From Hydrolagus colliei (Eukaryota): a DNA stretch of 64,000 nt. The notes under the pieces are model-generated. The model had not been told where the DNA came from and ran no database searches. It worked only from the letters and a program-made list of their open reading frames with translations. Position numbers and translations under genes: made by a program. Positions 1 through 64,000 of the stretch are shown piece after piece; the stretch's first letter is position 1; each line of letters opens with the position of its first letter. The stretch spans positions 8,432,001-8,496,000 of the forward strand of contig CM068761.1 in assembly GCA_035084275.1 (NCBI GenBank). The letters run 5' to 3'.

Positions 1-215
1 TGAATGTGTGTGGCGGAGTGGATGTAGAGGGAGGGGTTGAGAGAGGAGAGGAGGGAGGAGAATTCTGAGGAGGTGGAGCAAGTGAGAGTGAAGTGGAGGT
101 TGATGTCGCCGAGGATGATGAGATGAAACGTGACATCCGATCGGAGGAGGATCAGCGGTAAGCTAGGAGTGTGGAGAAGTCAGAGGTGAAGGTTTGGGAG
201 AGTCAGTGCTGGAGG
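1..215 (-). mobile_element. L2-clade LINE fragment (endonuclease region), continues beyond the window start
   Basis: Same sequence as 52354-52565 and homologous to 33400-33540. Confidence 0.75.
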
Positions 216-220
216 TGACT

Positions 221-431
221 AAATATAAAAATAAGATAAAAAGGCCATTAAGAAAACACTGACTGGAGATGGTTGATGTGGTCATTGCAAACACACTCTG
301 GGGATCCGCACAAGAGGCAGGTAATCCCGCCTCTTCATCTGAATGACTCCGCCCCCTCCCACTCACTGATCACATCCACCATCTCCAGTAAGTATTCCCT
401 TAATAGTATTTAGTATCTTATTTATATATTT
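221..431. repeat. MITE-like imperfect palindrome with nested hairpin; paralogs at ~5692-5905, 52574-52784, 58034-58245
   Basis: Arms 221-284 and 367-431 are reverse-complementary; inner stem AAGAGGCAGG-TAAT-CCCGCCTCTT at 312-335. Confidence 0.6.
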
Positions 432-519
432 ACCAAATAACTAATATAAAATTTAGTCAGCTAATATCGCTTCGATTAATCCAATTGCTAATTATTTTTT
501 CTAGCTATTTATTAATTCG

Positions 520-790
520 TCAATGACGAATAATCGAAACAACCTATATTGAGACATATAGCGAGGAGTGCCCCTATATACGTGAGTAAAACAAGGCAGC
601 ACATTACACACAGGTGTAGCCCACAAACCGCTGGATTTAAATGACTACTTTATTGTTTTTTTAAGGGATTGTTAGGTATGTGATGTAAGTAAACTTGCCC
701 AATGTTTCGCGCTTCCTGGAATTGAGTCCAATTCTCTCACTTTTAAGGCATGCGCTCTATCCACTGAGTTACTAGACTCCTCAGTTGAAG
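520..790 (-). mobile_element. Degenerate tRNA-headed SINE; paralogs at ~6000-6255, 33590-33760, 52880-53140, 58350-58600
   Basis: Reverse strand TAACTCAGTGGATAGAGCGC..GGACTCAATTCC (A/B boxes) followed by a degenerate Deu-like core. Confidence 0.55.
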
Positions 791-1042
791 GGTCCTCAGG
801 CATCCATCAGTATATATATTATAATGATGATAATAGGAGGCGGCGCCAATTCATGCAGATAGATGGGTAATCTGTAATAAACCAGACATTAGAATAAAAA
901 ATAGATAGTAAATGTAGCAGAACACGTGTGGCTTTAATATGTGCTGACAACATAAGAAATAAGGAACTAGGGAAGATGAGGAACCATATCGATCTGGAAA
1001 TGGAATGTGGAAGACATGTTGCAGTATAAATCATACATAAAT

Positions 1043-1315
1043 CCTATAGTTGAATGTTTAGAGCACTCGCCATACAAGCAAGTGATCCGGTTTCAATTCC
1101 AGATAGGGCGCAATCTTGAGCAAGTTTCCATACACCATATGGCTCATCCCTCAAAAGAGGGAATCATAAATTGCTCACTTCAATCTGCAACTGTTTGTGG
1201 GACACTGCTGATATGTTCCGCTGATATATATTCACTATTTTTTGATAGATATCGGTCATTGTGTAAAGCGCTTTGAGACGTCTAGAAGATGAAAGGATTG
1301 GTATTATTACTTAGG
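1043..1315 (+). mobile_element. tRNA-headed Deu-domain SINE; paralogs at ~6540-6800, 34022-34290, 53395-53665, 58880-59140
   Basis: A/B-box head, core TTTGTGGGACACTGCTG.., L2-type tail GTAAAGCGCTTTGAGACGTC, matching the DeuSINE (AmnSINE1/SacSINE1) layout. Confidence 0.7.
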
Positions 1316-2379
1316 ATTTGTTTTAGTCGTCCATAAATATTTCCAAAGGAATAGTAACAATTTGTTGCGTTTTGTTTTGGTTTGATGCATCTGCAATCAT
1401 CTGGAAATCTTTGCATTGACAGCAATATTCTTAGACAATCAAAATAATCCATGTTTGTGATATTCGTGAATGTTTGAGTGGAAATGATACCTGTGCCTTT
1501 TGAAGTAAAGACAGAGGATCTCATAATTCAGTATGAATTTAACAGGGTGAAAATTTCGTCAAATTTTAAAATACCACAATAATCGGGTACATTTTGCCAC
1601 ATGTTGGATTTCTACCCAAGCTTCTGATAGATCAGATGTGGGAAGATTCAGGCGACGAACACTCAATCTGTGGAGGGCGCTGCCTCACAATAAATAAAAA
1701 CATTGCTTCACTCTCACCGAGGCAACAATTTTAAATGACTGTCAGTTTGAATTCTATAGCTTAAATGAAATCTATTCAGGTTGTTGCTACTTGTAGTGTC
1801 TGTTTTTGTAGCCAAACACAGTGCTTGTTTTGCAGCAGCAATATCACTCAACAAATGAAAAACAAAAATGGTAAATAATCTTATGCACAGTTATTCCTGG
1901 CTCCAAGACAAACTTTCTTTCACTTTCCATTAATTAATTCCATGGAAACTCTGATATCCACCTGAGCCATCAACAACTTCAATTAGCATCATATTGTAAA
2001 AATCTAATCTCACAAACTGAAGTGAAGTGATTGCAGTGTTTGCCCTAGATATGCCGATAAAAATCATGACAGGTGTTCAATTTTAATTATGATTCTATCA
2101 TTAATTCATTATAGATTATCGTAATTGGTGCCTCCAGAGTGACTATCAATATTACCACATTACTGTCTATCACAGTGCCTGACTTCCAATGTACATCACC
2201 ATGATGGCAGTGAAATCCTCAGTCCTTGCCTTTGAGAATTGATGTTTGTGATGTTGAGACGGTTCAAGGGCAATGTACTTCAGACTATCACATTTAGTTA
2301 ATTTTATGCCATGTGCTCCACCATAGTACAAGGCAATAATAACGAAAGACAAATGCAAGAACACTTTGAAATTATGCAT

Positions 2380-2860
2380 CATGTTGCATATTGGGAGTAT
2401 GCACCAAAACTCGTCATGCTTGCTTTGATTGGATTGAAATTGGGATGGGTGGAAGCATGACCAAGGCACGGTGAAAGAGAAAGGACTTTAGATGAGATTT
2501 CAAGGAGGGAAGGCAGGGCAAGTAAAGTGTTTCCTAGTCAGTGTTCCCAAGGAGTATGGCCAAAACATGTTGAAGGCCTTTCATGAGGAATGCAAGCATG
2601 ATATTTCTCGGCAGCGTGAATGAAGAGGTAATGGCAGTGTTGTTCCATGTAATGGAAGTGTGGGAATGCAGAACTGTGGGTGGCATCCATATTGGGATAA
2701 GGAAAGATCAGCCTCGAGGCTTTGTACAAGCTATGGGCGGTGAAAAATGAATGTGTTAATAGTGTCACTGTCAGTTCGTTGGGTGAGGAATTGCAGGCGG
2801 CCTTCACCTTGTCAACTTTAAACTGGAGAAAATTAGCCATTATTCAGGGCTTGATCACTG
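2380..2860 (-). mobile_element. Old L2-like linker fragment; paralogs at ~7430-7900, 17820-18300, 35380-35830, 54720-55190, 59810-60270
   Basis: ANFLQFKVDKVK resembles the L2 linker LDFLESKIEEI seen at 32700-32780; heavily degraded. Confidence 0.45.
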
Positions 2861-2929
2861 AAGATGGCAGAAAATACATTAAGAAATATGGAGGAACAGC
2901 TTGAACACGTATTTAGTTGTAAACAACAA

Positions 2930-3120
2930 CAACAAAATACAATTTGTATAGCGCCTTTCACATTGGCAGGACGTCCCAAGGAACTGACGAGTCAGGTAGG
3001 GACCAGAGCGGGGAGCAGCGGTCAGGGTAGGAGGAAGGAGAATAAGAGAAGTGACTGTATATTTGTGAGCAAAACACAGCAGCAAAAATTGCGCACAGCA
3101 GTGTCCCACGAATAATTCTG
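2930..3120 (-). mobile_element. Deu-SINE remnant next to the purine tract; paralogs at ~7985-8170, 18380-18507/21524-21590, 35900-35960/37080-37240, 55270-55460, 60360-60550
   Basis: Rev-comp tail (ATAGCGCCTTTCAC..GGACGTCCCAAG) and core (AAATTGCGCACAGCAGTGTCCCAC). Confidence 0.6.
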
Positions 3121-3129
3121 GTATTGGGT

Positions 3130-3655
3130 TTAGGGGAGAAAGGTGGAAAAGAGCATAATTGGGGAGAGGGAGGGAAAGGTGGGGTGAGGTAACGTCGGGG
3201 AGGAAAAGGGTAGGAGAAAGGGGGGTAAGGTGTCGATGGAGGGAAAGGTGGTGGGGGGGTTACAATCAGGGAGAAATGGGGGGAGTAAGGGGGTTAAGGG
3301 GAAATAGGGAGGGAAGGGATAAAAGGTGGAGAGGGAAAGAATGGGGGAAAAGGGAGCAGTTGGATGGAAGAGGGAGAAGAGAGGGAGGAAAGAGAGGGAA
3401 ATAAGGTTGGAAGAGAGGGAGGGGAAAGAAAGTGAAGCGGATAGAGAGGGTAGAGTTGAAAGAGCGAGAGGAAGGAAAGGGGGGGAAGAGTGGGTGAAAA
3501 GAAGGATGAAAGAGAGGCAATGAAAGAGGGAAGTAAAGAGGAGTGGGGTGTAGAACATTGAAATGGCAAAGCAGAGAGGTAAAAGGGGAGGAGAGAAAGG
3601 TGGAAAGGTAGCGAGGGAAGAAAAGGGGTGAAAGGTTAGAGGTCAAAAGGGAGTG
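3130..3655 (+). repeat. Polypurine (G/A-rich) low-complexity tract
   Basis: ~500 bp with very few C on the + strand. Confidence 0.9.
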
Positions 3656-3692
3656 ATTAATTAATGGCAACAAAAATAACAATAACAATAAT

Positions 3693-3845
3693 GAAGTCCT
3701 TGAGCTCGCCACTACTTGTCCTCGCCATCTGCCTGGACGATCTACTTAAGGTGGAACTGGACGTAGGTGAAGTGGGAGGAGACGGCCAACAGTGATGCGT
3801 TGAACAGCTCCTGCTCGGCCTCCAGCCACTGCAGTTTCTAAGGGA
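3693..3845 (-). pseudogene. RUNDC1-like N-terminal fragment, copy 1
   Basis: KLQWLEAEQELFNASLLAVSSHFTYVQFHLK*IVQADGEDK/ELKDF resembles the RUNDC1 motif LEEEQE.LNSSLLAL.SHFAQVQFRLKQIV..ELEDF (recognised from memory). Confidence 0.72.
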
Positions 3846-3886
3846 TTTGGCCTAGTGTGGTGACATGCCCCAAACCAACCGGCTCC

Positions 3887-4209
3887 TCAGCTGGTGTACT
3901 TGGTGATGGCCTTGATGCTCTCGGACACGGCATGGTTGGCCAGCTCACCCAACAGCAGCAGCCTGACCGCCATCTGGATCTCCCGCGATGAGATGGTCTG
4001 CCACTTGCTATACTAGATCAGGTAATAGGCCTCGCAGGCGATCCACTCAAAGATGTCATTGAAGAACGAGTTCACACATTCATGGCCGACGATGGGTGGA
4101 TCTGCTTCAGCACCTTGTACATGTATGAGGTGTAACTGTGTCCTGCGCTTGCGGTAGTGGCGTCTAACCCTGCTGTTTGTCCGCTGCCAGCGCCTTTTTC
4201 AGGGACCAT
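3887..4209 (-). pseudogene. Histone H2B pseudogene, copy 1
   Basis: Reverse strand reads [66 protein letters not shown], with frameshifts and a stop. Confidence 0.9.
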
Positions 4210-4849
4210 CGAAGTGGTCAGCGGCTTGGGATGTCTTTCTGATGTGAAAGTTGCTCTATAAATGTAATTTTGTTGTTGTTGTTCAGTCCCATATTTCTAT
4301 GTTCTGTTGATAAATTTGATCAGTTTAATCAAAATAATGCTAACTATGATAATGATAACTGGATACCTGGGCTAAATCATTTGCTGACTTTAAACAAAAT
4401 CCAATTATGACTACATGTCATAATGCACATGAAGAAGCAAACGCTTTGTATGCTGTCCAGCAATGACACAAGTAAAATTAGCATTGATTTCAATGACCAT
4501 CATGGCCGAGAAACTGTAAGATATTAAAATGCACAAATTGGCTTCCACATTTACCTAAATAATATACGCAATATATCCAGTAAAGCATCACTTGAAATGA
4601 AAAGTCATCATTAAATGAAAGGTACTTTCTCAAAGGTGTTATTATTTATTTCATTTTTAATACACTACAAGTGAGAGTTTTTTTTATTGATGGTCACTTT
4701 GGATTTCTAAGTATGAGCAAATCACTTGACCTTGACCTGTCAAAAACATGCATTGGATCATCGCATGCGAAGACTTCCATAAAAGTGAGTTTTCAAATTT
4801 GAAGAATTGAGTGTATCACCTTCTGAAATGCACTGGTGTGTATGTCCTA

Positions 4850-5690
4850 TCCAGCATCTCCTCACAGTGGGAGTTAGAGGAAAGGACCTGCGAGGCAAGG
4901 CAAGGTGATGGGTGGGGGGACGGGGACGACAATGGGGGTATGGAGGATCTGGTTGGTGGTGGAGAAAGGAAGCCGGGGGTTGTACTTCACCTCCAGGATT
5001 ATCATAGAGAAGAAGGACGATTTGGTGGAGGCTAGAGTGGAGCCTAGAATGGAACGGTAGGGCAAAGTGAGGTACAGCCATATATGCCAGTGGACCGTTA
5101 AGCGGGATTTGAAACAGGTGCTTTCAATGGCCCGCACCTGGCCCTTGAGGAAACGGAAGTTCGTGGTGAACCAGGGTGAGGTTCGGGAGCAGGAGGCATT
5201 CAGTAGGTGAGGGGGACAAGCACGTCATGTGGTGGAGAGGGTATTGTGGAGGAGAGTGAGTGCAGATGATAGGTCAGTGCTGAGGGTGGCCAGAGGGAGA
5301 GGAGTTTGGAGGCAAGCAGAGAACGTTTATGGGGGGATCCTCTGCCATGGCCGGTAGAAGATGGTGATTTCTTGGGGTGGAGGGGAGAGTGATTGGAGAT
5401 GGCCTTGTTGGTGATAGTGAGATCGGAGACACTGAAGCTCAGTGTGATCACCAAGTTAAACGGGTGGCCGTGAACGTGTGTGGCGGAGTGGATGTGGATG
5501 GAAAGGTTGAGAGAGGAGAGGAGGGAGGAGAATTCTGAGGAGGTGGAGCAAGCGGCGATGAAGTGGAGGTTGATGTCGTCGAGGATGATGAGATGAAACG
5601 TGACATCCGATCGGAGGAGGCGCAGAGGTATGCTAGGAGTGTGGAGAAGTCAGAGATGAAGGATTGGGAGAGTCAGTGCTGGAGGTGATA
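4850..5690 (-). mobile_element. L2-clade LINE fragment (EN and linker)
   Basis: Homologous to 32776-33540; begins at a deletion junction at ~4849. Confidence 0.8.
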
Positions 5691-8174
5691 AAATGTAGAA
5701 ATAAGATAAAAAGGTAATTAAGAGAACACTGACAGGAGATGGTTGATGTGGTCATTGCAAACACACTCTTGGGATCCGCACAAGAGGCAGGTAATCCCGC
5801 CTCTTCATCTGAATGACTCCGCCCCCTCCCACTCACTGATCACATCCACCATCTCCAGTAAGTGTTCCCTTAATAGTATTTATTATCTTATTTATATATT
5901 TACTAAACAACTGATATTAAATTTTATCAGCTAATATCACTTCAATTAATCCAATTGCTAATTATTGTTTCTAACTATTTATTAATTCGTCAATGACAAA
6001 TAATTGAAACAACGAATATTGAGACATATAGTGAGAAGTGCCCGTATATACGTGAGGAAAACAAGGCAGTACATTACTCACAGGTGTGCTCCACAAACCG
6101 CTGGATTTAAATGACCAATATATTATTGTTTTTTTGAGGGATTGTTAGGTATGTGGTGTCAGGGAATTTGCTCAATGTTTCACCCTTCCTGGAATTGAGC
6201 CCAATTCTCTCGCTTTTAAGGCACTTGCTGTATCCACTGAGCTACTGGACTGCTCACTTGAAGGGTTTATTATAATGATGATAATAGGAGGCGGCACCAT
6301 TTCATGCAGATAAATGGATAATATGTCTGTTATCAACCACATATTAGAATAAAAAACCAAAAATACATAGTAAATGTAGCAGAACACGTGTGGTGCTCTG
6401 TGTGCTCCAGCACTGACTCTCCCAAACCTTCATATGTGCTGACAACATAAGCAATAAGGAACGAGGGAAGATGAGAAAATATATCGATCTGGAAATGGAA
6501 TGGGGACGACATGTTGCAGTACAAATCAAACATATATCCTATAGTTCAATGTTTAGAGCACTCGTCACACAAGCAAGTGACCTGGATTCAATTCTAGACA
6601 GGGCAAAATCTTGAGCAAGTTTTCATACACAATTATGCCTAATCCATCAAAAGTGGTAATAATAAATTGCTAACTTAAATCTGCGACTGTTTGTGGGCAC
6701 TGCTGACATGTTTCGCCCACATTCATTCACTTTTTGTTTGAGGGACCTTGTGTAAAGCGCTTTGAGACGTCTAGAAGATGAAAGGATTGGTATTATAATT
6801 TAGGATTTGTTTTATTCATCCATAAATAGTTCTAAAGGAATAGAAACACGTTCTTGTGTTTTGTTTTGGCTTGATGCGTCTTGTGTGCAATCATCTGCAA
6901 TCATCTGGAAGTATTTGCATTGACAGCAATATTCTTAGAGAAACAAAATAATCCATGTTTGTGATATACGTGAATGTTTGAATGGAAATGATACCTGTGC
7001 CTATTGAAATAGAGACAGAGCTTCTGATGGTTCAGTATGAATTTAACAGGGTGACAATTTCTTCAAACTTTAAAATACAACATTAATCTGGTACTTTTAG
7101 TCACACCTTGGATTTCTACCCAAGCTTCTGATACGTCAGATGTGGGCAGATTCAGGCGAGGAACACTCATTCTGTGAATGGCGCTATCTCACAATAAATA
7201 AAAACGTTTCCTCACTCTCACTGAGGCAACAATTTTGAATGAGTGTCCGTTTGAATTTCACAGCTTATATGAAATCTACTCAGGTTATTGCTACTTGTAA
7301 TGTCTGCGTTTGTAGCCAAACACAGTGCTTGTTTTGCAGTAGCAATATCACTCAACAAATGAGCAACAAAAATTGTAAATAATCTTATGTATAGACAAAT
7401 GCAAGAACACGTTGCATTTATGCAGCATGTTGCCAAAACTCGTCATCCGTGCTGTGATTGGATTGAAATTGGGATGGGTGGAAGCATGACTAAGGCACGG
7501 TGAAAGAGAAAGGAATTTAGATGCGATTTCAAAGAGGGAAGGCAGTACAAGGCAAAGTGTTTCCCAGACAGTTTTTCCAAGGAATATGGCCAAGACATGA
7601 TGAAGGCCTTTTGCGATGAATGCAAGAATGATTGGCTCTGCAGCGTGAGTGGAGAGACAGTGGCAGTGTTGTTCAGTGTAGTGGAAGTGCGGGAATACAG
7701 AACTGTGGGTGGCATCCATATTGGGATAAAGAAAGATGAGCATCCAAGAGAATACTGACGCTTTGTGGAAGCACTTGCTGGTGAAATACGAATCTGTTAA
7801 TAGTGTCGTTGTCAGTTCTTTGGGTTAGGAACTCCAGACAGGAGCCAAATAAGGCGGCCTTCACTTTGTCAACTTTAAGCTGGAAAAAAGTAGCCATTAT
7901 TAAGGGCTTGATCCGTGAAAATGGCAGGAAACACATTGAGAAATATGGAGGAACAGCTTGAATACAGGTTTATTTGTAAACAACAACAACAACAAAATTA
8001 CATTTCTATAGCGCCTTTCACATTGGGCGGACGTCCCATGGCGCTGAACTGTCAGGTGTGTACCTGAGCAGGGGTCGGTGTAGGGGGAAGGAGAGTAAGA
8101 GAATTGACGGTATATTTGTGGGTGAAACACGGCAACCAAACTGCGCACAGCAGTGTGCCACAAATAGTCGTGGG

Positions 8175-8700
8175 AGTGGGGTTAGGGGAGAAAGGGGGAA
8201 AAGAGCATAAGGAGGATAGGGAGGGAAAGGTGAGGTGAGGTACATTTGGCAGGAAATGTGTAGGAGAAAGCGGGTAAGGTGGAGAGGAAGGTAAAGGTGA
8301 GGGTTTCAAATCTGGGAGAAATGGGGTTAAAGGGAAACAGGGAAGGAAGGGAGAAAATGGGTAGAGGGAAAGAATGGGGGAAAAGGGAGCAGAAGGAAGA
8401 ATGAGGGAGAAGAGTGGGGAGGGAAAAGAGGGAAGAAAGGAGGGAAGATAGGGAGGGGAAAGAAAGGGAAGTGGACAGAGAGGGTAGGGGTGAAAGAGCG
8501 AGCGGAAAGAAAGGCGGCGGGGGGGGGGGGGGGGGGGGGAAAGATGGAGTGAAGAGAGAAGAGGAAAGAGAAGCAATGAAAGAGGGAAGTAAAGAGCGGA
8601 TTAGAGATAGGCAAATAAGGGAGGTAAAAAGGGAGGAGAGAAAGGGGGAAAGGGAGCAAGGGAAGAAAATTGGGGAAAGGTTAAGGTGGAAAAGGGGGGT
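8175..8700 (+). repeat. Polypurine tract including a G21 run (8519-8539)
   Basis: Composition. Confidence 0.9.
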
Positions 8701-8740
8701 ATTAATCAATGCCAACAAAAATAACAACAATAACAATAAT

Positions 8741-8890
8741 GAAGACCTTGAGCTCACAACTCCTTGTCCTCATCATCTGCCTGGACGATCTGTTTGAGGT
8801 GGAACTGGAATTGGGTGCAATGGGAGGTGAGGGCAAACAGTGATGAGTTGAACACTCCTGCTCGGACTCCAGCTGCTGCAGTTCCTCGGC
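8741..8890 (-). pseudogene. RUNDC1-like N-terminal fragment, copy 2
   Basis: MAEELQQLESEQE/FNSSLFALTSHCTQFQFHLKQIVQADDEDKE/ELKVF. Confidence 0.75.
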
Positions 8891-8960
8891 CATGATGGTC
8901 AGGGCCAGGAATTGGGCCTAGTGTGGTGACAATAGTGTGGCCCCAAAACTGACTGGCTCT

Positions 8961-9285
8961 TCAGCTGGTGTACTTGGTGATGGCCTTGGTGCTCTCAGAC
9001 ATGGCATGTTTGGCCAGCTCACCCGGCAGCAGCAGCCTGATCGCCATCTGGATCTCCCACGATGCCACTTGCTATACTGGATCAGGTAATAGGTCTCGAA
9101 GGCGATCCACTCAACGATGTCGTTGGCGAACTAGTTCACCACATTCATGGCCGACGATGAGATGCCCGTGTTCTTGTGGACCTGCTTCAGCACCTTGTAC
9201 ATGTATGAGGTGTAACTCTGTGTCCTGCGCGTGTGGTGTCTAACTCAGCTGCCCGTCCGCCAGCGTCGCATTTTTCAGGTACCAC
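8961..9285 (-). pseudogene. Histone H2B pseudogene, copy 2
   Basis: [25 protein letters not shown] with frameshift. Confidence 0.9.
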
Positions 9286-11460
9286 CAAACTGGTCAGCGG
9301 CTTATGATGTCTTTCCAATGTGAAAGGTGCTCCATAAATGTAATTTTGTTGTTGTTGTTCAGTCCCATATTTCTATGTTCTGTTAATAAGTTTGATCAGT
9401 TTAATTAAAATAATCGTAACTATGATAATGATAACTGGATACCTGGGATAAATCATCTGCTCCAATGACTTTAAACAAAATTCAATTATGACTACATGTC
9501 ACAATGCACACGAAGAAGAAAACACTTTGTATCCTATCCAGCGATGACACAATTAAAATGAGCATTGACTTCAATAACCATTATGGCTGAGAAACTGTAA
9601 GATATTAATATGCACAAATTGGCATCCACATTTACCTAAATAATATACGCCAGTGAAGCATCACTTGAAACGAAAACTCATCATTAAATGAAAGGTACTT
9701 TCTCAACGGTATTATTATTTATTTCTTTTTTAATACACTACAAGTGTGAGTTTTTTTATTGAAGGCCATTTTGGATTTCTATGTATGAGCAAATCATTTG
9801 ATCTTGACCTGTCAAAAATGTGCATTGAATGATCGCATGCTTCCATACAAGCGAGTTTTCAAATTTGTATGTCCTACACTGGTGGAGGTGCCATCCTTTG
9901 CATTACACTTGAAACCAAATACCATTTTCTTGTTAATTTGGAAGTTAAGGATCCCATGTCACAATGGAAATGGGGAACAAAGCGTTTGGTGTCCTGGCCA
10001 ACAATTGCCCCAAGTAAAACTATCATTCATTTCAAGGCTGTTTGTGAAACATCACCATACACTGATTTGCTGCTTCATTTTTCCAAACAGCATGCACAGG
10101 ATATTCCGCGAAGCATCGTGACAGGTCCTCTTGCTAAGAAACGTGCTTTGTCAAAAGTGTTATCTATTTATTTCATTTAAAAGTACATGTATTATGGAAG
10201 TGTTCAGTTTAAAAATGAATGCAGTGTTGGGTTTTCTATGCATGTGGAAGTTACTTTGACGTGTCCTAAATGTGCATGGGATCAGCGCATGGTCAGAAAT
10301 GAATACACGTGAGAGGGAACTCTGGGGGAATCTTCACTTGAGGACTGTTCTTTTAGCGGGTTGTGTAACATTAATCTGCTTTTACGCTTCCCGTTCCAGT
10401 CTATAGCACAATTTCTATGTCAATGACATGTCCAGAAGATGGGACGTATGTCTTTGTATATTGATGCCATTATATCTCTGTTCCCTGGAAGGAAAAGTAG
10501 ATTAACAGCCGTTCATGTTTTATCAGAAAAAGCAATGGCTGCAAATTAATTCACTGTGGCACTGATCTGGCTGTGATTCGCACAGGATGACTCCAGTCTC
10601 TGTTAAAGGGAACGTAACCGAAAAAATGTGTGGACAACCTGTGTGTGGATTTTATTTGGTATTTTGTTTTGAATTGATGTCATAACAAATATATTGATAA
10701 CTAAATACATGTTTGCAAACATCTTAAACCCTTCTCTTTTGGTACCACGACTGTCTCCAGGTAAATCCCTTCGATCGAATAAGAAATAACTATCAAAAAG
10801 TCAAAACAAACCCAAATATGTCTATATGTGTGTGTGAGGGACGGGTAATAGCAAATGACAGTCGCCCCTCACGATTAATGTGTTGTTGTTCCCCAGGCTG
10901 GTTGATGAAGAGAGCCGGCACTGTATTCATTGTATATAACTTTGCATGAAAGAAACGTTCTTTTATCATCGGGAAATGTGAATCGCGCTATCATTCTGCT
11001 GTTAAATATATTACATCTGCAGTGAGGCATGGTGCAGTAAAGGGAATCCTAGCGTGAGGGCAGGGCTGGTAGCTGCCAGAAGGTGAATTGGAAAAAAGTA
11101 TTTCAGAAATAGATAAACCGTATTTGTGAGGATCCCTGTCGCCGGCTGTGAAGTGTGACGTGCACGGCAGGGTCTGTATCAGTTCAGGTGAGGCTTGTCA
11201 GTGTGTAAACTGTAACTGAATGAAAATATGAAACTTTCCCAACTACAAATTATCTTTCATCGGAACAAGCTTCACAAGTGAATAAATCTCCTTGTACCTG
11301 GGCAAGCGAATCTTGCAGGATTCACACACTGCAAAGCGGTGAACTACATGAATATTTAATAGAATAAGACCACGACACTGTCAATAATTGAAGTTTGTGC
11401 TATTTAAAAAAAGCTCTGTTTCACACTGCAATTGAAAACTAGCATCATTTTCTGATGTCT

Positions 11461-11735
11461 TGTAGGTCAGTTTAGAAGACTTGCCTTACAATCGAGTGAC
11501 CTGGGTTTGATTCGTCAGGGCGAAACCTTGGGTAGATTACCTTACCCCACACGCTCGATAATAATCCCTAAAACCCCCCATTAATAAATTGATCATTTCA
11601 CGACTATTTGTTGGAAACAACTTTGCGTAATTGGCTGCCCCTTTCGCTCACATATACACAGTATATTCTGTGATGCGCTATCGGACGTCTAGAAGACGTG
11701 GAAAGCACCATTTTTAAATGAAGGATTATTATTAC
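11461..11735 (+). mobile_element. Deu-domain SINE upstream of gene 1 promoter
   Basis: tRNA-like head, core TTTGCGTAATTGGCTGCC, tail GGACGTC..GAAAGCAC. Confidence 0.7.
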
Positions 11736-11883
11736 TTTATCAAGGTCTTCAGGTTGACACATTAGTCAATGTTACCATGAACCAAATTTTGAAATCCGGG
11801 CAGTAAATTGGTTCAAATTTGCAAGATGCTACATCTGCTGTTCAGAACAATGATTCCTATTGGACGATGGAAGCCGGAGGAGA

Positions 11884-11891
11884 ATTTGCAT
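11884..11891 (+). promoter_or_regulatory. Ig promoter octamer, gene 1
   Basis: ATTTGCAT 125 nt before ATG; CACCTG E-box and TTCTTAAG TATA-like element follow. Confidence 0.85.
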
Positions 11892-12015
11892 AAATTGTGA
11901 ATTCAACTGGACTTGCATCACCTGATGGTTCTTAAGCACAAGTTTACAATCGAGCAGTAAAGTGGCTTTTGTCTGTGAATCACTGATTTCTCTGATGTTC
12001 ATCAAACTGTTCACA

Positions 12016-12064
12016 ATGGGCGATTGGCTCCGAGTTCTGGCCACTTTGCTCCTGTGTCTGCATG
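12016..12064 (+). CDS. IGL: Ig lambda light chain gene 1, leader exon (MGDWLRVLATLLLCLH-G)
   Basis: ATG at 12016, hydrophobic signal peptide, phase-1 GTAAG donor at 12065; octamer 125 nt upstream. Confidence 0.95.
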
Positions 12065-12174
12065 GTAAGCGCTGCGGAATCCGCCCTGATCTCAATTAGC
12101 TTCACTTTGTACAGTTAGTTCTACAGTGTGACGTATCTACAGTGTGACTTATCTGTGACTTGTTATTTCTCCAG

Positions 12175-12531
12175 GAACAACCGCAGCTGTTACCCTGACT
12201 CAGCCACCGTCCATCTCAACCTCCCCGGGAAACACCGTCAAGATCACCTGTACCATGTCCGGAGGCAGCATCGGCAGCTACTACACGAGCTGGTACCAGC
12301 AGAAGCCTGGCAGCGCCCCTGTGTTTGTTTGGTATGAGTACAGTAGTAGCTCCATCAGAGGTCAGGGGATTCCTGATCGATTCACTGGTTCTGTGGACTC
12401 ATCGAGCAACGCCATGCATTTAACCATCAGCGGTGTGCAGCCGGAGGACGCCGCCGATTACTACTGTGGTGTCTGGTATAGCAGCAGCTATCCCTTCATC
12501 TTTGGTACAAGGACCAAGCTGAGTTTGAAAA
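12175..12531 (+). CDS. IGL: Ig lambda light chain gene 1, germline-joined VJ exon
   Basis: TTTCTCCAG acceptor; reads TTAAVTLTQPPSISTSPGNTVKITC..WYQQKPGSAPVFVW..DYYCGVWYSSSYPFIFGTRTKLSLK in one frame, then GTAAGT donor; no RSS between V and J. Spliced gene gives 242 aa. Confidence 0.96.
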
Positions 12532-14149
12532 GTAAGTAATCTTGTTTCGACTTTAGATGATAATTGTGATCACGTCAGGAGGACGTCCAAATATAATTGT
12601 ATGTTTGTCTGTATTCGATATTGTTTCACACGCTTTCTGTGATAGTCACATCTGGTTTCCTAATGGTAAACCTTTTATGTGGAAATCGGAATTTTTAAAG
12701 AATCAAACACACGATGCCTGATGTTAACTGAAATTCTGTGAAGAATTTGGACGGATATTACAGCCAACTAACAATGGTAAAAAGGTGGAGAAGGACTGAC
12801 ATAAGCGAAGATGAGATAATCGTGGTGATATTTATACTTAACATTCTGAAGGCTTGAAGATGTCAGATTCACTGAAGCACCGCTCAGAGATCCTGATAAA
12901 GAATGAGCTACACCAGGGAAATTAGTTCACACTTCACGCCTGAGATTGAAGTTAAATCTCTTTGTGCCAGATTATTTAATTTCTATGTTTACTTGTTAAC
13001 CTCTTTCCCCAGTTTGTCAGCACGAAGTGATGTTTAAAAGAATCTCCATCATAAGGAGATCAACAGTATATTTCCATCTGGTGACTGTCGCTGGGGTCTA
13101 ATGGACCGAATGGTGAGCGGTTGAATCTCAGAGGGAACCAGATACCCTGAAAATAGTGTTCGTCCGTGACTAACTGATCATTTTGAAAATTTAAACTTCT
13201 TTGAGACTGAGTAACATTATGTGTAACCAATATATGGATGATATAGAATAACTGTTGCCCAGTTTGTTCTCAGCATTAGTACGCATTCAAATCTAATCAA
13301 TTCGTTTTAGAATAACTCAAATGTTATAATCTGCTCCGTGTTATTGCCATAAACAGTCTTTGCATGTTAACATTTTTCTATTCCAGAGTTCTATTCGGAG
13401 TTGTTCAAATATTTTAATTTCTCCCCATTACCACGATTAAAATACATTTCTATTTTACCATTTATTGAACGCATTTATCTTCAGATTTCTAATTTTACAA
13501 ACGTATTATTTTCTCCCAATTCCGTGGTTGATGTCGCTAAGGGCAGCACCATTGGAGAGACTCAATAATATCATGGTTTTCACCACAAGTTGCTGCAGTT
13601 GGTCAGATGGGAATCATTCCTCATTAAAGACAGAGGCTGAGCGCCGGCTCAATCTGGTCAAAATACATTTTCTTCCTTGAAAATTAACTTTATTGTTGCC
13701 CTCAGGCATCATATGAAAGGGATTCCCATTTGCGTATTGTGATTTGTGTATTGTTAATTGTGACTTGTGTATTGTGCGCTGTTAATTATGAATTAAAATC
13801 AGCAAATACGGTGCCAAATAAATTATTGTGAAATCGGAAGCCCCTTTCTGTAACCAATCAAACATTGGATTCTGATTGTGCTCTTAAATAGCTTTTCAGT
13901 GCAGAGTGTTTGGACAAAAAGACAACGTTCATTTTCGTCCTATTTTCAGGATCTTACTCTTTTTACAAACTCTATCGAATTAATAATGATGTTTCACTTC
14001 GTTTTCACTCAGCGCCTCCCGCCACATAATCCTTGTGACGCGACGTTTAGTGTCTAGTGTTATTTCATTTGATTGTATTTACTAATTAGGTGAATTGAGG
14101 AAAATTTTAACGTTTGCCCACCACTGCAAAAAACCCTATAATAAATTGG

Positions 14150-14270
14150 TCATTTCAATCCACGACAGTTTGTGAGACACTGCCTTGCGCAATTGGTTTG
14201 TACAGTATATTTTGAGAAATTTAAGACGCCAAGAGCACTATATCAAATGCGAGGATTATTATGATTATTG
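14150..14270 (+). mobile_element. Deu-SINE remnant in the J-C intron; paralogs at ~28130-28280, 43190-43300, 47335-47440
   Basis: TTTGTGAGACACTGC..GCGCAATTGG core plus AGCACTATATCAAATGC tail. Confidence 0.5.
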
Positions 14271-14551
14271 TTGAGCTCTCAGCAGCAAACTATTGATAGT
14301 ATAATAATGAACGGTGTGTGATGGTGTATGATGATCCCCAACACTCATTGTTCCCTTTATATTGTTACACTTGAACATTACCGTCTAAAACTCTACACAA
14401 GAAAATATTTTACCATATACAGGAATATGAACTACTGTATATGATTATTTATTGGTGATCCTGAAGTTTTGTCGTGGTATTCAACAGGTCGATTGTAACT
14501 TAAAATGTTAAAAAATGAATTAAAAAATTTTTATCCACATTTTTGTTCCAG

Positions 14552-14874
14552 ACCCACGGGCCCCCTCGATGACGGTCCTTCCGCCGTCACCAGATCAAAT
14601 CACAGCTAATTGCAAGGCGACCCTGGTGTGTCTGGTGAATGATTTTAACCCGGGAGCTGTGGAGGTCAAGTGGACTGTGGATGGCAGTGCCAGAAGTGAA
14701 GGTGTTGAAACGAGTGCGATCAATCAGGAGGTGGACAACACGTACAGCGTGAGCAGTTATCTGACTCTGCCAGCCTCCGAGTGGGAGTCACACGAGCTGT
14801 ATTCCTGTCTGGTCACACATGAGACTCGGGGGACTCCGCTCGAAAAAACCATCGCCAGATCCAGTTGTATCTAA
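14552..14874 (+). CDS. IGL: Ig lambda light chain gene 1, constant exon C1
   Basis: TTTTGTTCCAG acceptor; Ig C1-set domain ATLVCLV..W..YSVSSYL..YSCLV, ending RSSCI-stop with the penultimate Cys for the heavy-chain bond. Confidence 0.96.
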
Positions 14875-15186
14875 ATTAGAAGCATACAGAGCTAGTAGAA
14901 TTTGTCTTTGGCAATCTACATTAATAATAAGAACTGTGTTAATAAGTGTTCGGAAATTAAAGTAATTAGGTCAGGAATGCCTAAATTGAAAAATAAATTC
15001 GCTTAAATACCTCCGATAAATTTCCAACTAAAGAAAGAAGCTGTTAGATTTTTAAGTAGAGTGTTACAATACGGCAATAATAATTTTTCTGTTTCCTGGA
15101 ATTAAATAGTTGTATTTTATAGTTGTTCACGATGCAAGAATCAAACGCCCTGTGCAACATTACAGAAATAAGAAATACTACAGTTT

Positions 15187-15192
15187 AATAAA
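15187..15192 (+). terminator. Polyadenylation signal after C1
   Basis: AATAAA at a position conserved after all four C exons; another AATAAA at 14992. Confidence 0.6.
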
Positions 15193-16869
15193 ATAACTCT
15201 TTCATTTCCATCTGTGCCATGGCTATTTTTCTTCCATTTCTGCTCTTAATTTCATTATTATTTTGTCTAAAACACGACTTTGATCTGATCAATTAAACAT
15301 ACATGCAGTATTTATATGCCTTTGAAATTTATCGAGCAGAATTTTGGAAACATCTTAATCTTGGTCGCTAATTGGGATCCTTTTTATGTTGTTGTTAAAA
15401 AGAACCATCCTTCAAAGTAAACTCAATATCAATGAAAATTAAAGTGAATTCAAATTATCGCACAATGTTCAGTGTTAAGTCATGATTGTTGTTACAGGCT
15501 GAGTACGTGTGAAATGCTCTCCCCAACAATACGGTACATCCACCTTGGGTTTGGAAGATAATTCATTGAGATACTTTTGCCCCCTGTCTCTCCAGCCCGC
15601 CAATCTCTATAGAACTAAATCAAAGTATTACTCAAGTGCTTCACTCGATCATGATGCTGAGCTTTTGTGTTGTCAGAAGGAGTCACAACCTATTGAAAGG
15701 TTATATGACCATCAGACGCAAATGAAATATCAAAATGTACCCACTCCGAAGAGCTCATTGCAGAGTTCCTCCCCTCCCCACCCCGTGGTCAGTGAGCTCC
15801 AAACCTGCCTTAAAGATACCAACTTCCGCATTGCAGCATTGCACAGACCTTTTAACACACGCAGGTGTCCCTGGAGTTTCTTTCAATACTTTAATCTGCT
15901 GTCCATTCTAGTCAATGTTTTCATTTTGTTGCAAACAATTAAATCAGTACATTTTAACCACTAAATAGATCTGTTCTTTGTGGGTCGATATCAAAACAAG
16001 TGTAAAACATTGAAATGGAACTATGGTAATAGGAAGCTGGACAACTACGTGTCTGAAATTTTCGAATTGCAGCTGGTACTTATGTAATCGAGATGTTCAC
16101 ATAACTCATATGGAACGAATCCCAAGCTCTGGCTAATGTAACAATATAATAGCATATAGTTATGGTTGAATTGAGAGAATTGATTATTTGGAAGCGAATA
16201 GTATAATTGATTGAACCAATAAAAACAATGAAATAGTAAAATGAATGTAACACTCAACACAACCGACAGTGTGCGGGCCATGTTCGGCATTCACGTAATA
16301 TAGTTTGCTTGTCTCCTAGTCTAAGAATTTGCATTTGTTAATGCTTATGAATGCTTATCACAACCAACCAGGTCCGAGATCCACGTTGACGTATTCTGAC
16401 TCATGCTCTAATTTGTGAGTAAAAATTGTAAGTGTTGATTGTACTTCATGGGGGAGGAGGATTCAAAAATGTTATTTTGGTCATCGTTCACCACCATGTT
16501 ATATTCTGTTTTGGTGGGCCTAATGCCGGAAAACACATATTGATACGGCATAAACGTGTGCTTAATGACAACGATACTTAAGAAATCTTTTTAACGTAGT
16601 GGATATATAATCTCTTTAAGTAATTATCAATACTGGATCTGCTCAAGTAACGTTGGGGATTTGTTGTTAAAAATGTGATTTTAAGTGAAATACTGTATAG
16701 GGAAACCTAAATTACCATAGCCCCTAATGCAATCAACAGGGATTATGTGTCTTGAGCACATTTCTGGTTCACATTTTCTGACACTAATATTGAATAAAGT
16801 TCAAAAAGAACACCACTAGTATTGAAAATAAAATTTAAATAAAAGTTTAAAGTTTAATAAACACTTAAA

Positions 16870-17815
16870 TTGGATAATAACAACAAAAGTACATTGATAG
16901 AGCGCCTTTCATGTCAGGAGGATATCCCAAGTCGTTGAACAGACAGATCAGGTCTCGATCAGTTAAATGGGGGGTGGGGGGAAGGACAATAGGAAAGGGG
17001 GGAGTGTTAGGCAGTGAGGAGAAGGCACGGTCAAAGAGCAAGATGTTGAGACCGACCTAAAAGGAGGAAAGGGACGAACAGAGGTGAACGGGTTGTGGAA
17101 TGGAGTTCCAGAGTGTGGGGCAGTGTGGCTGAAAGCCGGGTCACTATGATAGGTCAGTTTCGGATGGGGAACATGGAGCAGGAAAAAGCCCGCTGAACAG
17201 TGGGGATGGGCACGCTGATAGGGAGTCAGTAGGCTGGAAAGATAGGCCGAGAGAAGGCAATGAATGGCCTTGAAAGTGAGGATGAGGATCTGGAATTTAA
17301 CCATGTGGATGATGGGGAGCCAGTGGAGATGTGCGAGGTTGGGAGTGATGTGGTCGCGGAGCCTAATGCAGGAGAGTCCATGAGCTGCAGAATTCTGAAT
17401 ATTCTTCTGTATTTGAGCCTAGATGTGATGAAAGCGTGGATGAGTTTTTCAGCAGCATGGGGGATGAGGTAGTGGCGGAGTCTATCAATGCTGCGGAGTT
17501 GTTGGAAGGCTGTACTGGTCATGGAGCGGATATATGGGTGGAAGGGTACTTTGGGGTTGAACAAGACACCCAGATTCCTGACTGGCTTCAAGAGGTGGAG
17601 AGTGCACCCTTGAATGCCGATGTTGCCAGCACCTGAGCTGTGGAGTCTCTGACGTGAGTGAATCAGGACGGCCTCTGTCTTGTTGATGTTTAATTGGAGA
17701 ATGTTGTCCATTGTCGAGGATTAAATGATGGACAGATATGCAGTCAGAATTGCATTAGTCCTGGAGTTGAGGGTGGAAGCGGAAAGGTAGAGTTGGGTGT
17801 CTTCCGCTTAAATAT
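16870..17815 (-). mobile_element. L2-clade LINE 3' fragment
   Basis: LQLNINKTEAVL, LIHAFITSRL motifs; L2-type tail (rev-comp of GAAAGGCGCT..) at ~16900. Confidence 0.85.
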
Positions 17816-18507
17816 CGGGAGTATGCACCAAAACTCATCATCCGTGCTGTGATTGGTTTGAAATTGTGATGGGTGGAAGCACGACCAATGTACGATGAAC
17901 GAGAAAGGACTTGAGATGAGATTTCAATGAGTGAAGGCAGTACAAGGCAAAGTGTTTCCAAGACAATTTCCCCAAGGAGTATGGCCAAAACATGATGAAG
18001 GCCTTTCGTGATGAATGCAAGAATGATTGTCTCTGCTGCAGAAGTGGATAGGCCGAGGCAGTGTTGTTCAATATAGTGGAAGTGCAGGAATACAGAACTG
18101 TGGGTGACATCCAAATTGGGAAAAGGAAAGATCAGCATCCAGGAGAATAGTGATGCTTTGTAGAAGCTCTGGGCGGTGATAAATGAAATTGTGAATAGTG
18201 CTGTTGTCAGTTCTTTGGGTGAGGAATTGCAAACAGGAGCCAAATGAGATGGCCTTCACCTTGTCAACTTTAAACTGTAGAAAATTAGCCATTATTCAGG
18301 GCTTGCTGCCTGAAAATGGAAGGAAACCCATTGAGAAATATGGAGGAACAGCTTGAACACATGTTTGTTTGTAAACAACAAGAACAAAATACAATTTCTA
18401 TAGCACCTTTCAAATTAGGAGGACGTCCCAACGCACTGACCAGTCAGTTAGGGACCAGAGCGGGGGTCAGGGGTCAGTATAGGAGGAAGTAGAGTAAGAG
18501 AAGTGAC

Positions 18508-21500
18508 GGGCGGGGGGCTTTAAACTAATCCCGGGTGGTGAGGGTGGGAAACTGATCAGTAGTTCAGATACGGGAGGGGTAACAAAGAGGACAGGGGTAA
18601 GGGTAAGATGGGAGAAAAGAGCAGAGGAAGTAATTTGTGCCTTAGAGTGCATGTATGTGAATGCACGAAGTTTGAGAAATACAATTGGTGAGCTGCAGGC
18701 TGAGGTTGCTGCGAGGCGATATGATGTTATAGCAGTAACAGAGACTTGGCTCCAGCATGGGCAGGAATGGGATTTGAACATTCCTGGTTATAATGTATTC
18801 AAGAGGGATAGAGAAGGGAGAAAAGGGGGCGGGGTGGCAATTTTAGTTAAGGACTCAGTGACTGCCTTAGAAAGGAACGAGGTGGAAGAAGGACTAAAAA
18901 CCGAATCTATCTGGTTAGAAATGAGGAATAAAAAAGGTGCAGTTACACTGTTAGGGGTATACTATAGACCACCAAATAGTGGGGAGGAGATAGACAAGCA
19001 GATCTGCAAGCGTATCACGGAGAAATGCAGAGCTATAGAGAGTGATAATGGGTGACTTCAACTATCCCAACATAGACTGGCAGAATAGTAGAGTAAAGGG
19101 CAAGGAGGGAGAAGAATTCCTGAAGTGTGTGCAGGACAACTTTCTTGATCAGTATGTTTCCAGTCCAACGAGGAAAGAAGCATTGCTGGATCTAGTTTTG
19201 GGAAATGAGGTAGGGCAAGTTCAACAGGTTTCTGTAGGTGAGCATCTAGGGAATAGTGACCACAATATCGTTAGATTCAGAATAATTATGGAAAGGGATA
19301 AGGAACGATCACAAGTGAGGACACTCAACTGGAAAAGGGCTAATTTCAATGAGTTCAGGTGGGACCTAGCCAAGGTGGATTGGAAAGAAAAATTGGCAGG
19401 TAAGACAACTAACGAGCAGTGGGCAGCGTTCAAAGAGGAGATAGTTCAGGCACAGGTCAAAAGAATCCCCACAAAGGTGAAATGTAAGGTATCCAAACCT
19501 CCCTGGATGACTTAGGAAATCGGGGCCAACATAAAACAAAAAAAAGAGGCTTCTGATAAGTGTCAGGCTCAAACTTCAGAAGGGAACCAAGCAGAATATA
19601 GGAAGTGTAGGATAGAACTAAAAAAGGAAGTTAGAGGGGCAAAGAGACTGCATGAAAAACAATTAGCGAGTAAGATTAAGGGGAACCCTAAGGTGTTTTT
19701 ACCAACATATTAAGAGTAAAATGTTGGTCAAGGATAGGGTGGGGCCAATTAGGGACCTAGGAGGAAATCTCATTGTGGAGGCAGAGGGCATGGCTGATGT
19801 ACTGAATGAGTACTTCGCCTCTGTCTTCACAAAAGAAAAGGATACAGCCAATACCATGGTATTAGAGGAGAGGGTAGGAGAAATGGATAGAATAATTATA
19901 ACCAGAGAGGAAGTTCTAAAAGGTTGACGTTGCTCAAGGTGGATAAGTCACCTGGTCCGGATGGGATGCACCCTAGGTTACTAAGTGAGGCACGGGAGCA
20001 TATAGCAGGGACTCTGGCCACGATCTTTCAATCTTCCTTGGACACAGGGGTCGTGCCAGAGGACTGGAGGATAGCTAATGTTACTCCCTTGTATAACAAG
20101 GGGCAGAAGGACAAGCCTGGTAACTACAGACCAGTCAGACTAACGTCGGTAGTGGGCAAACTTCTAGAGTCCATAATCAGGGACAAGGTAGATCTTCACT
20201 TAGAAAGATGTAGGCTAATAAAGGACAGTCAACATGGATTTGTTAAAGGCAAATCTTGCCTTACAAATCTGATAGAATGTTTTGATGAGGTAACGGAATG
20301 GGTGGATAATGGTAGCGCAGTTGACGTAGTTTACATGGACTTTCAAAAGGCTTTTGACAAAGTGCCACATGAGAGACTTATTATGAAATTAAAGGCCCAT
20401 GGCATAAAAGGAACAGTGGCAGCGTGGATCCACAACTGGCTGCGAGACACAAAGCAGAGAGTTGTAGTGAGCGGCTGTTTTTCAGATTGGAGGGAAATGA
20501 GCAGTGGTGTGCCACAGGGATCAGTTTGGGGACCATTGCTGTTTGTAATCTACATCAATGATCTGGACTTGGGTGTACGGAGTACAGTTTCCAAGTTTGC
20601 AGATGACACTAAGTTAGGGAGAATAGTAAATAGTGAGGAGGATAGTAGCCATCTGCAAGAGGATATAGACAAATTGGTAAAGTGGGCAAACACATGGCAG
20701 ATGAAGTTTAATGCAGAGAAGTGTGAGGTGATGCATATTGGGAGAAGAAATGAAGGGAGGCAATATAGGCTAGATAGTACAATTTTAAATGGTGTGAAGG
20801 AACAGAGAGACCTGGGGATTTGTGTTAGTGACTCGTTGAAGGTGGCAGGACAGGTAGACAAGGCTGTTAAGAAGGCATATGGGATACTAGGCTTTATAAA
20901 TAGGGGTATAGAGTACAAAAGTCAGGAAGTGCTGACTAACCTCTATAGGACTTTGGTGAGGCCTCAGCTGGAATACTGTGTTCAATTCTGGTCACCACAC
21001 TACAGAAAGGATGTGAAGGCATTGGAAAGGGTGCAGCGAAGATTTACTAGGATGGTGCCAGGATTGAGGGACTTCAGCTATGAGGAGAGGCTAGATAGGC
21101 TAGGGTTATTCTCTCTGGAGCAGAGAAGATTGAGGGGATACCTAATAGAGGTTTATAAGATCATGAGGGGTTTCGACAGGGCAAATAGAGAAAAACTATT
21201 TCCACTCGTGGGTGAATCTGTGACTCGTGGTCACAGATTTAAAATAGTTTCCAGGTGAAGTAGAGGGGAGCTGAGGAGAAATTTTTTCACTCAGCGAGTT
21301 GTTCGAATCTGGAATGCATTGCCTGAAAAGGTGGTGGAGGCTGATTCGATAACAACTTTTAAAAGGGAATTAGATCTTTATTTAGGGAGAACAGGTCTAT
21401 TAGGCTATGGGGAGCGGGAAGGGCAGTGGGATTGAATCGCTCTTTTCAAAGAGCCGGCACAGACTAGATGGGCCGAATGGCCTCCTTTTGTGCCGTAAAA

Positions 21501-21523
21501 TTCTATGAATCTATGAATCTATG
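18508..21523 (+). mobile_element. CR1-clade LINE, 5'-truncated: last ORF1 codons plus disrupted ORF2 (APE endonuclease and RT)
   Basis: Starts GRGALN* (ORF1 end); EN motifs YVNARS, VTETW, GDFN; RT motifs MDFQKAFDKV, GVPQGS, FADDTK; frameshifts near 19040, 19700 and 19920, stops at 19513 and 21256, likely natural stop 21435; ends in (A/T)TCTATGA tail repeats. Confidence 0.95.
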
Positions 21524-21594
21524 TATATTTGTGAGCAAAACACGGCAGCCAAAAGTTGAGCACAGCAGTGTCCCACGAATAATCGTGGGAGTGG

Positions 21595-22115
21595 GGCTAG
21601 GGGAGAAAGGTGGAAAAGAGCATAAGTGGGGAGGGGGAGGGAAAGATGAGGTGAGGTGACGTCGGGGAGGAAAAGGGTAGGAGATAGGGGGTTAAGGTGT
21701 CTAGGGAGGGAAAGGTGGTGGTGGGGCAAAAATCAGGGAGTAATGGGTGGAGTAAGGGGGTTAAGGGGGAACAGGGAGGGAAAGGATGAAAGTGGGAAAG
21801 GGAAAGAATGGGGGGAAAGGGAGCAGTTGGATGGAAGAGGGAGAAGAGGGGGGGTGGAAAAAAGGGAAGAAAGGTGGGAAGAGCGGGAGGGGAAAGAAAG
21901 AGAGGGTGGAGTTGAAAGAGCGAGAGGAAGGAAAGGGGTAGTATGTGGTGGGGGGAAGAGAGAGGATGAAAGAGAGGCAATGAAAGAGGGAAGTGAAGAG
22001 GAGTGGGGCGTAGAGATAGGCAAAGAAGAGAGGTAAAAGGGGTGGAGAGCAAGGAGGAATGCTAGCGAGGGAAGTAATGGGGGGAAAGGTTAGAGGGCAA
22101 AAGTAGGGTGATTAA
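21595..22115 (+). repeat. Polypurine tract
   Basis: Composition; homologous to 3130-3655. Confidence 0.9.
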
Positions 22116-22150
22116 TTAACGACAACAAAAAACAGAACAATAACAATAAT

Positions 22151-22300
22151 GAAGTCCTTGAGCTCGCCATTGCTTGTCCTCACCATCTACCTGGACGATC
22201 TACTTAAGATGGAACTGGACGTAGGTGAAGTGGGAGGAGAGGGCCAACAGTGATGAGTTGAACACCACCTGCTCGGCCTCCAGCCGCTGCAGTTTCTCAT
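22151..22300 (-). pseudogene. RUNDC1-like N-terminal fragment, copy 3
   Basis: EKLQRLEAEQVVFNSSLLALSSHFTYVQFHLK*IVQVDGEDK/ELKDF. Confidence 0.75.
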
Positions 22301-22344
22301 GGATTTGGCCTAGTATGGTGACATGCCCCAAACCAACCAGCACC

Positions 22345-22669
22345 TCAGCCGGTGTACTTGGTGATGGTCATGATGCTCTCGGACACGGCGTGTTTGTCCA
22401 GCTCACCCAGCAGCAGAAGCATGACCGCCATCTAGATCTCCCGCGATAAGATGGTCTGCCACGTGCTATACTGGATCAGGTAATATGCCTCGCAGGCGAT
22501 CCACTCGAAGATGTCTTTGACGAACGAGTTTACACATTCATGGCTGATGCTGGGATGTCCGTGTTTTGGTGGACCTGCTTCAGCACCTTGTATATGTAAC
22601 TCTGTGGCTTGCGGTAGTGGCGTCTAACCCTGCTGTTTGTCCACTGCCAGCGCCTTTTTCAGGGACCAC
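22345..22669 (-). pseudogene. Histone H2B pseudogene, copy 3
   Basis: Same H2B histone-fold motifs with indels. Confidence 0.9.
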
Positions 22670-23584
22670 CGAAGTGGTCAGCGGCTTGGGATATCTTTCT
22701 GATGTGAAATTTGCTCTATAAATGAAACTTTTTTTTGCTGTTGTTCAGTCCCATATTTCTATATTCTGTTGATAAGCTTGATCAGTTGAATCAAAATAAT
22801 GCTAACGATGATAATGATAACTGGATACCTGGGCTAAATCATTTCCTGACTTTAAACAAAATCTGATTATGACCACATGTCATAAAGCACATGAAGAAGC
22901 AAACGCCTCGTATCCTGTCCAGCAATGACACAAGTAAAATTAGCATTGATTTCAACGACCATCATGGCCGAGAAACTGTAAGATATTAAAATGCACAAAG
23001 GCTTCCACGTTTACCTAAATAATATACGCAATATATCCAGTGAAACATCACTTGAAACGAAAAGTCATCATTAAATGAAAGGTTCTTTCTCAAAGGTATT
23101 ATTATTTATTTCATTTTTAATACGCTACAACTGTGAGTTTTTTTTATGGATGGTCACTTTGGATTTCTATGCATGAGCAAATCACTGGAGCTTGACCTGT
23201 CTAAAACATGCATTGGATCATCGCATGTGAAGACTTCCAAACAAGTGAGTTTTCAAATTGAAGAATTGAATGTATCACCTTCTGAAATGCACTGGTGTGT
23301 ATATCCTACACTGTTGGAGGTGCCATCCTTTGGATTACACTTTAAACCAAATACCGTTTTCTTGTTAATATGGACGCTAAGTTTCCCATGTCACAATGCA
23401 AATGGGGAACAAAGCGTTTGGTGTCCTGGCCAACAATTGTCCCAATAAAATTATCATTCATTTCAAGGCTGTTTGTGAATCATCACCATGCACAAATTGG
23501 CTGCTACATTTTTCTAAACAGCATGTACTGTATATTCTGAGAAGCATCATGACCGGTCCTCTTGATATGAAACGTGCTTTGTGA

Positions 23585-23937
23585 ACAACAACTTTGATTT
23601 AGATTTATAGATGGCTCCCGTCACAATGGAGAGCATCTCAAAGCTCTTCACAATACCTGATCCCGGGATCGAGCCAGGGGCAGGGGTAGAAAGGTGACCA
23701 AAGGCGTGGTCGAAGAGAACGTTCTTGAACTGTTAACTGAAACTGGGAAGAGAGGGGGCGAGGTGAAAGGAATGAAGAAGGGAGTTCCAGAGGCTTGGGG
23801 CATAGTGGCTGAAGGCACAGCCACTGAGGGTGGAGCGGAGGATTCGGGGACATGGAGGTGGCCAGACCCGGTGGAGCGTCATCAGGAGCTGGTTTGGGGA
23901 GATCAGACAGATAGGGGTTTGCAGAGGAGTGGAGGGC
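23585..23937 (-). mobile_element. Short L2 3'-end insertion upstream of gene 2
   Basis: Interrupts GTGCTTTGT|CAAAAGTATT, which is contiguous at ~39122; similar to the L2 3' ends at 16900-17200 and 36000-36300. Confidence 0.7.
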
Positions 23938-25510
23938 CAAAAGTATTATCTATCTGTTCATTTAATTTAACAGACAATGTATTATGGAAGTATTCAGTTT
24001 AAAAATGACATCAGCGCTGGACTTTCCACGCATGCGCAAGTTATTTGACTTTGACTTGTCCTAAACGTGCATGGGATCAGCTCATGGACAGAATTGAATA
24101 CCCGTGAGTGGGAACTCTGGGGGAAAGCTTCACTTGAGGACTGTTCTTCTTTTAGCGGGGTGTGTACCATAACTCTATTCTTACACTCCCCGTTCCAATC
24201 TATATCACAATTTAGATGTCAGAGACATGTCCAGAAGATGGGACTTGTGTGTTCTTTTTTCCTAAGAAGGAAAAGTAGATTCACAGCTGTTAATGTTTTA
24301 TCAGAAAAAGCAGCAGCTGTAACTCACTGTGGCACTGATCTGGCTGTGATTCATACCGGGGCGACTTTCCGAATGTACTAAAGGGAATGTAACCGAAAAA
24401 ATGTGTGGACAACCTGTGTGCGGATTTTCTTTCGTATTCTGTTTTGAATAGGTGTCATAACAATAAATGTATAAATATATACATTCAAAAATATTAAACC
24501 TATCTTTTGCAGCGCCTTGGGACGTCCTCCCGACGTGAAAGGCGCTTTATAAGTTTAAATTTTTTATTGTTTTTTCCTACCACGACTGTCTCCAGGTAAA
24601 TTCCTTCGATCGAATAAGAAATAACTAGCATGAAGTCAAAACAAACCCAAATATGTCTATCTGTGTGTGTGAGGGATGGGTAACAGCAAATGACAATCGC
24701 TCTTAAAAATATCAGATTTAAGAACATGAAGTAACCATCTTGTATTTGTGCCAGGTTGAATGGTAATTTCCCTGGGACTGGAATGGAATCCTGAGACTCC
24801 TCACTCTCCCCCTCTCTCTATCTCCCTCACACCACTTACCTTATTGTGGGAAGTACTAGCTCCAGGTGGGCTACAGTCAAGGCATGGCCACTGGATTTGC
24901 CATTTGTGGCGTTGCGGTGGCTATGCCTTGACTGTAGAGGCCAAACACTCTACGTGCTAACCCCCTGTCTCTGAAGTGTTGCTGCTCCCCAGGCTGGCTG
25001 ATCAAGAGAGAGGTCACTGTAGTCAATGTTTGTAACGTTGCCTGAAAGAAACGTTCGTTTATCATCGGGAATGTGAGGCATTGGGCCGTGTCTGAGAGAA
25101 TCCTAGCGTGAGGGCAAAGTTGGTACCTGCCTGAATGTGAATTGGTGAAGCTATTTGAGAAATCGATAAACAGTATATACAATTTGAGGAACCTTGTCAC
25201 CGGCTGCAATTCGTGACTTTCACAGCTGGGTCTCTGTATCGATTCAGGTGTGACTTGTCAGTGTGTAAACTGTAACTAAATGAAACGTTGAATCTTTCAT
25301 CGGAACAAGTTTCACAAGTGTATAAATCTCTTTTTACCTGGGCAAGCGAATCTTGCAGGATTCACACACTGCAAAGCCGTGCACTACATGAACCACATAC
25401 ATATATAACAGAATAAAATTTTCCACGAAACAGCAAATAATTGATATTTGTGTTGTTTAAAAGAATACTGTTTCATACTGTAAACGAAAACTAGCATCAT
25501 TATCTGATGT

Positions 25511-25800
25511 CCTGTAGCACAGTGTTTAGAGCACTCGTCGTAGAAATGAGAGACTTGGGTTCGATTCGAAGCAGGGCGAAACCTGGGAAAGTTTCCTCGC
25601 TGCTCACGCCTGAAAAAATCCAATAATAAATTGATCACTTCAATTCACCACTGTTTGTTGGACAATGAGCGGCTGCGTTTCTTCCACATGTAACCTGAAG
25701 GTTTACTTTATAGTATATTCTGTGATGCGCTATGAGATGTCTAGAAGTTGTGAAAAGCGCCATATGAAATGGAAGATTATCATTATTTATTATTATATAA
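25511..25800 (+). mobile_element. Deu-domain SINE upstream of gene 2 promoter
   Basis: TAGCACAGTGTTTAGAGC..GGGTTCGATTC head; tail GCGCTATGAGATGTC..GAAAAGCGC. Confidence 0.7.
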
Positions 25801-25902
25801 TAAAACAATTTTCAGGTTGAAACGTAATGCAGAATTATCATCTTTACTGCCCATATATTGTGAGATATGGGCAGTAAAGTGGTTCAAATCTGCATTTGGA
25901 TA

Positions 25903-25910
25903 ATTTGCAT
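25903..25910 (+). promoter_or_regulatory. Ig promoter octamer, gene 2
   Basis: ATTTGCAT 125 nt before ATG. Confidence 0.85.
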
Positions 25911-26034
25911 AATTTATGAATTCAACTGGACTTGCATCACCTGATGGTTCTTAAGGAGAAGTTTACAATCGAGCAGTAAAGTGGCTTTTGTCTGTGAATC
26001 GCTAATTTCTCTGATGTTCATCAAACTGTTCACA

Positions 26035-26083
26035 ATGGGCGATTGGCTCCGTGTTCTGGCCGCTTTGCTCCTGTGTCTGCATG
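26035..26083 (+). CDS. IGL: Ig lambda light chain gene 2, leader exon (MGDWLRVLAALLLCLH-G)
   Basis: ATG at 26035, signal peptide, GTAAG donor at 26084. Confidence 0.95.
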
Positions 26084-26209
26084 GTAAGCGCTGCGGAATC
26101 CGCACTGATCTCAATTAGCTTCACTTTGTACAGTTAGTTGTAAAGTGTGACCTATCTACGGTGTGACCTATCTACAGTGTGACTTATCTGTAACTTGTTA
26201 TTTCTTCAG

Positions 26210-26557
26210 GAACAACCGCAGCTGTTACCCTGACTCAGCCACCGTCCATCTCAACCTCCCCGGGAAACACCGTCAAGATCACCTGTACCATGTCCGGAGG
26301 CAGCATCGGCAGCTACTACACGAGCTGGTACCAGCAGAAGCCTGGCAGCGCCCCTGTGTTTGTTTGGTATCAGAGCTCCACCAGAGGTCAGGGGATTCCT
26401 GATCGATTCACTGGTTCTGTGGACTCATCGAGCAGCTCCATGCATTTAACCATCAGCGGTGTGCAGCCGGAGGACGCCGCCGATTACTACTGTGGTGCCA
26501 TATATAGCAGCAACTATCCCTTCATCTTTGGTAAAGGGACCAAGCTGAGTTTGAAAA
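26210..26557 (+). CDS. IGL: Ig lambda light chain gene 2, germline-joined VJ exon
   Basis: Open frame ..WYQSSTRGQG..DYYCGAIYSSNYPFIFGKGTKLSLK with canonical FGxGT; AG/GT splice sites. Spliced gene gives 239 aa. Confidence 0.96.
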
Positions 26558-28574
26558 GTAAGTGATCTTGTTTCGACTCTCGATGATTATTGTGATGACG
26601 TCAGGAGGACGTCCAAATATAATTGTATGTTTGTCTGTATTCGATATTATTTCACATGCAATCTGTGATATTCGCACCTGGTTAAAACCCTCGCAATGAT
26701 AATGTGGAGATCGGAAATTTTAAAGAATCAAACACGCCAAACCTGATTTTAATTGAAAATCTGTGAAGAATTTCGACTAATAGTACAGCAAACTAACAAA
26801 GGTAAAAAGGTGGAGGCAGGAATGAAATTATCCAATAGGAGATAATCGTGGTGATATTTATATTTAACAGTCTGAAGGACTAAAGATGTCAGATTCACTG
26901 TAGCACAGCCTAGAGACCCTGGTAAAGAATGAGCTACACCAGGGAAAAGAGTTCACACTTCACACCTGAGATTGAAGTTAAATCTCTTTGTGCCAGATTA
27001 TTTAATTTCTATTTTTACCTGTTAGCCTCTTTCCCCAGTTTTTCTCCCATCATAAGGAGATCAACAGTATGTTTCCATCTGGTGACTGTCGCTGGGGTCT
27101 AATGGACCGATTGGTGAGCGGTTCAATCTCAGAGGGAACCGGATTCCCTGAAAATAATGTTCGTCTGTGACTAATTCATCATTTTGAAAATTTAAACTTT
27201 TGAGAGTAAGGAACATTATATGTAACTGATAGATGGATGATAGAGTATAACTGTAGGGGACTACAGAATATTTTCAGAATAATTCTTATGTTGCCGTCTG
27301 CTCCATGTTATTGCCATAAACAGTTTTTGCATCTTAATATCTTTTTCATTCCAGAGTTCTTTTCGAGTTTCTTCAAATATTTTATTTTCTCCCCATTACC
27401 CCCATTAAAATACATTTCTATTTTACCATTTATTGCTCACATTTATCTTCAGATTTCTAATTTTACAAACGTATTATTTTCTCCCAATACCGTGGTTGAT
27501 GTAGCTAAGGGCAGCACAATCGGAGAGACTCAATAATACCATGATTGTCATCACAAGTTGTTGCAGTTGGTCAGATGGTAATCATCGTTCATTGAAGACG
27601 GAGGCTGAGCGCCGGCTCAATCTGGTCAAAATACATTTTCTCCTTGAAAATTAACTTTATTATTTCCCTCAGGCATCATATTAAAGGGATTCCGATTTGT
27701 GTGTTGTGATTTGTGTATTGTGATTTATGTATTATGCGCTATTAATTATGAATTAAAATCAGCAAATACGGTGCCAAATCAATTATTGTGAAATCGGAAA
27801 TTAATCGGAAGCCCCGCTCAGCAAATAATCAAAGATTGGATTCTGATTGTGCTCCTGAAGTGTTTTTAAGTGTAGTTGATGAGAAGGACATCATTGATTT
27901 TATTCGTATTTTCAGGCTGTTACTCTCTATACAATCCTTATATGATTAATAATGATATTTCACTGTGATTTCAATCAGCGGCTCCCGCCACATACTCCTT
28001 GTGTCGCGATGTTTAGTGTCTGGTGTTATTTCTTATGATAGTTGGTATTCATTACTTCAACACAGGACAATTTGTACATGTGTTCCCCACTGCAAAAAAT
28101 CCTGTAATAAATTGGTCAGTTGAATCCACGACTTCTTGTGGGACAATGCTGTGCGCAATTCGCTGCCGTGTTTCGCCGAAATATGTACAGACAATTCACT
28201 TTATGGTATATTTTGCGAACATTGAGACGCCGAGAAGACGTCAAGAGCACTATATCAAATGCGAGGATTATTACCATTATTACTGGTAATCTCTCAGCAG
28301 CAAACTATTGATGGTATAATAATGAATGGTGTGTGATGGTGTATGATGACCCCAACACCCATTCTTCCCTCTACATTGCTACACTTTGTCACAATTGAAA
28401 AGTACCGTATGAAACGCTGCACAAGAAAACGTTTTACCATTTACAGGAATGTGAAATACTGCATAGCGTTATTTATTAGTGATCCTGAAGTTTTGTCGTG
28501 CTATTGACCAATCGATTGTATATGAAGATGACAAAAAAAAAAATTAAACTTTTGTATCCACATTTTTGTTCCAG

Positions 28575-28897
28575 ACCCACGGGCACCTTCGGTGACTGTC
28601 CTTCCGCCGGCACCAGATCAAATCACAGCAAAGAGCAAGGCGACCCTGGTGTGTCTGGTGAATGATTTTACCCCGGGTACTGTGGAGGTCAAGTGGACTG
28701 TGGATGGCAGTGCCAGAAGTGAAGGTGTTGAAACGAGTGCGATCAAGCAGGAGATGGACAACACGTACAGTGTGAGCAGTTATCTGACTCTGCCAGCCTC
28801 CGAGTGGGAGTCACACGAGCTGTATTCCTGTCTGGTCAAACACGAGACTCGGGGGACTCCGCTCGAAAGAACCATCGCCAGATCTAGTTGTATCTAA
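28575..28897 (+). CDS. IGL: Ig lambda light chain gene 2, constant exon C2
   Basis: Acceptor at 28574, intact C domain ending RSSCI-stop. Confidence 0.96.
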
Positions 28898-29176
28898 GTT
28901 AGGAACATATAGAGTAATTTTGGCAATAACATTAAGAATAAGAATTGTGTTAATGATTGTTTGGAAATTAAAGTAATTTTGTCAGGAATGCCCAAATTGA
29001 GAAACAAATTCGATTAAATACCTCCGGTAAATTTAGGTTATAAGTAGAGTATTACAATACGGCAACAATAATTTGTCTGTTTGCTGGAATTCAACGGTTG
29101 TACTTTACAGTATGTTCACGCTGCAATAATTAAGCCCCCCTGTGTAACATTACATGAATAAGAAATACTATGTTTT

Positions 29177-29182
29177 AATAAA
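29177..29182 (+). terminator. Polyadenylation signal after C2
   Basis: AATAAA in the same context as after C1. Confidence 0.6.
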
Positions 29183-30062
29183 ATGATTATTTCATTGCCC
29201 TATGTGCCATGGCTATTGTTCTTCATTTCTTCTTTTCATTTCATTATTATTTTATCTGAAACACGAATTTGATCTTATCAATTAAACATGCAAGCAGTAC
29301 TTATATGCCTTTGAAATTTATGTAGTAGAATTTTGGAAACATCTTAATCTTGGTCGCTACTTGGGAGCCTTTTCATGTTGTTAAAAAGAACCATCCATCA
29401 AAGTAAACTCAACATCAATTAAAGTTAAAGTGAATTCAAGATATCGCACAATATTCAGTGTTAAGTCATGATTGTTGTTACAAGTTGAGCACGTGTGAAA
29501 TGCTCTCCCCAACAATGCTGTACATCCATCTTGGGTTTGGAAGATAACTCATTGAGATACTTTTGCCCCCTGCCCCTCCAGCCCGCCGTTCTCTACAGAA
29601 CTAAATCAAAGTATTACTCAAGTGCTTCACTCGATCATTATGCTGAGCTTTTGTTTTGTCATAAGGAGTGACAACCTATTGAAAGGTTATATGACCATCA
29701 GATGCAAATGAAACATCAAAATGTACCCACTCCGAAGAGCTCATTCTAGACTTCCTCCCCTCCCCACAACGTGGCCAGTGAGCTCCAAGCCTGCGGTTGA
29801 GTAACGTACCGACTTCCGCATTGCAGCCTTTTAACACCCGCAGGTGTCTTTGCAGTTCCCTTCAGTCGTTTAAGCTGCTGTCAATTCTAGTCAATATTTT
29901 CACTTCATTGGAAAATATTACATCGGTGCGATATGTCTATCAAATAGGACTGTTATTTGTTGGTCGATATCAAAACAAGTTTAATGGTTGAAATGGAACG
30001 ATAGTAATAGGAAGCTGGACAACGACTTGTCTGGAATATACCAATCGCAGCTGGTACTGATG

Positions 30063-30261
30063 ACATCGAAACACAAAATACTACAGAAGCTGGGAATCTG
30101 AAACAGAAACAAAAGTTGCTGGGGGAGCTCAGCAGGTCAAACAGCATCCAAAACGTGGCTGTGGAAACGGGTTTTGGAGAACACACAATCAAACACAATC
30201 AAGCACATTTCTTTTGGATACTGTTTGACCTGCTGAGTTTCCCCAACATCTTTTACTGATG
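30063..30261. mobile_element. ~200 bp insertion with 8-bp TSD (TACTGATG) and a 43-bp inverted repeat
   Basis: TSD at 30055-30062 and 30254-30261; arms 30111-30153 and 30212-30254; empty site TACTTATG at 16077. Confidence 0.75.
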
Positions 30262-31034
30262 TAATCGATATGTTTACGTAGCTCATATGGAATGAATCCC
30301 AAGCCCTGGCTAACGTAATAATATAATAGCCTATAGTTATGTTTGAATTGGGAGAATTCATTAGTTGGAAGAGAATAGTATAATTGATTGAATCAATAAA
30401 AACTATAAAATGAATGATACACTGAGCACAATCGGCAGTGAGTGGACTATGTTCTCCATTCACCTAATATAGTTTGCTGCTCTCCTAGTTTAAGAATTTG
30501 CATTTGATAGTGTTTAGGAATGGTTATCTCAACCGACCAGGTCCGAGATAGACGTTTACACATTCTGACTCATGCGCTAATTTGTGAGTAAAAACTGTAA
30601 GTGTTGATTGTACTTCATGGGGGAGGAGGATTTAAAAAACTTTATTTTGGTCATCATTCACCACCAGTTTATATTCTATTTGGGTGGGCCTAATGCCGGT
30701 AAACACATATTGATACTGCATAAACTTATGTTTAAATATAACGATACTTGGGAAATCGCTTTGACATAGTGGAGGTATATCTCTTTAAGTAATTATCAGT
30801 ACTGGATCTGCCCAAATAACCTAGGGGATGTATTCTTAAAAAGTTGATTTTACATGAAATACCATATAGCGAAACCTAAATTACCATAGGCCCCCATACT
30901 ATCCACAGGAGTTAGGTTCCTTCAGTACATTTCTGGTTTATATTTTCTTACACTAATATTAAATAAAGACCAAAAGCAACACCACTAGTATTGAAAATAA
31001 AATAAAAGTTTAATGAATATATACACAAGATAAC

Positions 31035-33540
31035 AACAGCAAAATTATATTGATAGAGCGCCTTTCATGTCAGGAGGATGTCGCAAGGCGCTGAACAATT
31101 AGATCATGTCCGATCGGGTAAGGGGGTGGGGGGTGGGGGGTGTCGTGGCAAGAGAGTAGGAAAGGTGGGAGAGTTTGGAGGGGTGGAGAAGGCACGGTCG
31201 AAGAGGAAGCTGTTGAGACTGGTCTTAAAGGAGGAAAGGGAGGAAGAGAGGCGAACTTGTTGCAGGATAGAGTTCCAGAGTGTGGGACAGAGTGGCTGAA
31301 AGCCCGGCCACCGATGGTAGGTCAGTTTTGGGCGGGGGACATGGAGCAGGAAATAGTCCGCTAAACGATGGGCAGGCTGATAGGGAAGCAGCAGTTTGGA
31401 AAGATAGGTCGGGGCAAGGTCATGAATGGCCTTGAAAGTGAGGACGAGGATCTGGAATTTAACCCTATTGAAGATGAGGAGCCAGTGGAGTTGGGCGAGG
31501 GTGGGAGTGATGTGGTCACAGAGCCTTGTGCAGGAGAGTCCACGAGCTGCAGAGTTCTGAATAATCTGCCGTAGGGGAGCCTAGATGTGATGAAAGCGTG
31601 GATGAGTGTTTCAGCAGCATGGGGGGTGAGGTAGTGGCGGAGGAGGTGGAAGGCTGTACCGGTCATGGCGCGGATTTGGGGGAGGAAGGATAGTTTGCAG
31701 TGGAACAAGCTACCCAGATTGCTGACTGGTTTTAAGAGGTGGAGAGTGCAGCCTTGAATGCCAATGTTGCCAGCACCTGAGGTGCTGAGGCGCTGACGCC
31801 AGTGAATCAGGATGGCCTCTGTTTGTTGATGTTTAGTTGGAGGAAGTTGTCCCTTGTCCGGGACTAAATGTTGGACAAACATGCAGTCAGAATGCCAATA
31901 GTCCTGGAGTTGAGGGTGGTAGCGGAAAGGTAGTGTTGGGTGTCATCCGCACACATGTGAAAAATTACCACATATCAGGGGATAATGTCACCGAGGGGGC
32001 AGGAAGCATGTAGATGGTGAGGAGCAGGGGCCCAAGAACAGAGGATGCCACATGTGACTGTACAAGGGCTGGAGGAAAAGCCGTTTGGGGAGAAAAACTG
32101 AAAGCTGTGTGAGACATATTGCTGGAACTAATCAAGAACAGACCCTTGAAAAGTGAGGAGGGAAAAGAGGCGGGAGAGGAAAATTGCATGGTCAATGGTT
32201 TCAAAGGCAGTGGATAAATTGAGGAGGACGAGGGGGCAGAGGGAGGCCTGGTCACAGATGGTCAGGATGTCATTTGTGCCCTTCACAAGAGCAGTTTCCC
32301 ATCCCGATTGGAGGGGTTCGAAAATTGAGTGGGTTGAGTGGAAAGAGTGGAAATGTGAAGCAACACCTCTTTCGCTGACCTTAGACAGGAAAGGGAGAAT
32401 GGAGATGGGCAGGTAACTCGAGAGCTGCAACACATTGAGAGAAGGTTTCTTTAGGATGGAGGTGATAGTGGCAGATTTGAGGTGAGTAGGAATGGTGCCA
32501 GATGAAAAGTGGCAGGTTAATGGTATCGGCAATTAGTGGGGCTAGAAGGTGGAGCTGGGTGGTAAGAAGAGGGGTTTGGATGGGGTCAAGGGAGCAGGTG
32601 ATGTGCGTTATGGAGTCGATGGTTTTTGTGATGGAGGATGGGGAGATGGTATGGAATGCGTGGAAGGAGGGATGGTTAGGAGACAGGATTTGGGGGGAGG
32701 TGACAATGGGGTGGAAGTTAGAGGGACGGTGAATCGCAGAGCAGATTTCCTCGATTTTGGACTCAAGGAAATCCAGCATCTCCTCGCAGCGGGAGTTCGA
32801 GAAAAGGATATGTGAGGCAACGTTAGGCAGTGGGCGGAAGGACAGGACAACAATGGGGGGATGGAAGACCTGGTTGGTGTTGGAGAAAAGCATTCGGGGT
32901 TTGTACTTCGCCTCCAGGATTATTCTGGAGTAGAAGGACTATTTGGTGGAGGCTACAGTGGAGCGGTACGGTGAAGTGAGGTCCAGCCAGATGTGCCATT
33001 GGACAGTTAGGCGGGATTTCAGCCAGGTGCGTCAGTGGCCCGCATCTGGCCCTTGAGGAAATGGAGGTGAGTGGTGAACCAGATTGAGGTTCGGAACTAG
33101 GAGGCAGTTTGATAGGTGAGGGGGGCAAGTGCTTTGAATGTGGTGGAGGGGTTTTTGTGGAGGAGAGTGAGTGCAGAGAGCGAGAGTGAGTGAAGGTGTG
33201 CCAGAGAGAGAGGAGTTTGGAGGACTCTAAGGTAGCAGAGAAAGTTTGTGGGGGATCTTCTTCCATGGGCGGAAGAAGATGGCGGTAGGTTTGGGGGTGG
33301 AGGGGAGAGTGCTCGGAGATGGCCGTGTTGTTGATCGTGAAATCAGAGACACTGAAGCTCAGGGTGATCACCAAGATAAAGCGGTGGCCGTGAATGTGTG
33401 TGGCGGAGTGGATGCGGAGGGAGAGGTTGAGAGTGGAGAGGAGGGCGGAGAATTCTGAGGAGGTGGAGCAAGTGACGGTGAAGTGGAGGTTGATGTCGCC
33501 GACGATGATGAAATGCAACGTGACATCCAATGGGATGTCA
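31035..33540 (-). mobile_element. L2-clade LINE, degraded ORF2 (EN to 3' tail)
   Basis: IVGDINLH (EN), LLNLSTAFETIDH and SVLGPLLLTIY (RT), LIHAFITSRL; many frameshifts. Confidence 0.88.
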
Positions 33541-35960
33541 CGTTTCATTTCTACTCACAGATGTGTGTAGAACATCTGTACATCTGCACACAGATGTAGC
33601 CCACAAACCGCTGGATTTAAATGACTACTTTATTGTTTTTTTAAGCGAATGTTAGGTATGTGTTGTAAGAAAACTTGCCCAATGTTTCGCCCTTTCTGGA
33701 ATTGAGTCCAATTCTCTGGTTTTTAAGGCATGTGCTCTATCCACTGAGTTTCGAGAATCCTCAGTTGAAGGGTCCTCAGGCATCCATCAGTATATTTATT
33801 ATAATGATGATAATAGGATGCGGCGCCAATTCATGCAGATACATGGGTAATCTGTAATAAACCAGATATTAGAATACAAAATAGCTAGTAAATGTAGCAG
33901 AACATGTGTGGCTTTAATATGTGCTGACAACATAAGCAATAAGGAACTAGGGAAGATGAGGAAACATATCGATCTGGAAATGGAATGTGGAAGACATGTT
34001 GCAGTATAAATCAAACATAAATCCTATAGTTGAATGTTTAGAGCACTCGCCATACAAGCAAGTGATCTGGTTTCAATTCCAGACAGGGCGAAGTCTTGAG
34101 CAAGTTTCCATACACCATATGCCTCATCCCTCAAAAAAGGGAATAATAAATTGCTCACTTCAATCTGCGACTGTTTGTGGGACACAGCTGATATGTTTCG
34201 CCGACATATATTCACTATTTGTTGAGGGATATGGGTCATTGTGTAAAGCGCTTTGAGACGTCTAGAAGATGAAAGGATTGGTATTATTACTTAGGATTTG
34301 TTTTAGTCGTCCATAAATATTTCCAAAGGAATAGCAACACTTTGTTGCGTTTTGTTTTGGTTTGATGCATCTGGAATCATCTGGAAGTATTTGCAGTGAC
34401 AGCAATATTCTTAGACAAACAAAATAATCCATGTTTGTGATATTCGTGAATGTTTGAGTGGAAATTATACCTGTGCCTTTTGAAGTAAAGACAGAGGATC
34501 TCATAATTCAGTATGAATTTAACAGGGTGACAATTTCTTAAAATTTTAAAATACCACAGTAATCGGGTACATTTTGTCACACGTTGGATTTCTACCCAAG
34601 CTTCTGATAGATCAGATGTGGGAAGATTCAGGCGACGAACACTCAATCTGTGGAGGGCGCTGTCTCACAATAATTAAAAACATTGCCTCACTCTCACTGA
34701 GGCAACAATTTTAAATGACTGTCAGTTTGAATTTCATAGCTTATATGAAATCTACTCAGGTTGTTGCTACTTATAGTGTCTGTTTTTGTAGCCAAACACG
34801 GTGCTTGTTTTGCAGCAGCAATACCACTCAACAAATGAATAACAAAAATGGTAAATAATCTTATGTACAGTTATTCCTGGCTCCAAGACAAACTTTCTTT
34901 CACTTTCCATTAATTAATTTCATGAAAACTCTGATATCCAGCTGAGCAACCAACAACTTCGATTAGCATCATATTGTAAAAATCTAATCTCACAAACTGA
35001 AGTGAAGTGATTGCAGTGTTTGCCCTAGATATGCCGATAAAAATCAGGACAGGTGTTCAATTTAAATTATGATTATATCATTAATTCATCATAGGTTATC
35101 GTAATTGGTGCCTCCAGAGTGACTATCAATATTACCACATTACTGTCTATCACACTGCCTGGCTTCCAATGTACATCACCATGAAGGCAGTGAAATCCTC
35201 AGTCCTTGCCTTTGAGAATTGATGTTTGTGATGTTGAGATGGTTCAAGGGCAATGCACTTCAGACTATCACATTTATTTAATTTTATGGCATGCGCTCCA
35301 CGATAGTACAAGGCAATAATAACGAAAGACAAATGCAAGAACACATTGCAATTATGCATCATGTTGCATATTGGGAGTATGCACCAAAACTCGTCATGCT
35401 TGCTGTGATTGGATTGAAATTGGGATGGGTGGAAGCATGACCAAGGCACGGTGAAAGAGAAAGGACTTTAGATGAGATTTCAAGGAGGGAAGGCAGGGCA
35501 AGTAAAGTGTTTCCTAGTCAGTGTTCCCAAGGAGTATGGCCAAAACATGTTGAACGCCTTTCATGAGGAATGCAAGAATGATATTTCTCGGCAGCCAGCG
35601 TGAGTGAAGAGGCAATGGCAGTGTTGTTCAATGTAGTGGAAGTGTGGGAATGCAGAACTGTGGGTGGCATCCATATTGGGATAAGGAAAGATCAGCACCG
35701 ATGCTTTGTACAAGCTATGGGCGGTGAAAAATGAATCTGTTAATAGTGTCATTGTCAGTTCGTTGGGTGAGGAATTGCAGGCGACCTTCACCTTGTCAAC
35801 TTTAAAATGGAGAAAATTAGCCATTATTCAGACTTGATCACTGAAGATGGCAGGAAATACATTGAGAAATATGGAGGAACAGCTTGAACATATGTTAATT
35901 TGTAAACAACAACAAAATGACATTTATATAGTGCCTTTCACGTCGGGAGGAAGTCCAAGA

Positions 35961-37070
35961 ACAACAACAAATTAGACTTATAGAGCGCCTCTCACGTCGG
36001 GAGGTTGTCTCAAGGCGCTGCACAGGAGGCGTGTGACCCGAGCTGGGAGGGGAGTGTTCGGGAGGGCATACAAAAACGTGTGGGAGGTCTAACAATTAGG
36101 GGGGAACAGAAGGCATGGTCGAAAACGATAGTCTTCAAACCGGCCTTGAAAGAGGAAAGGGAGGAAACAAGGCAGAGGGTTTGGGGGATGGAATTCCATT
36201 GGGTGGGAGCGGAAAAACTGAAGGCTCGGCCTCCGATGTTGGGGCGGTTAGGGTGGAGGGCTTGGAAGAAACCAAGTCCCGCTGAACCGAGGGTCCGGGT
36301 GGGCTTGTAGGGGGAGAGTAGATCGGATAGATAGGGCGGGGAGAGGCTATGTAAGGCCTTGTAAACGAGGACAAGGATCTTGAACTCGATCCTCTGGGGG
36401 ATGGGGAGCCAGTGGAGACGTGCGAGGGTGGGGGTTATGTGGTCACGGAGGCGGGTGCGGGATAGCATACGGGCTGCAGAGTTTTGGATGACCTGCAGCC
36501 TGTGAATGGAGGAGCTGGGGAGGCCGACGAGGAGAGTTTCCGTAGCCAACTGTGAGGTGATGTACGTGTGCTCGAGTGTTTCGGCAGCGTGGGGGGTGAG
36601 ATAGTTGCGGAGCCTGGCAATGTTGCGCAGGTGGAAATAAGCGGTGCCGGTCAAGGCATGGATGTGGGGGAGGAAGGAGAGTTTATGGTCGAACGTGATG
36701 CCGAGGTTTCTGATTGGCTTTGTGAGGTGGAGAGTACAGCCTTGGATGTTGAGGCTGGCAGCACCCGATGTGTGGAGGCGCTGGCTTGAGCCAATCAGGA
36801 GGGCCTCGGTCTTGCTCACGTTCAATTGGAGGAAGTTATCCAGGTCTCAATGTCGGACAGACATGCTGTCAGAACATCAATGGTCTGGGGGTTGAGGGAT
36901 GAGGCTGAGAGGTACAGTTGGGTGTCGTCTGCATACATGTGGAAATTTACCCCATGTTTGTGGATGACATTGCCCAGAGGGAGCGTGTAAATGGTGAAAA
37001 GGAGGGGGCCAAGGACAGAGCCCTGGGGGATGCCATGAGAAACTGTGTGGGGTTTTGAGGAGAAACCGTT
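35961..37070 (-). mobile_element. Younger L2 3' fragment inserted in a SINE remnant
   Basis: ORF 36010-36825 NVSKTEALL..LARLHWLPIPQRIEFKILVLVYKALH..GGRAFS; [10 protein letters not shown] region near 37010-37040. Confidence 0.88.
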
Positions 37071-37249
37071 AGAAGATACAAAATGTAGGCGGTCCGAAGG
37101 TGCTCTGCAGTCAGGTAGGGACCAGAGCAGAGGGGGCAGGGATCAGCGTAAGGGTAAGGAGAGTAAGAGAATTGACTGTATATTTGTGGGCGAAACATAG
37201 CAGCCAAATTACGCACAGCATTGTTCCACAAACAGTTGTGTGAGTGGGG

Positions 37250-37660
37250 TTAGGGAAGAAAGGGGGAAAAGAGCGTAAGGGGGAGAGGGAGGGAAAGGTG
37301 GGGTGAGATAAAGTAGGTGGGGAAAATGGTAGGAGAAAGGGGGTTGAGGGGGAGTTGGGAGGCAAGGGAGAAAAGGGGAAGAGGGAAAGAATGGGGGAAA
37401 CAGGAGCAGATGGATGGAAGAGGGTGAAGAGGGGAAGGGAAGAGAGGAAAGAAAGGGTGGAAGAGACGGAGGGGAAAGGAAGAGGGGTGGATAGAGAGGG
37501 TAGGGGTGAAAGAGCGAGAAGAGGAAAGGGGGCAAGAAAGAGGGAAGTAAAGAGCGGGTGGTAGGGAGAGGCAAATAAGCGAGGGAAAAGGGGAGGAGAG
37601 AAAGGATGAAAGGTAGCGAGGAAAGAAAAGGGGGGAAAGGTTAGGGGGCAAAAGGCGTGG
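37250..37660 (+). repeat. Polypurine tract
   Basis: Composition; shorter homolog. Confidence 0.9.
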
Positions 37661-37703
37661 GTGATTAACCAACGGCAACAAAAATAGCAACAATAACAAT
37701 AAT

Positions 37704-37860
37704 GAAGTCCTTGAGCTCGCCACTACTTGTCCTCACCATCTGCCTGGATGATCTGCTTAAGGTGGAACTGGACCTGGGTGAAGTGGGAGGAAAGGGCCAA
37801 CAGTGATTAATTACTTGAACAGCTCCTGCTCGGCCTCCAGCCACTGCAGTTTCTCAGGGA
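37704..37860 (-). pseudogene. RUNDC1-like N-terminal fragment, copy 4
   Basis: EKLQWLEAEQELF/SLLALSSHFTQVQFHLKQIIQADGEDK*/ELKDF. Confidence 0.75.
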
Positions 37861-37901
37861 TTGGGCCGAGTGTGGTGCCAGGCCACAAACCGACTGACTT
37901 C

Positions 37902-38227
37902 TCAGCTGGTGTACTTGATGATGGCATTGATGCTCTCGAACATGGCATGTTTGGCCAGCTCACTCAGCAGCAGCAGCCTGACCGCCATCTGGATCTCCCA
38001 CGATGAGATGGTTTGCCACTTGCTGCACGATATCAGGTAACAGGCCTCACAGTCAATCCACTCAACGATGTCATTGACGAACGAGTTCACCACAGTCATG
38101 GCCGACGATGAGAAGCCCATGTTCTTGTGGACCTGCTTCAGCACCTATGAGGTGTAACTCTGTGTCCTGCGCGTGCGGCATCTAACCCAGCTGATCGTCC
38201 GCCACCGTCGCTATTTTCAGGGACCAC
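37902..38227 (-). pseudogene. Histone H2B pseudogene, copy 4
   Basis: ORF 37902-38144: [59 protein letters not shown]; N-terminus disrupted. Confidence 0.9.
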
Positions 38228-40440
38228 CAAAATGATCAGCGGCTTGTGCTGTCTTTCCAATGTGAAAGGTGCTCCATAAATGTAATTTGGTTGTTCTTCA
38301 GTCGCATATTTCTATGTTCTGTTAAGAAGTTTGATCAGTTTAATCAAAATAATCCTAACTATGATAAAGATAACTGGATAGGTGGGCTATATCATCTGCT
38401 CCAATGACTTTAAACAACATCCAATTGTGACCACATGCCATAATGCACATGAAGAAGAAAACACTTTGTATCCTGTCCAGCAATGACACAATTAAAATTA
38501 ACATTGACTTCAATAACCATCTATGATTCTATGATTCTATGGCTGAGAAACTGTAAGATATTAATATGCACAAATTGGCTTCCACATTTTCCTAAATAAT
38601 ATACGCCATACATCCAGTAAAGCATCACTTCAAAAGAAAAGTCGTCCTTAAATGAAAGGTATTTTCTCAAAGATATTATTAATTATTTCATTTTTAATAC
38701 CCTTTTTTTATTGGATTTCTATGCATTAGCAAATCATTTGAACTTGACCTGTCCAAAATGTACATTGAATCAACACATGCTTCAATACAAGCGAGTTTTC
38801 AAATTTGAAGACTTGAGTAGATCACCTTCTGAAATGCACTAGTGTGTATGTCCTACACTAGTGGAGGTGCCATCCTTTGGATTACACTTGAAACCAAATA
38901 CCATTTTCTTGTTAGTTTGGAAGCTAAGGATCCCATGTCACAATGCAAACGGGGAACAAAGCGTTTGGTGTCCTGGCCAACAATTGCCCCAAATAAAACT
39001 ATCATTCATTTCAAGGCTGTTTGTGAAACATCACCATATACTAATTTGCTGCTACATTTTTCCAAACAGCATGTACAGTATATTCCGTGAAGCAACGTGT
39101 CAGGTCCTCTTGATACGAAACGTGCTTTGTCAAAAGTATTATCTATTTATTTCATTTAACAGTAAATGTTTTATGGAAGTGTGCAGTTTAAAAATGAATG
39201 CAGTGTTGGGTTTTCTACGCAGGTGCAAGTTACGTTGACGTATCCTAAATGTGCATGGGATCAGCGCATGGACAGAATTGAATACACGTGAGTGGGAACT
39301 CCGGGGGAAATCTTCACTTGAGGACTGTTCTTCCTTTAGTGCGTTGTGTAACTTTAATCTGCTTTTACGCTTCCCGTTCCAGTCTATATCACAATTTCCA
39401 TGTCAATGACATGTCCAGAAGATGGGACGTATGTGTTTGTATATTGATGCCATTACATCTCTGTTCCCTGAAAGGAAAAATAGATTAACAACATGTTTTT
39501 AGCAGAAAATGCAGTGGCTGCAAATTAATTCACTGTGGCACTGATCTGGCTGTGATTTACACAGGTTGACTCCAGTTTCTTTTAAAGGGAACGTAATCGA
39601 AAAAATGTGTGGACAACCTGTGTGTGGATTTTATTTGGTATTTTGTTTTGAATTGGTGTCATAACAAATATATTTATAAATATATACATGTTTTCAAAAA
39701 ATCATAAACCTATCTTTTTTCGTACCACGACTGTCTCCAGGTAAATCCCTTGGATCGAACAAGAAATAACTGTCAAAAAGTCAAAACAAACCCAAATATG
39801 TCGATATGTGTGTGTGAGGGACGGGTAATAGCAAATGACAGTCGCCCCTATCGATGAATGTGTTGCTGATCCCAAGGCTGGCTGATCAAGAGAGCCGCCG
39901 GACTGTATTCATTGTTTCTAACTTTGCCTGAAAGAAACGTTCCTTTATCATCGGGGAATGTGAATCGCGCTATTATTCTGCTGTTAAATATATTACATCT
40001 GCAGTGAGGCATGGTGCAGCAAAGGGAATCCTAGCGTGAGGGCAGGGCTGGTACCTGCCAGAAGGTGAATTGGAAAAAAGTATTTCAGGAATAGACAAAC
40101 CGTATTTGTGGGGATCCCTGTCAGCGGCTGTGAAGTGTGACTTGCACGGCAGGGTCTGTATCAGTTCAGGTGAGGCTTGTCAGTGTATAAACTGTAACTG
40201 AATGAAAAGATGAAACTTTCCCAACTACAAATTATCTTTCGTCGGAACAATCTTCACAAGCGAATAAATCTCTTTGTACCTGGGCAAGCGAATCTTGCAG
40301 GATTCACACACACTGCAAAGCGGTGAACTACATGAACATTTAATAGAATAAGACCACGACACTGTCAATAATTGAAGTTTGTGCTGTTTAAAAAAACTCT
40401 GTTTCACACTGCAAATGAAAACTAGCATCATTTTCTGATG

Positions 40441-40720
40441 TCTTGTAGGTCAGTTTAGAACACTTGCCTTACAATCGAGTGACCTGGGTTTGATTCGTCA
40501 GGGCGAAACCTTGGGTAAATTTCCTTACCCCACACGCCCGTTAATAATCCCTAAACCCCCCACCCCCCATAATAAATTGGTCATTTCACGACTGTTTGTT
40601 GGAAACAACTTTGCGTAATTGGCTGCCCCTTTCGCTCACACATATACAGTATATTCTGTGAAGCGCTATCGGACGTCTAGAAGACGTGAAAAGCACCATT
40701 TCAAATGAAGGATTATTATT
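40441..40720 (+). mobile_element. Deu-domain SINE upstream of gene 3 promoter
   Basis: Homolog of 11461-11735. Confidence 0.7.
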
Positions 40721-40870
40721 ACTTTATCAAGGTCTTCAGGTTGACACATTATTCAATGTTACCATGAAACAAATTTTGATATCCGAGCGGTAAGTTGGTT
40801 CAAATTTGCAAGATGCTACATCTGCTGTTCAGAACAAGGATTCCTATTGGACGATGGGAGCCGGAGGACA

Positions 40871-40878
40871 ATTTGCAT
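40871..40878 (+). promoter_or_regulatory. Ig promoter octamer, gene 3
   Basis: ATTTGCAT 125 nt before ATG. Confidence 0.85.
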
Positions 40879-41002
40879 CAATTGTGAATTCAACTGGACT
40901 TGCATCACCTGATGGTTCTTAAGGAGAAGTTTACAAACGAGCAGTAAAGTGGCTTTTGTCTGTGAATCACTAATTTCTCCGATGTTCATCAAACTGTTCA
41001 AA

Positions 41003-41051
41003 ATGGGCGATTCGCTGCGAGTTCTGGCCGCTTTGCTCCTGTGTCTGCATG
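41003..41051 (+). CDS. IGL: Ig lambda light chain gene 3, leader exon (MGDSLRVLAALLLCLH-G)
   Basis: ATG at 41003, signal peptide, GTAAG donor at 41052. Confidence 0.95.
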
Positions 41052-41177
41052 GTAAGCGTTGCGGAATCCGCACTGATCTCAATTACCTTCACTTTGTACA
41101 GTTAGTTCTACAGTGTGACCTATCTACAGTGTGACCTATCTACAGTGTGACTTATCTGTGACTTGTTATTTCTCCAG

Positions 41178-41534
41178 GAACAACCGCAGCTGTTACCCTG
41201 ACTCAGCCACCGTCCATCTCAACCTCCCCGGGAAACACCGTCAAGATCACCTGTACCATGTCCGGAGGCAGCATCGGCAGCTACTTCACGAGCTGGTACC
41301 AGCAGAAGCCTGGCAGCGTCCCTGTGTTTGTTTGGTATGCGCGGAGTGGCAGCGCCACCAGAGGTCAGGGGATTTCTGGTCGATTCACTGGTTCTGTGGA
41401 CTCATCGAGCAACGCCATGCATTTAACCATCAGCGGTGTGCAGCCGGAGGACGTTGCCGATTACTATTGTGCTGTCTGGTATGGCAGCAGCTATCCCTTC
41501 ATGTTTGGTAAAGGGATCAAGCTGAGTTTGAAAA
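41178..41534 (+). CDS. IGL: Ig lambda light chain gene 3, germline-joined VJ exon
   Basis: Open frame ..WYARSGSATRGQG..DYYCAVWYGSSYPFMFGKGIKLSLK; AG/GT splice sites. Spliced gene gives 242 aa. Confidence 0.96.
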
Positions 41535-43595
41535 GTAAGTGATCTTGTTTCGACTTTAGATGATTATTGTGATCACGTCAGGAGGACGTCCAAATATAAT
41601 TGTATGTTTGTCTGTATTCGATATTGTTTCACACGCTTTCTGTGATAGTCGCTTCTGGTTTCCTAATGATAAACCTTTTATGTGGAAATCGAAAATTTTA
41701 ACGAATCAAACACGGGAAACCTGATCTTAACTGAAAATCTGTGAAGAATTTGGACGGATATTACAGCCAACTAACAATGCTAAACAGGTGGAGGAAGGAA
41801 TGACATGAGCGAAGAAGAGAAAATCGTGATGATATTTATATTTAACAGTCTGAAGGACTGAATATGTCAGATTCACTGAAGCACCGCTTAGAGATCTTGG
41901 TAAGGAATGAGCTACACCAGGGAAATGAGTTAATATTTCACACCTGAGATTGAAGTTAATTCTCTTTGTGCCAGATTGTTTAATTTCTATGTTTACTTGT
42001 TAACCTCTTTCCCCAGTTTGTCAGCACGAAGTGATGTTTAAAAGAATGTCCATAATAAGCAGATCAACAGCATCGTGCCATCTGGTGATTGTCGCTGGTG
42101 TCTAATGAACCGATTGGTGAGCGGTTGAATCTCAGAGGGAACCGGATACCCTGAAAATAGTGTTCGTCTGTGACTAACTGATCATTTTGAAAATTTAAAC
42201 TTCTTTGAGACTGAGTAACATTACGTGTAACTGATATAAGGGTGATGTAGAATCACTGTAGCGGAGTTTGTTCTCAGCATTATTACGAATTCAAATCCAA
42301 TGAATTATTTTTAGAATAATTCAAATCTTATAATCTGCTCCGTGTTATTGCCATAAACAGTCTTTGCATTTTAACATTTTTCTATTCCAGAGTTCTATTC
42401 GGATTTGTTCAAATATTTTATTTTCTCTCCATTACCCCAATTAAAATAAATTTCCATTTTACCATTAATTGAACGCATTTATATTCAGATTTCTAATTTT
42501 ACAAACGTAGTGTTTTCTCCCAATTCCGTGGATGATGTCGCTAAGGGCAGCACCATTGGAGATACGCAATAATATCATGGTTTTTACCACAAGTTGCTGT
42601 AGTTGGTCAGATGGGAATCATCGCTCATTAACGACAGAGGCTGAGCGCCGGCTCAATCTGGTCAAAATACATTTTCTTCCTTGAAAATTAACTTTATTAT
42701 TGCCCTCAGGCATCATATTAAAGGGATTCCGATTTGTGAGTTGTGTATTGTGATTTCTGTATTGTGTATTATGATTTGTGTATTGTTTCTTTTGATTTGT
42801 GTATTTTGCGCTGTTAATTATGAATTAAAATCAGCAAATACGGTGCCAAATAAATTAGTGTGAAATCGGAAGCCCCTCTCTGTAACCAATCAAACATTGG
42901 ATTCTGATTGTGCTCTTTAATTGTTTTTCAGTGCAGAGTGTTTGGTCAAAAGGAAAACGTTTATTTTCTTCCTATTTTCAGTTTGTTAGTCGCTATACAA
43001 ACTCTATCGAATTAATAATGATGTTTCACTGCGCTTTCAGCCAGCCGCTCCCGCCACATACTCCTTGTGACGCGACATTTAGTGTCCAGTGTTATTTCTT
43101 ATGATTGTATATACTAATTATTTGAATTGAGGAAAATTTGAATGTTTCCCACTACTGCAAAAAAAACCTATAATAAATTGGTCATTTCAATCCACGACAG
43201 TTTGTGAGACACTGCTGTGCGCAATTGGCTGCCTACAGTATATTTTGAGAAATTGAAGACGCCAAGAGCACGATATCAAATGCGAGGATTATTATGATTA
43301 TTGTTGAGCTCTCAGCAGCAAACTATTGATAGTATAATAATGAACGGTGTGTGATGGTGTATGATGACCCCAACACTCATTGTTCCCTTTATATTGTTAC
43401 ACTTTGTCACAGTTGAAATTACCGTGTAAAACTCTACAGGAGAAAATGTTTTACCATTTACAGGAATATGCAATACTGTATATGATTATTTGTTGGTGAT
43501 CCTGAAGTTTTGTGGTGGTATTCAACATGTAAATTGTAATTTAAAATGTTAAAAAAATTAATATTAATGTTTTTTTATCCACATTTTTGTTCCAG

Positions 43596-43918
43596 ACCCA
43601 CGGGCACCTTCGGTGACTGTCCTTCCGCCGTCACCAGATCAAATCACAGCAAAGAGCAAGGCGACCCTGGTGTGTCTGGTGAATGATTTTACCCCTGGAG
43701 CTGTGGAGGTCAAGTGGACTGTGGATGGCAGCGCCAGAAGTGAAGGTGTTGAAACGAGTGCGATCAAGCAGGAGGAGGACAACACGTACAGTGTGAGCAG
43801 TTATCTGACTCTGCCAGCCTCCGAGTGGGAGACACACGAGCTGTATTCCTGTCTGGTCAAACACGAGACTCGGGGGACTCCGCTGGAAAAAACCATCGCC
43901 AGATCCAGTTGTATCTAA
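43596..43918 (+). CDS. IGL: Ig lambda light chain gene 3, constant exon C3
   Basis: Acceptor at 43595, intact C domain ending RSSCI-stop. Confidence 0.96.
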
Positions 43919-44230
43919 ATTAGGAATATACAGAGCTAGTAGACTTTGTCTTTGGCAATCTACATTAATAATAAGAACTGTATTAATAAGTGTTTGGAAA
44001 TTAATGTAATTCTGTCAGGAATGCCCAAATTGAAAAATAAATTCGCTAAAATACCTCCGATAAATTTCCAACTAAAGGAAATAAGATGTTAGATTTTTAA
44101 GTAGAGTAGTACAAAACGGCAATAATAATTTTTCTGTTTCCTGTATTCAATGGTTGTATTTTATAGTTGTTCACGATGCAAGAATCAAACGCCCTGTGTA
44201 ACATTTCAGAAATAAGAAATACTACAGTTT

Positions 44231-44236
44231 AATAAA
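44231..44236 (+). terminator. Polyadenylation signal after C3
   Basis: AATAAA in the same context as after C1. Confidence 0.6.
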
Positions 44237-45559
44237 ATAATCTTTCATTGCCATCTGTGCCATGGCTATTTTTCTTCCATTTCTTCTCTTAATTTCATTA
44301 TTATTTTGTCTAAAACACGAAGTTGCTCTGATCAATTAAACATACACGCAGTATTTATATGCCTTTGAAATTTATCGAGCAGAATTTTGGAAACATCTTA
44401 ATCTTGGTCGCTAATTGGGATCCTTTTAATGTTGTTATTAAAAAGAACCATCCTTCAAAGTAAACTCAGCATCAATTAAAATTTAAGTGAATTCAAATTA
44501 TCGCACAATATTCAGTGTTAAGTCATGATTGTTGTTACAGGCTGAGCACGTGTGAAATGCTCTCCTCAACAATACTGTACATCCACCTTGGGTTTGGAAG
44601 ATAATTCATTTAGATACTATTGCCCCCTGCCTCTCCAGCCCGCCAATCTCTATAGAACTAAAGCAAAGTATTACTCAAGCACTTCACTCGATCGTTATGC
44701 TGAGCTTTTGTGTTGTCAATAGGAGTCATAACGTATTGAAAGGTTAGATGACCATCAGATGCAAATGAAATATCAAAATGTACCCACTCCGAAGAGCTCA
44801 TTGTAGAGTTACTCCCCTCCCCACCCCGTGGTCAGTGAGCTCCAAACCTGCCTTAAAGATACCAACTTCCGCATTGCAGCATTGCACAGACCTTTTAACA
44901 CACGCAGGTGCCCCTGGAGTTTCTTTAAATACTTTAATCTGTTGTCCATTCTTGTCAATATGAGACCATGTTCTCCATTCACGTAATATAGTTTGCTGCT
45001 CTCCTAGTCTAAGAATTTGCATTTGTTAATGTTTATGAATGGTTATCACAACCAACCAGGTCCAAGATCCGCGTTTACACATTTTGACTCACGCGCTAAT
45101 TTGTGAGTAAAAACTGTAAATGTTGATTGTACTTCATGGGGGAGGAGGATTCAAAAATGTTATTTTGGTCATCGTTCACCACCATTTTATATTCTGTTTT
45201 GGTGGGCCTAATGCCGGAAAACGCATACTGATACGGCATGAACTTGTATTTAATAACAACGATACTTAGGAAATCGTTTTAACATAGTGGATATATAATC
45301 TCTTTAAGTAATTATCAGTACTGGATCTGATCAAGTAACGTTGGGGATTTGTTGTTAAAAAATGTGATTTTAAGTGAAATACCGTATAGGGTAACCTAAA
45401 TTACCATAGGCCCCCATGCTATCAACAGGGATTACGTGTCTTGAGTACATTTCTGGTTTAAATTTTCTTACACTAATGTTAAATAAAGATCAAAAACAAC
45501 ACCACTAGTATTCAAAATAAAAAGTTTAAAGTTTAATAAACACATAAATTGGATAATAG

Positions 45560-46305
45560 CAACAAAATGACATTGATAGAGCGCCTTTCATGTCAGGAGG
45601 ATGTCCCAAGTCGCTGAACAGACAGGTCAGGTCTCGATCAGTTATATGGGGGGTGGGGGGAAGGACAATAGGAAAGGGGGGAGTGTTAGGCAGTGAGGAG
45701 AAGGCACGGTCAAAGAGCAAGATGTTGCGACCGACCTAAAAGGAGGAAAGGGAGGAAGAGAGGTGAATGGGTTGTGGAATGGAGTTCCAGAGTGTGGGGC
45801 AGAGTGGCTGAAAGCCGGGCCACTATGATAGGTCAGTTTCGGGTGGGGGACATGGAGCAGGAAAGAGCCCGCTGAACAGTGGGGATGGGCAGTCTGATAG
45901 GGAGTCAGTAGGTTGGAAAGATAGGCTGGGGCAAGGCCATGAATAGCCTTGAAACTGAGGTTGAGGATCTGGAATTTAACTGTGTGGATGATGGGGAGCG
46001 GGCGAGGTCGGGAGTGATGTGGTCGCGTAGCATAATGCAGGAGAGTCCATGAGCTGCAGAGTTTTGAATAATATTCTGTAGTTGAGCCTAGATGTGATGA
46101 AAGCGTGGATGAGTGTTTCAGCAACATGGGGGATGAGGTAGTGGCGGAGTCTATCAATGTTGCGGAGGTGTTGGTAGGCTGTACCGGTCATGGAGCGGAT
46201 TTGTGGGTGGAAGGATACTTTGGGGTTGAACAACACACCCAGATTCTTGACTGTCTTCAAGAGGTGGAGAGTGCACCCTTGAATGCCGATGTTGCCAGCA
46301 TCTGA
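45560..46305 (-). mobile_element. L2 3' fragment (homolog of 16870-17640), cut by a deletion junction
   Basis: Close similarity to 16870-17640; ends abruptly at TGAGCTGT. Confidence 0.85.
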
Positions 46306-47735
46306 GCTGTTCAATCTCATAGGGAACCGGATACCCTGAAAATAGTGTTCGTCTGTGACTAACTGATCATTTTGAAAATTTAAACTTCTTTGAGACTGAG
46401 CAACATTATGTGTAACTGATATATGGATGATAGAGCATAACTGTAGAGGAGTTTGTTCTCAACATCATTATGCTTTCGAAACGAATCCATTAATTTAAAA
46501 ATAACTCAAATGTTATAATCTGCTCCGTGTTGTTGCCATAAACAGTTTTCGCATTTTAGTATTTTTCTATTCCAGAGATCTATTCGGATTTCTTCAAATG
46601 TTTTATTTTCTCCCCACTCCCCCCATTAAAATACGTTTCTACCTTACAATATAATGCGCACATTTATCTTCAGATTTCTAATTTTAGAAACGTATTATTT
46701 TCTCCCAATGCCATGGTTGATGTCACTAAGGGCAGCACCCTTGGAGAGACTCAATAATATCATGTTTTTTCACCATAAGTTGCTGCAGTTGGTCAGATGG
46801 GAATCATCGCTCATTAAAGAGAGAGGCTGAGCGCCGGCTCAATCTGGTCAAAATACATTTTCTCCCTTGCAAGTTAACTTTATTATTTCCCTCGGGCATC
46901 ATATTAAAGGGATTCCGATTTATGTATTATGTATTGTGATTTGTGTATTGTACGCAATTAATTAGGAACTGAAATCAGCAAATACGGTGCCAAATAAATT
47001 ATTGTGAAATCGGAAGCTCCTCTCTGCAACAAATCAAAGGTTGCATTCTGATTGTGCTCATGAACTGTTTTTCAGTGCAGAGTGTTTGGTCAAATGGAAA
47101 ACATTTGTTTTCTTCCTAGTTTCAGGTTCTTACTCTCTATACAAACTCTATACAATTAATAATGATGTTTCACTGAGCTTTCAATCAGCAGCTCGCGCCA
47201 CATACTCCCTGTGACGCGATATTTAGTGTCTGGTGTTATTTCTTCTGATAGTGGTATTCATTACTTCAACACAGGACAATTTGAACAAGTGTTCCCTACT
47301 GCCAAAAACACTATCATAAATTGGTCATTTCAATCCACGACTGATAGTGAGACACCGCTGTGCGCAATTGGCTGCCTATGGTATATTTTGAGAAATTTGA
47401 GACGTCAAGAGCACTATATCAAAAGCGACGATTATTATCCTTATTATTGTTGAGTTCTCAGCAGCAAACTATTGATAGTGTAGTAATGAACGGTGTGTGG
47501 TGGTGTTTGATGACCCCAACACTCATTGTTCCCTTCACATTGTTACACTTTGGCACAGTTGAAAAGTACCGTCTAAAACTCTACCCAAGATTTTTTTTTA
47601 CCATTTACAGGAATATGAATTACTATAGGATTATTTATTGGTGATCCTGAAGTTTTGTCCTGTTATTCAACAGTCGATTGTAACTTAACATGAAAAAAAA
47701 CAATTAAAACTTTTTTATCCACATTTTTGTTCCAG

Positions 47736-48058
47736 ACCCACGGGCCCCTTCAGTGACTGTCCTTCCGCCGTCACCAGATCAAATCACAGCAAAGAGCAAG
47801 GCGACCCTGGTGTGTCTGGTGAATGATTTTACCCCGGGAGCTGTGGAGGTCAAGTGGACTGTGGATGGCAGTGCCAGAAGTGAAGGTGTTGAAACGAGTG
47901 CGATCAAGCAGGAGGTGGACAACACGTACAGCGTGAGCAGTTATCTGACTCTGCCAGCCTCCGAGTGGGAGTCACACGAGCTGTATTCCTGTCTGGTCAA
48001 ACACGAGACTCGGGGGACTCCGCTGGAAAAAACCATCGCCAGATCAAGTTGTATCTAA
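47736..48058 (+). CDS. IGL: Orphan Ig lambda constant exon C4 (intact frame, no own promoter, leader or VJ)
   Basis: Acceptor at 47735, open C domain, AATAAA at 48153; preceded by only the distal ~1.4 kb of a J-C intron (from ~46305). Confidence 0.9.
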
Positions 48059-48152
48059 ATTAGGAACATAATGGTGGTACTTTACGGTGTGGTCACGCTG
48101 CAATAATGAAGCCCACTGTGTAACATTACATGTATAAGAAATACTATAGTTT

Positions 48153-48158
48153 AATAAA
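48153..48158 (+). terminator. Polyadenylation signal after C4
   Basis: AATAAA in the same context; 3' UTR shortened by a deletion relative to C2. Confidence 0.55.
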
Positions 48159-49030
48159 ATGATTCTTTCATTGCCCTCTATGCCGTGGCTATTTTTCTTC
48201 ATTTCTTCTTTTCATTTCATTATTATTTTATTTGAAACACGAACTTGATCTGATTAATTAAACTTGCAAGCAGTACTTATATACATTTGAAATTTATGCA
48301 TTAGAATTTTGGAAAGATCTTAAACTTGGTCGCTACTTTGGATCCTTTTCATCTTGTTGTTAAAAAGAACCATCCGACAAAGTAAACTCAACATCAATTA
48401 AAGTTAAAGTGAATTCAAGATATCGCACAATATTCAGTGTTAAGTCATGATTGTTGTTACAGGCTGAGCACGTGTGAAATGCTCTCCCCAACAATGCATT
48501 ATGTTTGGAAGATAATTCATTGAGATACTTTTGCCTCCTGCCTCTCCAGCCCGCCAATCTCTACAGAACTAAATCAAAGTATTACTCAAGTGCTTTATTC
48601 GATCATTATGCTGAGCTGTTGTGTTGTCAAAAGGAGTGACAACCTATTGAAAGGTGATATGACCATCAGATGCTAATGAAACATCACAATGTACCCACTC
48701 CGAAGAGCTCATTGTAGAGTTACTCCCGTCCACACCACGTGGCCAGTGAGCGCCAAGCCTGCGGTTGAGTAACGTACCAACTTTCGCATTGCAGCCTTTT
48801 AACACCCGCATGTGTCTCTGCAGATTCTTTCAGTCGTTTAAGCTGCTGTCAATTCTAGTCAATATTTTCACTTTATTGCAAACCATTAAATCGGTACGAT
48901 ATAATCATTAAATAGAATTGTTCTTTGTTGGTCGATATCAAAACAAGTTTAATGATTGAAATGGAACTATGGTAAGAGGAAGCTGGACAACGACTTGTCG
49001 GCAATATACCAATCGCAGCTGGTACTGATG

Positions 49031-49228
49031 TCATCGAAGCACAAAATACTACAGAAGCTGGGAATCTGAAACAAAAACAAAAGTTGCTGGGGAAGCTCAG
49101 CAGGTCAAACAGCATCCAAAATGTGGCTGTGGATACGGGTTTCGGTGAACACACAATCAAACACATTCAAGCAAATTTCTTTTGGATGCTGTTTGACCTG
49201 CTGAGTTTCGGCAGCATTTTTACTGATG
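49031..49228. mobile_element. Paralog of the 30063-30261 insertion
   Basis: TSD TACTGATG at 49023-49030 and 49221-49228; same inverted repeat. Confidence 0.75.
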
Positions 49229-49999
49229 TAATCGAGATGTTTATGTAACTCAGATGGAATGAATCTCAAGCTCTGGCTAATGTAATAATATAATAGCCTA
49301 TAGTTATGTTTGAATTGGGAGAATTCATTAGTTGGAAGAGAATAGTATAATTGATTGAACCAATAAAAACAATAAAATGAATGATACACTGAGCACAACC
49401 GGCAGTGAGCGGACCATGTTATCCATTCACATAACATAGTTTGCTGCTCTCCTAGTCTAAGAATTCGCATTTGATAGTGTTTATGAATGGTTATTTCAAC
49501 CGACCGGGTCCGAGATATACGTTTACACATTCTGACTCATGCGCTAATTTGTGAGTAAAAACTGCAAGTGTTGATTGTACTTCATGGGGGAGGAGGATTA
49601 AAAAATGTTATTTTGGTCATCGTTCAGCACCAGTTTATATTCTATTTGGGTGGGCCTAATGGCGGTAAACACATATTGATACGGCATAAACTTATGTTTA
49701 AATATAACGATACTTGGGAAATCGCTTTGACATAGTGGAGGTATATCTCTTTAAGTACTTATCAGTACTGGATCTTCCCAAGTAACCTAGGGGATGTGTT
49801 CTTAAAAAATGTGATTTTACAAGAAATACCATACAGTGAAACCTAAATTACCATAGGCCCCCATACTATCCACAGGAGTTAGGTTCCTTCAGTACATTTC
49901 TGGTTTAAATTTTCTTACACAAATATTAACTAAAGACCAAAATCAACACCGCAAGTATTGAAAATAAAATAAACGTTTAATGAATATATACATAAGATA

Positions 50000-52565
50000 A
50001 CAACAGCAAAATTATATTGATAGAGCGCCTTGCATGTCAGGAGGATGTCGCAAGGCGCTGAACAATTAGATCATGTCCGATCGGGTAAAGGGCTGGGGGG
50101 TGTGGGGTGTCGTGGCAAGAGCATAGGAAAAGTGGGAGAGTTTGGAGGGGTGGAGAAGGCACGATCGAAGAGGAAGCTGTTGAGACTGGTGTTAAAGGAG
50201 GAAAGGGAGGAAGAGAGGCGAACGGGTTGCAGGATGGAGTTCCAAAGTGTGGGACAGAGTGGCTGAAAGCCCGTCCACCGATGGTAGGTCAGTTTTGGGC
50301 GGGGGACATGGAGCAGGATAGAGTCCGCTAAATGGTGGGGATGGGCAGGCTGATAGGGAAGCAGTAGTTTGGAAAGATAGGTGGGCGCAAGGCCATGAAT
50401 GGCCTTGAAAGTGAGGGCGAGGATCTGGAATTTAACCCTATTGAAGATGAGGAGCCAGTGGAGTTGGGCGAGGGTGTGAGTGATGTGGTCACAGAGCCTA
50501 GTGCAGGAGAGTCCACGAGGTGCAGAGTTCTGAATAATCTGCCGTAGGGGAGCCTAGATGTGATGAAAGCGTGGATGAGTGTTTCAGCAGCATGGGGGAT
50601 GAGGTAGTGGCGGAGGAGGTGGAAGGCTGTATCGGTCATGGCGCGGATTTGGGGGAGGAAGGATAGTTTGCAGTGGAACAAGCTACCCAGATTGCTGACT
50701 GGTTTCAAGAGGTGGAGAGTGCAGCCTTGAATGCCGATGTTGCCAGCACCTGAGGTGCTGAGGCGCAGGCGCCAGTGAATCAGGATGGCCTCTGTTTGTT
50801 GATGTTTAGTTGGAGGAATTTGTCCCTTGTCCGGGACTAAATGTTGGACAGACATGCAGTCAGAATGCTATTAATACGGGAGTTGATGGTGGAAGCGGAA
50901 AGGTAGAGTCGGGTGTCATCCGCACACATGTGGAAATTTACCACATATCAGAGTATGATGTCACCGAGGGTGAAGGAAGCATGTAGATGGTGAGGAGCAG
51001 GGGGCCAAGAACAGAGGATGCCACATGTGACTGTGCAAGGCCTGGAGGAAAAGCCGTTAGGGGAGAAAAACTGAAAGCTGTGTGAGACATATTGCTGGAA
51101 CTAATCAAGAACAAACCCTTGAAAATTGAGGAGGGAAAAGAGGCGGGAGAGGAGAATTGCATGGTCAAAGGCAGTGGATAAATTGAGGAGGACGAGGAGG
51201 CAGAGGGAGGCCTGGCACAGATGGTCAGGTTGTCATTTGTGCCCGTGACCAGAGCAGTTTCCCACCCCGATTGGAGGTGTACGAAAAGTGATTGGGTTGA
51301 GTGGAAAGAGTGGAACTGTGAAGCAACACCTCTTCCGCTGACCTTAGACCGGAAAGGGAGAATGGAGATGGGCAGGTAACTCGAGAGCTGCAACATATTG
51401 AGAGACGTTTTCTTTAGGATCCGGGTGATAGTGGCAGATTTGACGTGAGTAGGAATGTTGCCAGATGAAAGTTGGCAGGTTAATGGTGTCGGCAATTCGT
51501 GGGGCTAGAAGGTGGAGCTGAGTGGTAAGAAGAGGGGTTTGGATGGGGGTGAAGGGAGCAGGTTATGTGCTTGATGGAGTCGATGGTTTTTGTGATGGAG
51601 GATGGGGAGATGGTATGGAATGCGTGGAAGGAGGGATGGTTAGGAGACAGGATTTGGGGGGAGGTGACAATGGGGTGGAAGTTGGAGGGACGGTGAATCG
51701 CAGAGCAGATTTCCTCGATTTTAGACTCAAGGAAATCCAGCATCTCCTCGCAGCGGGAGTTCGAGGAAAGGATATGTGAGGCAACGTGAGGCAGTGGGCG
51801 GGACTACAGGAAAACAATGAGTGGATGGAAGACCTGGTTGGTGTTGGAGAAAAGCATTCAGGGTTTGTACTTCGCCTCCACGATTATTCTGGAGGAGAAA
51901 GACTATTTGGTGGAGGCTACAGTGGAGCGGTATGATGAAGTGAGATCCAGCCAGATGTGCCATTGGTCAGTTAGGCGGGATTTGAGCCAGGTGCGTCAGT
52001 GGCCCGAATCTGGCCCTTGAGGAAATGGAGGTGAGTGGTGAACCAGATTGATGTTCGGAAGTAGGAGGCAGTTTGATAGGTGAGGGGGGCAAGTGCTTTG
52101 AATGTGGTGGAGGGGGTTTTGTGGAGGGGAGTAAGTGCAGAGAATGCGTCAGTGTTGAAGGTGTGCCAGAGGGAGCGGAATGTGGAGGACTCTAAGGTTG
52201 CAGAGAAAGTTTGTGGGGGATCTTCTTCCATGGGCGGTATAAGATGGCGGTAGGCTTGGGGGTGGAGGAGAGTGTTCGGAGATGGCCTTGTTGGTGATCG
52301 TGAAATCAGAGACACTGAAGCTCAGGGTGATCACCAAGTTAAACCGGTGGTCGTGAATGTGTGTGGCGGAGTGGATGTAGAGGGAGGGGTTGAGAGAGGA
52401 GAGGAGGGAGGAGAATTCTGAGGAGGTGGAGCAAGTGAGGGTGAAGTGGAGGTTGATGTCGCCGAGGATGATGAGATGAAACGTGACATCCGATCGGAGG
52501 AGGATCAGCGGTAAGCTAGGAGTGTGGAGAAGTCAGAGGTGAAGGTTTGGGAGAGTCAGTGCTGG
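50000..52565 (-). mobile_element. L2-clade LINE, degraded ORF2 (homolog of 31035-33540)
   Basis: Parallel ORFs 50328-50855 and 50938-51495 match 31361-31882 and 31965-32532. Confidence 0.88.
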
Positions 52566-55474
52566 AGGTGACTAAATATAAAAATAAGATAAAAAGGCCA
52601 TCAAGAAAACACTGACTGGAGATGGTTGATGTGGTCATTGCAAACACACTCTGGGGATCCGCACAAGAGGCAGGTAATCCCGCCTCTTCATCTGAATGAC
52701 TCCGCCCCCTCCCACTCACTGATCACATCCACCATCTCCAGTAAGTATTCCCTTAATAGTATTTAGTATCTTATTTATATATTTACCAAATAACTAATAT
52801 AAAATTTAGTCAGCTAATATCGCTTCAATTAATCCAATTGCTAATTATTTTTTCTAGCTATTTATTAATTCGTCAATGACGTATAATCGAAACAACCTAT
52901 ATTGAGACATATAGCGAGGAGTGCCCGTATATACGTGAGTAAAACAAGGCAGCACATTACACACAGGTGTAGCCCACAAACCGCTGGATTTAAATGACTA
53001 CTTTATTATTTTTTTAAGGGATTGTTAGGTATGTGTTGTAAGTAAACTTGCCCAATGTTTCGCGCTTCCTGGAATTGAGTCCAATTCTCTCACTTTTAAG
53101 GCATGCGCTCTATCCACTGAGTTACTAGACTCCTCAGTTGAAGGGTCCTCAGGCATCCATCAGTATATATATTATAATGATGATAATAGGAGGCGGCGCC
53201 AATTCATGCAGATAGATGGGTAATCTGTAATAAACCAGACATTAGAATAAAAAATAGATAGTAAATGTAGCAGAACACGTGTGGCTTTAATATGTGCTGA
53301 CAACATAAGAAATAAGGAACTAGGGAAGATGAGGAACCATATCGATCTGGAAATGGAATGTGGAAGACATGTTGCAGTATAAATCATACATAAATCCTAT
53401 AGTTGAATGTTTAGAGCACTCGCCATACAAGCAAGTGATCCGGTTTCAATTCCAGATAGGGCGCAATCTTGAGCAAGTTTCCATACACCATATGGCTCAT
53501 CCCTCAAAAGAGGGAATCATAAATTGCTCACTTCAATCTGCGACTGTTTGTGGGACACTGCTGATATGTTTCGCCGATATATATTCACTATTTTTTGATA
53601 GATATCGGTCGTTGTGTAAAGCGCTTTGAGACGTCTAGAAGATGAAAGGATTGGTATTATTACTTAGGATTTGTTTTAGTCGTCCATAAATATTTCCAAA
53701 GGAATAGCAACAATTTCTTGCGTTTTGTTTTGGTTTAATGCATCTGCAATCATCTGGAAATCTTTGCATTGACAGCAATATTCTTAGACAATCAAAATAA
53801 TCCATGTTTGTGATATTCGTAAATGTTTGAGTGGAAATGATACCTGTGCCTTTTGAAGTAAAGACAGAGGATCTCATAATTCAGTATGAATTTAACAGGG
53901 TGACAATTTCGTCAAATTTTAAAATACCACAATAATCGGGTACATTTTGCCACATGTTGGATTTCTACCCAAGCTTCTGATAGATCAGATGTGGGAAGAT
54001 TCAGGCGACGAACACTCAATCTGTGGAGGGCGCTGCCTCACAATAAATAAAAACATTTTAAATAAAAACAATTTTAAATGACTGTCAGTTTGAATTCTGT
54101 AGCTTAAATGAAATCTATTCAGGTTGTTGCTACTTGTAGTGTCTGTTTTTGTAGCCAAACACAGTGTTTGTTTTGCAGCAGCAATATCACTCAACAAATG
54201 AAAAACAAAAATGGTAAATAATCTTATGTACAGTTATTCCTGGCTCCAAGACAAACTTTCTTTCACTTTCCATTAATTAATTCCATGAAAACTCTGATAT
54301 CCACCTGAGCAATCAACAACTTCAATTAGCATCATATTGTAAAAATCTAATCTCACAAACTGAAGTGAAGTGATTGCAGTGTTTGCCCTAGATATGCCGA
54401 TAAAAATCATGACAGGTGTTCAATTTTAATTATGATTCTATCATTAATTCATTATAGGTTATCGTAATTGGTGCCTCCAGAGTGACTATCAATATTACCA
54501 CATTACTGTCTATCACAGTGCCTGACTTCCAATGTACATCACCATGATGGCAGTGAAATCCTCAGTCCTTGCCTTTGAGAATTGATGTTTGTGATGTTGA
54601 GACGGTTCAAGGGCAATGTACTTCAGACTATCACATTTAGTTAATTTTATGGCATGTGCTCCACCATAGTACAAGGCAATAATAACGAAAGACAAATGCA
54701 AGAACACTTTGCAATTATGCATCATGTTGCATATTGGGAGTATGCACCAAAACTCGTCATGCTTGCTTTGATTGGATTGAAATTGGGATGGGTGGAAGCA
54801 TGACCAAGGCACGGTGAAAGAGAAAGGACTTTAGATGAGATTTCAAGGAGGGAAGGCAGGGCAAGTAAAGTGTTTCCTAGTCAGTGTTCCCAAGAAGTAT
54901 GGCCAAAACATGTTGAAGGCCTTTCATGAGGAATGCAAGCATGATATTTCTCGGCAGCGTGAATGAAGAGGCAATGGCAGTGTTGTTCCATGTAATGGAA
55001 GTGTGGGAATGCAGAACTGTGGGTGGCATCCATATTGGGATAAGGAAAGATCAGCCTCGAGGCTTTGTACAAGCTATGGGCGGTGAAAAATGAATGTGTT
55101 AATAGTGTCACTGTCAGTTCGTTGGGTGAGGAATTGCAGGCGGCCTTCACCTTGTCAACTTTAAACTGGAGAAAATTAGCCATTATTCAGGGCTTGATCA
55201 CTGAAGATGGCAGAAAATACATTAAGACATATGGAGGAACAGCTTGAACACGTATTTAGTTGTAAACAACAACAACAAAATACAATTTCTATAGCGCCTT
55301 TCACATTGGCAGGACGTCCCAAGGAACTGACGAGTCAGGTAGGGACCAGAGCGGGGAGCAGGGGTCAGGGTAGGAGGAAGGAGAATAAGAGAAGTGACTG
55401 TATATTTGTGAGCAAAACACAGCAGCAAAAATTGCGCACAGCAGTGTCCCACGAATAATTGTGGGAGTGGGTTA

Positions 55475-55995
55475 AGGGGAGAAAGGTGGAAAAGAGCATA
55501 ATTGGGGAGAGGGAGGGAAAGGTGGGGTGAGGTAACGTCGGGGAGGAAAAGGGTAGGAGAAAGGGGGGTAAGGTGTCGATGGAGGGAAAGGTGGTGGGGG
55601 GGTTACAATCAGGGAGAAATGGGGGGAGTAAGGGGGTTAAGGGGAAATAGGGAGGGAAGGGATAAAAGGTGGAGAGGGAAAGAATGGGGGAAAAGGGAGC
55701 AGTTGGATGGAAGAGGGAGAAGAGAGGGAGGAAAGAGAGGGAAGTAAGGTTGGAAGAGAGGGAGGGGAAAGAAAGTGAAGCGGATAGAGAGGGTAGAGTT
55801 GAAAGAGCGAGAGGAAGGAAAGGGGGAGAAGAGTGGGTGAAAAGAAGGATGAAAGAGAGGCAATTAAAGAGGGAAGTAAAGAGGAGTGGGGTGTAGAACA
55901 TTGAAATGGCAAAGCAGAGAGGTAAAAGGGGAGGAGAGAAAGGTGGAAAGGTAGCGAGGGAAGAAAAGGGGTGAAAGGTTAGAGGTCAAAAGGGA
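55475..55995 (+). repeat. Polypurine tract (duplicate of 3130-3655)
   Basis: Near-identical copy. Confidence 0.9.
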
Positions 55996-56035
55996 GTGAT
56001 TAATTAATGGCAACAAAAATAACAATAACAATAAT

Positions 56036-56185
56036 GAAGTCCGTGAGCTCGCCACTACTTGTCCTCGCCATCTGCCTGGACGATCTACTTAAGGTGGAAC
56101 TGGACGTAGGTGAAGTGGGAGGAGACGGCCAACAGTGATGCGTTGAACAGCTCCTGCTCGGCCTCCAGCCACTGCAGTTTCTAAG
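56036..56185 (-). pseudogene. RUNDC1-like fragment, copy 5
   Basis: Duplicate of 3693-3845. Confidence 0.7.
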
Positions 56186-56229
56186 GGATTTGGCCTAGTG
56201 TGGTGACATGCCCCAAACCAACCGGCTCC

Positions 56230-56552
56230 TCAGCTGGTGTGCTTGGTGATGGCCTTGATGCTCTCGGACACTGCATGGTTGGCCAGCTCACCCAACAGCA
56301 GCAGCCTGACCGCCATCTGGATCTCCCGCGATGAGATGGTCTGCCACTTGCTATACTAGATCAGGTAATAGGCCTTGCAGGCGATCCACTCAAAGATGTC
56401 ATTGAAGAACGAGTTCACACATTCATGGCCGACGATGGGTGGACCTGCTTCAGCACCTTGTACATGTATGAGGTGTAACTGTGTCCTGCGCTTGCGGTAG
56501 TGGCGTCTAACCCTGCTGTTTGTCCGCTGCCAGCGCCTTTTTCAGGGACCAT
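56230..56552 (-). pseudogene. Histone H2B pseudogene, copy 5 (duplicate of copy 1)
   Basis: Near-identical to 3887-4209 at offset 52343. Confidence 0.9.
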
Positions 56553-57192
56553 CGAAGTGGTCAGCGGCTTGGGATGTCTTTCTGATGTGAAAGTTGCTCT
56601 ATAAATGTAATTTTGTTGTTGTTGTTCAGTCCCATATTTCTATGTTCTGTTGATAAATTTGATCAGTTTAATCAAAATAATGCTAACTATGATAATGATA
56701 ACTGGATACCTGGGCTAAATCATTTGCTGACTTTAAACAAAATCCAATTATGACTACATGTCATAATGCACATGAAGAAGCAAACGCTTTGTATCCTGTC
56801 CAGCAATGACACAAGTAAAATTAGCATTGATTTCAATGACCATCATGGCCGAGAAACTGTAAGATATTAAAATGCACAAATTGGCTTCCACATTTACCTA
56901 AATAATATACGCAATATATCCAGTAAAGCATCACTTGAAATGAAAAGTCATCATTAAATGAAAGGTACTTTCTCAAAGGTGTTATTATTTATTTCATTTT
57001 TAATACACTACAAGTGAGAGTTTTTTTTATTGATGGTCACTTTGGATTTCTAAGTATGAGCAAATCACTTGACCTTGACCTGTCAAAAACATGCATTGGA
57101 TCATCGCATGCGAAGACTTCCATAAAAGTGAGTTTTCAAATTTGAAGAATTGAGTGTATCACCTTCTGAAATGCACTGGTGTGTATGTCCTA

Positions 57193-58030
57193 TCCAGCAT
57201 CTCCTCACAGTGGGAGTTAGAGGAAAGAACCTGCGAGGCAAGGCAAGGTGATGGGTGGGGGGACGGGGACGACAATGGGGGGATGGAGGATCTGGTTGGT
57301 GGTGGAGAAAGGAAGCCGGGGGTTGTACTTCACCTCCAGGATTATCATAGAGAAGAAGGACGATTTGGTGGAGGCTAGAGTGGAGCCTAGAATGGAACGG
57401 TAGGGCAAAGTGAGGTACAGCCATATATGCCAGTGGACCGTTAAGCGGGATTTGAAACAGGTGCTTTCAATGGCCCGCACCTGGCCCTTGAGGAAACGGA
57501 GGTTCGTGGTGAACCAGGGTGAGGTTCGGGAGCAGGAGGCATTCAGTAGGTGAGGGGGACAAGCACGTCATGTGGTGGAGAGGGTATTGTGGAGGAGAGT
57601 GAGTGCAGATGATAGGTCAGTGCTGAGGGTGGCTAGAGGGAGAGGAGTTTGGAGGCAAGCAGAGAACATTTATGGGGGGATCCTCTGCCATGGCCGGTAG
57701 AAGATGGTGATTTCTTGGGGTGGAGGGGAGAGTGATTGGAGATGGCCTTGTTGGTGATAGTGAGATCGGAGACACTGAAGCTCAGTGTGATCACCAAGTT
57801 AAACGAATGGCCGTGAACGTGTGTGGCGGAGTGGATGTGGATGGAAAGGTTGAGAGAGGAGAGGAGGGAGGAGAATTCTGAGGAGGTGGAGCAAGCGGCG
57901 GTGAAGTGGAGGTTGATGTCGTCGAGGATGATGAGATGAAACGTTACATCCGATCGGAGGAGGCGCAGAGGTATGCTAGGAGTGTGGAGAAATCAGAGAT
58001 GAAGGATTGGGAGAGTCAGTGCTGGAGGTG
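57193..58030 (-). mobile_element. L2 fragment (duplicate of 4850-5690)
   Basis: Near-identical at offset ~52343. Confidence 0.8.
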
Positions 58031-60554
58031 ATAAAATGTACAAATAAGATAAAAAGGCAATTAAGAGAACACTGACAGGAGATGGTTGATGTGGTCATTG
58101 CAAACAAACTCTTGGGATCCGCACAAGAGGCAGGTAATCCCGCCTCTTCATCTGAATGACTCCGCCCCCTCCCACTCACTGATCACATCCACCATCTCCA
58201 GTAAGTGTTCCCTTAATAGTATTTATTATCTTATGTATATATTTACTAAACAACTGATATAAAATTTTAGCAGCTAATATCACTTCAATTAATCCAATTG
58301 CTAATTATTGTTTCTAACTATTTATTAATTCGTCAATGACAAATAATTGAAACAACGAATATTGAGACATATAGTTAGAAGTGCCCGTATATACGTGAGG
58401 AAAACAAGGCAGTACATTACTCACAGGTGTGCTCCACAAACCGCTGGATTTAAATGACCAATATATTATTGTTTTTTTGAGGGATTGTTAGGTATGTGGT
58501 GTCAGGGAATTTGCTCAATGTTTCACCCTTCCTGGAATTGAGCCCAATTTACTCGCTTTTAAGGCACTTGCTGTATCCACTGAGCTACTGGACTGCTCAC
58601 TTGAAGGGTTTATTATAATGATGATAATAGGAGGCGGCACCATTTCATGCAGATAAATGGATAATATGTCTGTTATCAACCATATATTAGAATAAAAAAC
58701 CAAAAATACATAGTAAATGTAGCAGAACACGTGTGGTGCTCTGTGTGCTCCAGCACTGACTCTCCCAAACCTTCATATGTGCTGACAACATAAGCAATAA
58801 GGAACGAGGGAAGATGAGAAAATATATCGATCCGGAAATGGAATGGGGACGACATGTTGCAGTACAAATCAAACATATATCCTATAGTTCAATGTTTAGA
58901 GCACTCGTCACACAAGCAAGTGACCTGGATTCAATTCTAGGCAGGGCAAAATCTTAAGCAAGTTTTCATACACAATATGCCTAATCCATCAAAAGTGGTA
59001 ATAATAAATTGCTAACTTAAATCTGCGACTGTTTGTGGGCACTGCTGACATGTTTCGCCCACATTCATTCACTTTTTGTTTGAGGGACTTTGTGTAAAGC
59101 GCTTTGAGACGTCTAGAAGATGAAAGGATTGGTATTATAATTTAGGATTTGTTTTATTCATCCATAAATAGTTCTAAAGGAATAGAAATACGTTCTTGTG
59201 TTTTGTTTTGGCTTGATGCGTCTTGTGTTCTGTTTTGGCTTGATGCGTCTTGTGTGCAATCATCTGCAATCATCTGGAAGTATTTGCATTGACAGCAATA
59301 TTCTTAGAGAAACAAAATAATCCATGTTTGTGATATACGTGAATGTTTGAATGGAAATGATACCTGTGCCTATTCAAATAGATACAGAGCTTCTGATGGT
59401 TCAGTATGAATTTAACAGGGTGACAATTTCTTCAAACTTTAAAATACAACATTAATCTGGTACTTTTAGTCACACCTTGGATTTCTACCCAAGCTTCTGA
59501 TACGTCAGATGTGGGCAGATTCAGGCGAGGAACACTCATTCTGTGAATGGCGCTATCTATCTCACAATAAATAAAAACGTTTCCTCACTCTCACTGAGGC
59601 AACAATTTTGAATGAGTGTCCGTTTGAATTTCACAGCTTATATGAAATCTACTCAGGTTATTGCTACTTGTAATGTCTGCGTTTGTAGCCAAACACAGTG
59701 CTTGTTTTGCAGCAGCAATATCACTCAACAAATGAACAACAAAAATTGTAAATAATCTTATGTATAGACAAATGCAAGAACACGTTGCATTTATGCAGCA
59801 TGTTGCCAAAACTCGTCATCCGTGCTGTGATTGGATTGAAATTGGGATGGGTGGAAGCATGACTAAGGCACGGTGAAAGAGAAAGGAATTTAGATGCGAT
59901 TTCAAAGAGGGAAGGCAGTACAAGGCAAAGTGTTTCCCAGACAGTTTTCCCAAGGAATATGGCCAAAACATGATGAAGGCCTTTTGCGATGAATGCAAGA
60001 ATGATTGGCTCTGCAGCGTGAGTGGAGAGACAGTGGCAGTGTTGTTCAGTGTAGTGGAAGTGCGGGAATACAGAACTGTGGGTGGCATCCATATTGGGAT
60101 AAAGAAAGATGAGCATCCAAGAGAATACTGACGCTTTGTGGAAGCACTTGCTGGTGAAAAACGAATCTGTTAATAGTGTCGTTGTCAGTTCTTTGGGTTA
60201 GGAACTGCAGACAGGAGCCAAATAAGGCGGCCTTCACTTTGTCAACTTTAAGCTGGAAAAAAGTAGCCATTATTAAGGGCTTGATCCGTGAAAATGGCAG
60301 GAAACACATTGAGAAATATGGAAGAACAGCTTGAATACAGGTTTATTTGTAAACAACAACAACAACAAAATTACATTTCTATAGCGCCTTTCACATTGGG
60401 CGGACGTCCCATGGCGCTGAACTGTCAGGTGTGTACCTGAGCAGGGGAGCAGGGTTCGGTGTAGCGGGAAGGAGAGCAAGAGAATTGACGGTATATTTGT
60501 GGGTGAAACACGGCAACCAAACTGCGCACAGCAGTGTCCCACAAATAGTCGTGG

Positions 60555-61075
60555 GAGTGGGGTTAGGGGAGAAAGGGGGAAAAGAGCATAAGGAGGATAG
60601 GGAGGGAAAGGTGAGGTGAGGTACATTCGGCAGGAAAAGTGTAGGAGAAAGCGGGTAAGGTGGAGAGGAAGGTAAAGGTGAGGGTTTCAAATCTGGGAGA
60701 AATGGGGTTAAAGGGAAACAGGGAAGGAAGGGAGAAAAGGGGTAGAGGGAAAGAATGGGGGAAAAGGGAGCAGAAGGAAGAATGAGGGAGAAGAGTGGGG
60801 AGGGAAAAGAGGGAAGAAAGGAGGGAAGATAGGGAGGGGAAAGAAAGGGAAGTGGACAGAGAGGGTAGGGGTGAAAGAGCGAGAGGAAAGAAAGGGGGGC
60901 GGGGTGGGGGGGGGGAAAGATGGAGTGAAGAGAGAAGAGGAAAGAGAAGCAATGAAAGAGGGAAGTAAAGAGCGGATTAGAGATAGGCAAATAAGGGAGG
61001 TAAAAAGGGAGGAGAGAAAGGGGGAAAGGGAGCAAGGGAAGAAAATTGGGGAAAGGTTAAGGTGGAAAAGGGGGG
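60555..61075 (+). repeat. Polypurine tract (duplicate of 8175-8700)
   Basis: Near-identical copy, G run interrupted. Confidence 0.9.
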
Positions 61076-61116
61076 TATTAATCAATGCCAACAAAAATAA
61101 CAACAATAACAATAAT

Positions 61117-61265
61117 GAAGACCTTGAGCTCACAACTCCTTGTCCTCATCATCTGACTGGACGATCTGTTTGAGGTGGAACTGGAATTGGGTGCAGTGGG
61201 AGGTGAGGGCCAACAGTGATGAGTTGAACACTCCTGCTCGGACTCCAGCCGCTGCAGTTCCTCGG
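61117..61265 (-). pseudogene. RUNDC1-like fragment, copy 6
   Basis: Duplicate of 8741-8890. Confidence 0.72.
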
Positions 61266-61336
61266 CCATGATGGTCAGGGCCAGGAATTGGGCCTAGTGT
61301 GGTGACAATAGTGTGGCCCCAAAACTGACTGGCTCT

Positions 61337-61661
61337 TCAGCTGGTGTACTTGGTGATGGCCTTGGTGCTCTCAGACACGGCAGGTTTGGCCAGCTCACCC
61401 AGCAGCAGCAGCCTGATCGCCATCTGGATCTCCCACGATGCCACTTGCTATACTGGATCAGGTAATAGGTCTCGAAGGCGATCCACTCAACGATGTCGTT
61501 GGCGAACTAGTTCACCACATTCATGGCCGACGATGAGATGCCCGTGTTCTTGTGGACCTGCTTCAGCACCTTGTACATGTATGAGGTGTAACTCTGTGTC
61601 CTGCGCGTGCGGTGTCTAACTCAGCTGCCCGTCCGCCAGCGTCGCATTTTTCAGGTACCAC
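61337..61661 (-). pseudogene. Histone H2B pseudogene, copy 6 (duplicate of copy 2)
   Basis: Near-identical to 8961-9285 at offset 52376. Confidence 0.9.
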
Positions 61662-63875
61662 CAAACTGGTCAGCGGCTTATGATGTCTTTCCAATGTGAA
61701 AGGTGCTCCATAAATGTAATTTTGTTGTTGTTGTTCAGTCCCATATTTCTATGTTCTGTTAATAAGTTTGATCAGTTTAATTAAAATAATCGTAACTATG
61801 ATAATGATAACTGGATACCTGGGATAAATCATCTGCTCCAATGACTTTAAACAAAATTCAATTATGACTACATGTCACAATGCACACGAAGAAGAAAACA
61901 CTTTGTATCCTATCCAGCGATGACACAATTAAAATGAGCATTGACTTCAATAACCATTATGGCTGAGAAACTGTAAGATATTAATATGCACAAATTGGCA
62001 TCCATATTTACCTAAATAATATACGCCAGTGAAGCATCACTTGAAACGAAAAGTCATCATTAAATGAAAGGTACTTTCTCAACGGTATTATTATTTATTT
62101 CTTTTTTAATACACTACAAGTGTGAGTTTTTTTATTGAAGGCCATTTTGGATTTCTATGTATGAGCAAATCATTTGATCTTGCCCTGTCAAAAATGTGCA
62201 TTGAATGATCGCATGCTTCCATACAAGCGAGTTTTCAAATTTGAAGACTTGAGTAGATCACTTTCTGAAATGCACTGGTGTGTATGTCCTACACTGGTGG
62301 AGGTGCCATCCTTTGGATTACACTTGAAACCAAATACCATTTTCTTGTTAATTTGGAAGTTAAGGATCCCATGTCACAATGCAAATGGGGAACAAAGCGT
62401 TTGGTGTCCTGGCCAACAATTGCCCCAAATAAAACTATCATTCATTTCAAGGCTGTTTGTGAAACATCACCATACACTGATTTGCTGCTTCATTTTTCCA
62501 AACAGCATGCACAGGATATTCCGCGAAGCATCGTGACAGGTCCTCTTGCTATGAAACGTGCTTTGTCAAAAGTGTTATCTATTTATTTCATTTAAAAGTA
62601 CATGTATTATGGAAGTGTTCAGTTTAAAAATGAATGCAGTGTTGGGTTTTCTATGCATGTGGAAGTTACTTTGACGTGTCCTAAATGTGCATGGGATCAG
62701 CGCATGGTCAGAAATGAATACACGTGAGAGGGAACTCTGGGGGAATCTTCACTTGAGGACTGTTCTTTTAGCGGGTTGTGTAACATTAATCTGCTTTTAC
62801 GCTTCCCGTTCCAGTCTATAGCACAATTTCTATGTCAATGACATGTCCAGAAGATGGGACGTATGTCTTTGTATATTGATGCCATTATATCTCTGTTCCC
62901 TGGAAGGAAAAGTAGATTAACAGCCGTTCATGTTTTATCAGAAAAAGCAATGGCTGCAAATTAATTCACTGTGGCACTGATCTGGCTGTGATTCGCACAG
63001 GATGACTCCAGTCTCTGTTAAAGGGAACGTAACCGAAAAAATGTGTGGACAACCTGTGTGTGGATTTTATTTGGTATTTTGTTTTGAATTGATGTCATAA
63101 CAAATATATTGATAACTAAATACATGTTTTCAAACATCTTAAACCCTTCTCTTTTGGTACCACGACTGTCTCCAGGTAAATCCCTTCGATCGAATATGAA
63201 ATAACTATCAAAAAGTCAAAAGAAACCCAAATATGTCTATATGTGTGTGTGAGGGACGGGTAATAGCAAATGACAGTCGCCCCTCACGATTAATGTGTTG
63301 TTGTTCCCCAGGCTGGTTGATCAAGAGAGCCGGCACTGTATTCATTGTATATAACTTTGCATGAAAGAAACGTTCTTTTATCATCGGGAAATGTGAATCG
63401 CGCTATCATTCTGCTGTTAAATATATTACATCTGCAGTGAGGCATGGTGCAGTAAAGGGAATCCTAGCGTGAGGGCAGGGCTGGTAGCTGCCAGAAGGTG
63501 AATTGGAAAAAAGTATTTCAGGAATAGATAAACCGTATTTGTGAGGATCCCTGTCGCCGGCTGTGAAGTGTGACGTGCACGGCAGGGTCTGTATCAGTTG
63601 AGGTGTGGCTTGTCAGTGTGTAAACTGTAACTGAATGAAAATATGAAACTTTCCCAACTACAAATTATCTTTCATCGGAACAAGCTTCACAAGTGAATAA
63701 ATCTCCTTGTACCTGGGCAAGCGAATCTTGCAGGATTCACACACAGCAAAGCGGTGAACTACATGAATATTTAATAGAATAAGACCACGACACTGTCAAT
63801 AATTGAAGTTTGTGCTATTTAAAAAAAGCTCTGTTTCACACTGCAATTGAAAAATAGCATCATTTTCTGATGTCT

Positions 63876-64000
63876 TGTAGGTCAGTTTAGAAGACTTGCC
63901 TTACAATCGAGTGACCTGGGTTTGATTCGTCAGGGCGAAACCTTGGGTAAATTACCTTACCCCACACGCCCGATAATAATCCCTAAAACCCCCCATTAAT
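63876..64000 (+). mobile_element. 5' part of the promoter-proximal SINE of the next cluster (runs off the window)
   Basis: Near-identical to 11461-11585. Confidence 0.7.

What the first reader, a model, noticed from the sequence alone, without database searches (positions are those of the whole stretch)
3693..4209. Chimeric histone H2B / RUNDC1-like relic carried in the IgL cluster monomer
Seen: on the minus strand an H2B pseudogene runs to TKYTS* and, about 15 codons later in another frame, the sequence reads (consensus of copies) EKLQRLEAEQELFNSSLLALSSHFTQVQFHLKQIVQADGEDK..ELKDF. The cassette recurs six times (3.7, 8.7, 22.2, 37.7, 56.0, 61.1 kb), each time next to a purine tract, and lies 2.7-3.4 kb upstream of the leader in all three intact monomers. 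Knowledge: the second peptide resembles the conserved N-terminal coiled region of RUNDC1 (recognised from memory). Inference: two unrelated gene fragments were fused once, captured in the ancestral lambda monomer and amplified with it. That makes the cassette a lineage marker for dating cluster expansion and possibly a clue to the locus of origin.
Basis: partly seen in the sequence, partly recalled or inferred. Interest (0 to 1): 0.72.

Follow-up and report, generated by a model that had tools for sequence, protein, structure and literature searches.

The report
Dead H2B–RUNDC1 chimeric pseudogene, co-amplified
A broken copy of a histone H2B gene joined to a 50-codon scrap of the RUNDC1 gene sits upstream of antibody light-chain gene clusters in a chimaera-type fish and has been copied passively with them; it is real, but it is ordinary junk of a known kind.

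Summary
Six minus-strand copies exist (3.7, 8.7, 22.2, 37.7, 56.0, 61.1 kb). Each is an H2B pseudogene ending TKYTS*, followed 45-72 nt later by a second coding relic and then a ~530-nt purine tract.

The second relic is RUNDC1. A profile of its pieces finds 247 proteins (best E 2.4e-15). Every full-length hit that was scanned has a C-terminal RUN domain, and the named ones are called RUNDC1.

The relic covers about 50 codons from the interior of RUNDC1 exon 1. No copy has an open frame.

All copies share the same junctions. Their distances follow those of the host monomers' introns and promoters, so there was one fusion, then passive co-amplification.

New here: an inverted L2-type retroposon tail lies 5 nt from the H2B start. 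An L2-type (ATT/GTT)n repeat directly follows RUNDC1. A truncated SINE lies beyond the purine tract. Stitching by L2 reverse transcriptase is the best guess, but I found no target-site duplication and no histone stem-loop.

The scan already noted this cassette elsewhere in the same locus, and other H2B chimeras elsewhere in this genome.

The parts
3887..4209 (-). Copy 1, H2B pseudogene (start codon to TGA). It carries a 15-nt deletion, a frameshift and an in-frame stop.
3693..3840 (-). Copy 1, RUNDC1 relic (*KLQWLEAEQELFNASLLAVSSHFTYVQFHLK*IVQADGEDK..ELKDF). It has lost the 19-nt block that holds the Met codon.
3660..3692 (-). (ATT/GTT)n repeat directly after the last RUNDC1 codon. It is the same repeat type that ends L2-type tails.
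3130..3660 (.). Purine tract on the + strand (pyrimidine on the cassette strand); degenerate low-complexity sequence
2922..3112 (-). 5'-truncated SINE body with an L2-type 3' tail ending in (GTT)4
4212..4290 (+). Inverted L2-type tail of about 78 nt. Its inner end lies 5 nt from the H2B start codon.
8961..9285 (-). Copy 2, H2B pseudogene
8741..8893 (-). Copy 2, RUNDC1 relic that keeps the Met codon (MAEELQQLESEQE, then a 1-nt deletion, then FNSSLFALTSHCTQFQFHLKQIVQADDEDKEL*)
22345..22669 (-). Copy 3, H2B pseudogene
22151..22298 (-). Copy 3, RUNDC1 relic
37902..38227 (-). Copy 4, H2B pseudogene (longest open stretch, 80 aa)
37704..37855 (-). Copy 4, RUNDC1 relic (4-nt insertion and a stop)
56230..56552 (-). 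Copy 5, H2B pseudogene (99% identical to copy 1)
56036..56183 (-). Copy 5, RUNDC1 relic
61337..61661 (-). Copy 6, H2B pseudogene (about 98.5% identical to copy 2)
61117..61269 (-). Copy 6, RUNDC1 relic that keeps the Met codon

Best explanation
The cassette is a dead chimeric pseudogene. It joins a nearly full-length but promoterless copy of a histone H2B coding sequence, with 45-72 nt of trailing sequence, head-to-tail to about 50 codons from the interior of RUNDC1 exon 1. Both pieces have the same orientation.

The fusion arose once. It was most likely stitched when an L2-type LINE reverse transcriptase switched templates between cellular RNAs during an insertion primed on an L2/SINE terminal (GTT)n repeat. 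It landed about 3 kb upstream of, and antisense to, an ancestral germline-joined VJ-C light-chain cluster.

Since then it has done nothing. It decays neutrally, faster than its flanks because it was CpG-rich, and is carried along each time the monomer or part of it is duplicated.

Shown: the identity of both pieces, their pseudogene state, the single origin, and the co-amplification. Inferred: the RNA-mediated, L2-driven origin.
For: H2B: PDB E 4e-21 and Pfam Histone 1.3e-9.

RUNDC1: the profile search gives 247 hits, best E 2.4e-15. All 10 full-length hits scanned have a C-terminal RUN domain. The hits that carry NCBI names are called RUNDC1. tblastn of frog RUNDC1 residues 93-140 against copy 3 gives E 2.7e-11.

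Pseudogene state: every copy has stops and frameshifts in both parts. R>W, R>H and P>L changes and a CpG count of 21 against 40.6 expected fit methylation decay.

Single origin: the junctions are identical in all six copies.

Co-amplification: cassette K2P distances are c2-c4 0.144, below c2-c3 0.196 and c3-c4 0.191. The J-C introns give the same ranking: m1-m3 0.086, below m1-m2 0.131 and m2-m3 0.143.

No constraint: the cassette is no better conserved than its flanks.

Retro context: an inverted L2-type tail lies 5 nt from the H2B start. The window holds 14 runs of (A/G)TT x4 or more; 8 end L2-type tails and the other 6 are the runs directly after RUNDC1. A truncated SINE with an L2-type tail lies downstream. 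Both gene pieces and that SINE share one orientation.

Earlier notes of the scan report other H2B-containing retro-chimeras in this genome (not checked by me).
Against: There is no significant target-site duplication around the two-tail bracket (p 0.4-0.8).

No histone 3' stem-loop was found after the H2B stop, by Rfam or by a degenerate pattern.

The RUNDC1 piece is internal at both ends. It lacks the upstream ERWAPxGA motif and stops 2 codons before the conserved AF(R/K)GCP. Two mid-template switches are therefore needed.

Neither parent stretch contains an intron, so intron loss cannot show an RNA origin.

L2-type tails are common in this window, so the flanking tails could be unrelated later insertions.

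The origin of the 530-nt purine tract is unexplained.
Confidence: 0.6

Rival explanations
1. DNA-level patchwork. Fragments of H2B and RUNDC1 DNA, or stray cDNA, were ligated into a double-strand break by end joining. The L2/SINE pieces nearby are unrelated insertions.
For: No target-site duplication and no histone stem-loop. The RUNDC1 piece is internal at both ends. L2-type tails are frequent in the window.
Against: Both gene pieces and the downstream SINE share one orientation. The only (A/G)TT runs in 64 kb that do not end an L2-type tail sit exactly at the RUNDC1 end. The inverted tail lies within 5 nt of the H2B start. Only coding or transcribed sequence is present.
Confidence: 0.2
2. 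It is one inserted copy of a mobile composite retroposon family: SINE/L2-tailed, exon-carrying and SVA-like, with an H2B module. The family is also dispersed elsewhere in the genome.
For: Earlier notes of the scan describe 1.3-1.4-kb L2/SINE-tailed composites with PEBP4-UQCC2-H2B at several unrelated sites, and an IgM-H2B chimera, in this genome. The bracket here is of similar size, 2922-4290, about 1.37 kb.
Against: All notes on the H2B-RUNDC1 junction lie in this one IgL locus. The six copies here differ exactly as their host monomers do. No target-site duplication was found. The earlier follow-up on a sister copy also found no sign of a mobile family. In those other chimeras only the end of H2B is present, whereas here the whole coding sequence is.
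Confidence: 0.12
3. The cassette is kept because it does something for the Ig clusters, for example as an antisense transcript, a boundary element or a regulatory element.
For: It is present upstream of all three intact monomers at a similar distance. It is GC-rich against AT-rich flanks.
Against: It is less conserved among paralogues than the adjacent non-coding flank and the J-C intron. It also occurs in partial monomers without an Ig gene (copies 1 and 5). Its CpGs are decayed. The constant distance follows from co-duplication.
Confidence: 0.04
4. It is the remains of real neighbouring H2B and RUNDC1 genes at the place where the Ig cluster arose.
For: None beyond the adjacency itself.
Against: Only 45-72 nt separate the H2B stop from RUNDC1 codon ~55-95. 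The first ~55-95 codons of RUNDC1, its promoter and all later exons are missing. The H2B promoter region is replaced by an L2-type tail.
Confidence: 0.03

Closest known systems
LINE-mediated chimeric (bipartite or tripartite) retro-pseudogenes formed by template switching (Gogvadze, Buzdin et al., BMC Genomics 2007, PMC2104539; U6-L1 and mRNA-L1 chimeras of mammals)
   Same: Copies of unrelated cellular transcripts are fused head-to-tail in one orientation, next to LINE/SINE 3' sequence. They are non-functional, and a double switch is implied.
   Different: The presumed enzyme is an L2-type LINE with a stem-loop tail ending in (GTT)n, not a poly(A) LINE. No target-site duplication survives. 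The RUNDC1 piece is internal, not end-to-end. An inverted tail sits at the 5' side. The RNA origin is inferred, not shown.
Twin-priming or 'two-tailed' LINE insertions
   Same: Two L2-type tails in inverted orientation bracket the 1.37-kb block 2922-4290.
   Different: In this window the flanks give no significant target-site duplication. An internal (ATT/GTT)n repeat and a 530-nt purine tract separate RUNDC1 from the far tail, which fits several events as well as one.
Passenger pseudogenes and repeats inside tandemly duplicated multigene arrays (cartilaginous-fish Ig clusters; germline-joined light chains, e.g. PMC2192082, PMC2193156)
   Same: A neutral insert is fixed in one monomer and multiplied by unequal crossing-over or segmental duplication. 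It is usable as a marker of duplication order.
   Different: Nothing essential. This cassette is simply an unusually recognisable passenger.
SVA-like composite retroposons that trap host exons
   Same: SINE/L2-tailed composites about 1.3-1.4 kb long that carry host gene fragments including H2B.
   Different: The RUNDC1 piece does not end at a splice donor. In frog, exon 1 runs about 17 codons further. There is no evidence of dispersal.

Membership tests
Histone H2B gene | Sequence match over the H2B histone fold and C-terminal helix | tested here: met
   PDB H2B E 4e-21 over 80/80 residues and Pfam PF00125 at 1.3e-9; tblastn with a stingray H2B against all six copies
Histone H2B gene | Intact open reading frame | tested here: not met
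   Stops, frameshifts and deletions in all six copies; the longest open stretch is 80 aa
Histone H2B gene | 3' stem-loop of replication-dependent histone mRNA | tested here: not met
   No Rfam Histone3 match at E<=10 in copy 2; no match to a degenerate stem-loop pattern in any spacer. It could have decayed beyond recognition.
Histone H2B gene | Own promoter (TATA, octamer) upstream | tested here: not met
   An inverted L2-type tail begins 5 nt upstream of the start codon
RUNDC1 (Pfam PF26030 RUNDC1 region plus PF02759 RUN domain) | Conserved N-terminal coiled region (..LEEEQ.LNSSLLALTSHFAQVQFRLKQIV..) | tested here: met
   Profile search: 247 hits, best E 2.4e-15. Scanned full-length hits carry a RUN domain, and named hits are called RUNDC1. 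tblastn E 2.7e-11.
RUNDC1 (Pfam PF26030 RUNDC1 region plus PF02759 RUN domain) | C-terminal RUN domain and the rest of the protein | tested here: not met
   tblastn of full-length RUNDC1 proteins against the window finds only residues ~55-105 (frog 93-140). This is a fragment, not a gene.
LINE template-switch chimeric retrocopy | Two or more transcript copies fused directly in the same orientation | tested here: met
   H2B and RUNDC1 are both on the minus strand, 45-72 nt apart, with the same junction in six copies
LINE template-switch chimeric retrocopy | 3' end carries the LINE's own 3' terminal sequence | tested here: inconclusive
   Only an (ATT/GTT)n repeat of the L2-tail type follows RUNDC1. 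Such runs occur nowhere else in the window except at L2-type tails. A full SINE/L2 tail lies 0.6 kb further on.
LINE template-switch chimeric retrocopy | Flanking target-site duplication | tested here: not met
   The best flank matches are 8/12 and 9/14, with p 0.4-0.8 against shuffles, in four copies. The age of the insert (copies 9-20% apart) may have erased it.
LINE template-switch chimeric retrocopy | Loss of introns relative to the parental genes | not testable with these tools
   H2B genes are intronless (general knowledge). The RUNDC1 piece lies inside exon 1 in the frog gene.
L2-type (stringent, stem-loop-tailed) LINE/SINE 3' tail | Conserved 3' stem followed by a short tandem repeat, shared with RT-encoding LINE copies | tested here: met
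   The tails align with the 3' ends of LINE fragments in the window. A conserved 7-bp stem AGCGCCTT/AAGGCGCT is kept with G-U changes only, with no compensatory pairs. The clade name 'L2' itself comes from my memory and earlier notes and was not tested by phylogeny.
Passenger of the IgL duplication unit | The divergence pattern of the copies equals that of the host monomers | tested here: met
   The ranking of pairwise distances is the same for cassette, J-C intron and promoter

The most novel reading that the evidence does not exclude
H2B mRNA may be a preferred co-template of the L2-type reverse transcriptase in this holocephalan lineage. One possible reason is that its 3' stem-loop resembles the stem-loop that these enzymes recognise in their own tails. 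On this reading, H2B-RUNDC1, PEBP4-UQCC2-H2B and IgM-H2B are products of one recurrent, mechanistically specific process, not unrelated accidents.
Probability: 0.12. Interest if true: 0.55.

Novelty: new member of a known kind. Interest (0 to 1): 0.25.

Why it matters
The cassette has little biological weight of its own. It has two uses.

First, it is a neutral, easily recognised tag for working out the order of duplications in a cartilaginous-fish light-chain array, where selection and gene conversion blur the exons. C exons here are 2-5% apart, while the cassettes are 9-20% apart.

Second, it is one more case, in a genome dominated by L2/CR1-type LINEs, of host mRNA pieces being stitched together. 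Taken with the other H2B chimeras noted in this genome, this could become a small study of template choice by stem-loop-dependent LINE enzymes.

Tried and rejected
1. I first read the ATG kept in copies 2 and 6 (ACCATCATGGCC) as the RUNDC1 start codon, with the junction at the mRNA 5' end. I rejected this. In vertebrate RUNDC1 that Met is internal (frog residue 95, fish ~55-60) and is preceded by a conserved ERWAPxGA region that is absent here.

2. Apparent similarity of the spacer to upstream RUNDC1 residues (the gar and scallop alignments) lies in the wrong reading frame and is chance.

3. Histone stem-loop: no match by Rfam or by a degenerate pattern.

4. Target-site duplication around 2922-4290, and around narrower boundaries: nothing above chance (and inspection).

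5. A chondrichthyan RUNDC1 for DNA-level breakpoints: two full-length searches listed only ray-finned fishes in the top 120.

6. The H2B piece in the word-indexed protein search gave one hit only.

7. Exact look-up of cassette ORFs in the 15-billion-protein collection found none. GTG-start ORFs were sent translated with V as the first residue, which alone could miss a called gene.

There is no copy-number or RNA test.

9. The findings look-up by relatives was blank, which means nothing.

10. The PDB ranking of the C domain does not separate lambda from kappa.

11. The whole-window Rfam scan at gathering scores found nothing.

Full report
**What is there**

Read on the minus strand, window 4209-3887 is a histone H2B coding sequence that ends ...AITKYTS-TGA. 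After 45 nt (72 nt in copies 2 and 6) a second coding relic follows in another frame, ending ...ELKDF at 3693.

blastn of the region against the window finds six collinear copies, aligned in A1:
- Copy 1: 3660-4260
- Copy 2: 8700-9330
- Copy 3: 22130-22730
- Copy 4: 37680-38290
- Copy 5: 56005-56605
- Copy 6: 61080-61710

Copies 1/5 and 2/6 are nearly identical because window 1-11585 repeats at 52354-64000 with 98.2% identity. The older lineages (copies 1 and 3; copy 2; copy 4) differ by 9-20%.

**Identity of the two pieces**

The 80-residue open stretch of copy 4 matches H2B chains of solved nucleosomes over its full length (E 4e-21) and Pfam Histone (1.3e-9). Its differences from real H2B are largely R>W, R>H and P>L, the signature of CpG decay. 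The consensus has 21 CpG against 40.6 expected.

For the second piece I aligned the open fragments of all six copies (A2) and searched the profile against 1.84 billion representative proteins. This gave 247 hits at E<=0.001, the best at 2.4e-15.
- All ten full-length hits that I scanned carry a C-terminal RUN domain.
- Those with NCBI names are 'RUN domain-containing protein 1', from sponge to frog.
- The match always falls in the conserved N-terminal region (..LEEEQ.LNSSLLALTSHFAQVQFRLKQIV..).
- tblastn of frog RUNDC1 residues 93-140 against copy 3 gives E 2.7e-11.

**How much of each gene is present**

H2B is present from its start codon (ATG in copies 1 and 5, GTG in the others) to its stop, with small deletions. 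No promoter remains. No histone 3' stem-loop is detectable.

The RUNDC1 piece is about 50 codons long. Copies 2 and 6 keep a 19-nt block with an in-frame ATG (MAEELQ..). This Met is the internal Met of vertebrate RUNDC1 (frog residue 95, fish ~55-60), not the start. The conserved upstream ERWAPxGA motif is missing, and its place is taken by H2B.

The piece ends two codons before the conserved AF(R/K)GCP. In the frog gene, exon 1 encodes residues 1 to ~169 without interruption. The relic is therefore interior to exon 1, and intron loss cannot be used to tell an RNA origin from a DNA origin.

Full-length RUNDC1 queries find nothing else in the window. No copy of either part has an open frame.

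The cassette lies between retroposon sequences.
- An inverted repeat (2922-2988 and 4217-4283) turns out to be two 3' tails of the LINE/SINE family that is common in this window. They align with the 3' ends of LINE fragments at 36, 17, 31, 45 and 50 kb. They share a conserved stem AGCGCCTT/AAGGCGCT followed by (GTT)n.
- The near tail (+ strand, 4212-4290) ends 5 nt from the H2B start.
- The far tail (minus strand) belongs to a 5'-truncated SINE body, 3112-2922.
- Directly after the last RUNDC1 codon comes (ATT/GTT)n. In the whole window there are only 14 runs of four or more (A/G)TT units. Eight of them end L2-type tails, and the other six are these RUNDC1-adjacent runs.
- Between that repeat and the SINE lies the purine tract, which is 83-85% purine in all six copies.

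**Origin**

Two promoterless gene pieces in one orientation, the same as the downstream SINE, are followed by an L2-type terminal repeat and capped by an inverted L2-type tail. This is what template switching by a LINE reverse transcriptase produces. Bipartite and tripartite chimeras of this kind are documented (PMC2104539).

An earlier follow-up in this scan read a sister copy 200 kb away as a single 'two-tailed', target-site-duplication-flanked L2 insertion. I can confirm the tails but not the duplication. The best flank matches in four copies are at chance level (p 0.4-0.8).

The internal (ATT/GTT)n and the purine tract fit several successive events as well as one. The RNA-mediated origin is therefore the best-supported inference, not a demonstrated fact. 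A DNA-level end-joining patchwork stays open at about 0.2.

**Relation to the Ig clusters**

The window holds three germline-joined VJ exons (V-set) with C exons (C1-set) on the + strand, plus one extra C exon. The leader ATGs are at 12016, 26035 and 41003, each preceded by an ATTTGCAT octamer about 130 nt upstream.

The cassette is antisense to these genes. Its H2B start lies 2.73, 3.37 and 2.78 kb upstream of the leaders.

| Region compared | Closest pair | Other two pairs |
|---|---|---|
| Cassette (K2P) | c2-c4 0.144 | c2-c3 0.196, c3-c4 0.191 |
| J-C intron (K2P) | m1-m3 0.086 | m1-m2 0.131, m2-m3 0.143 |
| Promoter region (K2P) | m1-m3 0.06 | m1-m2 0.153, m2-m3 0.164 |

Copies 2, 3 and 4 sit in monomers m1, m2 and m3. 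The ranking is the same in all three regions, so the cassette has the history of its monomer.

The cassette is not better conserved than the neighbouring non-coding DNA. It diverges somewhat faster, as expected for formerly CpG-rich neutral sequence. Copies 1 and 5 sit in 5-kb partial units without an Ig gene. Nothing suggests a function.

**What remains untested**

All scan notes on this junction lie within about 265 kb of the same piece.

Other notes report different H2B-containing chimeras (PEBP4-UQCC2-H2B, IgM-H2B) elsewhere in this genome. I could not compare their sequences with this one. If H2B capture is recurrent, that would be the only part of this story with wider interest.

I did not obtain a cartilaginous-fish RUNDC1 sequence, so the DNA-level breakpoints are not fixed. 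The label 'lambda' and the species ('a chimaera') come from earlier notes, not from my own tests.

**Verdict**

It is wrong or unsupported in treating the cassette as a clue to a locus of origin. The cassette is a new example of a known kind of junk, a chimeric and probably LINE-made pseudogene riding in a tandem array. Interest is low.

Noticed in passing
window 1-11585 and 52354-64000: A recent large duplication: the two stretches are 98.2% identical over 11.6 kb, 52.35 kb apart. The array unit seen here is therefore itself duplicated.
   Followed up: partly
window 18507-21522: A LINE of about 3 kb with endonuclease (Exo_endo_phos) and reverse transcriptase (RVT_1, 444-aa ORF) reading frames on the + strand. 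It is inserted between the SINE tail and the purine tract of copy 3, so it is younger than the duplication of that monomer.
   Followed up: partly
window 35957-37100: An L2-type LINE 3' fragment (271-aa ORF on the minus strand, with its own tail at 35957-36015) inserted into the truncated SINE beside copy 4.
   Followed up: partly
window 11884, 25903, 40871: An ATTTGCAT octamer about 130 nt upstream of each leader ATG (12016, 26035, 41003), as in a classical Ig promoter.
   Followed up: no
window 47753-48058: A fourth C exon with no VJ of its own, 2-4% from the other C exons. The scan has noted it already (s1-139055).
   Followed up: no
window 12255-12539, 26290-26565, 41258-41542: V and J are fused in the germline (..YYCGVWYSSSYPFIFGTRTKLSL..). 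The VJ exons differ by 4.5-8% and the C exons by 2-5%, against 9-14% for the J-C intron.
   Followed up: partly
window 6030-6260 (minus): A tRNA-derived SINE head (TAGCTCAGTGG and GGGCTCAATTCCAG boxes) with the same body motif as the truncated SINE next to the cassette.
   Followed up: no
protein P0289 (Hypanus sabinus 'histone H2B-like'): This annotated stingray protein carries the same unusual SSWEIQ and RLLLLGE changes as the relic. Either the same CpG sites decayed in parallel, or it is itself an annotated pseudogene.
   Followed up: no
window 3130-3660 and its five paralogues: The origin of the 530-nt, 83-85% purine tract is unexplained. It has only weak internal periodicity (units of 69 nt and about 12 nt) and diverges faster than its surroundings (K2P up to 0.2).
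   Followed up: partly
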